Source of the DNA: Takakia lepidozioides
Lineage: Eukaryota > Plantae > Bryophyta
Direction of reading: 5' to 3'
NCBI GenBank assembly: GCA_030704615.1
Contig: CM060732.1
Coordinates: forward strand, 40,176,001-40,240,000
Length of the DNA stretch: 64,000 nt
Below are positions 1-64,000 of this stretch, piece after piece. A program made the position numbers and the translations under genes. The notes below the pieces were generated by a model that saw nothing but the letters and a program-made list of their open reading frames with translations, did no database searches and was not told the DNA's origin. Position 1 is the first letter of the stretch. Each line of letters starts with the position of its first letter.

Positions 1-472
1 ACTGTACAACGTCCACGGAGGGCAGGGCACATGGGAAAAGGAAGAAAAACCAGAGACAGAGAAAGAGATTATACTTTACATCCAATAGCCTGTAGGTATG
101 GACTGTGCGAGTTGTTTGACAGGCAGAGGGAGAGATCGTGAGTATGAGAGAGCCCCATCCTGTGAAGCTTGGCTAAAACGAACTAATGAGGGCATAGTCC
201 ATGCGGGATCTCAACCCTTCCAAATATTGGGTTTGGAGAGTAGAAATGCGGGTCACTGCAGTTGCCGAAGGCTCTAGAAGTGGAACTCATGTAAACATAT
301 GAAGTTGATTCTGTTTTTCCAGATTCCTCTGTAAAGCTCTCACTCCAGGATCAGTTTATGACTATTCTCATGAAGAAAGAGAGAGAGAGAGACTATACAA
401 CATCCTCCTAGTCACTAATCCAAGATACAAACAGAGGATATGACAACTGTGCTAGTGCTTTGAGCAGCGGAC

Positions 473-2866
473 CTGGTGTTCTAATTCCTCAAGAACGGAG
501 AGCAGATCAAAAGGGACATCAAAACGCTGCAAGAACCCTGCAAAGGCCTTTTGGTTGCGGATGTCGGTCATCATTATCTCATGTGCTCCCGGGTGCTGCA
601 CCTGCTCCCCCATATCCATACCAACATTATCCACCCTCAAACAAGGATCAAATCTCAACACCCATTTTCCATTCTCTTGTCAATGGATTTGGTCTGCATC
701 TATTGTAGGTAACCTCTCCAAGCTTCCTGTGAACATTATAAAGCACCATTTCATTTCTCTTTGTTTCTTATCAACCTCGAGAGCCAAAAACACACGTCTG
801 GCTTTTGGGATAGTTCACCCTCAGCAGTGAAGAGCATCATTGCAGCCTGCTCTTATATTCATCAAGGTACAAACTACTCCTGCTTCTTTGCTTGCAGGCA
901 TCCTGGCATGGCTAGCTGTTAGTGATACAATCAGATCAAAGGGACTGGTTAAACACCAGAAGAAACTAGGGAGGATACCTTGACAGCAACATCACTTGTG
1001 GTTCCCTTCAGTCTCGCCCGGTGCACCTGCTCCAGCAATCCATAATTCCCACAATCAGGACGCAAGGTTCAATCTAAAAACAAGAGGGAACCTATGTTTA
1101 CATATTGTGATATTAAATGAACCTGACAAACAATATCACAACACCAGCGCATAATGCATGGGATAGACATAACTTCACAGCTAGAAACAAATGCACCCCA
1201 TTAGCAACGCTTTCCAAAGATGGTTAACGGAGAACCAAGAACTTTAGGAAGAACCCCAGCCGAACCTGAGCAACAGATGCACAGCCAAGGGGCTTCTTGT
1301 CAAATTGCTCAAAAACAACATCCATTGACCTTCCTAGCTCATCTTCCACAACCCCTTGCACAGTCACATAGGATGTTTCTGGGGCCCCATCACACAATAC
1401 CACCAGCTTCTTCACCCAAGCCATTGGTGACAAATCAGGCTTTGCCAGCACCTGTGCTGTCTGTTAAACATCCATCACAAACTTTCAAGTAAGTGAAGAG
1501 GGAGTGAGAGAGTTGCACTCATCGAGAGTTCCTTGTGAATGTTGGTGAACCTTGCGCCACTTGACATGCTTTGCTAAGCAGTGAATGCTCAACTCTGTAG
1601 CCCCAAAAACAGAAGAAAGAAAGAAAGAAGCAACAGAATGTCTCGACAACATATATGATGTCAGATTTGTGATAACTTCACCTTCAAAAAGAAGCCCCCA
1701 AGTTGAGAACACATAGAGTAGATCTTCTCAGCTGCCCTCTCATGTTGTTCTTCCCACATTTGGTCTCTTTCTGCCTGATCCTTGAGAAAATGTGAGCGCA
1801 CCTGGGTCACCTGTAAAACTTAACCTGTAAAGTCACAAACCTGAAGGACCTTCGAGAATGATTAAAGTGTTTTTCAGCCCAATCTCCTCATGTGTTGACA
1901 AGAAGGTCATATATCTCCATGTGAAAAATTTTGTCATGTCTATGTAATGCAGAGTGTAGGTTTGGTTGGACACACATATTCTTCTGCAGCATCCAGTGCC
2001 AAAATCACCAGTTTATTTTAATCTCCTCCATATGGGTGCATCTCAAGCCACCTAACCTGAATCAGGACAGGTGGTGCGTGGAAACACACACTCCTAGTGG
2101 AGGGGAAGGAAGGGTGAGGAGCAGGGTCCTCTCATTTATTCCATCCAGGGCTTCCCCACTTGACCCACTATCCAGGGCGGTGTCCAGTCCGTGAATGGAA
2201 CCAGCTGGATGTTGAGAGAGTAGAAAAAAAGGTGAAGGTTTTAAGCAGTGCTCAGTAGTCCATTTGCATCCACAATCTAATGCAATTGTTGTTAGGACCA
2301 ATTCACTGTCCCCTGTACACTACAAGCACAGATTCCCGTCTTTCACCACTAGGACATGAAATGCGGCCCCAATCGCCATCAGACAAGCTCAAGAAGAGTG
2401 CTCTTACCCTAGAAGCCTCTGGTCAAGATTTTGTCCGGACAAGATATGGAGGGATAGAACTACGAAATGGTGCCCGAGGCCTCTATGACCGGAAGAAACC
2501 TGGCATTTCATGTTTGACATTCCAGAATTAGGGAGTGCTTGCGCACACCACACGACAATCCCCAGACGGCATCGTCTGATTAAGCATAGTATGAGTGCAG
2601 CCAAGACATTATGAAGAACAGGGAGGAAAAAAATGGGTGGGGACCTTATAGCTGACATAGATTTCACCAACGCGTGTCCAGAACTCCACGGTGCGTTTCA
2701 TCGTCTGGTGCTTCTTCAAGGACATCTGATGAACTGCGCTCACGTGGGCTCTCCTTTTCTGCTCATCGAGAAAGACACCCGCCCATCGCTGCACTCGCTC
2801 ACCCACCCACGTAAGAGGAGTTACATGAACATCGACCTTCTCCTGCCCGGCGTGTTGCTGGGCCAT
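473..2866 (-). CDS. ABC1/UbiB atypical kinase family protein, 5' five exons (gene continues off the left edge)
   Basis: GT-AG exons 2866-2645, 1810-1682, 1460-1266, 1026-979 and 601-473 splice in frame. They give ...LGGFFLKTAQVLAKPDL...LCDGAP...FEQFDKKPLGCASVAQVHRARL...VAVKVQHPG...DI, which are hallmark ABC1K motifs. Confidence 0.9.
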
Positions 2867-5169
2867 CTCCACCAATCGCTCACCGCGTTCTCCACTTAAA
2901 CAACAGAATTCAAATATGCCCTTGGTTTTGGATTCCCAACCGCGTCTAAAGTGCCTCGATTGCAAGCCTACATTCGAGTGCCACCAACCACACCCATTCA
3001 CAGTTTACTCCCAAAAATCATTGCTAGTCAAATGAGCCAACTAACTGGATCCCAAACATGTTTCCACCCACAGTTCTCTACAGTGGAAACAGAGATACCA
3101 GCGATGCAAGATGTGGTACTCTCCTCTCGTCTTTCCTCTGACCCACATCACCAGACTCTCAATTTGAAAAGCCACCCTCGAGGGTCTCTCTCAGGCAGAC
3201 CCTGTTACATCAACAGACCACCGACCAGCCCACCTATTGCGCTGCACAGAAAGCAGAGGGTCTATCAAATTGACTACAACTCAACTGATGGAGGAGGGTG
3301 AGTGGAGGAAGCCTCAACTCTTTCCCTCCTCCAGCAGAATAGGACTGCAGTGTGTGCTGTGTTTTGATCCTCACGTACCTACATCACACCGGTTTTGACA
3401 GTTGAGATTTGTCACCTTATATTGGTTCTTTTCATTTCATGCACAGTATTACTGCTGAGCAGCACTCGTGCACTTCTATGAATGTTCTTTGGTCCTTGCT
3501 GACCGTTTTCTATGGTGATTGGCAAGATTTAGTAAACATAACAAAAGATTCAAGAACCAAAAACCCTTGCGCATTTCTGCCCGGGAGGAGTCTGATTTCT
3601 GGTTCATGTTGTTGGATCCGAAGGAGATCGGACGTCCACACATCAGTTGGACATGGGATAAGGAACTAAGGATTGCCAAACTAATACAAAAACCTTGCAA
3701 AAAGATTTTTAACTTTGGGTCTTTCTGTGAAACCAACAGCGGCCATGCTTCACACCATAAAGTGACTCTATGGAGATCGCTTTCAGGAGAAATTCTGGTG
3801 AAATTACATGTAAAGCTTGCGATTGAGGTTGATTAATACCATGTCGGTGCTATTGCACGCTTGTGCAGAACATGTTCTTTCTACATTTGCCATCATCTGA
3901 TTTTCTTGGGTTGAAGCCGACACCCATGACAAATAAGGGGAAGGGTCATATCACTTTTGTACTTATTTTAAGTTGTAGGGGCCAACCTCTAGATATGTCC
4001 TTGGATCTTATTGCACTCACACCAGACTAAGGTAATAACCAGTGTTGGCCGGTTATAAGAATTTTACATATCCGCCGGTTAAGGTTACTTCAATATTTTT
4101 GGGATTGACACATTCCATGGATATGTATAAGGATAATTTTTTTATTTTAATATATCCATCGGTTATCTATTCTACAAAATTCTTCAAATTTAGAGGGTTA
4201 TGAATAGGACGGTTAGAGGTGTCCTAAAATTGGCGGATATATATGCAATTGGCGGTTACATATAATATATTGAATGGGCACTTCTCAATGATTTTTGTTA
4301 AAAATAATCAATTCCCACATGACATCCAAATGAAGATGAGAACCTTTATAAAGATGAGTAATAGATAGGTAATGCTAGAATGCTCCAAGTACATGAGACA
4401 ATGACAAACAAGCGGCTAGTCGCGTAGTGGCTCCTCCTCATATTAACATAAAATATTATGAAACATTTGGAATAGGTGAGATGTGACAATATTTTGAGAC
4501 ATTAGTTTGAAGGCCAAGTGTATAGGTTTGTGGCTTTTATACCACCATATATGCATTGTTGATTTTCATTGGCATTCGTCCATTAACTGTGGATTGTAGT
4601 AGCCTTAGAAATTCATTTGAAAAATATTATTATTATTATTTTATATTTTCAAAATTGTTTTGATTTTCTTCGTGATTCTATTCTTCATTAGATACATGTG
4701 CGTATCATTTTCATCTAGCTGCATTTGTCACGAAACAGCAAATATGACTAATTTATGCCTCTCTTGATGGAATATTAACAAAGCCAACATAATCATATAT
4801 TTTCGGACTTACACTCGGATTTATATTCTAACGATATTTTAAAGAGCAATGCAACAAAAGCTTCCCCACGTGGCAAAGAGACAAAAATGATTGTGTTCCC
4901 TTATGTTAGATGAAGTGCACAATACTCAGATGATGACGTACATGATGATAAATGAAACACAATCATTTTTATGTCATAATTTGCCACAAAAAGCTACCGT
5001 TTGATTGTTCTTAAAATGTCGTTTACAATATAAATCTCTATATTTGTTCATCCAAATTTAATTATGTTAGCTTTGTACATGATATTGTAGATTTAATGTA
5101 TTCCATCTAAGTCCGTGATGTTGTAGCTAGTCGCGTAATGGCTCTTTTTTAAATTCGTACAAAATACTA

Positions 5170-8100
5170 TTAAACATTTAGAATAGGTGAGGTGTGACAA
5201 TATTGAGACACGTGATTAGGTAGTTTGAAAGCCATAAATATAGGTTTGTGATCACTCCAATAGGCTTCTGTAACACCGGACATGCATTGTTGATTTTGGG
5301 CATTTGTCCAAATGTGATCCAAATGTGAACCGTAGATTGTAGTAGCCTCGGAAAATTGAAGTTTCATATGAAAATTATTCATAAATTGTTTTAGTTGATT
5401 GGTTGAAGGATTTTTCTCTAACATATTCACATTTAAATTTCCTATAATTATAATCGTTTCATTTCCTCAGCAACGCCATTATCAGTGCGGAAATTTTGTA
5501 GTTGCAAGTTTGCTAAAAGATACAAATTTTCTTTTCTTCGAATACGAGACAAAGCAATATAGCTTAATCCATGTTTATTAACACCGGTAGGATCAAATGC
5601 CAAATAGTCCATTGTTAAGCCTTGTGAACGGTGGATGGTTCGAGCAGCAGCCAATTGAATCGGAAATTGTGTTCTAGTAATTATATGAGATGTATTTGGC
5701 CCAATTTGAATCTCTTTTGAAATAGGTTGAATAGGAGTCCATAAAGGATCTATCGTAGAATCATATAAATGTGAGTTTTTAGCACGTGTAGCAATACCAG
5801 ATTTAACATTGAAAAATTGTATCCGTATCAAATGAGTAGATTCTACTAACATTGTAGCATGTTTGAATATTCCATCTGCTCCATTCACAAGATCGTCATG
5901 TGTTGCATAATTTCCAGCACACAACTCTACTAACATTTCTTTTTTAACCTTAATAGTTGTATGTAGACCTGCAGTATTAGATGCATTATCAAGTAACTTA
6001 AAAGAAGCAGGACATGTATCATGATGTTTATCGATGGCTTCAAAAATATATACAGATGCTTTAGTTCGCTCAAAAGCTAGTTGATTATGCATGAGCATGG
6101 ATTTGTTTGTATAACATAAATGAGGGAATGCGGGATCGTTACGGGGAGGCCGACAACATTGTTGATTAATAGTGTCTACATCGTGTTGAGTTGCTGAGGC
6201 TGTTCGCAATCTATTCAATATGTCAATAAATTCACCGTCTGTCTGACGCATCACTTGTGTTAATTCATAACATTTCAATCTTGCCAAAAACTGGGGACCA
6301 AAGCATCTGGGCCTACAGTTTTTTTTTTTGAAAACCCAACTATCTCTCACTGGTGGTGCTTGATAAAAATCTCATGTGATAAGGACATCTAGATTACCAA
6401 AAAAATGACTATGAACTCGTTTGATTGATCTTTAATCGTTAAATCTGCAAATGTAAGTATTCTATTTCCTATTAGTGAAATTTCATTTAATACCAAAAGT
6501 TGTAATTGGTCAAAACATTTTATTAGTGTATCTAATCGCTCTGAACTAAGTGAAGGCAATTCTTTGCAATTGAGAGGGATGCTAAGCCCAGAGTGTATGG
6601 TTGTGCCATCAATATTAAAAGCTGCTTTTCCTGTATATGCCATCAAAATCGTTTTTTTCTTTAGCGGATCAGCTTGTGGATGTTTATTATAGATTCGTAA
6701 TAATCTATAAGTAATAAGGTAAAAGTTTTTCCCGTTCCTGCTCCACCAGTCATAAATAAATGTAGTGGTTTGTCGGGATACAAACGTTTTCTATACATAC
6801 AGTCATCAAAAATAGCTCTTTGCTCAAAATTAAGTTTGCGCAATTCAGCAAAGAAGAAATCATATTGTCAGGTGTGCTACAAACATCCATTTCAGGTATC
6901 GTCGATGTTCTAATTTGTGGTTTGAAATGGAATTCAGTGTTTATATCATAAGACACTACTCCAGTACAATCAGTTAATGATTTAGGAACATAATCATCGT
7001 CGACCGTCATAAAAGTATCCATATATATGCTAGAGTTAATTATTTGTGCCAATTCATGAGCTTTTGATTCTAAATTATTCCAATCAGTTATAGTATTGTT
7101 ATTATTTTTTGAGAACGTATATATAAACTTTTTACGTATTGATACAATGGATGGCTCATGAGCAATATATGCATCATGCCAAGATGCATAGTTTTGTTTT
7201 TGTGATTCTTCATTTCCAAGAAAAGGATGAAAAAGCAAAAGTTGTTCTCTATAATAATTGTCGGCATCTCGATGTTGATTGTAGTGTACGTATCTAATAA
7301 TGCAAGATTTTTTACGAGGATTTAAATCAGTTTTTTCTGTCGTATATTCGGCAACAAATTCACTTAGGCTTACGTCCTTCAATGCCTTAGGTCGATCAAT
7401 ATATTTGTCAATAGCAGATAGACATTTAATATCTATGCATTCTGGAGAAAGTTCTCGTAATTCTTTATTTGATTTCAACACAAATGCGTGTTCTTGTGGT
7501 GGCGATGTATTTATAAACTTAAAACTTCGAGATGCATGATAAAGTGGTATGGATAACACAATATATGCTACTAATTGAGCAGACATTTGTTGTGCATTTA
7601 AAAACGCATTACCCATTTTACGAATTCTAATGTTTGCATCGACGTGATCATTATACATTTATCTATTATGATACGAAATTCATTGGTTATTGTTTTATCT
7701 ATTTTTGTAAGATATGATGTGCAGTAACTAGCTGCTCCATATGGATCAAGTATAAATTGTACATCAGTATTAGCCTGCTATAAATTCCCAACATTTTTAC
7801 CATATGCATTTGTACGAACATCTTTGCAGGCTTGTTTCAAAAAGATTGTAGGTTTTTTCAATCTACTACGTAGCACATATACATATGTATCTTTTTGTAT
7901 ATTCAATAATGTCATAAACTCATCAAATGTAATATTTGTATCTGTATCCATTTTATTTAATTCAGAAAATATTTCAGAAAATATTTCAGAAAATATTTTT
8001 GTATAACGTTTTACATTGTTTTTGTTTATAGTTTCTGGGAGGGGTTCCAAAATAGTAGTTTTATCCATTGGAGGCAATGGATAATGAAAACAACAAACAA

Positions 8101-10816
8101 CCTCATTTTTTTTTTCTACATGTACGTTTATGTCGGTGGATTTGAGCTTCACGTAAAGTTGATGGAAGAATGTTACTCTAATGTTACATATTTATCTACA
8201 AGGTCCTCAATTACATTATTACTATCTATTCCAAATATAGGTGCATTGACTATGCATAACATAATCATGTTCACTACCTCGACTTTGAAATTCTGTGACA
8301 AAGAAAAAATCTTGTAGAGGTCCGAAAATTGTATCATCTTTCTTACATAAATCTCTAAATGCCCCCATTCGATGATCATAATACCGCGCACATGTTATTG
8401 GATCCGTTCGAACTAATTCAGCAATTTGTTTTGATTCTAAATTATCTACATTGTTTGAAATTCTTAAATTTTTATGGTTAAGTGAGTGTAGGGCTTCTAA
8501 CAATGGTTTCCATTTACTTTTAGCACTTGTAAATGTGACAAAAAATGTTGGGGGTCCTAATTGTCTAATCATTGCAAAAGCCTATTTTCGTAGACGAGCC
8601 AAATAATCTGGCGATGTTCGAAGTCTTTCAAGATCTCTATAACCAAATCCGAATGTAATAGTTTATCTAAATTTGGTTTATTAGAAAGATCGCATGCTTT
8701 CAATTGTCGACCATGAAGTTTATCTTTACGAATACGAATCCAAGATGATGAAGTAACACCATGAATCAGAACTTTAATAGCTTTAATAGATTTGGAATAT
8801 GTGTAGCAATTTTATGGTCTTTATGCAATAACTCCCATTTAGCAATGTCTTGATAAGAAAAAGTTGTAGCAATTTCTTGTGATCGAGGGAATCCAAAAAA
8901 TAATGTTGGAAAATTTAATTCTTCGCTATGTACATCTTGAAAAAGACCCAGTGGTTTAAAATGCTCACTAGGAGCAACAATTATAATACCATCATGAAAT
9001 ATTTGAATTTTTTCAGAAGTTAAAATATTCTCTACCAAAGTATCACTTGCAATATTTTCTTGTATCTCTTCAAAATTATCTTGATTTTCTTCATGATCGT
9101 GTTCTCCACTATATGCATGTTGGATATCATTTTCATTGCTATCTCAACATTTCTGCATTTGTCGAGAAGTCACAAACATGCCTAACCATTGAGGACGAAT
9201 ACTTATTTGCACTTCTATATATAATGGAGTATTAATAAGATCATACAAAGCCAACATAATCAAATTCGGACGTACATTTCCTGATAAATATGGAGATTTA
9301 TATTCTAAGCGTCGTTTTAAAAGCAATCCAATGGTAGCTTCGTCATGTGGCAAACGAGGTAAAAATGATTGTGTTCATTTACATTGGATGGAACATTTAT
9401 AATACTACCACGAATTCCATATTGGGCATAGCCTTGCAATTGATATATTTGTGAAAAAGCCATGCGGGGAACAATTAATCTTTCTTCCAATCCGGTTGGT
9501 ATTTGAACAGAATCTATGGTTTTGTTGAGGGCTATTTTGTGAGGCACCATGTATTTTGGAGGTTATCTTTTGCAAGCATAGATTTACAGCTTCTACATAA
9601 AGATAAATTTTCGTTGATTTTGATATTTAACAAAGAAGGCATATATATAGATAATTTTTGTGTCAAATTTTTAGTAAGTCGAAATATTTGTTTCTTAAAC
9701 CACAAGCGATGACAACATATACATGGATGAATTGGTGTATCAAGTAATTTGTCCATGTATTGAACTTGATAATCAATATTACTAGAAAGACTACTACTAC
9801 ATTCTAATTTCTGATTATATGTAAATGAAGTTTTTGTAATATCGTTGTGTACATCTGTTTGAAGCACACTATGACATTCCGAGCTATCTGATTTTTTAGG
9901 TTCTTGTATTTGTTTAGCAATATATTTTCGTTTTTGATTAATTCGTCTCAAGTGCGAATAAATTTGAGTAAATTTGAGTTCTAAACTTGCATATTCTTTA
10001 GCAAACATGAACGCAATATCTGTTAAGGTGGATGATGGAAATTCAGCCATGAGATTGACCATACATTGGTCATGAGCTGGTAGCCACTCGAAACGCATTT
10101 GTCTCGATTTCTTATCTTCATTTTTAATCATATTATGATTAATTTGTTGATGTTTCCTTTTTGTTTTAGTATCATTTACAATATCATGGACCAATGCTGA
10201 ACAAGACAATGAAGTTATAGTCTTAGAATTATCAACACCCGACAACATTTTTGGTTGCATGATAGGCTTAGTAGAATGAATAGAGGTCGAAGATGAATTG
10301 TGATTATTGATAATAGGTTCGTAGTGACCACTTCGAGTAGAATGTCTATCATCGTATAGTAATTGTAGAGCGGTATGTGAACCAAATTGATCCCCTACTG
10401 AAAACATGACACGTTTGTTGACGTGTGACCATACTGATATAGATTTTTGCAAATAATTTGCAAGACAAACCACAGCACGATTATCGCCTTCCAAACCTCC
10501 ATTGGTAGCACTAATAGACATGCGTTGAATGTATTCATCAAGTGAATGTACACCATGTAGCTCATAAAGAGCTTATGTAGATAAATGAATTTGAATGGTC
10601 TCAATCATTTCATCATTAGGAGCTTGTATCGTTTTGCAAAAAATAAGACATGCTTTCTCGACGCAGTGCCGTAGAGGTTTGTTCATAGTGCAACAAATAA
10701 GCCATGGAGTCAAACAAACAATCTCCTACTATATATGGATAGTTGTGCATGCATTTCAGATGTTGAGATTGCAAAATTCTGTCTATATCCATATTTAAGT
10801 CAAATTGTTTAGCCAT
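5170..10816 (-). pseudogene. Helentron RepHel polyprotein: OTU-like protease, Cys-rich region, HUH Rep, PIF1 helicase, AP-endonuclease; many frameshifts
   Basis: OTU: VGDCLFDSMAYLL...GHYEPI. Rep: MIRQLGPPTFFVTFTSA, VTEFQSRGSEH. PIF1: TGGAGTGKT, AYTGKAAFNIDGTTIHS, LTQVMRQTD, RTQFPIQLAAARTIHRSQGLT, YIALSR. EEP endonuclease C-terminus: HLDHIWTN...SDHKPI. Confidence 0.9.
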
Positions 10817-11199
10817 TATAATATGTTAGATGAACCAAAAATTTAATATCACTTCAAATTAGTTAATTCGTTTATACACGTTAGTAGAAATCACCGGAAA
10901 ATAATTTATATTATATAGAATTCTGAATTTTATATATGATATGATTTTAGGTCATTTTAATTTTTTTATCATTTAGAATTAAATTGGATTGGACTACTTT
11001 ATATCTTTGATGTTTGATTTTATAAAATATATAGCTATATAATTATTTAATATATGTAAATATTTTTAAATTAAAGTTTATCAAATACAATATGATTAGG
11101 ATTTGATGAGAATCTAAAACAGACAAACATAAATTCTCGTTTAGTATATTGAGTAGATAAACATAATAAAAAAACAAGATAAATTAAGATTAGTATAAT

Positions 11200-12290
11200 T
11201 GAAAATTTGTCTTGGACAAATTGCGAGATATTACTGAGGAACCAAAAGAAATTATAATAGTTGAGGTTCTGAATGAAATAACCGAGGCAATAGAATAAAT
11301 TTAACCTGATATAATTAAGGGAAATACTGACAAATCTGAATGGAATGATTGTGATAAATAACTGAGGGATCCAGAGAAATCTTAAAGTATATAACTAATG
11401 GATCACAAATATTTTAATCTAAATTACAGCAAGATTAATTTGTGAGAAATATTCAAGGGACACTTGAACATTTGAGTTGAAGTATTGTAAGAAATAACTG
11501 AGGGACCGAGAGATATTTTAAATTATACAAGTAATGTAACCGAATAGATTTTAAACTAGCATGGACAAATCATAGCAAGATCATTAAATGTGGATATACT
11601 AAGGGACACTAGAAAATCTGAGCTGAAGAATTTGAGGAAACAACCTAGGGACTGAAAAAACACAACTAATGGATCAGAAAAGACTTTAATCTAGTACACA
11701 TAATCACAACAGGATTATTCGTTCGTGGAAGTATTTAAGAGACACTTGAAAATGTAGATTGAAGAATTGTGGGAAATAATTGAGGGACCGAGAGAAATTT
11801 TACAATATACAACTGCTAGATCATCAGAAAAGATTTTAAATTAGTATGCATATATATCACAGCAGGATTATTCGTAGAAGTATTTGAGGGAGACTTAAAA
11901 ATCTGGATTGAAGAATTGTAGGAAATAACTGAGGGACCGAGAGTAATTTTACAGTATACAACTAATACAGAATTTTTTTTAACTAGTATGCATGTATCAC
12001 AGCAGGATTATTTGTGAAAATATCGATGGGACACTAGAAAATCTGAACTGAGCATGTAGTAAATAACCGAGGGACTAAATAAATTTTACACTATTACAAC
12101 TAATGGATCAGAAAAGATTTAATCTAGTATGGATAAATCATAAAACAGGATTATTCTGGAAATATCCAAGATAAAGTGAAAAATCTGAACTTAAGGATTG
12201 TAGGATATAATTGAGGGATGGATAGAAATGTTAAAAAGTGTACAACTAATACATCAGAAAAGATTTTTAACTAGTATACATAAATCAAAA
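11200..12290. repeat. AT-rich tandem array, ~125-bp unit, ~8 diverged copies, inside the Helentron
   Basis: Recurrent core GAAATAACTGAGGGACCGAGAG...ACAACTAATGGATCAGAAAAGATTTTAA...ATCACAGCAGGATTATT. Confidence 0.85.
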
Positions 12291-12579
12291 GAAAATCTAA
12301 TTATTATTCTCGTATATATTAGTTATCATCAAAAAAAGACAAACCACTAAAATGTTACTTAAAATTAAAAAAATTAAAAAAACGTTTTTTGAAGTTTTAT
12401 AAATAACTCATCTCGATCAAATTGCGATCGCAGCTTACAAAATTCAAGGTAGACCTGCGTCGAGTTCAAATGTCTGCAATTTTTGTGATCAGAGTAACAG
12501 AACATATAGCCTATGCATAATTGAGTACCTCAACAGCAAAGGTAGCAAAGTTAATGGATCTTCACATAAACAAAAACTT

Positions 12580-14225
12580 ATAGAGGAGCATGCTCTTCAA
12601 AGCCCACGAGATCGCCAACAGGATTAAGGGAGAAACGACCAACAAGTTTCACAGCGCTCGAAGTTCTTTAAAAAAAAAAACATATTTGAACGATGAGCAT
12701 CCTTCAAATCAAGGCCAACGATTGCTTACACCCAATCAGCGTTGACATGCACTTGCACAACATCGTCTACACCATGAACATTCTCTGTGATATAGGCTTG
12801 TAAATTGCAATGCCCATTGTGCTTGCATACATTGCAGTAGAATAGACCGTCGTCTTGCCTCACAATGTCAGCAAGGTCACAACCAGCACATGCTCGTTTG
12901 AAAGGAGGGATAGATGGAGCTGCGATGTAGAACGTACCAGTCACCTACACAAAAACAGATAAATATTATTAATAATTTATTTTCATGTTCTGAGTTATGT
13001 TAGATTTGTCGTGACACTCTTCATATGATCGATTGACTTCAATAATCACAAACAACTAACTAGCAACTTGGATAATTCTGCAGACAAGATTTCTACCTAG
13101 CAGCTCAAAATCATGGAGAATCCAAATCACAACTAGCGTTTGTAACTAATAGTCTTCGGTCTTTGGTACATAGACAAGGTTACTAACCACTAGCTTCGAT
13201 TTCAGATCTCAGTAATCATAGATAAAAGTTCTAACTAGTAGCTTTGTCTTTATAATCAGTGCCAAGGTTTCTAACAGTTAGCAGCTTGCTGGCCACTCAA
13301 CAATCACACTGAAGTTCAGACTTAATTTGCCCCTACCCATACATTAAAACTACTAGATCTTAAGATAAAATGTGAACATGCCTGCGTTGCGATACCATTC
13401 AATCCGTGAGCGGTATGGGCTTCATGCACACGATGGAGCCGCTCCTTAGTGTCATCTTCCACCACAAGTGCAAAAATAGTACACGGCAGTGTAATAAGCC
13501 GAACGTCCCCACTTGAGGTTGATCCGACGTTTTTAGGCTCTCCACGACGATACTGCTGAACCAGTCGATCATACTCCCCACGGAAACAAGGTAGATAGCT
13601 CACCTGCAAACAATTCATAAAAAAATTGAGCATTGGATTTGTATTGACTTACAGTTTCATTCACAAAAGATGGACATGTATAGGAGCTTTTAAAAGTTAG
13701 AGCACATAGAGCTCATACAATTTGGATATCAAACTGGGTGTTTCTATCCGCAACGGTAAGCTCGAATTTGTTGTAGATTTCTCCACGAACGGCGATGACC
13801 ACCACCGCAATAGTATCAGTAGCAAATTTTTCATGCACCTTTTTGGCGAAGATCACAATAGTATCACCAGCGAGAAAGTGAAGAGAAAATGGAATGAATG
13901 GAGCGATGATCTCCACTTTGGTGACTGAGCTGATCTTCACCACGACATCCAGGTCTTCTCTTTCAAATTTCTGCTTATTACGGACGGAAAAGTTCTCCAA
14001 ACGTATGAAAACTCCTCGTGTGAGTTTGTCAGAATGAGTCTGCACAAGAGAACCAGACACTGTGATGGTCACCGTAGTAAACCCATACATGTCTGTAACA
14101 TCACAATGCAAGTATGAGAATGCACCTGGGGGAATCAAAGACACTGTTGGTTTTGTAACAGTTGTCATAACGACACAAAACTTGACCCTGAAATGCTGCA
14201 TCTCTAACGCTTGTATCCAGATCAT
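12580..14225 (-). pseudogene. RPA70-like ssDNA-binding OB-fold gene with introns, carried by the Helentron
   Basis: OB-fold-like exon at 13713-14225, a middle exon at ~13380-13603, and a last exon with an RPA70-C-like C4 zinc ribbon (FKRACAGC...GLFYCNVC). There is an in-frame stop at 12726. Confidence 0.6.
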
Positions 14226-14702
14226 CTACAGCAAGCAAAGACCGCTCTCGCTTGATCACAGTTGCCATGATAAGTTAGTACACAAACAATAACCTCTCAC
14301 AACTACACTGACGGTCACTGAGAAGACGTTCACTGCTTAGACATTGTGAGGCTCTCAAGGTGATATGCTTATCTTATAATGAGTCTGAAGGAGCTCAACT
14401 ACGTAACTATGAAGGTCCTACGTATGATCTTACCATCTGTATATCTTTTTTGTATCTTCACAAGATTTGTTTTTGTATCTTCATAAGTGAGAACATATCT
14501 TGAAGATATCAAGATGTCGTATCGAAAAGACATATCTTGATGTGCGTTGGTGCTCCGTCATACAAAAACATAACTACATAGAGTTCTTTTATGTTTGTGA
14601 TCTGAAAACGTATCTTTGGATAATCATGTACTAGGTCCGCGTGGTAGTAAAAATTTGCCAGATTATGGCCAAGGTTGTCCGTGATGGACCTATGTAGGGA
14701 AA

Positions 14703-17700
14703 CGGCGGATGCCTCCGCGTGAGCCTGGCCGCGTGAGCGTGTGAGCGCGGCCAAGCTCACGCCACGTCACCGGTTCTCGCCACGTTGGCTCATGGGTCCG
14801 ACGTCACGTCAGCAGTCTTCGTCAGCGTGGTTAACGCCACGTCACGCCTTGCCATGTCATTTCCACGGGTGTACCTATGACCGCGGACAAAATAGGAAGA
14901 AAATGGCCTATAGTCGCGGAATTGATAACCGTAGACTATTTTTTTTTTTTTTGCATTCGACACTCGGCATTTGGGTGGATGTGATAATCGGTGCCGATCA
15001 TTACTTCTGGTTTTTTTTTTTTTTTTTTTTAAATATTTATTTGCTTTTGACATTTGGCATTTGGGTGGATGTGATGATCAGTGCCGAAAATCACTTCTGT
15101 CAGTGCCGCCGATCATTTTTTATTTTTTTTAAATACTTTTCTTTCATTCGGCATTAGGGTACCGACCATCACATCTGTCGGTGCCGCCGATCATCACTCT
15201 CTGTTTTTTTTTTTTTTTTCTTGACATTCGGCATTTAGGTGGATGTGATGGTCGACACCGACCATCACTTCTGTCGATGCCGCTGATCATCACTTTCTGT
15301 TTATTTTATTTTTTATTTTTTATTTTTATTGGCTTTTGACATTCGGCATTTGGGCGGATGCGATGGTCGGTGCCGACCATCACTTCTGCCAGTGCCGCCG
15401 ATCATCATTTTTTTTATTTTTTTTTCTTGACATTCGGCATTTGGGTGGATGCGATGGTCGGTGCCGACAATCACTTGTGTCAGTACCGCTGATCATCACT
15501 TTCCGTTTTTTTTTGTTTTTTTTTTCCCCATTCGGCATTTGGGTGGATGTGATGGTTGGCACCGACCATCACTTCTGTCGGTGCCGCTGATCATCACTTT
15601 CCGTTTTTTTTTTTTAATTTTAATAATTATTTATTGGCTTTTGACATTCGGCATTTGGGCGGATGCAATGGACGGTGCCGACCATCACTTCTGCCAGTGC
15701 CATCAATCATCATTTATTTTATTTTTTTAATTTTTGACATTCGGCATTTGGGTGGATGCGATGGTCGGTGCCGCCGATCATCACTTTTTTTTTTTCTTTT
15801 TTTTTTGACATTCGGCATTTGGGTGGATGTGATGATCGGTGCCGACCATCACTTCTGTTACCGATCACCACTCTCCGTTTTATTATTATTATTATTATTA
15901 TAATTTGACTTTTGACATTCGGCATTTAGGTGGATGTGATGGTCGGTGCCGACCATCACTTCTGTCAGTGCCGCCGATCTTTTTTTTTTGGCTTTTGACA
16001 TTAGGGCGGATGCAATGGTCGGTGTCGACCATCGCCTCTGTCAATGTCGCCGATGATCATCACTTTCTGTTTTATTTATTTATTTATTTATTTTTTGATT
16101 TTTGATATTCGGCATTTGGGTGGATGTGATGGTCGGTGCCGACAATCACTTCTGTCGGTGCCACCGATCATCACTTTCCGATTTTATTTTATTTTATTTT
16201 ATAAAATAGATTTAAGGTAGCTTTTGACATTTGGCATTTGGGTGGATGCGATGGTCGGTGCCGACCATCACTTCTGTCGGTGCCGCCGATCATCATTTTT
16301 TATTTTTATTTTTTTATTTTTTTTTGGTTTTATGCCCAGGGAACGCCATTTGTTTCTAGAATTCCACATCTTGAAGAAGATGAGAGATTCGGCTCCTGTA
16401 AGAGGAAATTGAACATCCCATCTGGTTCGGATTCCGATTCGCACAGGGCAAACCGTGACAACTTCTCGAAGCCTCGTGTTCCCCTACATGACAAATCCAT
16501 GTCCGGAATCCCTTTTCTGGAGGAACCTCCGACACGACGGCAGGCTCCAGCATCAAACAGTGCCACTGAAATGATGCATGAGAGAAACTACTCCATTGAT
16601 GTGCTAAAGTCCACATGCCCCGACCATGTTTGACACATAGAACAGGGTCTCGTGTGAAATGTACAGCGATCAGGGCAACTAATTTCGAAAAATGCACTTC
16701 GTCTGTATCTAGAGGTGGTACCCGGACTCCTGCTCCGACTTTCACGGGTTTGATGCGTCCATACGGCCAACCAGAAGCCAAGAACCACAAGTTCTGGTTC
16801 TGCGCAGACGATTGTGGTAGATGTGTGCATGGAACTGTGCGTCCTTCCGTGGTGATGAAGCCAGCTCCTCCAACCGTTTGGCCCGTCAAGGTGGGAACAC
16901 ATCTCACAAGTCAGGAGATTGCAATGCTGGAGGAGGCAGACTTTTCCCTTGCGAGACAACCCCAACTGCATGCATGTGCTTCTACTTCTGTATCTTCTCG
17001 GGTCCCCAACCAAACGAGATGGAAAGCTGGTTCGGCGTTTCCCTCCAACCGCTGACCACTTCGGCAAAGTAGAGTCCGCAAGAATGCTCCAAGCTCGTGT
17101 TGCAAGCACCACAGAAGTGCCGGTCGAGGATATGGTTGGGTGTACACAATGATCACTTCGACATCTGCTATTCATGACAGGGCCTACGACATCACGGTTT
17201 ACAATTTCCCCAATTGCACATGTTCTGACTTTGTGAATAGCTATCAACCAGTTTGGGCAAGAGAGGTAAATTCATACCCTGCAAATATTTGTATTTCATA
17301 TTTTTTAAGAGGATGGTTTGTGATCCCAAACATGACAACTTCGTTCACCAAGCCACTCTGAGTTTCAACGAGGTCGATACTCTATTGCAGCGGGATACAA
17401 CACATAGGTAGCATCTGCTATGCAATGTGGTATGTGGACGACCATGCTATGAAATGTGTAATTTGCAACATTGTCATGGAAATTCAATTCAAATCAATTC
17501 GTTTGCAACATCATCGGTGGTGCAATGATATGACGTCCCTTATCCCTCCATTATGCTTCCAACTATACTGAGTGAGCTCTGAATGGCAACTTTTAAAAGC
17601 ACATGCATCATTGCACCTTTCGAAGTCTACATATTTTCCTGTCGCTATGCACTGCAATCATCTTTTGAAGATGATCCTAACTCTCATTGTTATTTGGGGA

Positions 17701-18068
17701 AGGAGCAAGGTCTTCCCGTGGTAGCCTCTATGACACATACTTTGTGAGGATATTTTCTCGTCCTTGTAATTGTAAAAGTGAAACAAACATTTGTAATTGC
17801 ACAATGTTGGATGCTACAATTGTAGGCCCCATGGTAGTCTTCATTGTATTCAGGCAAGGATTCCCTGCATTAATCCCACGGTCATAGGACCATCCTCGGT
17901 TATAGGCGGCGCATGTTCATGCTGACGGCGCAGATGACGGCGCAATGCCACATCAGCATTTGTCGTCATATCAGCCTGCTGACATCACGTTCATGCCACG
18001 TCAGCGTGGGTGCACGCTCACGCCACGTCACTCCTATGTGAGCGTACGCTCACGCCATTGCGTCGTTG
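14703..18068 (+). mobile_element. Mutator-like (MULE) element with a SWIM zinc-finger remnant
   Basis: 9-bp TSD GTAGGGAAA (14694-14702) / GTAGAGAAA (18069-18077), GC-rich ends with GCGTGAGC/GCTCACGC. The SWIM motif YDITVYNFPNCTCSDF...PCKYLYFI is frameshifted (~17180-17310). Flanking ORF pieces (...HAYMVSL / VSLHRSITDN...) rejoin when the element is removed. Confidence 0.7.
14950..16325. repeat. ~14 copies of a ~75-bp unit with an internal palindrome, separated by poly-T/AT tracts
   Basis: Unit TTGACATTCGGCATTTGGGTGGAT-GTGATGGTCGG(TG)CCGACCATCAC-TTCTGTCGGTGCCGCCGATCATC. Confidence 0.9.
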
Positions 18069-19299
18069 GTAGAGAAACCATGTACGCATGGTAAACAAGC
18101 TGTTGATTGGTGACTGATTTGGACAGCCCGTGTTCCATGTCGTTGATATCACTTCGCACATCTGTTCTGATAGAAATGGAATGGGCTTCGAGCTTCTGGT
18201 CTATTTCCTTCATCCACTCTGCATGGCCCGCCACTGGCTTGGAGGCTGGTTGAATCGAGATCGACTCCACTGTGTCATGAAATAGGGCCTGTTGATGTTA
18301 GAGACTTTTAGTTTGTCGAGCAGCTCCTGTTCCAAGGGCGAGCTCCCATTGATACTATGAACACATTAACACACCAACAATAATTTTATTCCATATTCTA
18401 GAAGGGTATATTTGGCATTTATGTTTGTTGAGACTATAAGAGCACACCTTGCTCACGTAAATGTCCAATGGTCACTCTATATGAACTGTTTCAGCATACA
18501 ACCACCAACAATGATGCTTAGACTAATAGGGAGGCAAACATGTCCCAGCATATTTTAGTGTATGCATTTTTCAGAAGAAAAGGCCTTCGGCAGATGTATC
18601 AATTTTTATCTACATCAACAAGCTTCCAACAAGAAATTTTGCATCCACTAGGTTCACTTCTGACAATACAAATGTGACCTGGTTGGGCATCATCCCTTCC
18701 TGCATCATTTGCTCGACAGTCTCCCAAGGCATTCCCACCACCCTGTTTGGTATATCCTCAATCAGTATATTATACGGGATCTCGGGCTGCTGGATGGACA
18801 ATCTTGCCAGGCTTCACAATTGTTGTTGCTCAAGGTAACTGACCCCATCTATCTGATCCTGTGCCAGGTTGAGAAAGCATCTTTTGCTCTAATTTGCTCC
18901 GTAAGTTGAATAATGAGCTTGCCCTGCTTTGAACAGAAGACAACTAGCTGGTTATGATGGTTACATAACAATACTCCACATTGCTATACCCAGAGAAATA
19001 TGTCCAGAAGACAACTACATTTTGAGCATCACGCTGGTTTTGTTTTGGGCCGGCAGTCGATTGCTGTTTTCATGGCCTTTCTGTGCTTTTGAAGATCATA
19101 ACATCAATGAGTTATGTGTCCACACTCCACACCCAGGTCTGCAAATCTGTGGGAAGCAGATGCTTATAAGGTGAAAACAGTGGACCTGTACAACACATGT
19201 CACAGATGCTAATGAGATATGCCAGCTGTGCTCAAAGTATTGCTGACTAGACTGATGTGCACTACCTATACCCCTTCCTGGATCTCTCTCAAATGCTTT

Positions 19300-19571
19300 C
19301 TTGCTGTGCTGGCCACTTCTTCAAAGACTATGGGCTGTCGGTCAATCTTTCTTAAACTGAGATCATGGTTTTTAATGGCCATGCGGATCACAGATTCCAC
19401 TATAATGAGCAGGACATTGAGGTTGTCAAATCCTATACGTACTTGGGTCTGGTTATCCACCCACCCAAATTCCAGTTTGCCTCAACTGCTATGGACAAAT
19501 TGACGAATGGTAGGGCTGCCTCCATTCGCCTCCAGGCCAAATGTAAACAGAGCGCAAAAGTAGCTCTTTGA
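19300..19571 (+). mobile_element. LINE reverse-transcriptase fragment
   Basis: MVFNG...EQDIEVVKSYTYLGLVI matches the YLG box at the C-terminus of non-LTR RT. Confidence 0.6.
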
Positions 19572-19907
19572 TACCGTTGTCACCCACCGCCACTTATGGC
19601 TCTGAGTTATAGACATCTGGTATCCCAGGATTTTGTCAAACATCTGATGTGCATCCACGATGTCTCTGCATTTGATGTACATGTTGATCAGGGTGTTGTG
19701 TAGAAACACGTTAGGTTTGAATCCAGTTTGGATAATGTGGGAATGCACCTGCTTTCCTCTGCCATGCCTTTTGTCTTGATGCATTTACAGATTTGATAGT
19801 ACATAACACGAAACACAGACATACACTACACATTTGCGTCCCATGCATGTGTAAACCCATAAGAAAGATAGACCCTGTGTCTATGGGATAGGGAAAGGAG
19901 AACGTGC

Positions 19908-20062
19908 CTGAATCTCAATGAGAATCATTGAAAAGGAATATGCAAAAGCAATGTTTCCAAGAGCATTACAAATGGCCCATAGCTTCTGAGCATGGGTAAC
20001 GAAGCCCAAATTGGGATCGCCAATCAGAACCCCCGTCAAAGTTCCATGTGAATGATCGCTTT
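19908..20062 (-). pseudogene. Captured single exon of an amino acid permease (AAP) gene
   Basis: HGTLTGV...AQKLWAICNALGNIAFAYSFSMILIEIQ is the conserved AAP segment. It is flanked by an AG acceptor and a GC donor; no other AAP exon was seen. Confidence 0.8.
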
Positions 20063-23000
20063 CTGTGAACATCAAACGCCCTCCTATGTTAACCTATTTG
20101 CAAGCAAATGGTCTGAGTCCCTGCCGGTAGGTCGAGTGCAAATGATTCAAGGGTACGTGGATAAAGCAACAACATACAGGGAAAACAGTACTCCATCCAT
20201 GGAAAGCCTCCTGTCCAACCTGCCATCAATCTCTTTTCCTTCCCCAAATTGACCCGAAACTGGCCTCGATCATAAGTGCTTGCAAGAAGAAACATGCAAA
20301 ACAATGAACACTGTACATGTAGACAGGCGTAAGTATCTGAATCTGCTGAAATGCCTCCTTCATTCAAAACGAGCAGAGCCTCTTTCAGTTGTCTTGCTTC
20401 ACATAGTGTCCTCACTAGTCCACAATTCTTAGAAAAGATCTTGTGGACTTCTGTTCTTGGCCCTCTTTTGAAATGGGTGGCATGGTGGCAGTGGTTGATT
20501 TTATGGACTGTACTGCTGCTGCTGCTTCCAACTTGACCATTTGCCTGTGCAGGTTTCTTGTAGCTATTAATCCACAATGCCTCATTGGTACTCTTGTACT
20601 TCAAATGTAGCCCTCTCGAATGGATCTGGAGCCACACTCCTTACCTGTCTTCTATTCATGCTTCAACAACAACCATTCCACAGGTCCATGCTCTGCATAT
20701 GTTGTGACCATTGCACCCCATGACACCACATTGCGGTTATCTATGATGTTACACATTTCCTTTGCATCCTTGATGCTCCCACATTTGGTGTACATGTCCA
20801 CAAGGGTGGTACTCAGAATCATATTTGGTACAATTCCAGCTTTTTGGATGTCAGTGCTCATGATTTTTTCTGCCATTTTCCAGGGTTGCCGTTGCACTCC
20901 ATCACATGACATCTCGCTTGGGGGCAATCACTCCCTTATTCGCATCCTCTATGCTCCCACATTTGGCAGACATGTCTACGAGCATAGTAGCTAGGATCAT
21001 GTTTGGTACAATCCGAGCTTTCGCAATGTCAGCATGGACATGTTTGCCCTTTTCCAGGGCTGCCACGCAGGCACACGCCTTGATAATACAAATGTGACCT
21101 GGTTGGGCATCATCCCTTCCTGCATCATTTGCTCATCAGTCTCTCAAGGCATTCCCACCACAACCCTGCAATCAGTATATTATACGGGATCAAACCTCAT
21201 TTAGGGATTTTGTCAAACATCTGATGTGCATCCACGATGTCTCTGCATTTGATGTACATGTTGATCAGGGTGTTGTGTAGAAACACGTTAGGTTTCAATC
21301 CAGTTTGGATAATGTGGGAGTGCACCTGCTTTCCTCTGCCATGCCTTTTGTCTTGATGCATTTATTGATCAAGAGACAGGCGTAAGTATCTGAATCTGCT
21401 GAAATGTCTCCTTCATTCAAAATGAGCAGAGCCTCTTTCACTTCTCTTGCTTCACATAGTGTCCTCACTAGTCCACAATTCTTAGAAAAGATCTTGTGGA
21501 CTTCTGTTCTTAGTCCTCTTTTGAAATGGGTGGCATGGTGGCAGTGGTTGATTTTATGGACTGTACTGCTGCTGCTGCTTCCAACTTGACCATTTGCCTG
21601 TGCAGGTTTCTTGTAGTTATTAATCCACAATGCCTCATTGGTACTCTTGTGCTTGAAATGTAGCCCTCTCGAGTGGATCTGGAGCCACACCCCATGCATG
21701 TCTTCTATTCCTGCTTCAACAACAACAATAACTGTGTAGATTCTCAGCACCTGACACTGACAACCTAAAATCTATTTACCACACACCCCTACCTTGGTAC
21801 ACACTATAGTCCTATGCTCAATTGCTGACAAGACTTCAAAAATATGTTGGGAGAGAGGGATGATGGCCATTAATTCATCTTCTTATCTACATTTGCTGTA
21901 AAATAACTGGCATGCACCTTTTTGCCTTGTTTGTCCCACCATTGACTGGGGTTTGAATTTACGTACTCCTTCCAAAGCTTATTCTCTGTTTCCAATTTGC
22001 AGATATATGCCTGCAACCCCATTGGAAACGTGCAAAAACACTCAGAACCAACATGAATTCACTGGATGAGCTGAATTCCAGAACTAGACATCTGAAAAGT
22101 AGGGATGAATCTGACAAGAGGGAAAAACCAAGCCTAAAGTTTTGAAAAAGAAGATGGCCTCACCGTGTTCTGCTTGAAACTTGTGTCATGGAAGCAGCTA
22201 GCTTTTCTTTCATTCGAGGAGGATTCAACCAACCCTCAATCTGTAGGACACTTGATCCACACTGCTGGTGTCTGTACTCTAGTAATCTTGGATTGGCCTG
22301 TGCAAATCCACTGGGGTGCAGTTGAGCAGCAATAATTTCAACAAAGCATCCAGGCTTCCAATTACCTTCTAAACACCAGGAAAACCTTGGGCAATACATT
22401 TCCATGGCCTGCTTAGAAACCATTGAAATAAACACTTTCGCATAACAAAATAACTCCACCACCCAAGAAAAGCCCCACCTGGCCATTGCGGTTGTCCCAG
22501 CGGTGAAAGATCTTTAAAGGACTCTTGCCAACACTGTTCCATGCTCCATGGTTGACCTTCATGCTAGAAACTCCAAGAGCATGGCTAACGCATGCACCCT
22601 TTTGACAGGTTACGCTCCCGCTGGAAAATTATGAACTCTTCAGAATCTCTGTAGGAGACAGAGCGTTTTTGTCATTGTCGTGACCCCCGGCAACTATAAC
22701 CGTGTTCCCAATAGCTCCACAAGCAAAGAAAGAGCGGGTGGTGGGCATGTCTGCATACCGGCTCCACATTTGAGTGAAAAAAATATACGTATAAACTGAC
22801 CTGAGATTTGTGTTTTATGCTTCAGTTCAAAATGGCATCATTACCAGCTTTCTCAGGTATTTGATTGGTTACTTAGAGGGGAAATTATGTCTTGCTTGCA
22901 GACTAATCTCTTTTGCATCAATGCAAGTGTTGTATGTTGTTCACATTAGGAGATTGAAGTTCTAACTGGAAGGGGGGCAAATGCAGCAGGCATCAGCAAA

Positions 23001-25009
23001 GTAGAAATGGACAGCGCTGAATTGCATACAACTGGCAGCCACGCATGACTCACACAGTAAGAGTTTCAAGAATCGCTGCCAAGGGAAGAGTGCATCTGGC
23101 CACAGGGAGGTAGTTAACAATGGGAACTGGGAACATGCAAACATAGGAACACGGTTGTACCTTCAATTTAGGTGTTAACTGAGGAACCCATTCTACAATA
23201 TGAGGTGTTACCTGGAGAAGGTACAACAGGATCTTCAATCTGTTTGACACCTTGCGTGGTCTCCCCTCTATAGGAGGAGCCAATAAAATGACTAAAGTAA
23301 GAAAGGAAGAAAGCCAAAGAGGGAAGTTGGTTAATATTTAACATAGCAATAAGTTATACATACTGAGCGCACCTCTTGCAAAAGTTGCCAATAGCGAGGC
23401 ATGCAGGCAATCATGGCAATCAATGCAGTTGCGTTGTGTGAGGAGGCGTGTCCTATACTTAACCGTTCTAGGGGTGGTCAAAACGCCTTACTAATCCAGG
23501 TATAGAGTGTAGTGCTAACCTTAATGTAGGGTACATATACATATTCACCTCCCAACCGTCGGTTATCTATTTGCTCTGTTTTGTAAAAATACCATGTATG
23601 CGGTTATGTATACCTACTAACCGGGGTGATAACCGACTCACTAACCAAGGTAGAGTGCTATACCCGGCCAACACTGGTAGTAACACCTAAATGTGTGCAT
23701 TTAGTGAGTGTGGCTTACACAGGAGGTGCACTGAGGAGATAATGGTACCATTGGATTAGCAATACAACAACCAGGGCCTCATATGAATTACAAATTTTTT
23801 GATGCAAGTGGCCATTTCATATGAATTATCAAAGTCTTGAATCCACATTTGCTTATGTGTGTGCAGTCGACCCAACCAACGTTTTTTTTATGCGCGAAAT
23901 TTTGCCACTTTTCGATCCAGAATTTGGCCTCACGAAATTTACAAAGGAATTATGGGTTAAAATATGGCACTGTTTCGCATTACTGCCCTCACTAATGCCA
24001 TCATGTCGCTGCAATGAGGACACCGCCTGTACAACTTCGCACAGGGAAAGAGCCCCATGCCATTTGGGTTCGTTAGATCCAGATAATCTTGCCTATCGAT
24101 TTCTAGAAACCCTACCACCCTGCCAGCGCAAGGAGCAAAGCCTTGGGTTCAAACTCTTCCCGCTTTCGCCAAGGGGTTGAGCTATGGAGGGAACTCTCAT
24201 TTAGGTTTCACTTACCCGCCTAGTATCCGTGTCATGCACCTCCATTTAAGCAAACTTGCACCGTCTCTTGCACTGGTACATAAGGCTTTGAGAAGAGTTG
24301 ATGATCTTGCACAAGATTAGTCATATTTGTCAATGGATTGTATCCATGTGACAGAGTTGTGCTAGGCTTTGCAAGATGCAGTGTCGTTGTTACTTAGAAA
24401 AAATTACCTCCCTTGTCGCTCCCACAAACCGGACACTACATGAGTTGAGTTCGCATAAAACTCATCAAACATTCTTGATAGTAGCCACCGGTTCGAGAGC
24501 ACATGCCACAGAGTCACCAATTGATCTTCCTCATAGGCCACCCAAGAGCCAACATGGCTCAAGCTCCTAAATGAAGAAAAAAAACGCTGGACCCAACCAA
24601 AGCACACCCAAAATATATCTAATGCAAAGCCTGCCTCACATGCACAAGTGCTGCATCTAAAAGCGTGTCTTCCTTAAGCCATTCATAACTTCGTGAGCAC
24701 TTGCCCATGACTTGGCAACCATTTTATAGTGGTATTCAATGCATCAAAAGTCAAACCATTGATGGTCTTAAAACTAACCACCAACAAAATCAAGTCTGGC
24801 CAAAGAGATTTGCCAATGTGTGCAACGGCGGGCCTCAAAACTAACCACTCCAAATCAACTCTGACCAAAGATATTCTCAAAGCTGACTGCCTTCCAAATC
24901 CACTTTGACAAAAGAGATTCACAAAAGACATGAACGTGGGTCCCGGGCATCAGGGCCTTGAAACAACCCCTTAAGTATATCCATGGTCGTTGCATGCAGG
25001 TGAGATCAC

Positions 25010-27090
25010 TCAGAAGCTTAATTTCATATTACGTGATTGCAATGGGCTCAAGTTCATATTACGTGGTTGTAGTGGGATTCTTGTCACAGCAGGGGGACGT
25101 AGTGGGCAAACCACAAGGTGGGCAGTGTCCTCGCCACGGGCCTTGGCGCGACACTGCTCCATGGCGATGCGTTGATTGTACCTGCATATGGGTGGAGCAT
25201 TAATGCCGCAGTGAGGCGCCAAGTATCCGTTAGGGGGAATGAGGTGATTGTTTTTCATTGCAGAATGCAGACGATCACATGTCGCTACACACGCCTTGGT
25301 GCTCCAAATCGCATCGAAAACCTTCTTTTGGGCTCGCTCTTGCTGTCGGAATCGCTTCTGGGCTGCCGTCTCTTCCTGCTCAGCAACTCGTTTCATCTTG
25401 GCAGCCATTTGCTCTTCCTTCTTCCATTCACGTGCTCGGGTAGCTATTTCTTTGAGCTTAGCCTTCTGTTCTAGTGCAACTAAGTAGGTGTCTAAAGTCA
25501 TCATAATAGATTTACTATGATCTATGATTGGTTCATTTTCATTTCTGATTGCCTATGTGTGCTTGCAGGTGCTTCTGGGAGAACAAGGAACCGAGAGATG
25601 GTAGATGGACGTCCACCTGACGTCGGTGATGGCACCGTATGTACAACTTCGGTCGTATCCACCTGACCTGACTCCTCAACGCTGCCGTCTTGAATCAGCT
25701 GTTCCTGTTCATTATGGCCAGTGTGTTCAATGTACCCTCTGATAGGTCCCAGTGTAATACGAGATCAATCGTTAACGATTAATCATGAATCATCCAATAT
25801 GGGAACTGTTGGTTCACCCTTTGAACCATTTTATATTGACATCATACTTGTCTAGTAACTTTAAGAGGACATGTACAAGACACTCGCAAAGTTTCAAATC
25901 AATCCAAAATCATTTGGCAGGGGAATGATTGGTTCACCCAGAGGCAATTTCAGGGGGCTGCACTAGCAATTGCCATTTCACAGGCTACAATTGCAATTTG
26001 AGGGGCTGGAATTGCCATTTCAGGGGGTAGAATTGTAATTCGAGGGGGTTGGAATTAAATTTCAGGGGCTTCAATTGCAGTTTGAGGGGTTGGAATTGAC
26101 AATTTCAAGGGCTCAAATTACAATTTGAGGGGATTCTATTTTGATGAAGTAGTGGTGATGGTCTTCCCGTGTCTCAGGTATAATATTGCCCAAGATCTCC
26201 TCGACGTGCAATTCAACAAACTCGTGTTCAACCTCCTCTGCTGGATTGTTGTCTTGGACTGTGGCATGTGACTCTATTACAGCTTGTGGTGGTGTTGGCA
26301 TGGTCTGCTCCTGTCGTTCGGGCTGCGTGAATGCATTGCTAGGGCCCATGATCTTTCCTTCCATCGCATGTAAATTAAGGGGCCAAATTCCTGTGGATTG
26401 GAACCCCTTGGCTATGTTCTGACGTGTGAGTGCAGTCTTCAAGGCCAGGCTGACCCACTGAGCCAAGTCCTCCTTCTGGGCCCCCTTTCCTTTGTGAGCC
26501 TTGCTCCAAACGTCCCTGTACTTTCTGAATGCAGTTTTAAAAGGCTTAAACACGGCCGCATCAAGGGGCTGCAATGCATGTGAGGTGTGAGAGGGAAGGG
26601 TGATCAGATTCAGACCTGCTGATCTAGCTTGTCTAACCACGTCTATAGTGACATGTGAATTATGACCATCAAGGATCAATAAATGTCGATTTGTCACACT
26701 GACCTCATTGCCCATGGCCTTTGCTGATTCCAGGAAATGAGAAATCCACTTGCTAAATAGTATGCTAGTCATCCAAGTTTTCTTTTGCATTGCCATCGTT
26801 GCTCCTGACTCACACCTTGCAATGTAGTTCCTACTGAAGCGTTTTCCCTTGAATATATAAAAATTGGGTATGTGACCACTTGCTGCATTCATGCAGGTTA
26901 GTACGCTGAGCCACTCTCGTTGGTCTGGCGTAATGGAATGTACAACTTTTGTTCTAGTTTTGGCAAGCACCACAGCTCCGCCATTTCGTCCAGCTTGGTA
27001 GCCCGATTCATCACAGTTCCAGATCCTGCAAGCATCATAGTTGAACTTGGTATAGATCAACTCTAGGTTGGTGTAGAAAGATTGAACGTT
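25010..27090 (-). mobile_element. pogo/Tc5 (DDE_1) transposase, 5'-truncated and interrupted
   Basis: IWNCDESG...WMTS...LLILDGHNSH...LPSHTSHALQPLDAAVFKPFK in ORF 26113-27201. A K/E-rich C-terminal part lies at 25010-25504, separated by a ~0.4-kb insertion. Confidence 0.85.
25940..26135. repeat. ~22-bp minisatellite (CAATTTCAGGGG...GGAATTG)
   Basis: About 8-9 diverged copies visible. Confidence 0.7.
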
Positions 27091-28251
27091 AGCAGGTGCT
27101 GCCCTCGATCGACCGCTGCCACGGCACCGGCAAGTGCCTGATCTAACCAGTTTCCATTTTTCCTCTTCCTTGGAGTTGCTCGTTTGGGTCAGCCACCCCA
27201 ATATCGAGCAGGTGCATGTGCAGGTGCAAGTGTTGCGTTGTCATTGGAGTTGGGTGGTTCTAGTACATCATGTTCAGCCAGTGTAGATGGGATCAGATCT
27301 CGTATGTTAGTATCACCATTAGTATCAAGACCTTGTCCAACACTGAATTCATGTACACCGCTCCACGGATCTTGGGCCCATTGGAAATTTTGATCACCAT
27401 CTTCACTTTCAGTCGTATCGTCATGTGAATGTCTGTCATTGTACTTGTCTGAATCATGCTTTGAATCAGGCTCTGAATCGTTGGAATCACTATTTGCAAG
27501 ATGAACAATGTTGCTCTCTCCATCTACCTCACTATCAGGAAGCAACTTGAATGCCTGAGAAGGCATGTAATTCAAGTCCATGACCATGGCTCCACTCCAA
27601 ATCCCCCTTCGTCTCTCCTAGTTGACTTGAACACTATAGCAGGCAACACAAATCTAAAGATACTCGATACTCAACAAATACATTTCATTGATCTAAGTAA
27701 GTAGGTTGACGGCAGATGATACAAAGTGAGCAGCCGGCCAAAGTGAGTAGTGGGCCCCATGCATGTAAGTTGTAGGGGCGCTTGATTGAGTTCAAATCGA
27801 TTGAGTTCAAAATTTGAACTGCGCGGCTACTTTCTGCAAATGAACCAGCCGTCGTCTAGTATTGAAACCAAAATCTGCCCCATAACTGCGCAGCCACTTT
27901 GTTTAAATGAACCAGCCGTCATCCACTATTGAAAACAAAATATGCCCCATCTCTGGTGGGATTGTTTGGTAGGTGATTAATTATGTGCAAATCGTGCTTA
28001 GTGTAATCTGCCAGCTTTAGTGATAACCATGCAATTATAAATATAGTAAGTACATGAATGCGTTGATACTGGGTCACCAAACTACCATATCTGTAGGCAA
28101 TTATGGCCTTTGGTAGTTCCTAAGCAAATCAATGAAATCTGTTGATCCAGTCAAGGGCATCAGTTGTCACTTTTATGTACAAAAATAGGGCTCCATTCAA
28201 GGTCACACACACATTTAGGTGATGATGCATCACCCTTGGTTGGCGACCATG

Positions 28252-29921
28252 GGGGATTGCTAGTCCGTGAGCGGCTCACATGAGCGGAAAGATGCGTGAG
28301 CGGGAAGATGCCAATCCGAGATCGGAAAGATGCTCACGTAATAGGGTGCATGGGCCTACAATCGCGGATGAGGAAGCCCCGAGAGACCTGTTTCTGCGGG
28401 AATGAGTGTACATATAATGCGTACTTGGATGACCCTGGATGACTGTTGGATGAATGTTGATGAATAATGGATGAATGATGGTTGAATAATTCATGAATGG
28501 TTGAATGCGAGATGGCTGATGGATAGACATATGCTTCGCAATGCATGAACAATGGATGAGTGGATGGTTAAAGACTGGATGTATTATCGAGGGTCATCGC
28601 AGGTACTTCCCCGGAATGAAGATATGGTAGATGTACCTGAACCATACATTCAGAAAACACAGATGCAGCAGGTGCTTGTTAATTCCCATTAAACCCCCTT
28701 GTAATCAATGTCGCGTTGATGCAAGGTTGATCCCTGAACTTCCTAAAAGACTAAAAGACACAAAACACTAAGCAAGATGAAGATTTATTTCCCGAAAGAG
28801 GCAATTGAAATCCATAGCATAATCAAGGTTGTGTTGACGCAACCTTGATTGTGTCCCATACAAAATGTAAAAAACAGTGCAAAAATGATGTTTTCATTTA
28901 TCAAATCAAGGTTGATTTGCATCATGCGACTTCAATTTTTTTTTTGGGAAAAAGTATGCTTTCATTTCTCAAATCAAGGTTGTGTCAACGCAAAGTTGTT
29001 TTGCATCTTGCGACTTCAATTTATTTTTTTCTTTTATCTATTGTTTTTGGAAAAATGATGTTTTCATTTCTCAAATCAACCTTGCATCAACGCAAGGTTA
29101 ATTTGCCCATACAAAATGCAAAAAATAGTGCAAAAAGGATGATTTCATTTCTCAAATCAAGGTTGATTTGCATCCTTCGATTTTTATTTTTTTTGGTTTT
29201 TTTTGGTTTTTTTGTTTTTTTTGGTTTTTGTTTTTGAAAAAAAATGTGTTCATTCCTCAAATCAACCTTGCGTCAACGCAAGGGTTGATTTGCATCTTGC
29301 GTTTTGTTTTGTTTTTTTTTTTTTTTGGAAAAAATGATGCTTTCATTTCTCAAATCAACCTTGCGTTGACGCAAGGTTGATTTGCATGACCACCCAAAAA
29401 ACAAAAACATAAAAAAAACAAAAAAACAAAAAACAAAACCGTTATCATCCACTTCCATCCAGAAATCAACCTCACGTTGACACAAGGTTGATTTCAAGTC
29501 CTCGGCAATCAACCTCGTGTTGACACAAGGTTGATTTCAAGTCCTCGGAAATCAACCTCGTATTGACACAAGGTTGAGTTCAAGTTCTCCGAAATTAACC
29601 TCGTGTTGCTGTCATCCATGCTTCATTCATCCATCTTTTGTCATCCTGCATTCATTCATCCATTCCATTAATCCTTAAGAATTTCGCCACACATTCCTCT
29701 CAAATTTTCATGCATGGAACTCGACGTCTTAGGTCCCAGGCATCGTATGTTACCCTCCGTTCCACTCAACATTGCCCCCACGACAGTAGGTCCTGCTTTT
29801 CTCACGGCTATAGGCTTTGCTTCCCTTATGTGCTCACGCTTAAGAGATCTGCTCATGCTTAACGAAGTATGCTCACGCTTAGTGCGCTAAGCGTGAGCGC
29901 GCTCACATGCTAGCTTCCCTC
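28252..29921. mobile_element. Non-autonomous Mutator-like element with an internal palindrome array
   Basis: Perfect 9-bp TSD GCGACCATG (28243-28251 and 29922-29930). Imperfect TIRs G..GCTAG...GTGAGCG.GCTCAC, with inverted GGATGAATG/CATTCATCC tracts inside them. Confidence 0.8.
28700..29610. repeat. Array of palindromes AAATCAACCTTGCGT(TG/CA)ACGCAAGGTTGATTT separated by A/T tracts
   Basis: Perfect 15-bp arms at 29352-29383, plus many variant or half copies. Confidence 0.85.
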
Positions 29922-30850
29922 GCGACCATGGTTGCTTTCGCTCCATATTGGTCACTCCCACCGTCTCTATTTCTTTGACCTTCAAAATTTCCCAAACTAC
30001 GGTTGTTGGGTAGCACTTATGGAGCATCATTGCTCCATTGCAATATTTCATGTGTCATCCCGTTATGCTCATGTTGCTATACTCATTGTGTGCAGGACAT
30101 GGTGTGTGCATGTTTGAGATGCTAGCATGTATCCATACGGTTATGATAGGTCAGATCCGAATTGAAATGAATCCGGGTTTCACAATGGGAATGAGGGAAC
30201 AGACCCAATAATGATTCCAGTTGCACGTGGATGTTGGCAACAAGTGCCAAGGCCTTTGATCAAGCCTACACTCTTGAGACAACGCCAACTGAAGTTAGCA
30301 TGGGACTTCATTTGGTTCCATATAGGTGACAACCCGCATTTAGGATGTGGGATGGGTTTTTTCCCACGCGAGGGTTGGGAAGGATATATTTTTCTAGTAA
30401 TAAAGCAAATCATGGAATGAAAAAACTGTAATGCTATGGAAATCCTTTTAGCATGAAACCACATCATATTAAAAAACAACCACAAAACCCTCCCAAGTAC
30501 AATCACTTAAACATTATGCAGCCATTCGGTTCGTATTGGGCCTCGGTTTTTAGTACAAATACAAATCTAAACAGTTTAAAGAGTTACAAAAAATTGCAAC
30601 ATAGTACAATATTTGCAAAAGTAGAGTAGAGTAGTGAAGTAGCAGATATCTAAATTACAACGCTTTTAAAGAGACCATTTTTCATAATTTTTTTTTAATA
30701 AAAGGTAGTTGAAAAGTGAATCCATACCTAAACTGCGGGTTTGGGATTGTAGGCATAAATTTCAAGGGGAAGATGAGTGTGTGTTGAACATGTAGGATAA
30801 TGAACCTCTTCGGCCTCACTCCACACCAGAGCCTCAACCGCTGTCTAATC

Positions 30851-31628
30851 CAGTGTTGGACCGGTATCATCAACATTTCATACCAGCCAAGGTATGGTAT
30901 TGTCGGTGAAGAGGCCTCTTTCATACCTGGCAGGTAATGGTATCAAGGTAGATATTAAGCTTTTAATGTACTAGTCTGGTATGTATATTGTTTTTGTTTG
31001 GCCTGGTATGATATGGTATCAGTATTTCAAATTTCAAATCTTATATTGGGGGTATATCAATACTGGTAGCAATATAGTTATTTTTTATATTATTTTTTTA
31101 ACTGAAAAATAAAAATCTGTCCAAATTATACTGCTGAGGTGAGCACTTCAGCGGCTGAAGTGCTCACCTCTGCGGATGAGTGCCACAATTCATAATAACA
31201 AGGAGCGGATCTCACCTTAGGTAATTTGAGGTCACCTAACAAGAGTTATATTACAGGCTGATAAATGAGACAATGCTCCCAGCTTAAGCAGATTTTTGAA
31301 TGGCAAAATCAGAGCCCCCAAAATCGCCATTCAGATCGTCTCAATCAAAGAGCCGCAACTCTCCATTGCTGCACCCTAAATCCTTAACGCGCCACATATT
31401 GACACCTAGGGTGTAAGCGACGGCGGAAGACATAGTACTGGTATCAACAAAGCTGCATTCCTTGCGATACCAAGTTGGTCTGGTAGGAACCCAGGTATTA
31501 GCGTTATACTATATTGCCCCCAATATGTTCTGCCCGGGGTTTTGCCAGTTGCTTATACCCGCCTGGTCTGGCGATACCCTTACCCGTGCTGATACCCCGC
31601 CTCACCCTCATATACCGGTCCAACACTG
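30851..31628. mobile_element. hAT MITE (778 bp)
   Basis: Perfect 17-bp TIR CAGTGTTGGACCGGTAT and perfect 8-bp TSD GTCTAATC (30843-30850 and 31629-31636), with subterminal GGTAT/ATACC repeats. Confidence 0.95.
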
Positions 31629-31910
31629 GTCTAATCCGAAGTGACTCCTTCAATGCCTCCTCAATAACCTCAATAACCTCAATAACCTCCTCCGCTATTG
31701 CAGATTTAGCCTGTCAAAAATATGAGCGTGCTTTCATGAAGTAGGAGCACTGAAACTTCTGTGAGAAATACTAGCTCACATCAAACATCTTATCTACAAG
31801 TGGATGTCAGCTAGTGATGGATATGTAATTAGTGTCCATTGAAGTTGGCTTCCAGTTGCAATTACACATTATCTTTGGACCAGACAATGCATAAAAATAT
31901 AGAACCATTT

Positions 31911-32217
31911 TGTCGTGCGCATACATATCGCTACACAACTACATCGTTGTCCAAAACCACACAATATATGTGCACACCAAACACTAGTCTATCACTAGTC
32001 CACCACTAGTGCACCACTAGGCTGCCACTAGACAACCACTAGTCACCACTAGTATAGCCACTAGTCCACCACTAGGCTGCCACTAGCCACCACTAGTGCA
32101 GCCACTAGTCCAACCACTAGGCTGCCACTAGCCACCATTAGTGCAGCCACTAGTCCACCACTAGCCACCACTAGTGCAGCCACTAGTCTATCACTAGGCT
32201 ACCACTAGCCCATCACA
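31911..32217 (-). repeat. Probable 3' LTR, mostly a CCACTAG tandem array
   Basis: TG...CA ends (TGTCGTG / CATCACA), next to a G-run PPT (CCCCCC at 32222-32227 on +). No second LTR was found. Confidence 0.6.
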
Positions 32218-32458
32218 ATCACCCCCCTAGCTGGCGCTTAGGTCCCTCTGAGTCTAGGTAGCCACAAGATGCGATAGTGGCCATAGCCTCACTAAGTCCT
32301 CCACCACTGTCCATACTACACTCAAACTCAATAGATCAAGAGGCCGGGTACAAGAGTTGCCCCATCGTTAGTCGTCGTCTTGCAACCTGTGAACTTGAGC
32401 TTGAGATCTTGGGTATTGACTCCTATGAGCTTGGCCTCCCATGTCTTGTGAACTGCCA

Positions 32459-32610
32459 CTATCCCAAGCAGTGTGGACATAACCAATCTCCATCAGGAAC
32501 CCTCTCAAGAGGTGGTGTCAAGCATCCCATGTGCCAACCTCTTGAGCATCGATTACACACCAGCATAGTGGCGGCACCACGAGCATGCCCACATAGCATG
32601 CAACGCAATC
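32459..32610 (-). other. PHD finger at the C-terminus of Gypsy pol
   Basis: CMLC...MLVCNRCSRGWHMGCLTPPLERVPDGDWLCPHC is a canonical C4HC3 PHD. Confidence 0.92.
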
Positions 32611-35600
32611 CTGCAGGTACCACTACAAGGTTGGGATCTATCCTCCCATCCACATGTGGAAGGTGACATGACGCACAATTACGCACATGGTCCTTCCTCG
32701 ACCTTCCAGAATCAACACTCCTGAAGGCAACACCTCCCTGACCCTTAGACTCACACGTCTTGCTGTGACATCCAAGGTCGTAGGCGCTGTCTGCTGCAGG
32801 TACACATAGTCCCAAGGGTGGAAATGTCGAACACCTGGCCGATATCCCCCTCCACGTATAGTGGCATACCTCAATGTGTCTCGGTGTTGGGCAATATCAA
32901 GATTCTCAAAAGCCATAGGCATGACTCTCTTGAACAACTATGTCCGCTGGGCACATGTTTGTGTCCACACATCCGGATCATCAAGGTTGAGGACTACTGC
33001 AGCCTCCCTGCGAATAGACGCAGGCAAATCTGGCTCTCGGCCAAAGAGAAGGAAATATGGTGAGAAGGAGGCAAGTGATGCTTGCTTGCTAAACCTGTAG
33101 CCCATGGCTAGCCAAGGTACCTGAAGATCTCAATCTCCTAGGTGTTCGTTTTGCAAGCCATACTTGCGCAAACCCCTCTTTACCGTCTGCACCACTCTCT
33201 CTGCCAAGCCATCGGCCTCAGGATGTCCCGAGAAGTGGTACGGTGGTCTATCAAGGCTTTATCACACAAAGCCTGAAACTCCCCCAAGAACTCTCTCCCT
33301 TGGTCCGTAAGTACCTCAGCTGGAGCACCGAATCGGCTAAATACACGATCCAGGAATGCATACGCAGCCCCCTCACTAGCCTTGTCAGGCAATGGAACCA
33401 ACTCAATCCACTTGGAGAAGTGCTCCACCATCACCAACACATATCTGTGGTGACGCATCGTCAGTGGCAAAGGCCCTGCGAAGTCAAGACTCCACCCGTA
33501 GCCCAATCCCATGATGGGTAATGGATGCAACTGTGGTGTAGGGGCATTGAATGAAGCATGCACCCTGTCACACACCATGCACCTAGCCACAAACTGTTGC
33601 ACCTCTGTGTGCATACCACGCCACCAATACTGCCCCTGCAGTAAACTATGAGTACGTCGCACTCCAAAATGCCCCAACTCCTCATGGGCATGCTGCACTA
33701 ACCGTGCACGCTGTGTTGGGTGAGGCACGATCCTCACCCGACCATCCTCCCACACTCGAAGCAGGTGTATCCCCTCCCACTTGAACCTCTTGACTCGTTG
33801 CAGGATCCGATCCCTCTCCTTGGCAGTCACACTAGCTGCCATGTCTCCAGTGCGGAGGTAGTCCAACACAACCAAATCCTCATGTATATCTCTGGCACCA
33901 CCTAGCTCATCTCTAGCCTCAGGGTCCTCAAACACTCCGTCTACAGCCATCCCTATTGTAGGTCCAACCTGACCTCCCGATGCCAAGATACACAAAAAGA
34001 CAGATGCATGTCATCCCGACACCATCTCCTCGTCCGTCTCACCATGCCACCGAGCTCCAGTGTCATCCTGCTGGCTCGTGCATGGATTGCGACTCAATCC
34101 ATCCGCATCCATATTGACCGAACCCGGTCGATGCACAACCTGAAAGTCATACTCTTGGAGTATAAGTGCCCACCGTGCAAGCTTCCATGTAAGCTTGTCT
34201 GACTCCATCAACCACTTGAGTGGCTGGTGATCCGTGACAAGGGTGAAGAGATTGCCGTATAGATAACACCTGAAGTGTGCCACGGCCCACACTGCAGCTA
34301 AGCACTCCCCTCATATGAGTTATACTTAGACTCTGCAGCGTTGTTCGAGCGGCTAGCATAAGCCACTACGAACTCTCTTCCCTCATCATCCACCTGTGTG
34401 AGCACCGCTCCAAGCCCCAACATGCTCCAATCTGTATGCACCTGAAAGGGACGCCCCCTGATAGGTCGTCTCAAGATCGGCGCCGAGGTCAACCTTGCCT
34501 TGAGCTCCTGAAAAGCTCGCTCTTGCTCATCTTCCTACTGCCACTCCTGGTCTACCTTGGTCAGCTTGGTTAGAGCCTTTGCAATAGCACTAAATCCCTT
34601 GACAAACCGTCTATAGTAGTTTGCCAACCCCATGAAAGCTCGAACTCCGCTCACATCCGTGGGACGTGGAATCTGTGCGATGGCCTCTACCTTAGTCTGC
34701 TACACCCCCAATCCTCCATGATATATCATGTGGCCCAGATACTTAATCTGGTTGTGGAAGAACTTGCACTTCCCCGGATGTAATTTCAATCCGTGCGCTC
34801 TCAAGCGCTCAAACACCACCTGAAGGTATCTCTCGTGCTCCTCCACCGTAGCATTAAAGATGATGATGTCATCTATGTAGCATCGAGCAAAGTCCACCCC
34901 TGCTAGAATCATGTCCATGACTCTCTGGAATTCTGCAGGAGCGTTCTTAAGCCCGAATGGTAAGAATCGCCACTGATATAGGCAATCCTTCCCGTGCTCA
35001 TTGATCCCCCAGAATGCCGTCTTCTGCTTGTCTGCCTCCTTGATCGGCAACTGGTGATATCCGGACCGTAAGTCCAAAGTGCTAAAGACCTTGGCATGCC
35101 CAATGACATCAAAGATCTCCTCCGGTGTGGGCATGGCATACTTATCAGACTTGGTCTGACGATTTACAGGCCGGTAATCACCGCACATACGTCTCTCCGT
35201 CCAATTGCCATAGACATCTTTCTTGGCTGGCATCACCGTGGCTGAAGCATCCTCTCCACCAGAGAGCTCCACCAAACCAGTCTCCCAGGGATCTTGAGTC
35301 CTCATCTGAATCAAAGACCTCTCCATGTCACTGTATCTATAGGGTCTCCGAAAGATTGGCGTGTCCGTGGCCAACTCAATACGAATCTCCTGACCCTTCA
35401 ATGCTCCCAAATCCTTCAAACTGAAGGCAAAGCAATTTATGTAAGCCCTCATGAACCGCCGTATACGTCGTCTCTCTCCTCCAGTGACAATGGGTCCAAT
35501 GTCAGGCTCCTAATTGCCCTCCGTAACTGCAACCTTAAGTCCAGTAGACTTAGAGGTAGAGGACGCGTCCCGTGGTTGCTATGCCGCAACCTCTTGAGCA

Positions 35601-35899
35601 GTACTCCCTACCTGCTCAGTCAATGACAAGGCCTCATCCTGCCCCATCATCTCATCCTTGAGGACCTCCTCAACCCGAGAAGAATCCCCAACCTCATCCA
35701 TCACAGCCGCCTTGGCTGCCAACTCTCTCTGAACCTCGAGCACCTCCCACGTGTGCCATGGATGTCTACACCCCGTGGTCCTCACCGGCTCGCCCCCACT
35801 CACTGCCTGTACCGTCTCGGTAGGCAGAGAGACCGTCAAGGGAAGTGCACTCCGCACTCTACGTTGCTCAGCCATAGCCAAGCTGATAATCCAAGCAAT

Positions 35900-36830
35900 T
35901 TAGCAATAAAGCAATTTAGATCCATTGCTTGCCCCAACACCTGGCGACGTGATGCCTCAGAAAGAGAAGGCATCGCCGTGGTCCCAATGGAAAAACCCAT
36001 AGCCCGCTCTCGCTTGTCGGCATTAGACTCCACTAACTGCTGGAACTGAGCATCCCACAGGAGGCCAGGTCCACTATCCCGGAAAGCATGCGATCCTGAG
36101 AAACTGAGCAGTGTAGGTAGTGCTGCTCGTGGTTGACCCACCTTGTTGACCACTGCCAAAGGCGGACGGTCATCGTGTCTTACACCCTGAGACTGCCTCA
36201 TTGTGTCCAAGATGCTATCCACTGTGAGGTGTGTTGGCCGCTGCACCCCATCAAATGCACGCTTAAGCAGTGTGGGTGGCATCAAGTTAGTCCACCATAG
36301 CCGTGGACGATGAGCCCGTGACCCCACTACAGCTGTATCCAGCAACACTGCTCACCCAAGCCACGACCGGACTTGATGCACACTGGCCATCACCCTGGCC
36401 TGAGACTTGCCCATCAGTGGCACATTCTCCAAGATGTATGCTAGAGATACAACTTGATGAAGCTATAAGTGGTACAAAACCCGCACCATCTCCCAAAACA
36501 GACCCGACCTCGAGTCTCGCAATCCATTGCCATGCCCGGCTGATGAATGCCCTGCCACTACCAAATCAATAGAGCCAACCCGCTCCAAATCCTGCGCCCC
36601 CAGCAAAGAGAAGTCTGCTGGCAAGGCCTGCTGATATCCACGAACCATAGACACCGGCAACAACTCAGGGTACTGCTGCACCAACTGAGCAACATGGCAT
36701 AGGGAGATGCGTTGTGTAGTCTCATCCCTCTCTACATACAAGTAACGCTGTACTCGTACACCTGCCTGTAGAACAGCAGCCAACCCGGTGCTGATCCCGT
36801 CAAACAAGTCCAGAAGGCAAATGCCTTCAT
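35900..36830 (-). pseudogene. DNMT3-like C5 cytosine methyltransferase domain within Gypsy pol
   Basis: Motif I LLDLFDGISTGL; II YVERD; IV IDLVVAG (PC missing); SGLFWEMVRVL; VI YILENVP; VIII AHRPRLWWTNL; IX-X ERAMGF...SRRQVLGQAM. All lie in one frame, broken by two stops. Confidence 0.88.
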
Positions 36831-39044
36831 CCGGACACGCAACACGATCGGTGTGGTGTCCAATGGTGACAACTGAGGTGGTCTTGGTACAATCCCCGCA
36901 CTGTCCTCCTCTCCTGACGGTACAAAAGCCTCTACCCAGGCTTGTTGCACACGACAATCAGCAACCCGATGTAAATCCTTGCTCGAGCCCCACAATGGAG
37001 CGTGAGCAACCATGGCAGACAACTCTGCCATGCCATACATGTCATCCTGCTCTCCCAGAGGTGACACATCTTCTGAATGAGTGTTGCCATCCAACAACTC
37101 TCCAAGCCAAGTCACTGCAGCTGTGAATGCTGCCAGTGTTGGTATCTTGCCACGCTGGGCAACCGCAACTCCTCCTATGAACGTCACAGGGAGCTGCACA
37201 TGCCGGCCCTCCCCTAACTACCATCCAGGCCTATATGAAGCTGACTCCTCCCAAAAATCTAGGGTGAAGCCCATGGGATACAACACTGCCCCACCAACAA
37301 GGACATCGTATGAGACCGCGTCTGTCACAATGGCCTTGGCTCTCATCATTGAACCATCTGTAGGATGATCCGGCTGTAGTCTGATAGCCAACTCACGCCG
37401 CGTCATGCCCCGAGCTTGTTTTGATCCTCCCAGAGATGTCTGTATCTGGAAAGGGCACGGCTCCATATCCGCCTCCGTGAGGCCCAAGCCTGCAACAGCA
37501 GCTCTGCCCAGCATCAATGGCTGAGCTCCCGAGTCCAACAAGACTCGCAGTGGCCGGTACCTCTTGCCTGCCGGTCCACACAAATAAAAAATGTCATCCT
37601 GGTTGTCTAACATGACAACTCTAGGTGTCACCATGGCGCGTTCAATGGCTGGCCTAGCTGGCAGCTCTATCAACCTGGCAGCTGCAGCTTGCCATGGTGC
37701 CGCCGTGGCAGTCTTGATCCTCACATCCGAGGATCCCTCCGGCACTACACCTCCCACTATCTCCGCAGAAGATGAAGTAACCACCCCACTCTCACAGAGT
37801 GTCGCTGCTAGCCTGAACACCTCAGCTGGTCTTACCCCTGGCGTCGCAATCATGGTAGCCGAGAACAATGGAGCCTGGCACACAGCTATGGCCGCCCCCA
37901 GCAACACTCTAGCTGCCGTAGCCTTGGCAACACTAGGTAGTGGTGCTGCCCGTGTAGCTCTCCCCAATGGCATAGTAACCTCCGCCTCGGTAACAGTCAG
38001 ACGAGAACTAGGTGCCATGGACGGCGTCAACACTGTCTCCGCCAATGTGAATGACTGAAGAAGCCTGGCCTGACGGCTTGCCTCCCCATGTTGTGGATCC
38101 AACTCCACCTCCGCACCCCGTGGCTCAGGAACTCGTGCTGCTCTTCGAGTCACTGCCGCAGCTGACTCCACTTGTACTAGTGGTAGTCCCGCCCCGCACA
38201 TAGTGGTAGTGGTAGTGCTACCCGACACTAGTGGTAGTGATGCCCCACCCATCGTGGTAGTGGTAGTGGTGCCCCACCCATAGTGATAGTGGTAGTGGCA
38301 CCCCTCACTAGTGGTAGTGCTGCCCCGCACATGAATCCCATGCCTCCCATGTTTCCTCCCTCAGGAGCACGAGGTGGACCATCCAGCCTTGGAGCCGGTA
38401 CCACCTGAGCTGTGGCCATGGCAGCGAGTCTCTGCTCTAGCTGCTGAAGCCGGTTGGCCATGCCTTGGTTACCACCCTAACCTCCGCATCCTTGGCCATG
38501 TTGAGCTTGCCCTTGGCCTGCACCTCGTGCCTGGCCACCTCGTCCTCTCTGGGCTGCTCCACCTCGCCCCCGGCCACCATTGTAGAATAAATGATTAACA
38601 AATCAGAGGTTTGGTAAGAAGTGGGTGGTAACGTTGTGACTAGGTGATATGCATTACAGGGATGAGGTTTGGGATTCAATTCGTCACATTGAGTAATTGA
38701 ATGTGCAATTAATGTACTTTTTCATCTCCAAGATCCTCGCTCCGCTCCCATGTTCCCAGTGTCCACTCCTCTGTCCCCTCCTTGTTCTCAATCTCGCTCC
38801 CCTATTCCTGGTCCCCATTCCCTTCCTCGCCCTATGGGAAGTGGCTTGCTCCCCTGTTCCCGCTCCCTGTTCCTCTCTTTGCTCCCTGTCCCACTATAGG
38901 GTTGTGGGTAGGGGAGCAAAATTGGAGAATGTTTGGGAACATGGTCCTAAGGTGGGGAGCATGAGGAGAGAACATGAGGTGTGGAGTCCTCCCCATCTTC
39001 CCCGAGCTCCGACCAACGGCCCCCACCCTCTCACACAGCTTGCC

Positions 39045-42000
39045 TTAAACTCGTTGGGTAAGCATAGTCTTCGTCGGAAAGCCGACTCGCAATGTTTTAG
39101 CCGTGCCAGTAGCATATATTTGTTTTGTTGCCAAATCATAGAACATGATGGGGCTACTAAAAAAATTATCCATCGTTGCAATATGGCCCTTACCCTCAAA
39201 TCCTTCTAGCAACCTTGTCACCACTCCATATCCACTGCCATGGGTCATATCATTCCCCTCATAATTCCCAAGATAAACCTCTAACTTTTGAACATATTTA
39301 GCCTGATGTGCCAGCCAAACACCACACCTTTAGATCCCACTTCACGGGCTTCTTACTCAGGTATTGCTGGATTCTAGCATACTTGCCCTTGTATTTCACC
39401 ATTTGCTCATCCATAGTCAAATTGGGCTTATGAAGGTGGCATACAAACCATTTAGTGCATCCAGCAACTACCTGGATTTAGCTAACATATCAAAAGCAGG
39501 GTCAGTGTCATCCGTGCACACACCCCTGTTGTTAAGGTGGAGGCACCTCATAATTGCCTTCCATCGGTTGCGGACATTGTGCACATTATGGAAGAGCAAT
39601 TGAAAAAATGCATTGTTGGCTTTTCAATACAATCTAGTGCTAGGCAGTTTTTTGATGCCCATGAAAATGTGAACAACAAGCCAAGCCTTCAACTCCGGAG
39701 TGTGATAGGGTACCACTATCTAGCTCCTTTCAGATTCCCAAGAATGTTTTCTGTCATTGCATACAAGTTGGTAATGGTGCAAATTGTGTGCAGAACTGAC
39801 CGTGACCAAAACAAATTGAAAAAATCAACTGGATTTGCCTCATCTCCAAAAGACAGACGAGGACTGGACTCCCTACCTAACCATGTAATTTCATGCAATT
39901 CAGTAGCTGATGAGTTCCACATGTCATCACCAAATAAATTAGAATGACCCCAGTGCTCTCAATGTTCAGGCATTAAAACATCCTCACGCTGTGGATTCCT
40001 GATGTCCACACAGTAGTCCATCAAGTCAGGATTGTACTCTATGTCAACAAGGTCATCATCTTTAGAATTATAATCACAATCAGAATTTGAATCAGAGTGA
40101 TATCCTTCACAACTAGGCAATTCGGCTGTAGGATCCAGCCCTAAGAGCTCAGAAACAGTGCACAACATGGATTCATCAAGATCACATACAACACAAGATT
40201 GTGATGACAGCACATACACTCCAATGACACCAAAGAAATACACAGTGTGATTCTTTGTACCATTCAAGATGTCCCAACTCGTGTCTACCACAATGCCATA
40301 TCGAAATTTCTCAATGTTGCTGGACGATGCCACATCCTGCGGTGCAACTCGGCCAGTGCCACTTTCACTATGGATCCAAAATTCCCATGTCCTCCATAGT
40401 TTGGGAGTGACCAGGAAGATCTGTTTGAGGGTTCTGAGAATTGCGCAGGAGTAGTTCGAATTGACCATCTTCTCACTCATAAAATCAAAAAGGGGTTCAA
40501 CACGATTACCTCTCTCTCGTGCCAACTGTTTCAGCATCATCGTGGCTGACAGAAGATGACTGGAAATCAGGCCAAACCCAAGGGGATCTCCCTTGTCTTT
40601 CCAATCTACCCAGCCCAAAATCTCTACACAATGGCGCCTAATTAACAAGTAACGAAAATTAGAAGGCTGCAGAAATGTAGGCCATCGCATACAAATAAGT
40701 GGCTTCAAACACATGAGGTAGTCTTCATTGATGCACCCCAGTATCTTGTCCACTTGCTCGGTTGAGGCACTTTGTGCGCACACCCATTTGACAATGGTCA
40801 AAGCCTGAGTGTCCGAATGTGCAGGAGCAAGGGGAGGCAGAACACCCGAATCCATCTTATGGATGCAAGTTAGAGATGAATCCACCCAATTCTCTGTGCA
40901 TACACACCCAGTTGATTGTCTCTCTAATTGCGCACACAAACAGGTCCACCTTCAATTTACGAGCTCCATTGTTGGTGAATGCAATGTCGGCCCAAGATGC
41001 TCAAACACCCTATACTAAGGTATGTGGCATTTGCCCAAATTGCAGGTTTCTTCAACATAAGACAACATATATGCAGCCTAAGATGCAAAAACAGAGCAGA
41101 CCACCAACGGCAACCTGTCAAGGCATCACCAATGGCAACATGCAAGTCTCTGCAAAGATCACACACGATCATAGCGCAACGCGCAAAAGGAAAGAAAAAG
41201 ATGAAGTAGAACATGCGGGAGCAAGCCAAGAACGTCGCAGAACCTGACCCCACTCCCTATGCAGCCAAAAAAAAACCCTAACCAAAAAAAAAAAAAAAAA
41301 AAAACCCTAATCACTCATTAGAATCCGGAGTGCCATGTGGCTGGCATCCCACCATAAAAAAATGGGCCCATCCGTTACAATCCGAGAAAACAAAGCCAAA
41401 AAACTCAAGATGAAGAGCAATTTCATTAATGATGGATTCTTTTGAAGGTCCAAAAATGAGAGATGGAGGGCCGGACGAATGGGATGGCGCAGAAAGGGTG
41501 TGGGTAGGGGTAATTAGTGGATTCAAATGCCACTCACACAATTCGTTTGGTGTGTGAAGGTGGATTCATCTTTAATTTTTTGAGTCAGTAAAAATGCTTA
41601 CAATGGTAACAGATTGCTGTTTGTTTGTGTGAGCTCGGTTGGGGCAGGCCAATGGGTTCAAATCCCACTCGCACGCTGTAATTATGTATGTTTATGTGGG
41701 TTCATATGTGGTTTTTGAGTCTGTAAGGATGCTTAGCCATGGTCACAAAGCTGCTGGCACAAACAACCACATGCAGCCAGCAACAAACACAAACGCAGAG
41801 ATAGCACATATACAGGTGGAGGTAGCACTGACTCACATTCACCGAATTTCCAAAATGCCCAATTTTTTACCCAATCAACTTTGACCAAGTGTCAGCACCT
41901 GAGTTTTTGCCCAAATTCCATTGTTTTTTTTGGGTTGGATGGAAGATCCCACCATGATAAACTGGGAGCAGATTCACTGAAATTGGAAATCATCCCAACA

Positions 42001-42240
42001 CTCATATATGAAAAACGGTAAATCCAATTTACAGATTTGATGTGTGGGGCCCATCAGTTTCAACGGTGGAATTTTCTTGATTTTCACTTGAAAATTTGGC
42101 ATGTCCCTGCAGCAAGTAGCTACGCACCCAACGTGCAGTCATAATTTTAAAATTCTCATTTTTCTAGAAATTACCCTCCATTTTCTGCTAGAGGTCAGAT
42201 TATTCCAAAAAGTAAAATATGATTGCGGGGCTCTTAAGGG
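39045..42240 (-). mobile_element. piggyBac-family element: decayed transposase and one intact end
   Basis: DDE_Tnp_1_7 motifs PVDFFNLFW, IMRCLHL, TMDEQMVKYKG, KPVKW.LKVW, GHIATMDNFFSSP, YATGT. The terminus AAGGG|TTAA is at 42240/42241-42244. The other end was not found. Confidence 0.85.
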
Positions 42241-43355
42241 TTAAGCCAATGACACCTTAGCTAAGGGAATCCACCATACAACACTCACACACATTCTTAC
42301 TCAAGAAGTGGAGCTAGCAATATGTGTAGTAGCACGATGATTAGGTGCACGCAAATGGTTAAAATCTGTCCCCAATTATTTAGTAAAACATTCAAGAATA
42401 CGTGTAACTAGTACATCATATCAATTATAGCTAGAATGATACTCAACTAATAATAGTGCAAGACATTGACAAAAATCCTATTTCCATATATCTTCATAGT
42501 TCGGTTAGTTTCACGCACAACAATTTGTGAACATGTTTCAAAAGGCTGTTGTGCCCCGCCGGTTAGTAGCCATGACCCAAATATCAATAGATTATAGCCA
42601 ACTTGCATTAATATAAGTTTGATCCTTATTTTCATTCAATTTACTTCTTGACTAAGAGGATGATTACTATGATTAAGGGGGCCTGATTCAAGATTGCTCC
42701 CCAGGGAAGTTTTCGTAAACTTAAAAAAAAACTGAGGGGATGGGGGTTAGTTTTTAGGCCCAAGATTTATATTAGACATGAGATGAGGCCACAAGGTTAG
42801 TACATATTGGATAGCACCCAAGACATACCATCAAGGGGACATCATGGTGTTTGGAAGGCCCTCTTCTAGGGCCCAAACTTTGGAGATGTGGTAGAGCATG
42901 ATTGGGGATTGTGTTGATGCATGAGACATTAGGCTTCTTCGGAGGCTTACATCCAAGTCACACACGCACTACTTAATACCAGTTATCATACCCTTCATCA
43001 CCCTTCTCCAGTCCCTGCTATAATACAGCTCAACAGCTTGTAAAGACCGTGACACACTCCAACAACTTTCATCTAAGGACTTCATTGAAATGACTAATTT
43101 AGATACCTTTGACATTAGCTAGGGTTCTCTCAAGAATCTGTTGAAGTTGCCACCATCATCCATCAAATACATTTTGGATTGAACCCAAAACATCAATTCT
43201 TCAATGCACCATTTTGGCCCTTTGGTGTAATTGCTAAGGGTCGTTGTCAGACAATCATCTCTTCCAAAAGGGTAGGACCGTCTTTTGCTGAAGTATCCGT
43301 TGTACTCCAACCCCAAAAAGTCCAAGAGACTAAATTAATGGTGGGATCTTCCTAC

Positions 43356-43959
43356 TAAGCTTACCCACCTACCATAGGACCCAATACTGATGAACTCCAT
43401 TAGATAGGTTGGGTTGATGAAAGAGTTTGAATACACTATTTAAATGTTGTTTGATTAAAATTTAAATAAGTGGTTTCAATAATGATAACTTTTGTAAGAA
43501 TCATGATGGATTTTGCAAGCACTTTTTTTTTTTTGAGTACTTTTTGTCCCAAGGACAAACGTACCTAATCTAAGGTACAGCCGACTATTATAACTGACAT
43601 GAATCCAAGCTAAATTTATTAGATTTACCACTACATAGCTTGGGTTCCTATCAATCTGGTTATAACAGTCAACCCTAAATTTACCACTAAATTGCTTGGA
43701 TTCATGTTAGCTATGAAAGTCGACTGTACCTCAAATTAGATACTTTTGTCTTGGGAAGGAAAGTACTCACAACAAAAAGCAATGAGCCCATGTGTTTGCA
43801 AAGTCCATCAAGATTCTAACAAAAGTTATTATTATTAAAACCACCTAATTAAAATTTAACCAAGCAACACCCAAAAAATGTACTTGCACTCCTTCATCAG
43901 CCCAAGCAGTCTAGTGAAGTTCATGAATTTCGGGTCCTACGGCAGGGTGGTAAGCTTAG
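43356..43959. mobile_element. ~600-bp foldback (long inverted repeat) MITE
   Basis: The arms match throughout, e.g. TAAGCTTACCCACCTACCATAGGACCC vs GGGTCCTACGGCAGGGTGGTAAGCTTA, and CATGAATCCAAGC vs GCTTGGATTCATG. Confidence 0.8.
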
Positions 43960-44639
43960 AAAGTGTACTGTCTTTCTACGCTTGGTATATAAGTTGCAAT
44001 ATGCCACCACCTTGTTTCCCTGCACTCAGTTGCCCCATGTGTCAATTCTATTTAGAACGAGGCAAGAAAAAACTAGGGGTTCATTCCGATTTGCAAACTT
44101 CTAGGGCCATGTTAATCCTTAGAGGGAGAATAATCAGCCAGATTCATAGGTGGTGATCTGAGGCTGCTGGCAACAAAAAAGAAGTCCAAGCCATACCTTG
44201 ACAAGAGCAAGGAAGCATGAAAATAGGCTAGTAGAATGACGACAGAGAGATAAAGAAAGAAAGAAACAACCTTTACATCAATATGGCAGCCCAAGAGACT
44301 CTGTGATCTAACCAGAGAGCCACATCCAAGGTAAAGAAGAGCTTTCAAAGATGAAAACAAACAAAGATAAAAATGAGTTATTATGTCTAAGTGGCCCAAT
44401 GGACATGGTACGAATCTGCAACCAAAGAACTATTGAATACTAAAAGAAAGCCAAAGAACTGCTGAAATTGTGGCAAGAGAGGGACTATGTTCTCATAAGA
44501 CGTTGTTTGCCGTAGCCTTGTGGCCATTGACCTCGCGCCCAGTCTGAGAGGAACACAAAGGGACAAAAACTACCTTGTCAGGGGCTGTGTGAGAGAGAGA
44601 GAAGAGAGAGAGAGAGAGAAAGAGAAGGAGACTTGGACA

Positions 44640-45420
44640 TTGCATAAAGTCTCCGGGCAACTCCTAAACCCAAAGCAAGGTAGGTCTTGGATGCGGAGGT
44701 TAAAGTCTTTGAGGAACCACTTCAGTTCCTGCTCATATCTTCAGAGGCCTGGTTGGTTCAGGCTCATCGGATCTCATGGAGGTGAAGAGCTATCCATAGT
44801 ATATGCCAGCTCAGCCAAGACGAGTATGCTCAATCTCTGAAACACACTATGTTCCTTCCATGGCCAAGAATGCCACTTTCCATTATGAGGATCTAATCAG
44901 CTTAGAAAGCTGAAAGGCAAAAGCATCCACACGCACTCCCAATGATGCAGCCATGAGATGCAGGCTGTAGCATTACAATGACATTGCAGCCTTGTACCCC
45001 TGGGCCGACAGGATATGGTCCACTCGGTTGAGAGATGTTGTCAGTATGCAGCTGCCGAGTCCTCTCTCTCAGCTAACGACATACCAACTGTTCGATAGAG
45101 ATCTGCTCAGGTGTTTCAAACATGCACGTAGCCTTGAGGAGCGAATGGAGGTGTTCAATGAAAAACCCTGTGATACTATCTTCCACAAAAACCAGCACTT
45201 ACAGGCGTGGCCTTTGCGACTGGTCTTGGGCATACGTCCGGTTTAAATCCAGAGACCGCTTCGTTCTTTCAAAGACATGGACCCTCTCCTGCCTTGGAGC
45301 CTGCATCTTGGTCCTGCCAAAGAGGAACTATAATCTAGGGCTACAAGGGCCAACTTGGGGGATCCACGCAGACCGAATCCCCTATACAACTAAACCTTAC
45401 TCTTCGTCGAAATCGTTTCA
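44640..45420 (+). mobile_element. Possible decayed LINE ORF2 fragment
   Basis: Broken W-rich ORFs next to a GA tract and a retroposon 3'-end motif. There is no diagnostic catalytic motif. Confidence 0.3.
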
Positions 45421-46889
45421 GGTCACTATCCCATTTTCGAAGAGTGGGGTTTAACAAGACCTAGCCCACAGGAAGTATCCTCTAAAACAAGCAGAATGTT
45501 ACGAATCCAACTTGAACGTAAAAGCAAGAAACAGCCTTACATGAGAGGTGTCATTTAGAGCTCTTGACGGATGGTCTGGGATCAGTGGTCGATTGCAGGT
45601 GAGATTCCGAGTGCACAGAGTACCCTCTGTCCAGTCCCCTGCCGACATAATACAATCCAACCGCAATGCCCATACCCACACTCACCCCAGCCACACCCAC
45701 GCCCAACCCGATTGCCATTCTGCCTATCGCCCTCCCCAATATCTCTGCGTTTGGACTCATTGGCTTTTGTTGGCTGCTCATTGCAACTTTGCAGGAGTCG
45801 GAGATGAGGTGGTCTGGTATCAGGTTTAGGACGTATGGGTACTAATACACACTGACCCACCAAAACCTTTGCTGCACAAATCCAAATTCTCGAACAGGGG
45901 TTCAAGCAGAGTGGGCATGAGCGTGTGAAGGTTTCCTAATTTTCACACTGTAAGGCACACGATGTGACCATACACATGATGCCAGCCAAATATACATCCT
46001 ATCGGACGCCAGAGAAGCTGAGAAAAAATCATTTCCTTCGCCTCGAACATCTGTGTCTCTATTTTTCCTCACCTCTCAGCTGCAGGACAGATGTTGGATG
46101 GAAACACAATACAGCCTCTGTGGATCCCAGCTGAATGGTTTTCGCCACATTCTCAGACATCCTGCTCCCTACAAATGTTTCTACAAGAGCTCTAACCCGA
46201 GATTACCTGGTAAAAGATGGTATGACTGAAACATTGCCAGCCAAGACTTAAGGCTATAGGTGGCTGTCTGCGAATGGCAAAATAGAACAGACGCACCCAC
46301 ATCTGAAGCCTGTCCACCAGTGCATGTGTTGTCATGTCTATGGTTACAAGGCATATTGGGCAGAGCTGTCAGAGAAGTCAGGAGATCACCAAAAGTGTGG
46401 CCCAAATCAGACAGATCTCTGCATTGCTCATCAAAGTTTTGAGGGAGAGTTTGCAGACCAAAGAGAGAGGAGAGAATCAGAATTGGGAGACAAGTGCATT
46501 GAATTTTGGGCTTCCCTTTGGGCTTCAAGCATTTCGAATTTGATGTTTCAGTTTCAGACTTTTCTGACATGATGATGACAAATTGCCACCACAAACTGGC
46601 TTCATCTTCAATCATCTCAACAAGTTGTCTTAGGCTCACTACTGACATGTGAAGAGCCTCTCCGGTATATGTACTTAGGTGTCTCATCTTCCGATCTCTT
46701 CAGCTCCCTTTTACGTGCAAGTTCAACCTCCGCATCTTCACAGTTCTCTTCATGCCTTCTGGCCCTGGCAAGAGCTGCTCATGGATTTCTAATCATCATT
46801 ACGGCCAGCTCACAGAAAGTGCAACTCTGTCACATACAAAGGCACCAATCGTTTCTTTCAGCTTTAGTACTTCTAATCTTTCCACCATC

Positions 46890-49800
46890 TCATTTGAAGC
46901 AACACATTTCCTTCCATGCATGTCGCTCGTTTCACCTTATAAGGACAAACTGTTGGTGTATTAAATTGTGAATGCAACAATCCTGGAGAATTATGGGCAT
47001 AAACACCAAGGTTCTTGATGACACAGACAGGCGTCCCAAGGTACTTACTGATCACTCCAAATCAAAGGCCAGCTTCCCACTGTGGTGCAAAGAGAAGATT
47101 TCTTTGTGTTCCTGCAATACAAAGCGCATTTCAGCATGGATCTGGGTCTTTGGAACCTGGAATGTGTGACCTGAGACCTGGGGTTCTGGAATTAGGACCT
47201 GGGATTGCCATACAGAGCCCTCCGCTAGATAAATCATGGAGGGCGGCCCATTGGGCTGTAGATTACTTGGTAGCTAAGGATATTAACTTGTGCATTACAG
47301 AGATGTGTTAGATGTTGGAGATCAATGCTAGGTCTGTAACCCCCATTAAACCACACATGCAAGTACCTGCTACTACACAGCAAACTCTATTGTCTATTTT
47401 TTTTGAGCGTACTATGATGACATTTCCTCAAATAATGCTTTTGCAGATCATCCTAGAATCACGATATTATCATCCTGGTAACAAAAATAGATATTTGGTA
47501 ACTTACCAGTCCCCTTCATTGGCACAGACAATCTCTTCGGCTCTGCATTGGATATCCCCAATTTGTGGGTGCAATTTATCCTCTACGAAGAATGTTTTCC
47601 GGCAGTTGACCTCAATGGAGCAGTGACCTGCCTCCTTTTTGACACACTGTCGATCATTTTTCTCACCTTTGCAGTATCATCCCACCTGCCAGCTGCAGCA
47701 TAGATGCAACAATAGGACATACGTTGCAGCGTCCTGTGGATCCCAGTTAAGAAGGGATTTTGCCACACGTTCTGCCACCTCCACATTGCCATGAATTCTG
47801 CAGGCACCAAGCAAGGCCCCCAAAACAGCAGCATCTGGCTTGATTGGCATTTTATTAATGAAGTCCTCTGCTCATCCAATTGCCCTGCACGTCCAAGAAG
47901 GTCCACGATGCAGCCAAAATGCTCCAAAGTAGGAGTGAGGCCATGATCTTGACTCATTGAATCAAAGTAGTGACAACTTTTATCCACCAAACCCACATGG
48001 CTACATGCAGAGAGAAGACATAAAAGTGATACAATCTGGATCAAAGCCTTCCTGTTGCATTTGTTCAAATAGTTGGAGGGCTTCCATACCGTACCCATGC
48101 TGCGAATATCTGGCAATCATTGTGTTCCATGAGACCACATTTCGTTGAGCCATACTGTCAAACACTTGACGTGCATCTGTCATGCTCCCACACTTGGCAT
48201 ACATGTCAGCAAGGGCAGTACCCAGCATGATATCTGGAGCAATTGCAGCTTTGATGATGTCAGCATGGATCTCTTTGCCCTTGACCAGAGCTGCCAGGCT
48301 GGCACAAGCATTGAGAACACCAATGAATGTGACCCCATTGGGTGTCACCCCTTCCCATATCATCTTCTCATACATCTCCAAAGCCTCCCTACCCATTCTG
48401 AGAATATCCAGCTATCATGACACTCCATGTGAACACATCCGGCTTCAAGCCTTCCTGTGGCATGTTTTCAAATAGTTCCAGAGCCTCCCTTCTACACCCA
48501 TGCTGAGCATATCCTGCAATCATTACGTTCCATGAGACCACATTTCGTTGGCCCATTTTGTCAAACACCTGGCGTGCCTCCTTCATCCTCCCACATTTGG
48601 CATACATGTCGGCAAGGGCAGTCTCTAGAATGGTATCGGGAGCAAGTCCAGCTTTGCTGATGTCAGCATGGACCTCTTTGCCCTTTGCCAGGGCTACCAG
48701 ACTTGCACACGCTTTGAGAACACAAATGAAAGTGACTTTGTCGGGTGTCACTACTTCCCGTCTCATTTTTTCATACATCTCTAACGCTTTCTTACCACAC
48801 CCATGCTTGGCATATCCTGCGATCATGGTGCTCCATGAGACCACATCTCGCTGAACCATACTGTCAAACACTTGCCGCGCATCCTTTATGCTTCCACATT
48901 TGGCATACATGGCAACAAGGACAGTGTCCAGAATGATATCTGGCGCAATTCCCACTTTGCAGATGTCAGCATGGACCTCAATGCCCTTTTCCAGGGCTGC
49001 CATGCTGGCACATGCATTGAGAATGCAAGTGAATGTGACCTTGTTGGGAATCACCCCTTCCTGTATCATTTGCTCATACATCTTGCAGACCTCCCTACCA
49101 CCCCCATGCTTGGCATATCCTGCCATCATTATAGTCCACGTATAGACATCTCGCTCTGGCATTTCGTCAAACACTAGGCGGGCATCCACTACACTTCCAC
49201 ACTTTGCATACATGTTGACCAGGGTGGTGAGGAGAGAGATGTTTGGCTTTAATCCATTCTGAACAATGTGGGCATGCACCTGCTTTCCCTCTGCTAGGCC
49301 TTTCATCTTGATGCACTCCAGCAAGAGACAGACATAAGTGTTGGAGTCAGCTGCAATGCCTCCTTGGCTCAAAATGTGCAGTGCCTCCTTCAGTCGTCCT
49401 GCCTTACATAGGGTCCTCATATTGCCATCAGTGCCAGGAACTGCCTCTCTGGGCCCTCTTTCAAAAGCAGTAATCATCGTGGAGGTGCTTGATTTAGAGA
49501 ACTGTGCCTGATTCAGCCCTGCCATCCTGCATGACCCAAAGCTGTAGCACTCAAACTCACGTATTCCAAAGCTCCATCTCCCAAAGAAAGATTTCTTCAT
49601 GAAGCCACAGTCCTCAATTAAGAGGGTTTTGTGCAAAATCTGACACCAGCTACAATACTAGCAATCCTTATATTCATTGACTACAAAGAACCACTTCTGG
49701 TAACTGTATTCACCTTCACACTGACACAAAGGTACAACAGAAAACATCTGGTTAAAACTCCCCACTTGTACGATCTCCAACACAACTTTTCTGCTCCATT

Positions 49801-50822
49801 CTGTGCAAAGGGAGAGAAGTAACAATCCCATCATTTAAGTCATAAGATATCTGCTCTTGGAATAGGCAATGGGTGGATAGTGGCCTCCCTCGACAAAATG
49901 ACAAATATTGAGGACCACCCGCAATAAAGAGAGCACGATCATGACTTAGGATTAAGGGAATATCATACTGGAAGTACCCCCATGATCTCCCTCCAGCAGT
50001 GCTGACAGCAAACTTTTGCCTAGCTGCTTCCAGCTTCTCTAGTTGACCATCTACCCACGCAGGTCTCTTGTAGGTATCAACCCACACTGTATCGTTGGCA
50101 CTCTTGTTCTTGAAATCTGGTTCTCGAGGATGGATCTGCACTCCATCCTTGCCACCTTCAGCTATTCCTACCTCAACAACACAGAGCTTTGCCTCGCCAC
50201 AAGGAGTTGGCAATAACAACCTGTAATTTACAAAGCAATCACTCACTCCTGCTTCCCAGACACTAGTCCCTATGCTCAGTTCCTGGAATTATCATAAGAA
50301 AGTTATATGACGTCCACAGGGCCTTTGGGACAAAAGAGCGACGGAAAGTGCTATCTTAGAATTGTCAGAAAGGTTTTCAAGACACTTGGCTGTCTTCTAC
50401 TGACAAGAAATCACCTTAGTGTATCGATTGTCCCACCACTGACTGGGGTTTGAACAAAATTCCCTCCAAAGCTTCTCCTCGTCTGTACATTGGTCTTTCT
50501 GATACGAATTGCCTGAGTTGGCAATTGCCTTGCCCAATGTAACCACGGGTGGATGCGGCCTCTCCTTTACCTCCGCCTCCAAGTAGCTTCCCTTCGCAAG
50601 CCCCAGTCCATAAACCTCCCCCTCCTCTGCTAATCTCCAGTGCCCCGAACTTGGCTTCAAACTGGTCGAAACAAATACGAACGAAATGCCAGTTGGAAAA
50701 TGCAGAGAAGCGTACCCCCTACAACTTCTTGAAGAATTCAGCCCAGACCGAGATCTGCAAGCAGCGCTGTGAGGAGAACCTGAGATGACTGGAGAAGATG
50801 TGGAGAAAGCAAAGGCAGACAT
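46890..50822 (-). pseudogene. Organelle-targeted PDF-motif + PLS-PPR + E/E+ + degenerate DYW protein, frameshifted
   Basis: Ser-rich N-terminus; LWREFCSNPSQWWDNRYTK | IHPREPDFKNKSANDTVWVD..P.WV; PLS repeats at 48001-49430; E domain (GACRIHG...YAAAGRWDD); DYW remnant HHSGKLAF...GTPVCVIKNL. Frameshifts at ~48395, ~48015 and ~47870. The true start may lie further upstream. Confidence 0.85.
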
Positions 50823-51150
50823 CACTGCCACGGCTGTTTCTTCACCATCACTATTCTCCCTTTTCCCACTGCTCTTCACTCGAACTTGACATTTCCCCCA
50901 ATAAATAGAAGAGATACGGTATGTAACTTTCGGGCTCTGATATGCTGGCAAATTGTCGCATGCTACAATCGATGGTAGTGGGTGGCTAGCTATGCAACGT
51001 TGGGAGAGACTTCGAAACGATCTCAGAACAGGTAGGCTACTTGCAACTACCTGCACATAAAGAGAACTGAACACTCACTATTCGGGCCAAATCGATGAAT
51101 TTCCTTGTTTGTTCAATGAGTTGTAGTGCTCCACACTAATCTCAAAATGG

Positions 51151-51640
51151 TTGCATACAAACTTGTCGTGCACACACAAACATAACAATCTCAACTATGA
51201 CCAAACATCCAAGCAATCGGCCTCTGCATGCCCTGTTTTTGACACAATCAGGACAGCCGGCCTTTGGCATATCTGGAAAACCAGATGCTCACGGGCCTTA
51301 GGAAACTCAAGATCTACAGCATCTTCACTCCTTGCCATGCCATGGCATTATTTGACTTTCAAACTGAAGCTCGCAAAGCTTGGATCAAACTGTCTGCAGA
51401 TATCGCCAAGTATCCAGAAGCTCAACATCAGCTCCATGGAGCCTTCGCAGAGTCCTGGGCAAAACAGGGAATCATATGCGCAAGCCCTGCGCCAACAATC
51501 CGTACCTGGAGTTCAATTCCTCAATGCTCTGGGGAAGCCAGCACACGATTCTTCCCTGATTCGCCTGACTTCGACAGAGAGGTTAACTGGAAACACCTAA
51601 GGGAAAAACGCTCGGTCAAGCTCAATTTCGGCAAGTGACA
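51151..51640 (+). mobile_element. L1-like LINE ORF2 C-terminal fragment
   Basis: FDTIRTAGLWHIWKTRC resembles the W.IW..RN box at the end of plant L1 ORF2. It is frameshifted. Confidence 0.55.
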
Positions 51641-52350
51641 GAGTCTGGCTTCTCCTTCACTGGCCTTCTCGCAGCTTCTAAGCTGCCTTCGACAGGCGGT
51701 TACAGAGTTTTGTCGTCGGTTTTTCGCTTCTTTGCATTTTCACACGCATTCATTAATGCTCATCATGGGGGAGGGTGGGCATGTGGCCGACAATGGTCGT
51801 CCAGCCTGCCTCCCCGGGCCTCTATGGACCCGTGAAAACGTTTGCTTATTGGCATTCACCTTTGAAGAGACTCTGATTGACCAGGCATTAGATTGTACTA
51901 TCTGCATGTGTTATCTTGTTCTACTGTGCGCACATCGAGCTTCGTTGGTGATAGACATCGCATCCTTCGTGCAGCTGCAAGTGGGCATGTGTAAGCTTCC
52001 ACAGCAACTTGTGAAGTTTTTTCCTTCCTTGCTTCCTCCCTCTCTCCTGCCTTGTGTAACATGACTTAAGCGGGAGATGATAGTGTCCTTTCAGAGGCTG
52101 CTCAATCCTTGCCCGAGGGATCTTTTTCTTCCCCCATAAGCTCTTTGACTTTGTGAAGTTCCTTTAGTTTGTTATCTCTACCTATGTCACTCCCTGACTC
52201 TACTTCTATAAAACTGAAAGCAGTGAATTCCCTTACAAGTCTTGAGATCCAGTAATGTCAAGTCTTAACCGTTTGAAGTGCATTTGCAAAGGTTAATATC
52301 AAGACTTTTTGATCGTCCGAGCCAATCTGTAAGGCACAATTTAGAGCATG

Positions 52351-55300
52351 TTAAGAAGAGTTATTCTGCTTGACGCTCTCAGCTAATGGCACCTTTCCAG
52401 CTCCAGCATCTTCACTTGTGATGCCAATCTGTCTCCACACAACCGCTAAACCACTACCCATGATGTTCATGAGGACAGCTGACACTGCAGCTGGAACTGC
52501 GGTTAGCGGGGACGTGAAGTGTGTAGTTGCCAAGACTACTCCCAAAGATGAATTTTGCATTCCCACCTGTCAATTTCCAAGACCCCTTAGAAAAGAAAGA
52601 TCCTGAATGGAACATGGAGGACATCCTGGCCTGCCTGATCCTGAGAGACTTTCATTTACCTTTAAATGAAACTTTACCATGGAAATCTTGTAGAACTCCT
52701 CGGAGAATGTAATGGGTGTGCAAACCAACCTTCCTGTGGTGTAGTTTCATATCATTTCAGTGACAGGCAATTACCATGGAGATTGAGATCCAACAATGGA
52801 AATGAGTATTCACTATCTGTGTGATACTTCAAGCCCTAAGTTTAAGGGATCTATCAGTAGATGGTGACAACTCACTAGTGCATCGTATGTTACAGAGGAC
52901 AATGTTAGATCACAGAGAATAGATCACAGAGAAAGCCCTCCTCACTCTCAGACCTAGAAACAAGGCACTGCCCTGCATTTCAATCATGTCTCCCCAATAT
53001 ACATCATCAAATCCATTATTCTAATGTTGAAGCTTAGATCGTCTATACAGTGCAAGCAGCAAGATCAGAGAAAGAGTACCTCAATTGAGATAGCACGGCG
53101 CTGTGACTCAGCAAATCCTGCTAGCATGGCAACCACATACCTGCCGGTTAAAGCACATGGCACGTCAGTATGGGTAAAACAGCTCATGGAGTGTAGAAAT
53201 ACAAGACAAGCCCAACTTTTCTCTAGATTAAGCTCTACTAGCACTCCCACATGAATGTCCAGATACGTATCTTAACATTGGGAAATGAGTCCGGGGAACA
53301 AACCGAAGTGAAAGACTATAAATTACTCTGCAATAGAGCAACGACATACCCAAGGAAAAAGCCTGCAGCATGGACTGACAACACAGCCCCTCCAATGATT
53401 CCCAAGTGTGCCAAAACAGATGAAGCACTTTGAGCTGGTGACATAAACACTGCCCCTGCTGTACTGGTGGAGAGAAGTGTTCCTGGGATTGTCCCTATGT
53501 GTGAGGTAAGTGAAGCAGCACCGAGGAGAGGAACGTTTGCTGAAAAAACACTGCGCCAGGACGTACAAAGGTAAGGTAAGTGCCAACAAAAAGGATGAGC
53601 TTTTGAAGGTGGTGAGGGAGTCGAGTATAGCCTTATGGTAGAATTTGAATGAGTTCAGGCATCCACCACTGATACGACCCTGTGGTGTGGGATGTGGGGG
53701 TGGCTGTCAGTCATCACGGGACTGCTGTAAATTAATGTGAAAGAGCAACACTACAGGCAATGGCTAGAGGGTATTGGAAGATTAAAATCTGATTTACTCC
53801 ATTCCTTTAAAGCTCAAGGCATAAGAATAAAAGCAACCAGCAGAGAGAAGGAACAGATAGAGCTAAAGACAGACAGAAAGAAGTTTATCACGTCCATGGG
53901 AAGACCAATGGGCCTGAGGGACAAGAACAGAATGTACTCATAAGACGTTGTTTGCCGTAGCCTGAGGGACAAGAACAGAAACAGAACCAAAGAACTACAG
54001 GGGCGTCCCCTTTTCACTATGTAATAAGAAAAAGATACAAACTCATTACTTCCACAGCAGGCTCAAAGAGAAATGTACTCGTAGGACGTTGTTTGCCGTA
54101 GCCTCATGGCCATAGACCCTGTGCCCAGTTTGGGCGGAACAAGAGGGACTTGTGAGGGGCTCACTCCACTAGTGGGACATACCCTGATATAATCAATTAG
54201 TTCGGTCTTTCCAGATTTCCTCTAGAAAGTCCTTCACACAAGCATCAATGTGAGCTGCCCAGCAATTAGACCCAAACATGTACGGGCATTAGTCTCAGCC
54301 TCGAGATTTTGAAAGTTGGTGAACAGAGGTGCAGGGACTATGTTATTGATGGTCCTCAAGAGCATTACCAAGAAATTGTGAATCAGAAAATGGATATTTT
54401 CTTCAGGTCGCCGGCACATCGGGCGTTAACAATCTCCCTTTCCTGCATCTGTTTATTGTTCAAAGGTAGACCCCACCTTGAGTTTACATTTCAGTGTGCC
54501 AAGGCTCAAAGAGAGGGAGAGAGGCACACCTGCTAGCCAATAAAGAGGACACCAAGACAGCAACCAAAGGTGCAAATTGTGTGATTGAAGCAACAATCTG
54601 TGGGCATGAGCTTTGCATGCAAGCTCCCAGGAGAGTTGGTGCCAAAACTACCTGCACAAAAGCAGAAAGTTGAAGATCTGATGTGAGAGAGGATTTGACG
54701 TGTTTTTCTCAGCATGTAGCCTGACACACAGCTGCCTCAAACTTGCACCGCTGGTGACTGAAGCTATTGACCTTTGAGCTGCATACTGATAAAAGACAAA
54801 GTGGCTACTCAGGACAAAGCCTTCATGTGTTGAGAAAGAAGATCTTTTGAGATTGAAACAACAAGGGGCATATTGAATGCCAATGACTCTGAAGATAAGC
54901 AGATAATTTACTGGCACCTCTACAGATACAGCATCTGGCAGCTGTGACCCATCCGAAATGAGATGTAGGCCATAAAAAAATTTCTTACAATCGCCGAGAA
55001 AGAATAACCTGCAACGTACTGAGAGCCAACCCAGCAGCATCAACAGGCACATATGATCCAGCTAAGGCACGTGTCAACAGCGGAGTGGTGACTACAGCAG
55101 CCAACGTGGTGCACATGGTCATGAGGATGGAGAGAGGTACATCCCCTCCGGCTATGTACGTCACCTACAAAGAGCAAGTTCCAAAATCAGTAAGTGTCTG
55201 GGAGCTCTTTTGGCAGAGTGCAAATTCAACATTTCCAGATAAGAGGAAGGGAGGGAGAGAGGAAAAGAGCCCACAAAAGAATGAGACAACTCAACAAGTA

Positions 55301-58300
55301 CAATTTAGTAATGTATCATGAATCAGTCCAGCAGCTTCAAGGTCTCCTGCCCCCACCCCACCCCCGCCTCACCCAGAACTTTATGGTTGCTTGGCCAGAG
55401 AGAGTTCCATGGTGCTCGCACCTCAGTAGTTAGCACTCTATGGTGTTTGACGGTCAAGTCAAAAAGGGAAGCTCTTTGCAAGAAGACTTCATAACCTATC
55501 TGACAACAGACCAGAAAATGGAAATGAAGAAACACAAACATCTGCAGAAAGCTCAAAGAAAGAAAAGAAATGAAATGAAAGGACCTTCAACCAACATAAA
55601 AAGCCACAAAAATATGAAGGAAAAATACAGGCAAAGGGACTTACCACATTGGATGCGGTGCCTCCTGGGCAACATGACATGAGAATAAGACCTGCAGAGA
55701 ACTCTGGAGAAAGTCCGAGCGCCCGGCTCACTCCAGCCCCAACTAGTGGCATGATGCCATATTGCGCAGCGAATCCAAACAAGACCTGTAATTCAGTACA
55801 GCTGTGAACAGGCAACTTTGACCCTCAAAACTTGTCATATTGGAGAAGGAGTGGTCAGATATAACAGCCCTCCAGCAACACTCCATTGCAAGTGGCCCTA
55901 TGGAAGTCTTATCTAAGTGGGTGAGAAGCTGAGTCCCCCTTCTGCTGTCACATCTGCGAAGAGCTTCCCTCAACACCCGCCGCACCAACCCAAAGGACAC
56001 AAGTACAACAACCCAGTAGATCTTGGTAGCGAGAGATGTACTAGGAGACTTTGTTTGCCATAGCCTTGTGGCCATAGCAAGAGAGAGAGAGAGAGAATGT
56101 ACTCATTACACGTTTGCTGTAGCATTGTGGCCATTGACAAAGCACCGAGTTCGAGTGGAACACAAAGGTACGAGCTCAAATCCCTTGAGGGATTTGAAGA
56201 GGGCGTCTCTCTGGTGAGAGTACCCAGGACAATAAATCAGAAAATGAATGTTGTCTTCAGGTTGCCCACACAATGGGCATTTGCAATCCCCCTTTCCTCT
56301 GTTCAAATTTCAGTCTAGTGCCGAGAGTGGGTGAACCCTTGAGGTCATTGAGAGAGATTGTACTCATAAGACGTTGTTTGCCGTAGCCTTGTGGCCATTG
56401 GGCTTCAGCTCGTGAAGACTGCTCCGCCCTCCCCCTGATTGCCTTGTGCTTCCTCATTCCAGTTCGAGGTCATTGAGAGAGAGAGAGAGAGAGAGAATTT
56501 GTCCATGACATCCAAGAGTGAGCCGAAGATAGAGAGTGCAGTCAACAACATTGAGAGTGGAAGAAACTTACTGCAAGAGGGCGGTTAAGCACAACATGCA
56601 GCAGATCCTGGATTCGAAGTGTGAGCCCCATGGCAAGCATGATGAGGCCTAATGCGGCACTATATGAGTTGGGCCCTCTCTTCACAAACCATGAAAAAGT
56701 TGAGGGTCTCAGAAAGGCTAGTAAACCACCGGCCAGCATGTACACAGGATACAAGCTAGTTGCCAGAGATACCCACTCCTGCAAGTCCTTCTGTACCTGA
56801 TCAGAAAACCCAATAATATAGATATTAGATGTGCCCCCTCTCTCTGCAGCCATATTGGACAAGAATTGAACAGATTGTTGCAACCTAGGCACAAACTGCA
56901 TCTGTAAACTTGTGTGACACTACTGAGAAGGTTAGATCAACTGTGTACAAGGAACCTACAACTTGGACATCACTAACATGTGTCAATAGGACATATTTGC
57001 TGAACTGTGCTTGATTATAGGCCTGTTTGAGAATCTGTCAAACCCATCGCTGGATATTAACTGTACACTCTCAAGCATACTAAACAGTATCATCAGGTAT
57101 TCAACATATAATACACGCAGCACCAAGAATTGCAATATGTATGCCACTTAGGACTGACTACTATGTTAGCCATGTGTACTTGTGATGGCACAGCTTTTAC
57201 GGCATTTGGGCTTACCCAGCATAATGTCAATCCCACAAATTATTCTCCTGACACAACCAAAACACCTAATACCCCCTTCAAAACAAGCTACAGTGTTTGG
57301 ATCAAGAATATCCATGTATTTGGGAGATGAAAGACAGAATTTGGGGCCTGATTCAGATTTGGAATCTGAATCCATGTGCTTGTACTGCACTTGTATTAGA
57401 GTTGAGCCTGGAAATTTAAGGAGACCCACTTGCTGAGCAAAGTTGAAGATGAAGCCAGCTCAAATCGTTTGGATCTGACAACACTCCAAGAAAACCATTG
57501 TCGAAAAACTGGTGGAACTGTGCATACTCTCGGAGTCAGGAAGCTGGGTAGAAACCTTTAAGTATGGAGATATTCCAAGAATTGAGCTTTGAATAAGACG
57601 CCCCTGTCATAATGAAACCCACGCTGGAGGGCAACGGAACATCTCAACCTTGGAGCTCTTCCGATAAACCTCTACCGGTACTTAGCTGTGTACAACGAAG
57701 CGGTACTTATGCGACATTTTCAAGTGTACCACCGGTGTTTTCGTCATATTATTATGGTAATGCGACCCCTTATGGGCGTACATACACATATGTTGGGATT
57801 GTGTCACCACTGCACACTAAAAGGCAACGAGCAACAGCTCCTTCCCTTTCCTCATCGAACAGAGAAGTAAGTTGGTGTGAGTGAACGCATTCGTGCCTGC
57901 ATAGTCACAAACAGACAGTAAGAAATCATACTATACATTCAATTTTTCCCCACCTCTTCCTGATGGGGAGGCTCTGGTGCAGCAGTCGTCAAGTGAGGTA
58001 GAACATGTGATGGCCTGTACCTTACACCCCGATTATTGGCTGAAGATGCTAATGAGTGTGATCCATCTAACAGCCTTCTTCCCACCCCAAACGCACTTTG
58101 ACATGTCCTTATGCTGGCCTGCATTTTCCCAGCTCCTTCCAGTTTTAGGCCATGGGAAGGAGGGAGCCCGTCTTGTTGATGTCTCCGGGAATGGATGATA
58201 CTGTCACGTGCTCTACGTCGTGAATAGGTGTGGAATTGTAGACAGAAGGAACACAACAGTGGGACTGTGCTCAACCGAACGGAATGCGGCTCAGACCTGG

Positions 58301-58367
58301 GCTTCCAGTGTAGCGCCTGCAAAGAAGCGAGGTCTGTTGTTGCAATGGACCTACACAGCCATTCCAT
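52351..58367 (-). CDS. Plastid bile acid:sodium symporter (BASS) family metabolite transporter, 8 exons
   Basis: Exons 58367-57954, 56796-56572, 55785-55645, 55164-55009, 54651-54530, 53550-53350, 53140-53080 and 52566-52351 are all GT-AG and in frame. Motifs: [53 protein letters not shown]. The N-terminus is transit-peptide-like. Confidence 0.93.
53932..56400 (-). repeat. Five intronic copies of a retroposon 3' end with a (CT)n tail (sixth copy at 44492-44530)
   Basis: TGTACTCATAAGACGTTGTTTGCCGTAGCCTTGTGGCCATTG at ~53932, 54072, 56045, 56098 and 56359. Two copies extend into a CCHC-type knuckle ([17 protein letters not shown]; [11 protein letters not shown]). Confidence 0.75.
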
Positions 58368-59761
58368 TCTACCTCCAGGCAGTTTTCCTTCCCCAAGAAA
58401 CAGTAGACACGGGCTCTGCCCACTACCGAAGCTCATGCACGCTGGATACATCCCTTCCTACAATGGCTCTATATAAATCGATGGGTGACATCTGCAGTAC
58501 TCAGTGAAACTGCTCCTTTCCTACAATGCCTGCGTTGGAAAGGACCCATGACATCTCTACTGCTGAGATTCTCTAACGAGCCAGAGTGATGCAGGACACC
58601 AAAACGGAGAGGTGACGTTTGAATTGCAGATTGTTCCTCACAAAACCCAACGAATTCTCATACCCATCAAAAGCAGAGCAGCATGATTGAGCGCGTTCAG
58701 AATAGAGGAAAAAGGAATGGCAGACAGTGGGATGAATACGTCACGTCCAGTGATAGATTATCCACAAGTCTAACGAAAATCTATCGGAAACCACCTTCTC
58801 CTTTCAAAATTGTGGTATGACCTCCCTGCTACTAAGGATTTTTGTTTTTGTATTGAACTTATGGAAGTATGCGAACAATTAAAATTAATTCTTCTCGACC
58901 TCTGGCTCCATCTGCATGAGAACTTGAAAGTTCTGTCGCTTGGCCTTGTGCGATGTCGGAACATCCTTTCTAAAAAGCTTCGAAATAGTTCTCTCATAAA
59001 ACGTCTTCTTCTACATCGACACCTCTGTCACCCTCAACTTGTGTGAACTTCACCAAGTGCTCCATCATAAACATTGCACTGATGTGTCAAAGTATTGGAG
59101 GAAAGTGATGAGGGAAACCACAATCTTGTGTGGATCACAAGTAGATGAGAAATAAGGTGAAGTACCTACACCTCAACTTCTTAGTCTTGGTCCTAAGTCC
59201 TAAGGCATTTATACGCATTTGTAATGTTCGAGTCCGAACTCACATTGGTCATTCCGACTGATGAAAACCTGTACAGCTTTATTCCGACTGGGACCTTGTT
59301 TCTCAAAGTGGGTCCTTGAGAAATTCACTGAGCCCAATTTTGCCTCTGTCCTCCCATAACAATAGAGAAAGACTTGTATACCTTGCCTCCTCAGCCTGAG
59401 TGGATAAAAGATTATTCATCCGTAGCATTACACTCAGCACGGATTTTACCTACATAGCCGCCACGACCACAGTCGTCGCAGATACTATGTAGAAAGAAAG
59501 TCTAGTGTCCAACTGGCCGAAAGATCTCCTGTGCATATGTTTCACACCCGACATGTGTACTGGTAGTAACACTGTTTGACGTACAGATAGCGTGAAGTAA
59601 TGTACATATATATATTTCTGTCTTCCACTGAGATTCAAATCTCCCTTCCAGACTTAATTTGAAGCATTTGAGAGCAAGAACTACGTAGAAGTGGTCAGGA
59701 AGGGATCAGAATCTTCAGGTTTTGGGTCTGCTGCACGATAGCAGCAGCGAGTTTGTCCGAA

Positions 59762-62539
59762 ATGTCTGACGGACGATACGAAGAAACACCCGGTTACGGC
59801 TCTGGAGCTCCTCCTCCTCAATCGGATGCTTACGGCTATGGAGCTGCTCCGCCTGATTATGGCGATGGCCAAGCGGGCTCCTACGGAGACCAGTCTACGT
59901 ATGGGTATGGGCAGGCTGTTCCCAACGGAGGTCAATCTTCCAATGGCTATGGGAGCTATGGGGCCAAGGAGGTGTCACCCTCGCAGGCGGTGTATGGCAC
60001 GTCTAGCGCCCTGACTGAAGCGGGGGAGAAGCACAAGCAGCAAGAGAAGATGATAGCGTTGGGTACTGCAGTTGCTGGAGCTTTCGCGCTGGTCAGATCT
60101 CTCACTCCTCCGGTTTTAGAGCAACCTCTTCTTGTTAGGGTTCTGATTCTGAGTTGGTAGTGAAGGTTGTGATGCCCTAGACTTGATAACTGGAAATTAT
60201 GGTGCCTAGAGTCATGACTTGTACAAGGGAAACAATCAATATATTAAGCAAGGTAGTTTGTTGGCTCTGTCCCGCAAGGGATAGAGGCATTGTGGAGTGG
60301 AGACATCTTGCCTAGGGGGAGAACTAGGCTTATCCATTAGCCTAGTCTATGGAGGGTTGATGGGCATAAGTATAAAACAACAACCCCAAAATCACCCAAG
60401 GAAAGAGCAAGGACAGAGCCTCTTGGGGCGGAGCTGCTTGCTATGTTTTGTTTGTAGCATTGTTGAGATCTCCGAAACCGCAAGGCCTAAGCCCGGGGTC
60501 TTGATACCGTTGGAAAGCCCTTGATGAGTACGGGAGCATGAAGGTGGTTTCATAATTTTTAGACTTGTGGTGCGAGAAATGTTGAATTTCAAGCACTTTT
60601 TGTCACTGGAAATTCATGAAAAATAGCAAATTGGGTTTTCTGTGGATTGAATATAAAACGATTGTGTGCTTAATGGCAGAGGCCACACTCGTAGGAATAA
60701 TGTAAGAATTTAATGCAAGCGTGGACTGAAGATACTTTTGTAGGCCTTCAATCAAATTTTCCCCGCGCATTTGTTGGTGTGTTGTATAGCAACGATCACC
60801 CCTCTTATTCCGGGCGTCTTTTTCTATATATAACCTCAAGGGGACTGAGGCCCAGAAATTTATTAAGTGAAATCTAACCTTGGGGAGGATATCGTAGAGT
60901 CCTTCGATGCCCGGCGTTTATTAATTCAAATTTTGCTTATCTGAAATATTCAAAAAGTAATGCCCTAAATGTCGAAGCGATAAAGAATTCCGCGTTAGGG
61001 TTATCCTCTAGAGGATATACCATAATTACTTCCCTAGAGGTAATTTAATGTATATGACCAACTTGTTCAAAAATTGTAAAAATCTAAATTTAGGTGCCGG
61101 ACCTTCTTTCTCTGAAATACTTAAATAAAATGACCCGAACATCGAAGGACTCTACGGTATATCTGAGAATGAAGGCATCGCCCAATTTAGAACAAAAAAA
61201 AACCAGTGAAAGATCAGGGCAGTAAACTACGCCCAAAGGAAACTCACAACAACAACATTAATACCCAAATGAAGGACCACAAAATCTTGTCCAAAATTGG
61301 GTTGGTATTCTTGTGTGAGCGGGAAGCTTGAGTACAGCGTGAGCAGGAAAATAATACTGGCGTGAGCACATTCCACAGTTATAGGGGTGATATGTTTGCA
61401 AACAAAATATTAAATATATGATAGATAAAACCCTCCACACACTGTTAAAAATAATATTTAGTAGCTAGATAATAGTAACAGAAATAATACAAATAATTTT
61501 AATATTATAATACTATAAATAAGAGTATTCCAGCGAAAGATGAGGCTTACTCCAGTATATCGAACAAACCAAAAAATGAAACACAAAAATTGAAAAGATA
61601 GTTTTGCTAGAGAAACTCATTGTGCTCACGTGAGCACAAATTTTAATTAGCTTCGCTATTTTTGTTACGTGAGCATATTCTCCTATTGCTGTAGCATATT
61701 CTTAAAATCATTTGGGAATATGGGGAATGTTCTGGTCTGCTCACGTGCTCACACACTATCCAGTCTCTTAAAAAATTATACTCACTATTACTATAATTGT
61801 ATTCCAGACGGTTTTATAATGTTGTTGGTTGTTGACGGTATATTATTGACGTGAAGTTAAGTGGCAGGGCTCGATTTTTGTTGGATTGCTATATCATTCC
61901 ATTCCATGATGTCACTTGGGTGTCTTGTAGCACATTTTTTGGGTATTTTTCATACCACCAAATGAGAGTAACGCCAATTTGACGGTGATACTCCTGTCAC
62001 TATGGCGTTACTCCAAACTATTGGTGTCACTCCGACGATGTCACCCCATTTCATGTGACTCCGGTGTCTGGTGTTACTCCAATCTGTGTCATTCTCTCTT
62101 GTGGGTGGGAAAATTTGATAAGCTGGAAATCAGCATACAGATCATATGTTTACATTAAGTTCTTACATTATTGCTATTGTTCGCCATTTGTTCAGCACTT
62201 TGATTAGCAAACAATGTACATTGATCTAGTCTTTTCGTTTTGGCAATAAGTCTACTGCGAGATATTAAAAGAATCTACGGTGTGTGGATTGTTATCCATG
62301 AACAGTATGAGCATTATAGGGAAAAGGTGGATCCAGTGAATGCTCAGAGACACCGCGTCGAGGCTACGGTTGGACAAGTTGCAGCGCTTGGGCTTGGAGG
62401 ATATAGCTCTCTCTATGAGTATTACAAGGGGAAAAAACGTCACCCCAAAGTCAGGCTGCAACAAACCAGTGAAGGAGGCCATCATCATGGGCATCACCAC
62501 AAACAATGGTCGAACCTTCTGAGAGGTGACACAATATAG
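59762..62539 (+). CDS. ASR: ABA/WDS-induced (ASR) protein, 2 exons
   Basis: Exons 59762-60091 and 62306-62539 join as KHKQQEK...GTAVAGAFAL|YEHY..KVDPVNAQRHRVE...GLGGY, the ABA_WDS domain with its usual intron position. It has a G/Y-rich N-terminus and a His-rich tail. Confidence 0.85.
60892..61157. mobile_element. Tc1/mariner-type MITE in the ASR intron
   Basis: TIR (T/C)CGTAGAGTCCTTCGATG / CATCGAAGGACTCTACGG with TA on both sides. Confidence 0.8.
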
Positions 62540-63389
62540 TTTAACTACAAAACGATAATTTAGGGTTCAAGAAAAATGTCGCCTTGAAAAGATCATATTG
62601 GTATTGCACATACACATAGGTGTTAGCACTTGAGTGTGCAAAGTCCAAGACTCCTAAGGTGCTAAAATATAACCTTGTCCAACTGAAGTAGTACCTAGTT
62701 TGAAGAGTTGAAGAGAGAGATGACGCCAACCAAGGCTAGGATAAATAATCTTGACCCCTTCCAGAAGTGGGCTCGACATATACTTATAGATGGCTCGTCC
62801 CCAAGGAAGCATAAAATATAGTGTCTCTTATATATATATATACATATAAGTGGTGGTCTCTTTACAAAGTGACAGTTAGACTACTTTCTATCTTGTGTCT
62901 TTTATGATAAGTGCGGCGAAGGATCCAATTGCGGTGAGGTGGACGTCGCAGATGTAGGGTATGGTTGATATGTGGGTTAGGCCAAGGTTTTGTTTCAGAC
63001 TCCAAATATAGGCATTAATGGCATGGGTAGATAAGGCATGGTAAGAGCCACAAAGCTGTAAGGTTGAACCAAAGTTTCTAAGACTGTGAGAGCATGAGTT
63101 TGTAAAGTTGTCAAACCCCTTGTGGGGACTTGCACGAATTTCCCAAATTGCACAATTTGAGGAGTCTAGAAGCGAGTGCTCATGATAACACGGGATACCA
63201 TTGTTCTGAAAGCCTCATCTCCAGCCGTAACATCTGCATTTTGATGTTCTTAAGATAATCATATAAATAACCTAGGTGCAAAGGTAACTCGAGGTACACC
63301 ACATGGAATCCAAATGTATATACACATCCACATAAACTACAGCGGCTTCAGGTGTACCATATTCAGATTACTTGGTTTCTTTTTCAGCA

Positions 63390-64000
63390 AAACGAAGATT
63401 TTGAAGAAGAAATCTTCATGATGAAGTAACACAAGGTTTCATCATTAAAGGTAAAGATGATCGTTTTTGTCCGTTGAAGAAGGCATTATACGGGCTTATA
63501 CACAAGGGTCCAAAGTCCAAAGCTTGCTACCTCAAATTGACAAAGTGCCTATTGCCATTGTTTCAATCAAAACACCTCAGATCCTTGTCTTTATATGATT
63601 GAGGGAAAACATGTAGTCATCATGGTTGTGTATGTATGACTTGGAAAGGTTACTCACCATCAAGAACATGCTATGAACATTATTCAGAATGGTTGATATG
63701 GATGAGGCTCACTCTCATTCAAGCACCAGCCCAGAGAAAAATCATCCTGAGCCAGGGAAGGTGTAACATTTTTGAGAACCTCTTCAAGTTTAACATAAGC
63801 GAGTGTCAAGTGTCAACCAGTGTTAAGTGGTAGCCTGTACACTATGGAGGAGCAAGACGTCCCTTGTCAAAATGTCGGGTAGTTTGATGTGGGCCATAGT
63901 AAACCTTGCTTATTCAATCAGGTTGTTGAGTCAGGTAGTGACTAAACCCGGACATGCACATTGGACCGCAATGAAGCATACATGTACATCTACAAATATC
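63390..64000 (+). mobile_element. Ty1/Copia RT fragment, decayed
   Basis: EEIFM...GFIIKGKDDRFCPLKKALYGL, SDPCLY, VVYV, GSLMWA, PGHAHWTAMK. Confidence 0.8.

Follow-up and report, generated by a model that had tools for sequence, protein, structure and literature searches.

Why should a transposon of a land plant carry an enzyme of the class that silences transposons? Such elements had been recorded from algae, in which experimental manipulation is difficult; the literature searched yielded no report of a DNMT-bearing retrotransposon in land plants, the described cases being algal only. The window analysed here (the whole stretch of 64,000 nucleotides) raises the question because the original prediction placed within it a Gypsy retrotransposon encoding its own DNMT3-like methyltransferase.

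Results

An element indeed lies where it had been predicted (32459..38330), but its true reach is from 31911 to about 38580 on the minus strand, to which all coordinates below refer, and its 5' end is missing. It is a dead, 5'-truncated Ty3/Gypsy-type copy from a multi-copy family, with the domains in the order Gag tail, protease, DNMT3-like domain, reverse transcriptase (RT), RNase H, integrase and PHD finger. The C-terminal part of Gag (37561..38580) aligns to Marchantia protein P0004 from residue 415, the break position being approximate and read from the sequence. It is followed by an aspartic protease with the LLDSGA motif (37218..37560; Pfam Asp_protease_2, weak at E 0.004, the protease of the intact locus L048 giving 2e-4), a conserved protease-DNMT linker (36843..37214; 28-39% identity to relatives) and a broken DNMT3-like C5 cytosine methyltransferase domain (35908..36831; 69% identity to Calypogeia P0003 and 67% to Marchantia P0004). 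Further along lie an RT with the YIDD motif (34700..35506; RVT_1, 3.6e-32), an RNase H (34149..34696; RT_RNaseH, 1.5e-17) broken up by stops as well as a frame change near 34305, and a DDE integrase comprising the H2C2 zinc domain, core and C-terminal part (32698..33719; Integrase_H2C2, 4.2e-16; rve, 9.4e-14), the frame of which changes near 33225 and 32700 in the frame map and the C-terminus of which is the PHD finger (32468..32602; Pfam PHD, E 4.4e-10). The order protease-RT-RNase H-integrase with a DDE integrase is that of Ty3/Gypsy elements. In the Pfam check of the predicted domains, RVT_1, RNase H, H2C2, rve and PHD passed, but the decayed DNMT on its own scored 17.2 against a cut-off of 22 bits.

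At the 3' side, the polypurine tract GCTAGGGGGG (32222..32232), identical in L077 and L048 and variant in L053, directly precedes the terminal segment B (31911..32221, its start being approximate), which ends in ...GACA at 31911 and at both ends matches segment B of L043 and other related loci. In the window, this segment is swollen by CCACTAG-type tandem repeats; loose ends at 31911, with low agreement, occur in 66 X1 contigs. The N-terminal ~400 residues of Gag and the 5' segment A are missing: no part of the window matched residues 1-430 of three Marchantia proteins in tblastn, and 10-base near-matches to the start of segment A numbered 5, versus 6.04 expected. Besides the two stops within the DNMT, the element has accumulated five frame changes and nine stops; its CG and CHG ratios do not separate it from intact loci (CG 0.53 vs 0.55 and 0.70).

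The DNMT is an integral part of the family. Across 80 related loci, which are not independent since some represent a single insertion (e.g., L065 and L079), the protease stands upstream of the DNMT in 48 of the 52 with enough flank, and RT, integrase and PHD finger follow it in 49/56, 31/34 and 26/28, respectively. None of the conditions that would have refuted the prediction applied: sister copies keep the domain in place, the DNMT segment is intronless, and the adjoining PPR genes are of the PLS type, which indicates a streptophyte land plant as host, bearing out the predicted non-permuted DNMT3-like domain as a genuine component of a Gypsy-type element of land plants. That a host methyltransferase retrocopy became nested by chance, or that the locus stems from chimeric assembly or algal contamination, is largely refuted, and we consider it very improbable: dozens of loci show the same order, as do named genomes of liverworts and mosses on contigs reaching 49 Mb, and PLS-triplet PPR genes lie within the same window. 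The family is abundant in host DNA runs, where it is seen through short contigs and apparently reaches very high copy; summed contig depths in X1, which are not copy numbers, amount to 0.54-0.93 million for the DNMT and 0.76-0.82 million for the RT, with flanks at 351-6175. None of the runs listed as sharing the DNMT stretch was an RNA run; X12, which may be RNA, is given no weight as a sign of expression. No tyrosine recombinase was found among the Pfam families of the intact L048 ORFs, which carry rve and H2C2, and no Chromo match in L048 ORF2 or P0205, where a PHD finger is present instead. P0203 is 95% identical to L048 ORF2. The bacterial host labels of P0060 and P0478 were rejected because the DNMT tree places P0060 with L048 and P0478 clusters with P0203. 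Of 14 candidates in the viral collection, one was a relative, a phage methylase of 36% identity; nothing here points to a viral source.

As predicted, the C5-methyltransferase motifs follow one another in order between protease and RT, all in a single intronless frame of the minus strand: LFDGI (36807-36793), ExD in the form ERD (from 36732), DLVVAG (36567-36550), ENV (36429-36421), AHRPRLWWTN (from 36315), ERAMGF (from 36009) and LGQAMD (from 35937). The set had been described as nearly complete, and these motifs are present, but the catalytic Pro-Cys of motif IV is gone, deleted near 36550 (a 5-residue gap vs K. nitens). With two in-frame stops and frame changes at both ends of the domain in addition, the window copy is, as read from its sequence, catalytically dead. 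The DNMT3-like, non-permuted character also stands, but the reading LFDGI is atypical of the family: motif I reads LFGG in 64 of 76 loci and LFDG in none listed, so that the likeness of LFDGI to DNMT3A is probably incidental.

By sequence and fold, the domain has its closest affinity with DNMT3, ahead of DRM, DNMT2 and bacterial C5 enzymes, and its motif order is linear. A PDB sequence search with the window DNMT gave DNMT3A as best match (E 2.2e-7), and a family profile ranked DNMT3A (5e-23) ahead of DRM (6e-11), HhaI/HaeIII (~6e-6) and DNMT2 (4e-4); because of these two matches, the resemblance is not due to chance. The predicted structure of a natural relative, P0041 (pLDDT 87), likewise matched DNMT3A best (E 4.9e-19), with 20-23% identity to human DNMT3 in structural alignment. 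Related loci keep the motif IV PC in 68 of 78 cases and ENV in 75 of 80; dN/dS values of 0.031/0.259 (L048 vs L049) and 0.16/1.34 (L048 vs L053), close to those of the protease, indicate that the family DNMT is under purifying selection. Among distant representatives (150 rows), 77 have EC in place of PC before glutamine. We predict with fair confidence that the DNMTs of intact members are active methylases.

The Gag-protease-DNMT frame is closed by a family-wide stop, which in the window is an in-frame TAG followed by CAACCA (35573..35581), an instance of the UAG-CARYYA readthrough motif defined in PMC3542737; PMC2754532 has no passage on CARYYA. A stop occurs in frame at the homologous DNMT-RT site in 52 of 57 cases, and two annotated proteins, P0004 of Marchantia and P0003 of Calypogeia, stop 92 and 94 residues past motif X, i.e., at the same site. 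Because this conserved stop separates the DNMT from the RT, the DNMT belongs to the Gag-protease frame, which suggests that the enzyme is needed in bulk. The RT-integrase is rather likely to be made by UAG readthrough, considering that the exact TAG-CARYYA is found in 4/57 cases (the window and the distant loci L048, L049 and L053) versus 38/10268 background TAGs. Production by re-initiation or from a separate RNA, without readthrough, appears doubtful: most Sphagnum-grouping copies read TAR-CAA-CCC-ATG, missing the last CARYYA base and offering an in-frame ATG three codons past the stop, and a Coleochaete transcriptome ORF begins at a methionine before the RT, but the two ORFs of the intact loci L048 and L053 abut in frame, and the four cases with the exact motif have no ATG within four codons past the stop. 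K. nitens proteins P0249, P0242, P0202 and P0213 are predicted to run continuously from DNMT into RT, P0213 falling inside the same RT clade.

The termini suggest an unusual integration route. While TG...CA ends, a short duplication and a polypurine tract are found in relatives, the window retains only the 3' end and the tract. Ten loci have both ends, arranged as A-ORFs-B in seven and as A-ORFs-B-GC-A-B in three, and in none of the ten are there two ordinary direct LTRs; exact 4-bp target duplications flank 7/10, compared with 2/90 in a cross-pair control. A palindrome at the B-A junction (GACA-GC-TGTC) was found in L006, L055, L077 and L053, with variants in L048, L065 and L079, and the repeats of L065, L077 and L079 are split in a DIRS-like layout. 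In 10/22 cases, the stretch following A pairs over at least 12 bases with an internal site of A, and the self-pairing run exceeds the shuffled maximum in only 11/22; no such stem was found in L048 and L053, the 5' ends of which may be incomplete. None of 24 5' ends showed the mirror form that random opening of a two-LTR circle would produce. Reverse transcription would probably be self-primed, yielding an LTR of the form B-GC-A, and the integrase would cut the palindrome GACA-GC-TGTC inside this LTR, away from its ends, producing permuted insertions with 4-bp duplications. Such use of an internal attachment site seems moderately likely; permuted ends would also explain why LTR-based surveys overlook the family.

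The L048 counterpart of the PHD finger has its best matches among CHD4, PHF12, PHF21A, KDM5 PHD1 and UHRF1, and in sequence the family PHD finger resembles readers of unmethylated H3K4. A specificity for this mark is reasonably likely, in which case the finger would steer insertion to chromatin without H3K4 methylation.

Discussion

We propose, with a probability of roughly 60%, that the family couples a Gag-protease frame ending in a DNMT to a particle-borne methylase, made at Gag level and acting on the element's own cDNA, with stop-codon readthrough, permuted integration and PHD steering. In intact members, the DNMT would be made at capsid-like levels, packaged in the particle and cut free by the protease, whereas leaky readthrough of the conserved UAG would supply RT-RNase H-integrase-PHD; the particle-borne enzyme would then methylate cytosines of the newly made cDNA. 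On the single point of cDNA being the methylase substrate, we consider the odds evenly balanced.

Might the DNMT instead act on chromatin after nuclear entry, at the insertion site, on rival elements or on host DNA? Gag-linked output far exceeds what one cDNA would need, and the pairing of PHD finger and DNMT3 recalls that of ADD and DNMT3 in animals, where the two are paired. In bryophytes, moreover, host DNMT3 carries out de novo heterochromatin methylation (PMC6453930). Nevertheless, in Pfam searches the element DNMT lacks DUF3444 and other host targeting domains, DNMT and PHD finger are in different frames, and the methylome of K. nitens is described as plant-like although this alga has such elements (PMC5890265), which together make a chromatin target unlikely. 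We regard as still less likely that the domain is retained for a non-catalytic or RNA-directed role, for example binding nucleic acids in the particle or methylating RNA. In yeast, no DNA methylation was obtained with the isolated domain from K. nitens, a result its authors considered inconclusive (PMC5890265), and both the EC variant of distant representatives and the FGG of motif I in most loci would fit such a role. However, the catalytic cysteine, ENV and SAM-binding glycines are retained, selection on the DNMT is purifying, and its fold is nearest to DNMT3A/B and far from DNMT2. Methylation of the element's own cDNA remains our preferred reading.

Relatives are found in the bryophytes Marchantia, Calypogeia, Riccia and Sphagnum (Marchantia polymorpha alone has 15 or more annotated ones) and in the algae Coleochaete, Spirogloea, Closterium and Klebsormidium, where the same domain order occurs, so that the KnitGypsy-Dnmt3 kind of element extends to land plants. 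The suggestion that the lineage was retained from streptophyte algae is in keeping with these algal relatives, but descent may not have been purely vertical, given that Marchantia groups with Sphagnum and not with Calypogeia (support 94/94). Horizontal transfer among land plants, rather than descent from an algal ancestor, is a real, if not favored, possibility as regards origin alone. It would accommodate this grouping, the 65-76% protein identity among liverwort, moss and window elements, the lack of a named Physcomitrium, hornwort or vascular-plant match among the matches listed, and the weak rejection of a liverwort-only clade (p-AU 0.03, for a group defined post hoc, following a first tree). 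Old paralogous lineages produce the same pattern, however; the window and the Sphagnum-grouping loci are saturated, or nearly so, at synonymous sites, and the bryophyte clade is placed among Coleochaete and Spirogloea relatives in both the DNMT tree and the RT tree, the latter a quick one. A wider scenario, in which an old streptophyte lineage that stayed alive into land plants pre-methylates its cDNA with a Gag-level DNMT3 and integrates palindrome-internally through circle-like or internally cut intermediates, and not at the LTR ends, we would put forward only tentatively. If it holds, the family would escape standard LTR finders, and bryophyte genomes would possess a route for writing 5mC that bypasses host machinery. 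The presence of relatives in a genetic model, M. polymorpha, makes the purpose of these enzymes directly testable, and retroelement DNMT domains may inflate DNMT counts in bryophyte annotations.

Among known systems, the closest is KnitGypsy-Dnmt3 of Klebsormidium nitens (de Mendoza et al. 2018, PMC5890265), in which a DNMT3-like domain, intronless and non-permuted, likewise accompanies Gypsy domains. K. nitens P0249 has the same order (PR-DNMT-RT-RH-INT) and the motif DLVVAGWPCQG, and the K. nitens and window DNMTs share 42% identity (E 5e-47). Purifying selection and family-level retention of catalytic residues are common to both, although the window copy lacks the PC, and the split repeats of L065, L077 and L079 can be likened, by description, to the DIRS-like layout given in the Fig. 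4 legend of PMC5890265. Unlike KnitGypsy-Dnmt3, the present family resides in land plants, apparently at very high copy in its host, and its DNMT closes the Gag-PR frame before the stop, whereas that of KnitGypsy-Dnmt3 is placed in Pol (PMC5890265) and P0249 is predicted to be continuous. The main text on KnitGypsy-Dnmt3 does not describe a PHD finger (the term 'PHD' is absent), 4-bp duplication, internal palindrome or self-pairing primer site (PMC5890265). In the RT and DNMT trees the family forms a clade of its own; these trees unite bryophytes and Coleochaete, with K. nitens rows outside and deep nodes unresolved. SymbioDIRS-Dnmt3 and SymbioLINE-Dnmt of Symbiodinium are also DNMT-carrying retroelements, and the DIRS-borne DNMT3 performed de novo CG methylation in yeast, but they belong to other retroelement classes and reflect independent capture (PMC5890265), whereas the present family has a DDE integrase. 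EpiLTRs/DAM-LTRs are Gypsy-type and combine a DNA methyltransferase with a chromatin reader; they differ in that their DNMT is sister to DNMT4 and is accompanied by DAM and a chromodomain, and Streptophyta are reported to lack DAM-LTRs (bioRxiv 10.64898/2026.05.21.726589).

The non-permuted DNMT3 fold and motif order are shared with animal DNMT3A/B and with the host DNMT3 of seed-free plants (PpDNMT3a/b; PMC6453930), the latter carrying DUF3444 (PMC6453930), which Pfam does not detect in the element DNMT. Passages of PMC6317226 on REXdb lineages mention no methyltransferase, and the predicted self-priming is as in Tcn1, placing the family beside the Tcn1/Tf1 self-priming Ty3 elements (PMC6317226). 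Compared with host and animal DNMT3, the element enzyme has longer inserts and is embedded in a retroelement. The split direct repeats resemble those of PAT/Ngaro-type DIRS elements, the layout of which is named A1-ORFs-B1-A2-B2, but the family uses a DDE integrase and has no tyrosine recombinase, its ends are TG...CA with 4-bp duplications, and it bears a PHD finger where chromoviruses carry a chromodomain.

Results

On the minus strand, six-frame translation and Pfam searches recover a Gag tail, an aspartic protease, a C5-methyltransferase-like segment (35908-36831), reverse transcriptase (RT), RNase H, integrase and a PHD finger, with the 3' end of the element at 31911. Every methyltransferase motif named in the original prediction is present in the translation, in the same order. 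The copy itself is dead, because the Pro-Cys of motif IV is deleted (a five-residue alignment gap), two stops interrupt the DNMT domain, and the element has accumulated five frame changes and nine stops, not counting a family-wide one; its 5' terminus and first ~400 Gag residues are absent from the window. LFDG in its motif I is probably a private change, since relatives usually read LFGG (64/76 loci). The feature is real, and we put the probability that the element is what we state it to be at about 0.95.

With stops read as X, the window domain has DNMT3A as its top solved-structure match (E 2.2e-7), and a profile built from 30 family members places DNMT3A (5e-23) ahead of DRM (6e-11), bacterial HaeIII/HhaI (~6e-6) and DNMT2 (4e-4). 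All listed structural matches of an AlphaFold model of a natural relative (P0041, pLDDT 87) are DNMT3A/B/C chains (best E 4.9e-19). Together with the linear motif order, these searches uphold the proposal that the domain is DNMT3-like and unpermuted, unlike plant DRM. DNMT3-like wording also occurs in a phage C5 methylase spread over two frames (L081:1464-2380). The PHD finger of an intact relative, L048, best matches those of CHD4, PHF12, PHF21A, KAT6A, KDM5 (PHD1) and UHRF1, which read H3 tails unmethylated at K4.

The DNMT-like domain is part of the element. In one DNA run (X1), 66,576 contigs match the stretch, with summed depth of 0.33-1.12 million across 31768-38741 versus 351-6175 outside, the DNMT being covered as deeply as RT; this shows that the family is very abundant in X1, summed contig depth not being a copy number. 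Sister contigs carry extra letters at the site of the motif IV deletion in the window copy. Sister copies devoid of the domain would have spoken against the prediction; among the best 80 of 441 confirmed metagenome loci, not all independent, the domain keeps its place, with protease upstream in 48 of the 52 loci with enough flank and RT (49/56), integrase (31/34) and PHD (26/28) downstream. Motif IV PC is retained in 68/78 loci and ENV in 75/80, and the motif VIII arginines are often mutated (RPR in 30/80). DNMT dN/dS is ~0.12 between intact or near-intact loci, similar to that of the protease, and 0.5-0.7 between decayed copies.

An in-frame stop occupies the homologous DNMT-RT site in 52 of 57 evaluable sequences (56 loci and the window), the others having a sense codon (2) or a stop displaced through insertion or frame change (3). 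Intact L048 consists of two in-frame, abutting ORFs of 1369 and 1047 residues, and L053 has the same junction. Annotated Marchantia and Calypogeia proteins end at the stop or splice across it. Collectively, these observations place the DNMT at the end of the Gag-protease frame. The junction reads exactly UAG-CARYYA, a readthrough motif of tobamovirus type (PMC3542737), in the window, L048, L049 and L053 (background, 38 of 10268 TAGs), and TAR-CAA-CCC-ATG, an imperfect motif, in copies labelled Sphagnum-grouping from the DNMT and RT trees. Gag-pol stop codons are found in other retroelements (PMC3441728). Klebsormidium nitens P0249 and a few other proteins are predicted to run continuously from DNMT into RT, so that the stop is either lineage-specific or masked there by gene models. 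In Riccia sorocarpa, R1sor_014310 (P0106, DNMT part) adjoins R1sor_014311 (P0264, RT-RH-INT), which fits a two-ORF layout.

The claimed occurrence in land plants is borne out by 18 of the 39 longer homologs (15 Marchantia polymorpha, 1 Calypogeia, 2 Sphagnum) and by 16 of the 120 shorter homologs listed of 131 (Calypogeia, M. polymorpha, Marchantia paleacea, Riccia and three Sphagnum species). Algal relatives, likewise anticipated, include Spirogloea among the same 120 and, in a search with the L048 RT-to-PHD ORF (120 listed of 2374), one transcriptome ORF from Coleochaete, five proteins from K. nitens and many from Closterium. P0249 shares the domain order of the window family and reads GWPCQG at motif IV. 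No named protein of Physcomitrium, hornworts or vascular plants appears among the matches listed, a weak negative given how often annotation skips repeat ORFs. Two proteins near-identical to the L048 retroelement, assigned to a cyanobacterial-lineage MAG (P0060) and an uncultured cyanobacterium (P0478), are probably eukaryotic DNA inside bacterial bins.

A quick-search RT tree of 119 rows unites the window with Calypogeia, Marchantia and the metagenome loci (support 96), nested in a clade that also includes Coleochaete, L048 and L053 (support 99); K. nitens and Closterium fall separately, the order of the deep forks being tentative. The DNMT trees are concordant (bryophyte clade support 100) and place the window outside a Marchantia-Calypogeia-Sphagnum group (97/98), within which Marchantia pairs with Sphagnum; a liverwort clade is weakly rejected (p-AU 0.03, with P0043 and P0047 left out).

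More broadly, the family profile matched 565 of 1.84 billion representatives at E < 1e-30. Among the best 150 of these, motif IV reads EC in 77 and PC in 46, and in 104 the DNMT shares its ORF with a retroelement domain, lying between RNase H and integrase in 92 and before RT in 12. These two placements indicate that the DNMT has shifted within the element at least once. Proteins of the second architecture, RT-RH-DNMT-INT-PHD, include P0032, P0033, P0165, P0178, P0199 and P0327, and many carry WECQ at motif IV.

Relatives begin with a ~340-bp segment, A (TGTCATG...), and finish with a ~115-bp segment, B (...CAYGACA). The 10 loci with both ends are arranged as A-ORFs-B (7) or A-ORFs-B-GC-A-B (3); an exact 4-bp target duplication flanks 7 of them (6/9 distinct sites), and two have one mismatch (cross-pair control, 2/90). 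In window and relatives alike, a polypurine tract lies just before B. Bases 3' of A pair with a site ~160 bases upstream within A (at least 12 bases in 10/22, up to 24). Judged by this pair of landmarks, the functional LTR would be B-GC-A. Even the distant loci L053 and L048 preserve the B-A junction.

Inserted copies would then have been opened at the palindrome GACA-GC-TGTC inside the LTR. One-LTR and two-LTR circles opened there would yield both insertion forms; however, the mirror form was seen at 0/24, so that internal cutting of linear cDNA, a PAT/Ngaro-like scheme for the ends, B1-B2 recombination or assembly collapse may instead lie behind the observed forms. We lean modestly towards the whole mechanism proposed for the family.

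Elsewhere in the window, two minus-strand stretches (47583-51074 and 18661-21771) contain PLS-class PPR genes or pseudogenes, part of which is duplicated at 97%. PLS editing factors are a land-plant marker, and the PLS triplets at 48389-49654, which match Streptophyta, thus indicate a land-plant contig, answering the concern that it might be algal or a contaminant; where the window falls in the trees suggests that this plant is seed-free. The WWDNR/PDFKHK-like motif preceding these genes resembles the OSB 'PDF' motifs. Also on the minus strand are Helitron Rep/helicase-like AT-rich ORFs (5448-10572; weak Pfam helicase, E 0.005), lying inside 55-nt inverted arms (4991-5045 and 9286-9340), a pogo-like DDE_1 transposase remnant (25010-27240, E 2e-21) and, near the 5' break of the element, a piggyBac/IS4-like transposase fragment (39045-39326; DDE_Tnp_1_7, E 3e-14) together with an ORF of 330 residues that has no Pfam match (39959-40951). 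A plus-strand Gly/Tyr-rich exon (59762-60091, no Pfam match) resembles exon 1 of ASR (ABA/stress-ripening) genes. Repeat arrays occupy 14940-16309 (~100-nt units), 11276-12245 (~140-nt) and 28855-29608 (43-100-nt).

Discussion

The known Gypsy element with a DNMT3-like domain, KnitGypsy-Dnmt3, is described from K. nitens only in the accessible text of de Mendoza et al. 2018 (PMC5890265), and three term-searched supplements of that paper mention neither 'Marchantia' nor 'Sphagnum'. The accessible parts of PMC12344493 and bioRxiv 10.64898/2026.05.21.726589 word the carriers as 'streptophytes', and their supplementary trees might contain land-plant rows. The openly searchable literature, including the accessible parts of PMC11982613, PMC9033089 and PMC10952607 and exclusive of subscription papers and repeat databases, yielded no land-plant report.

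Host plant DNMT3 carries DUF3444 (PMC6453930), whereas Pfam finds no DUF3444 in the family element, which sets the retroelement domain apart from its host counterpart. At the termini, the pairing after A fits a putative self-priming site; self-priming is established for Tcn1 (PMC6317226).
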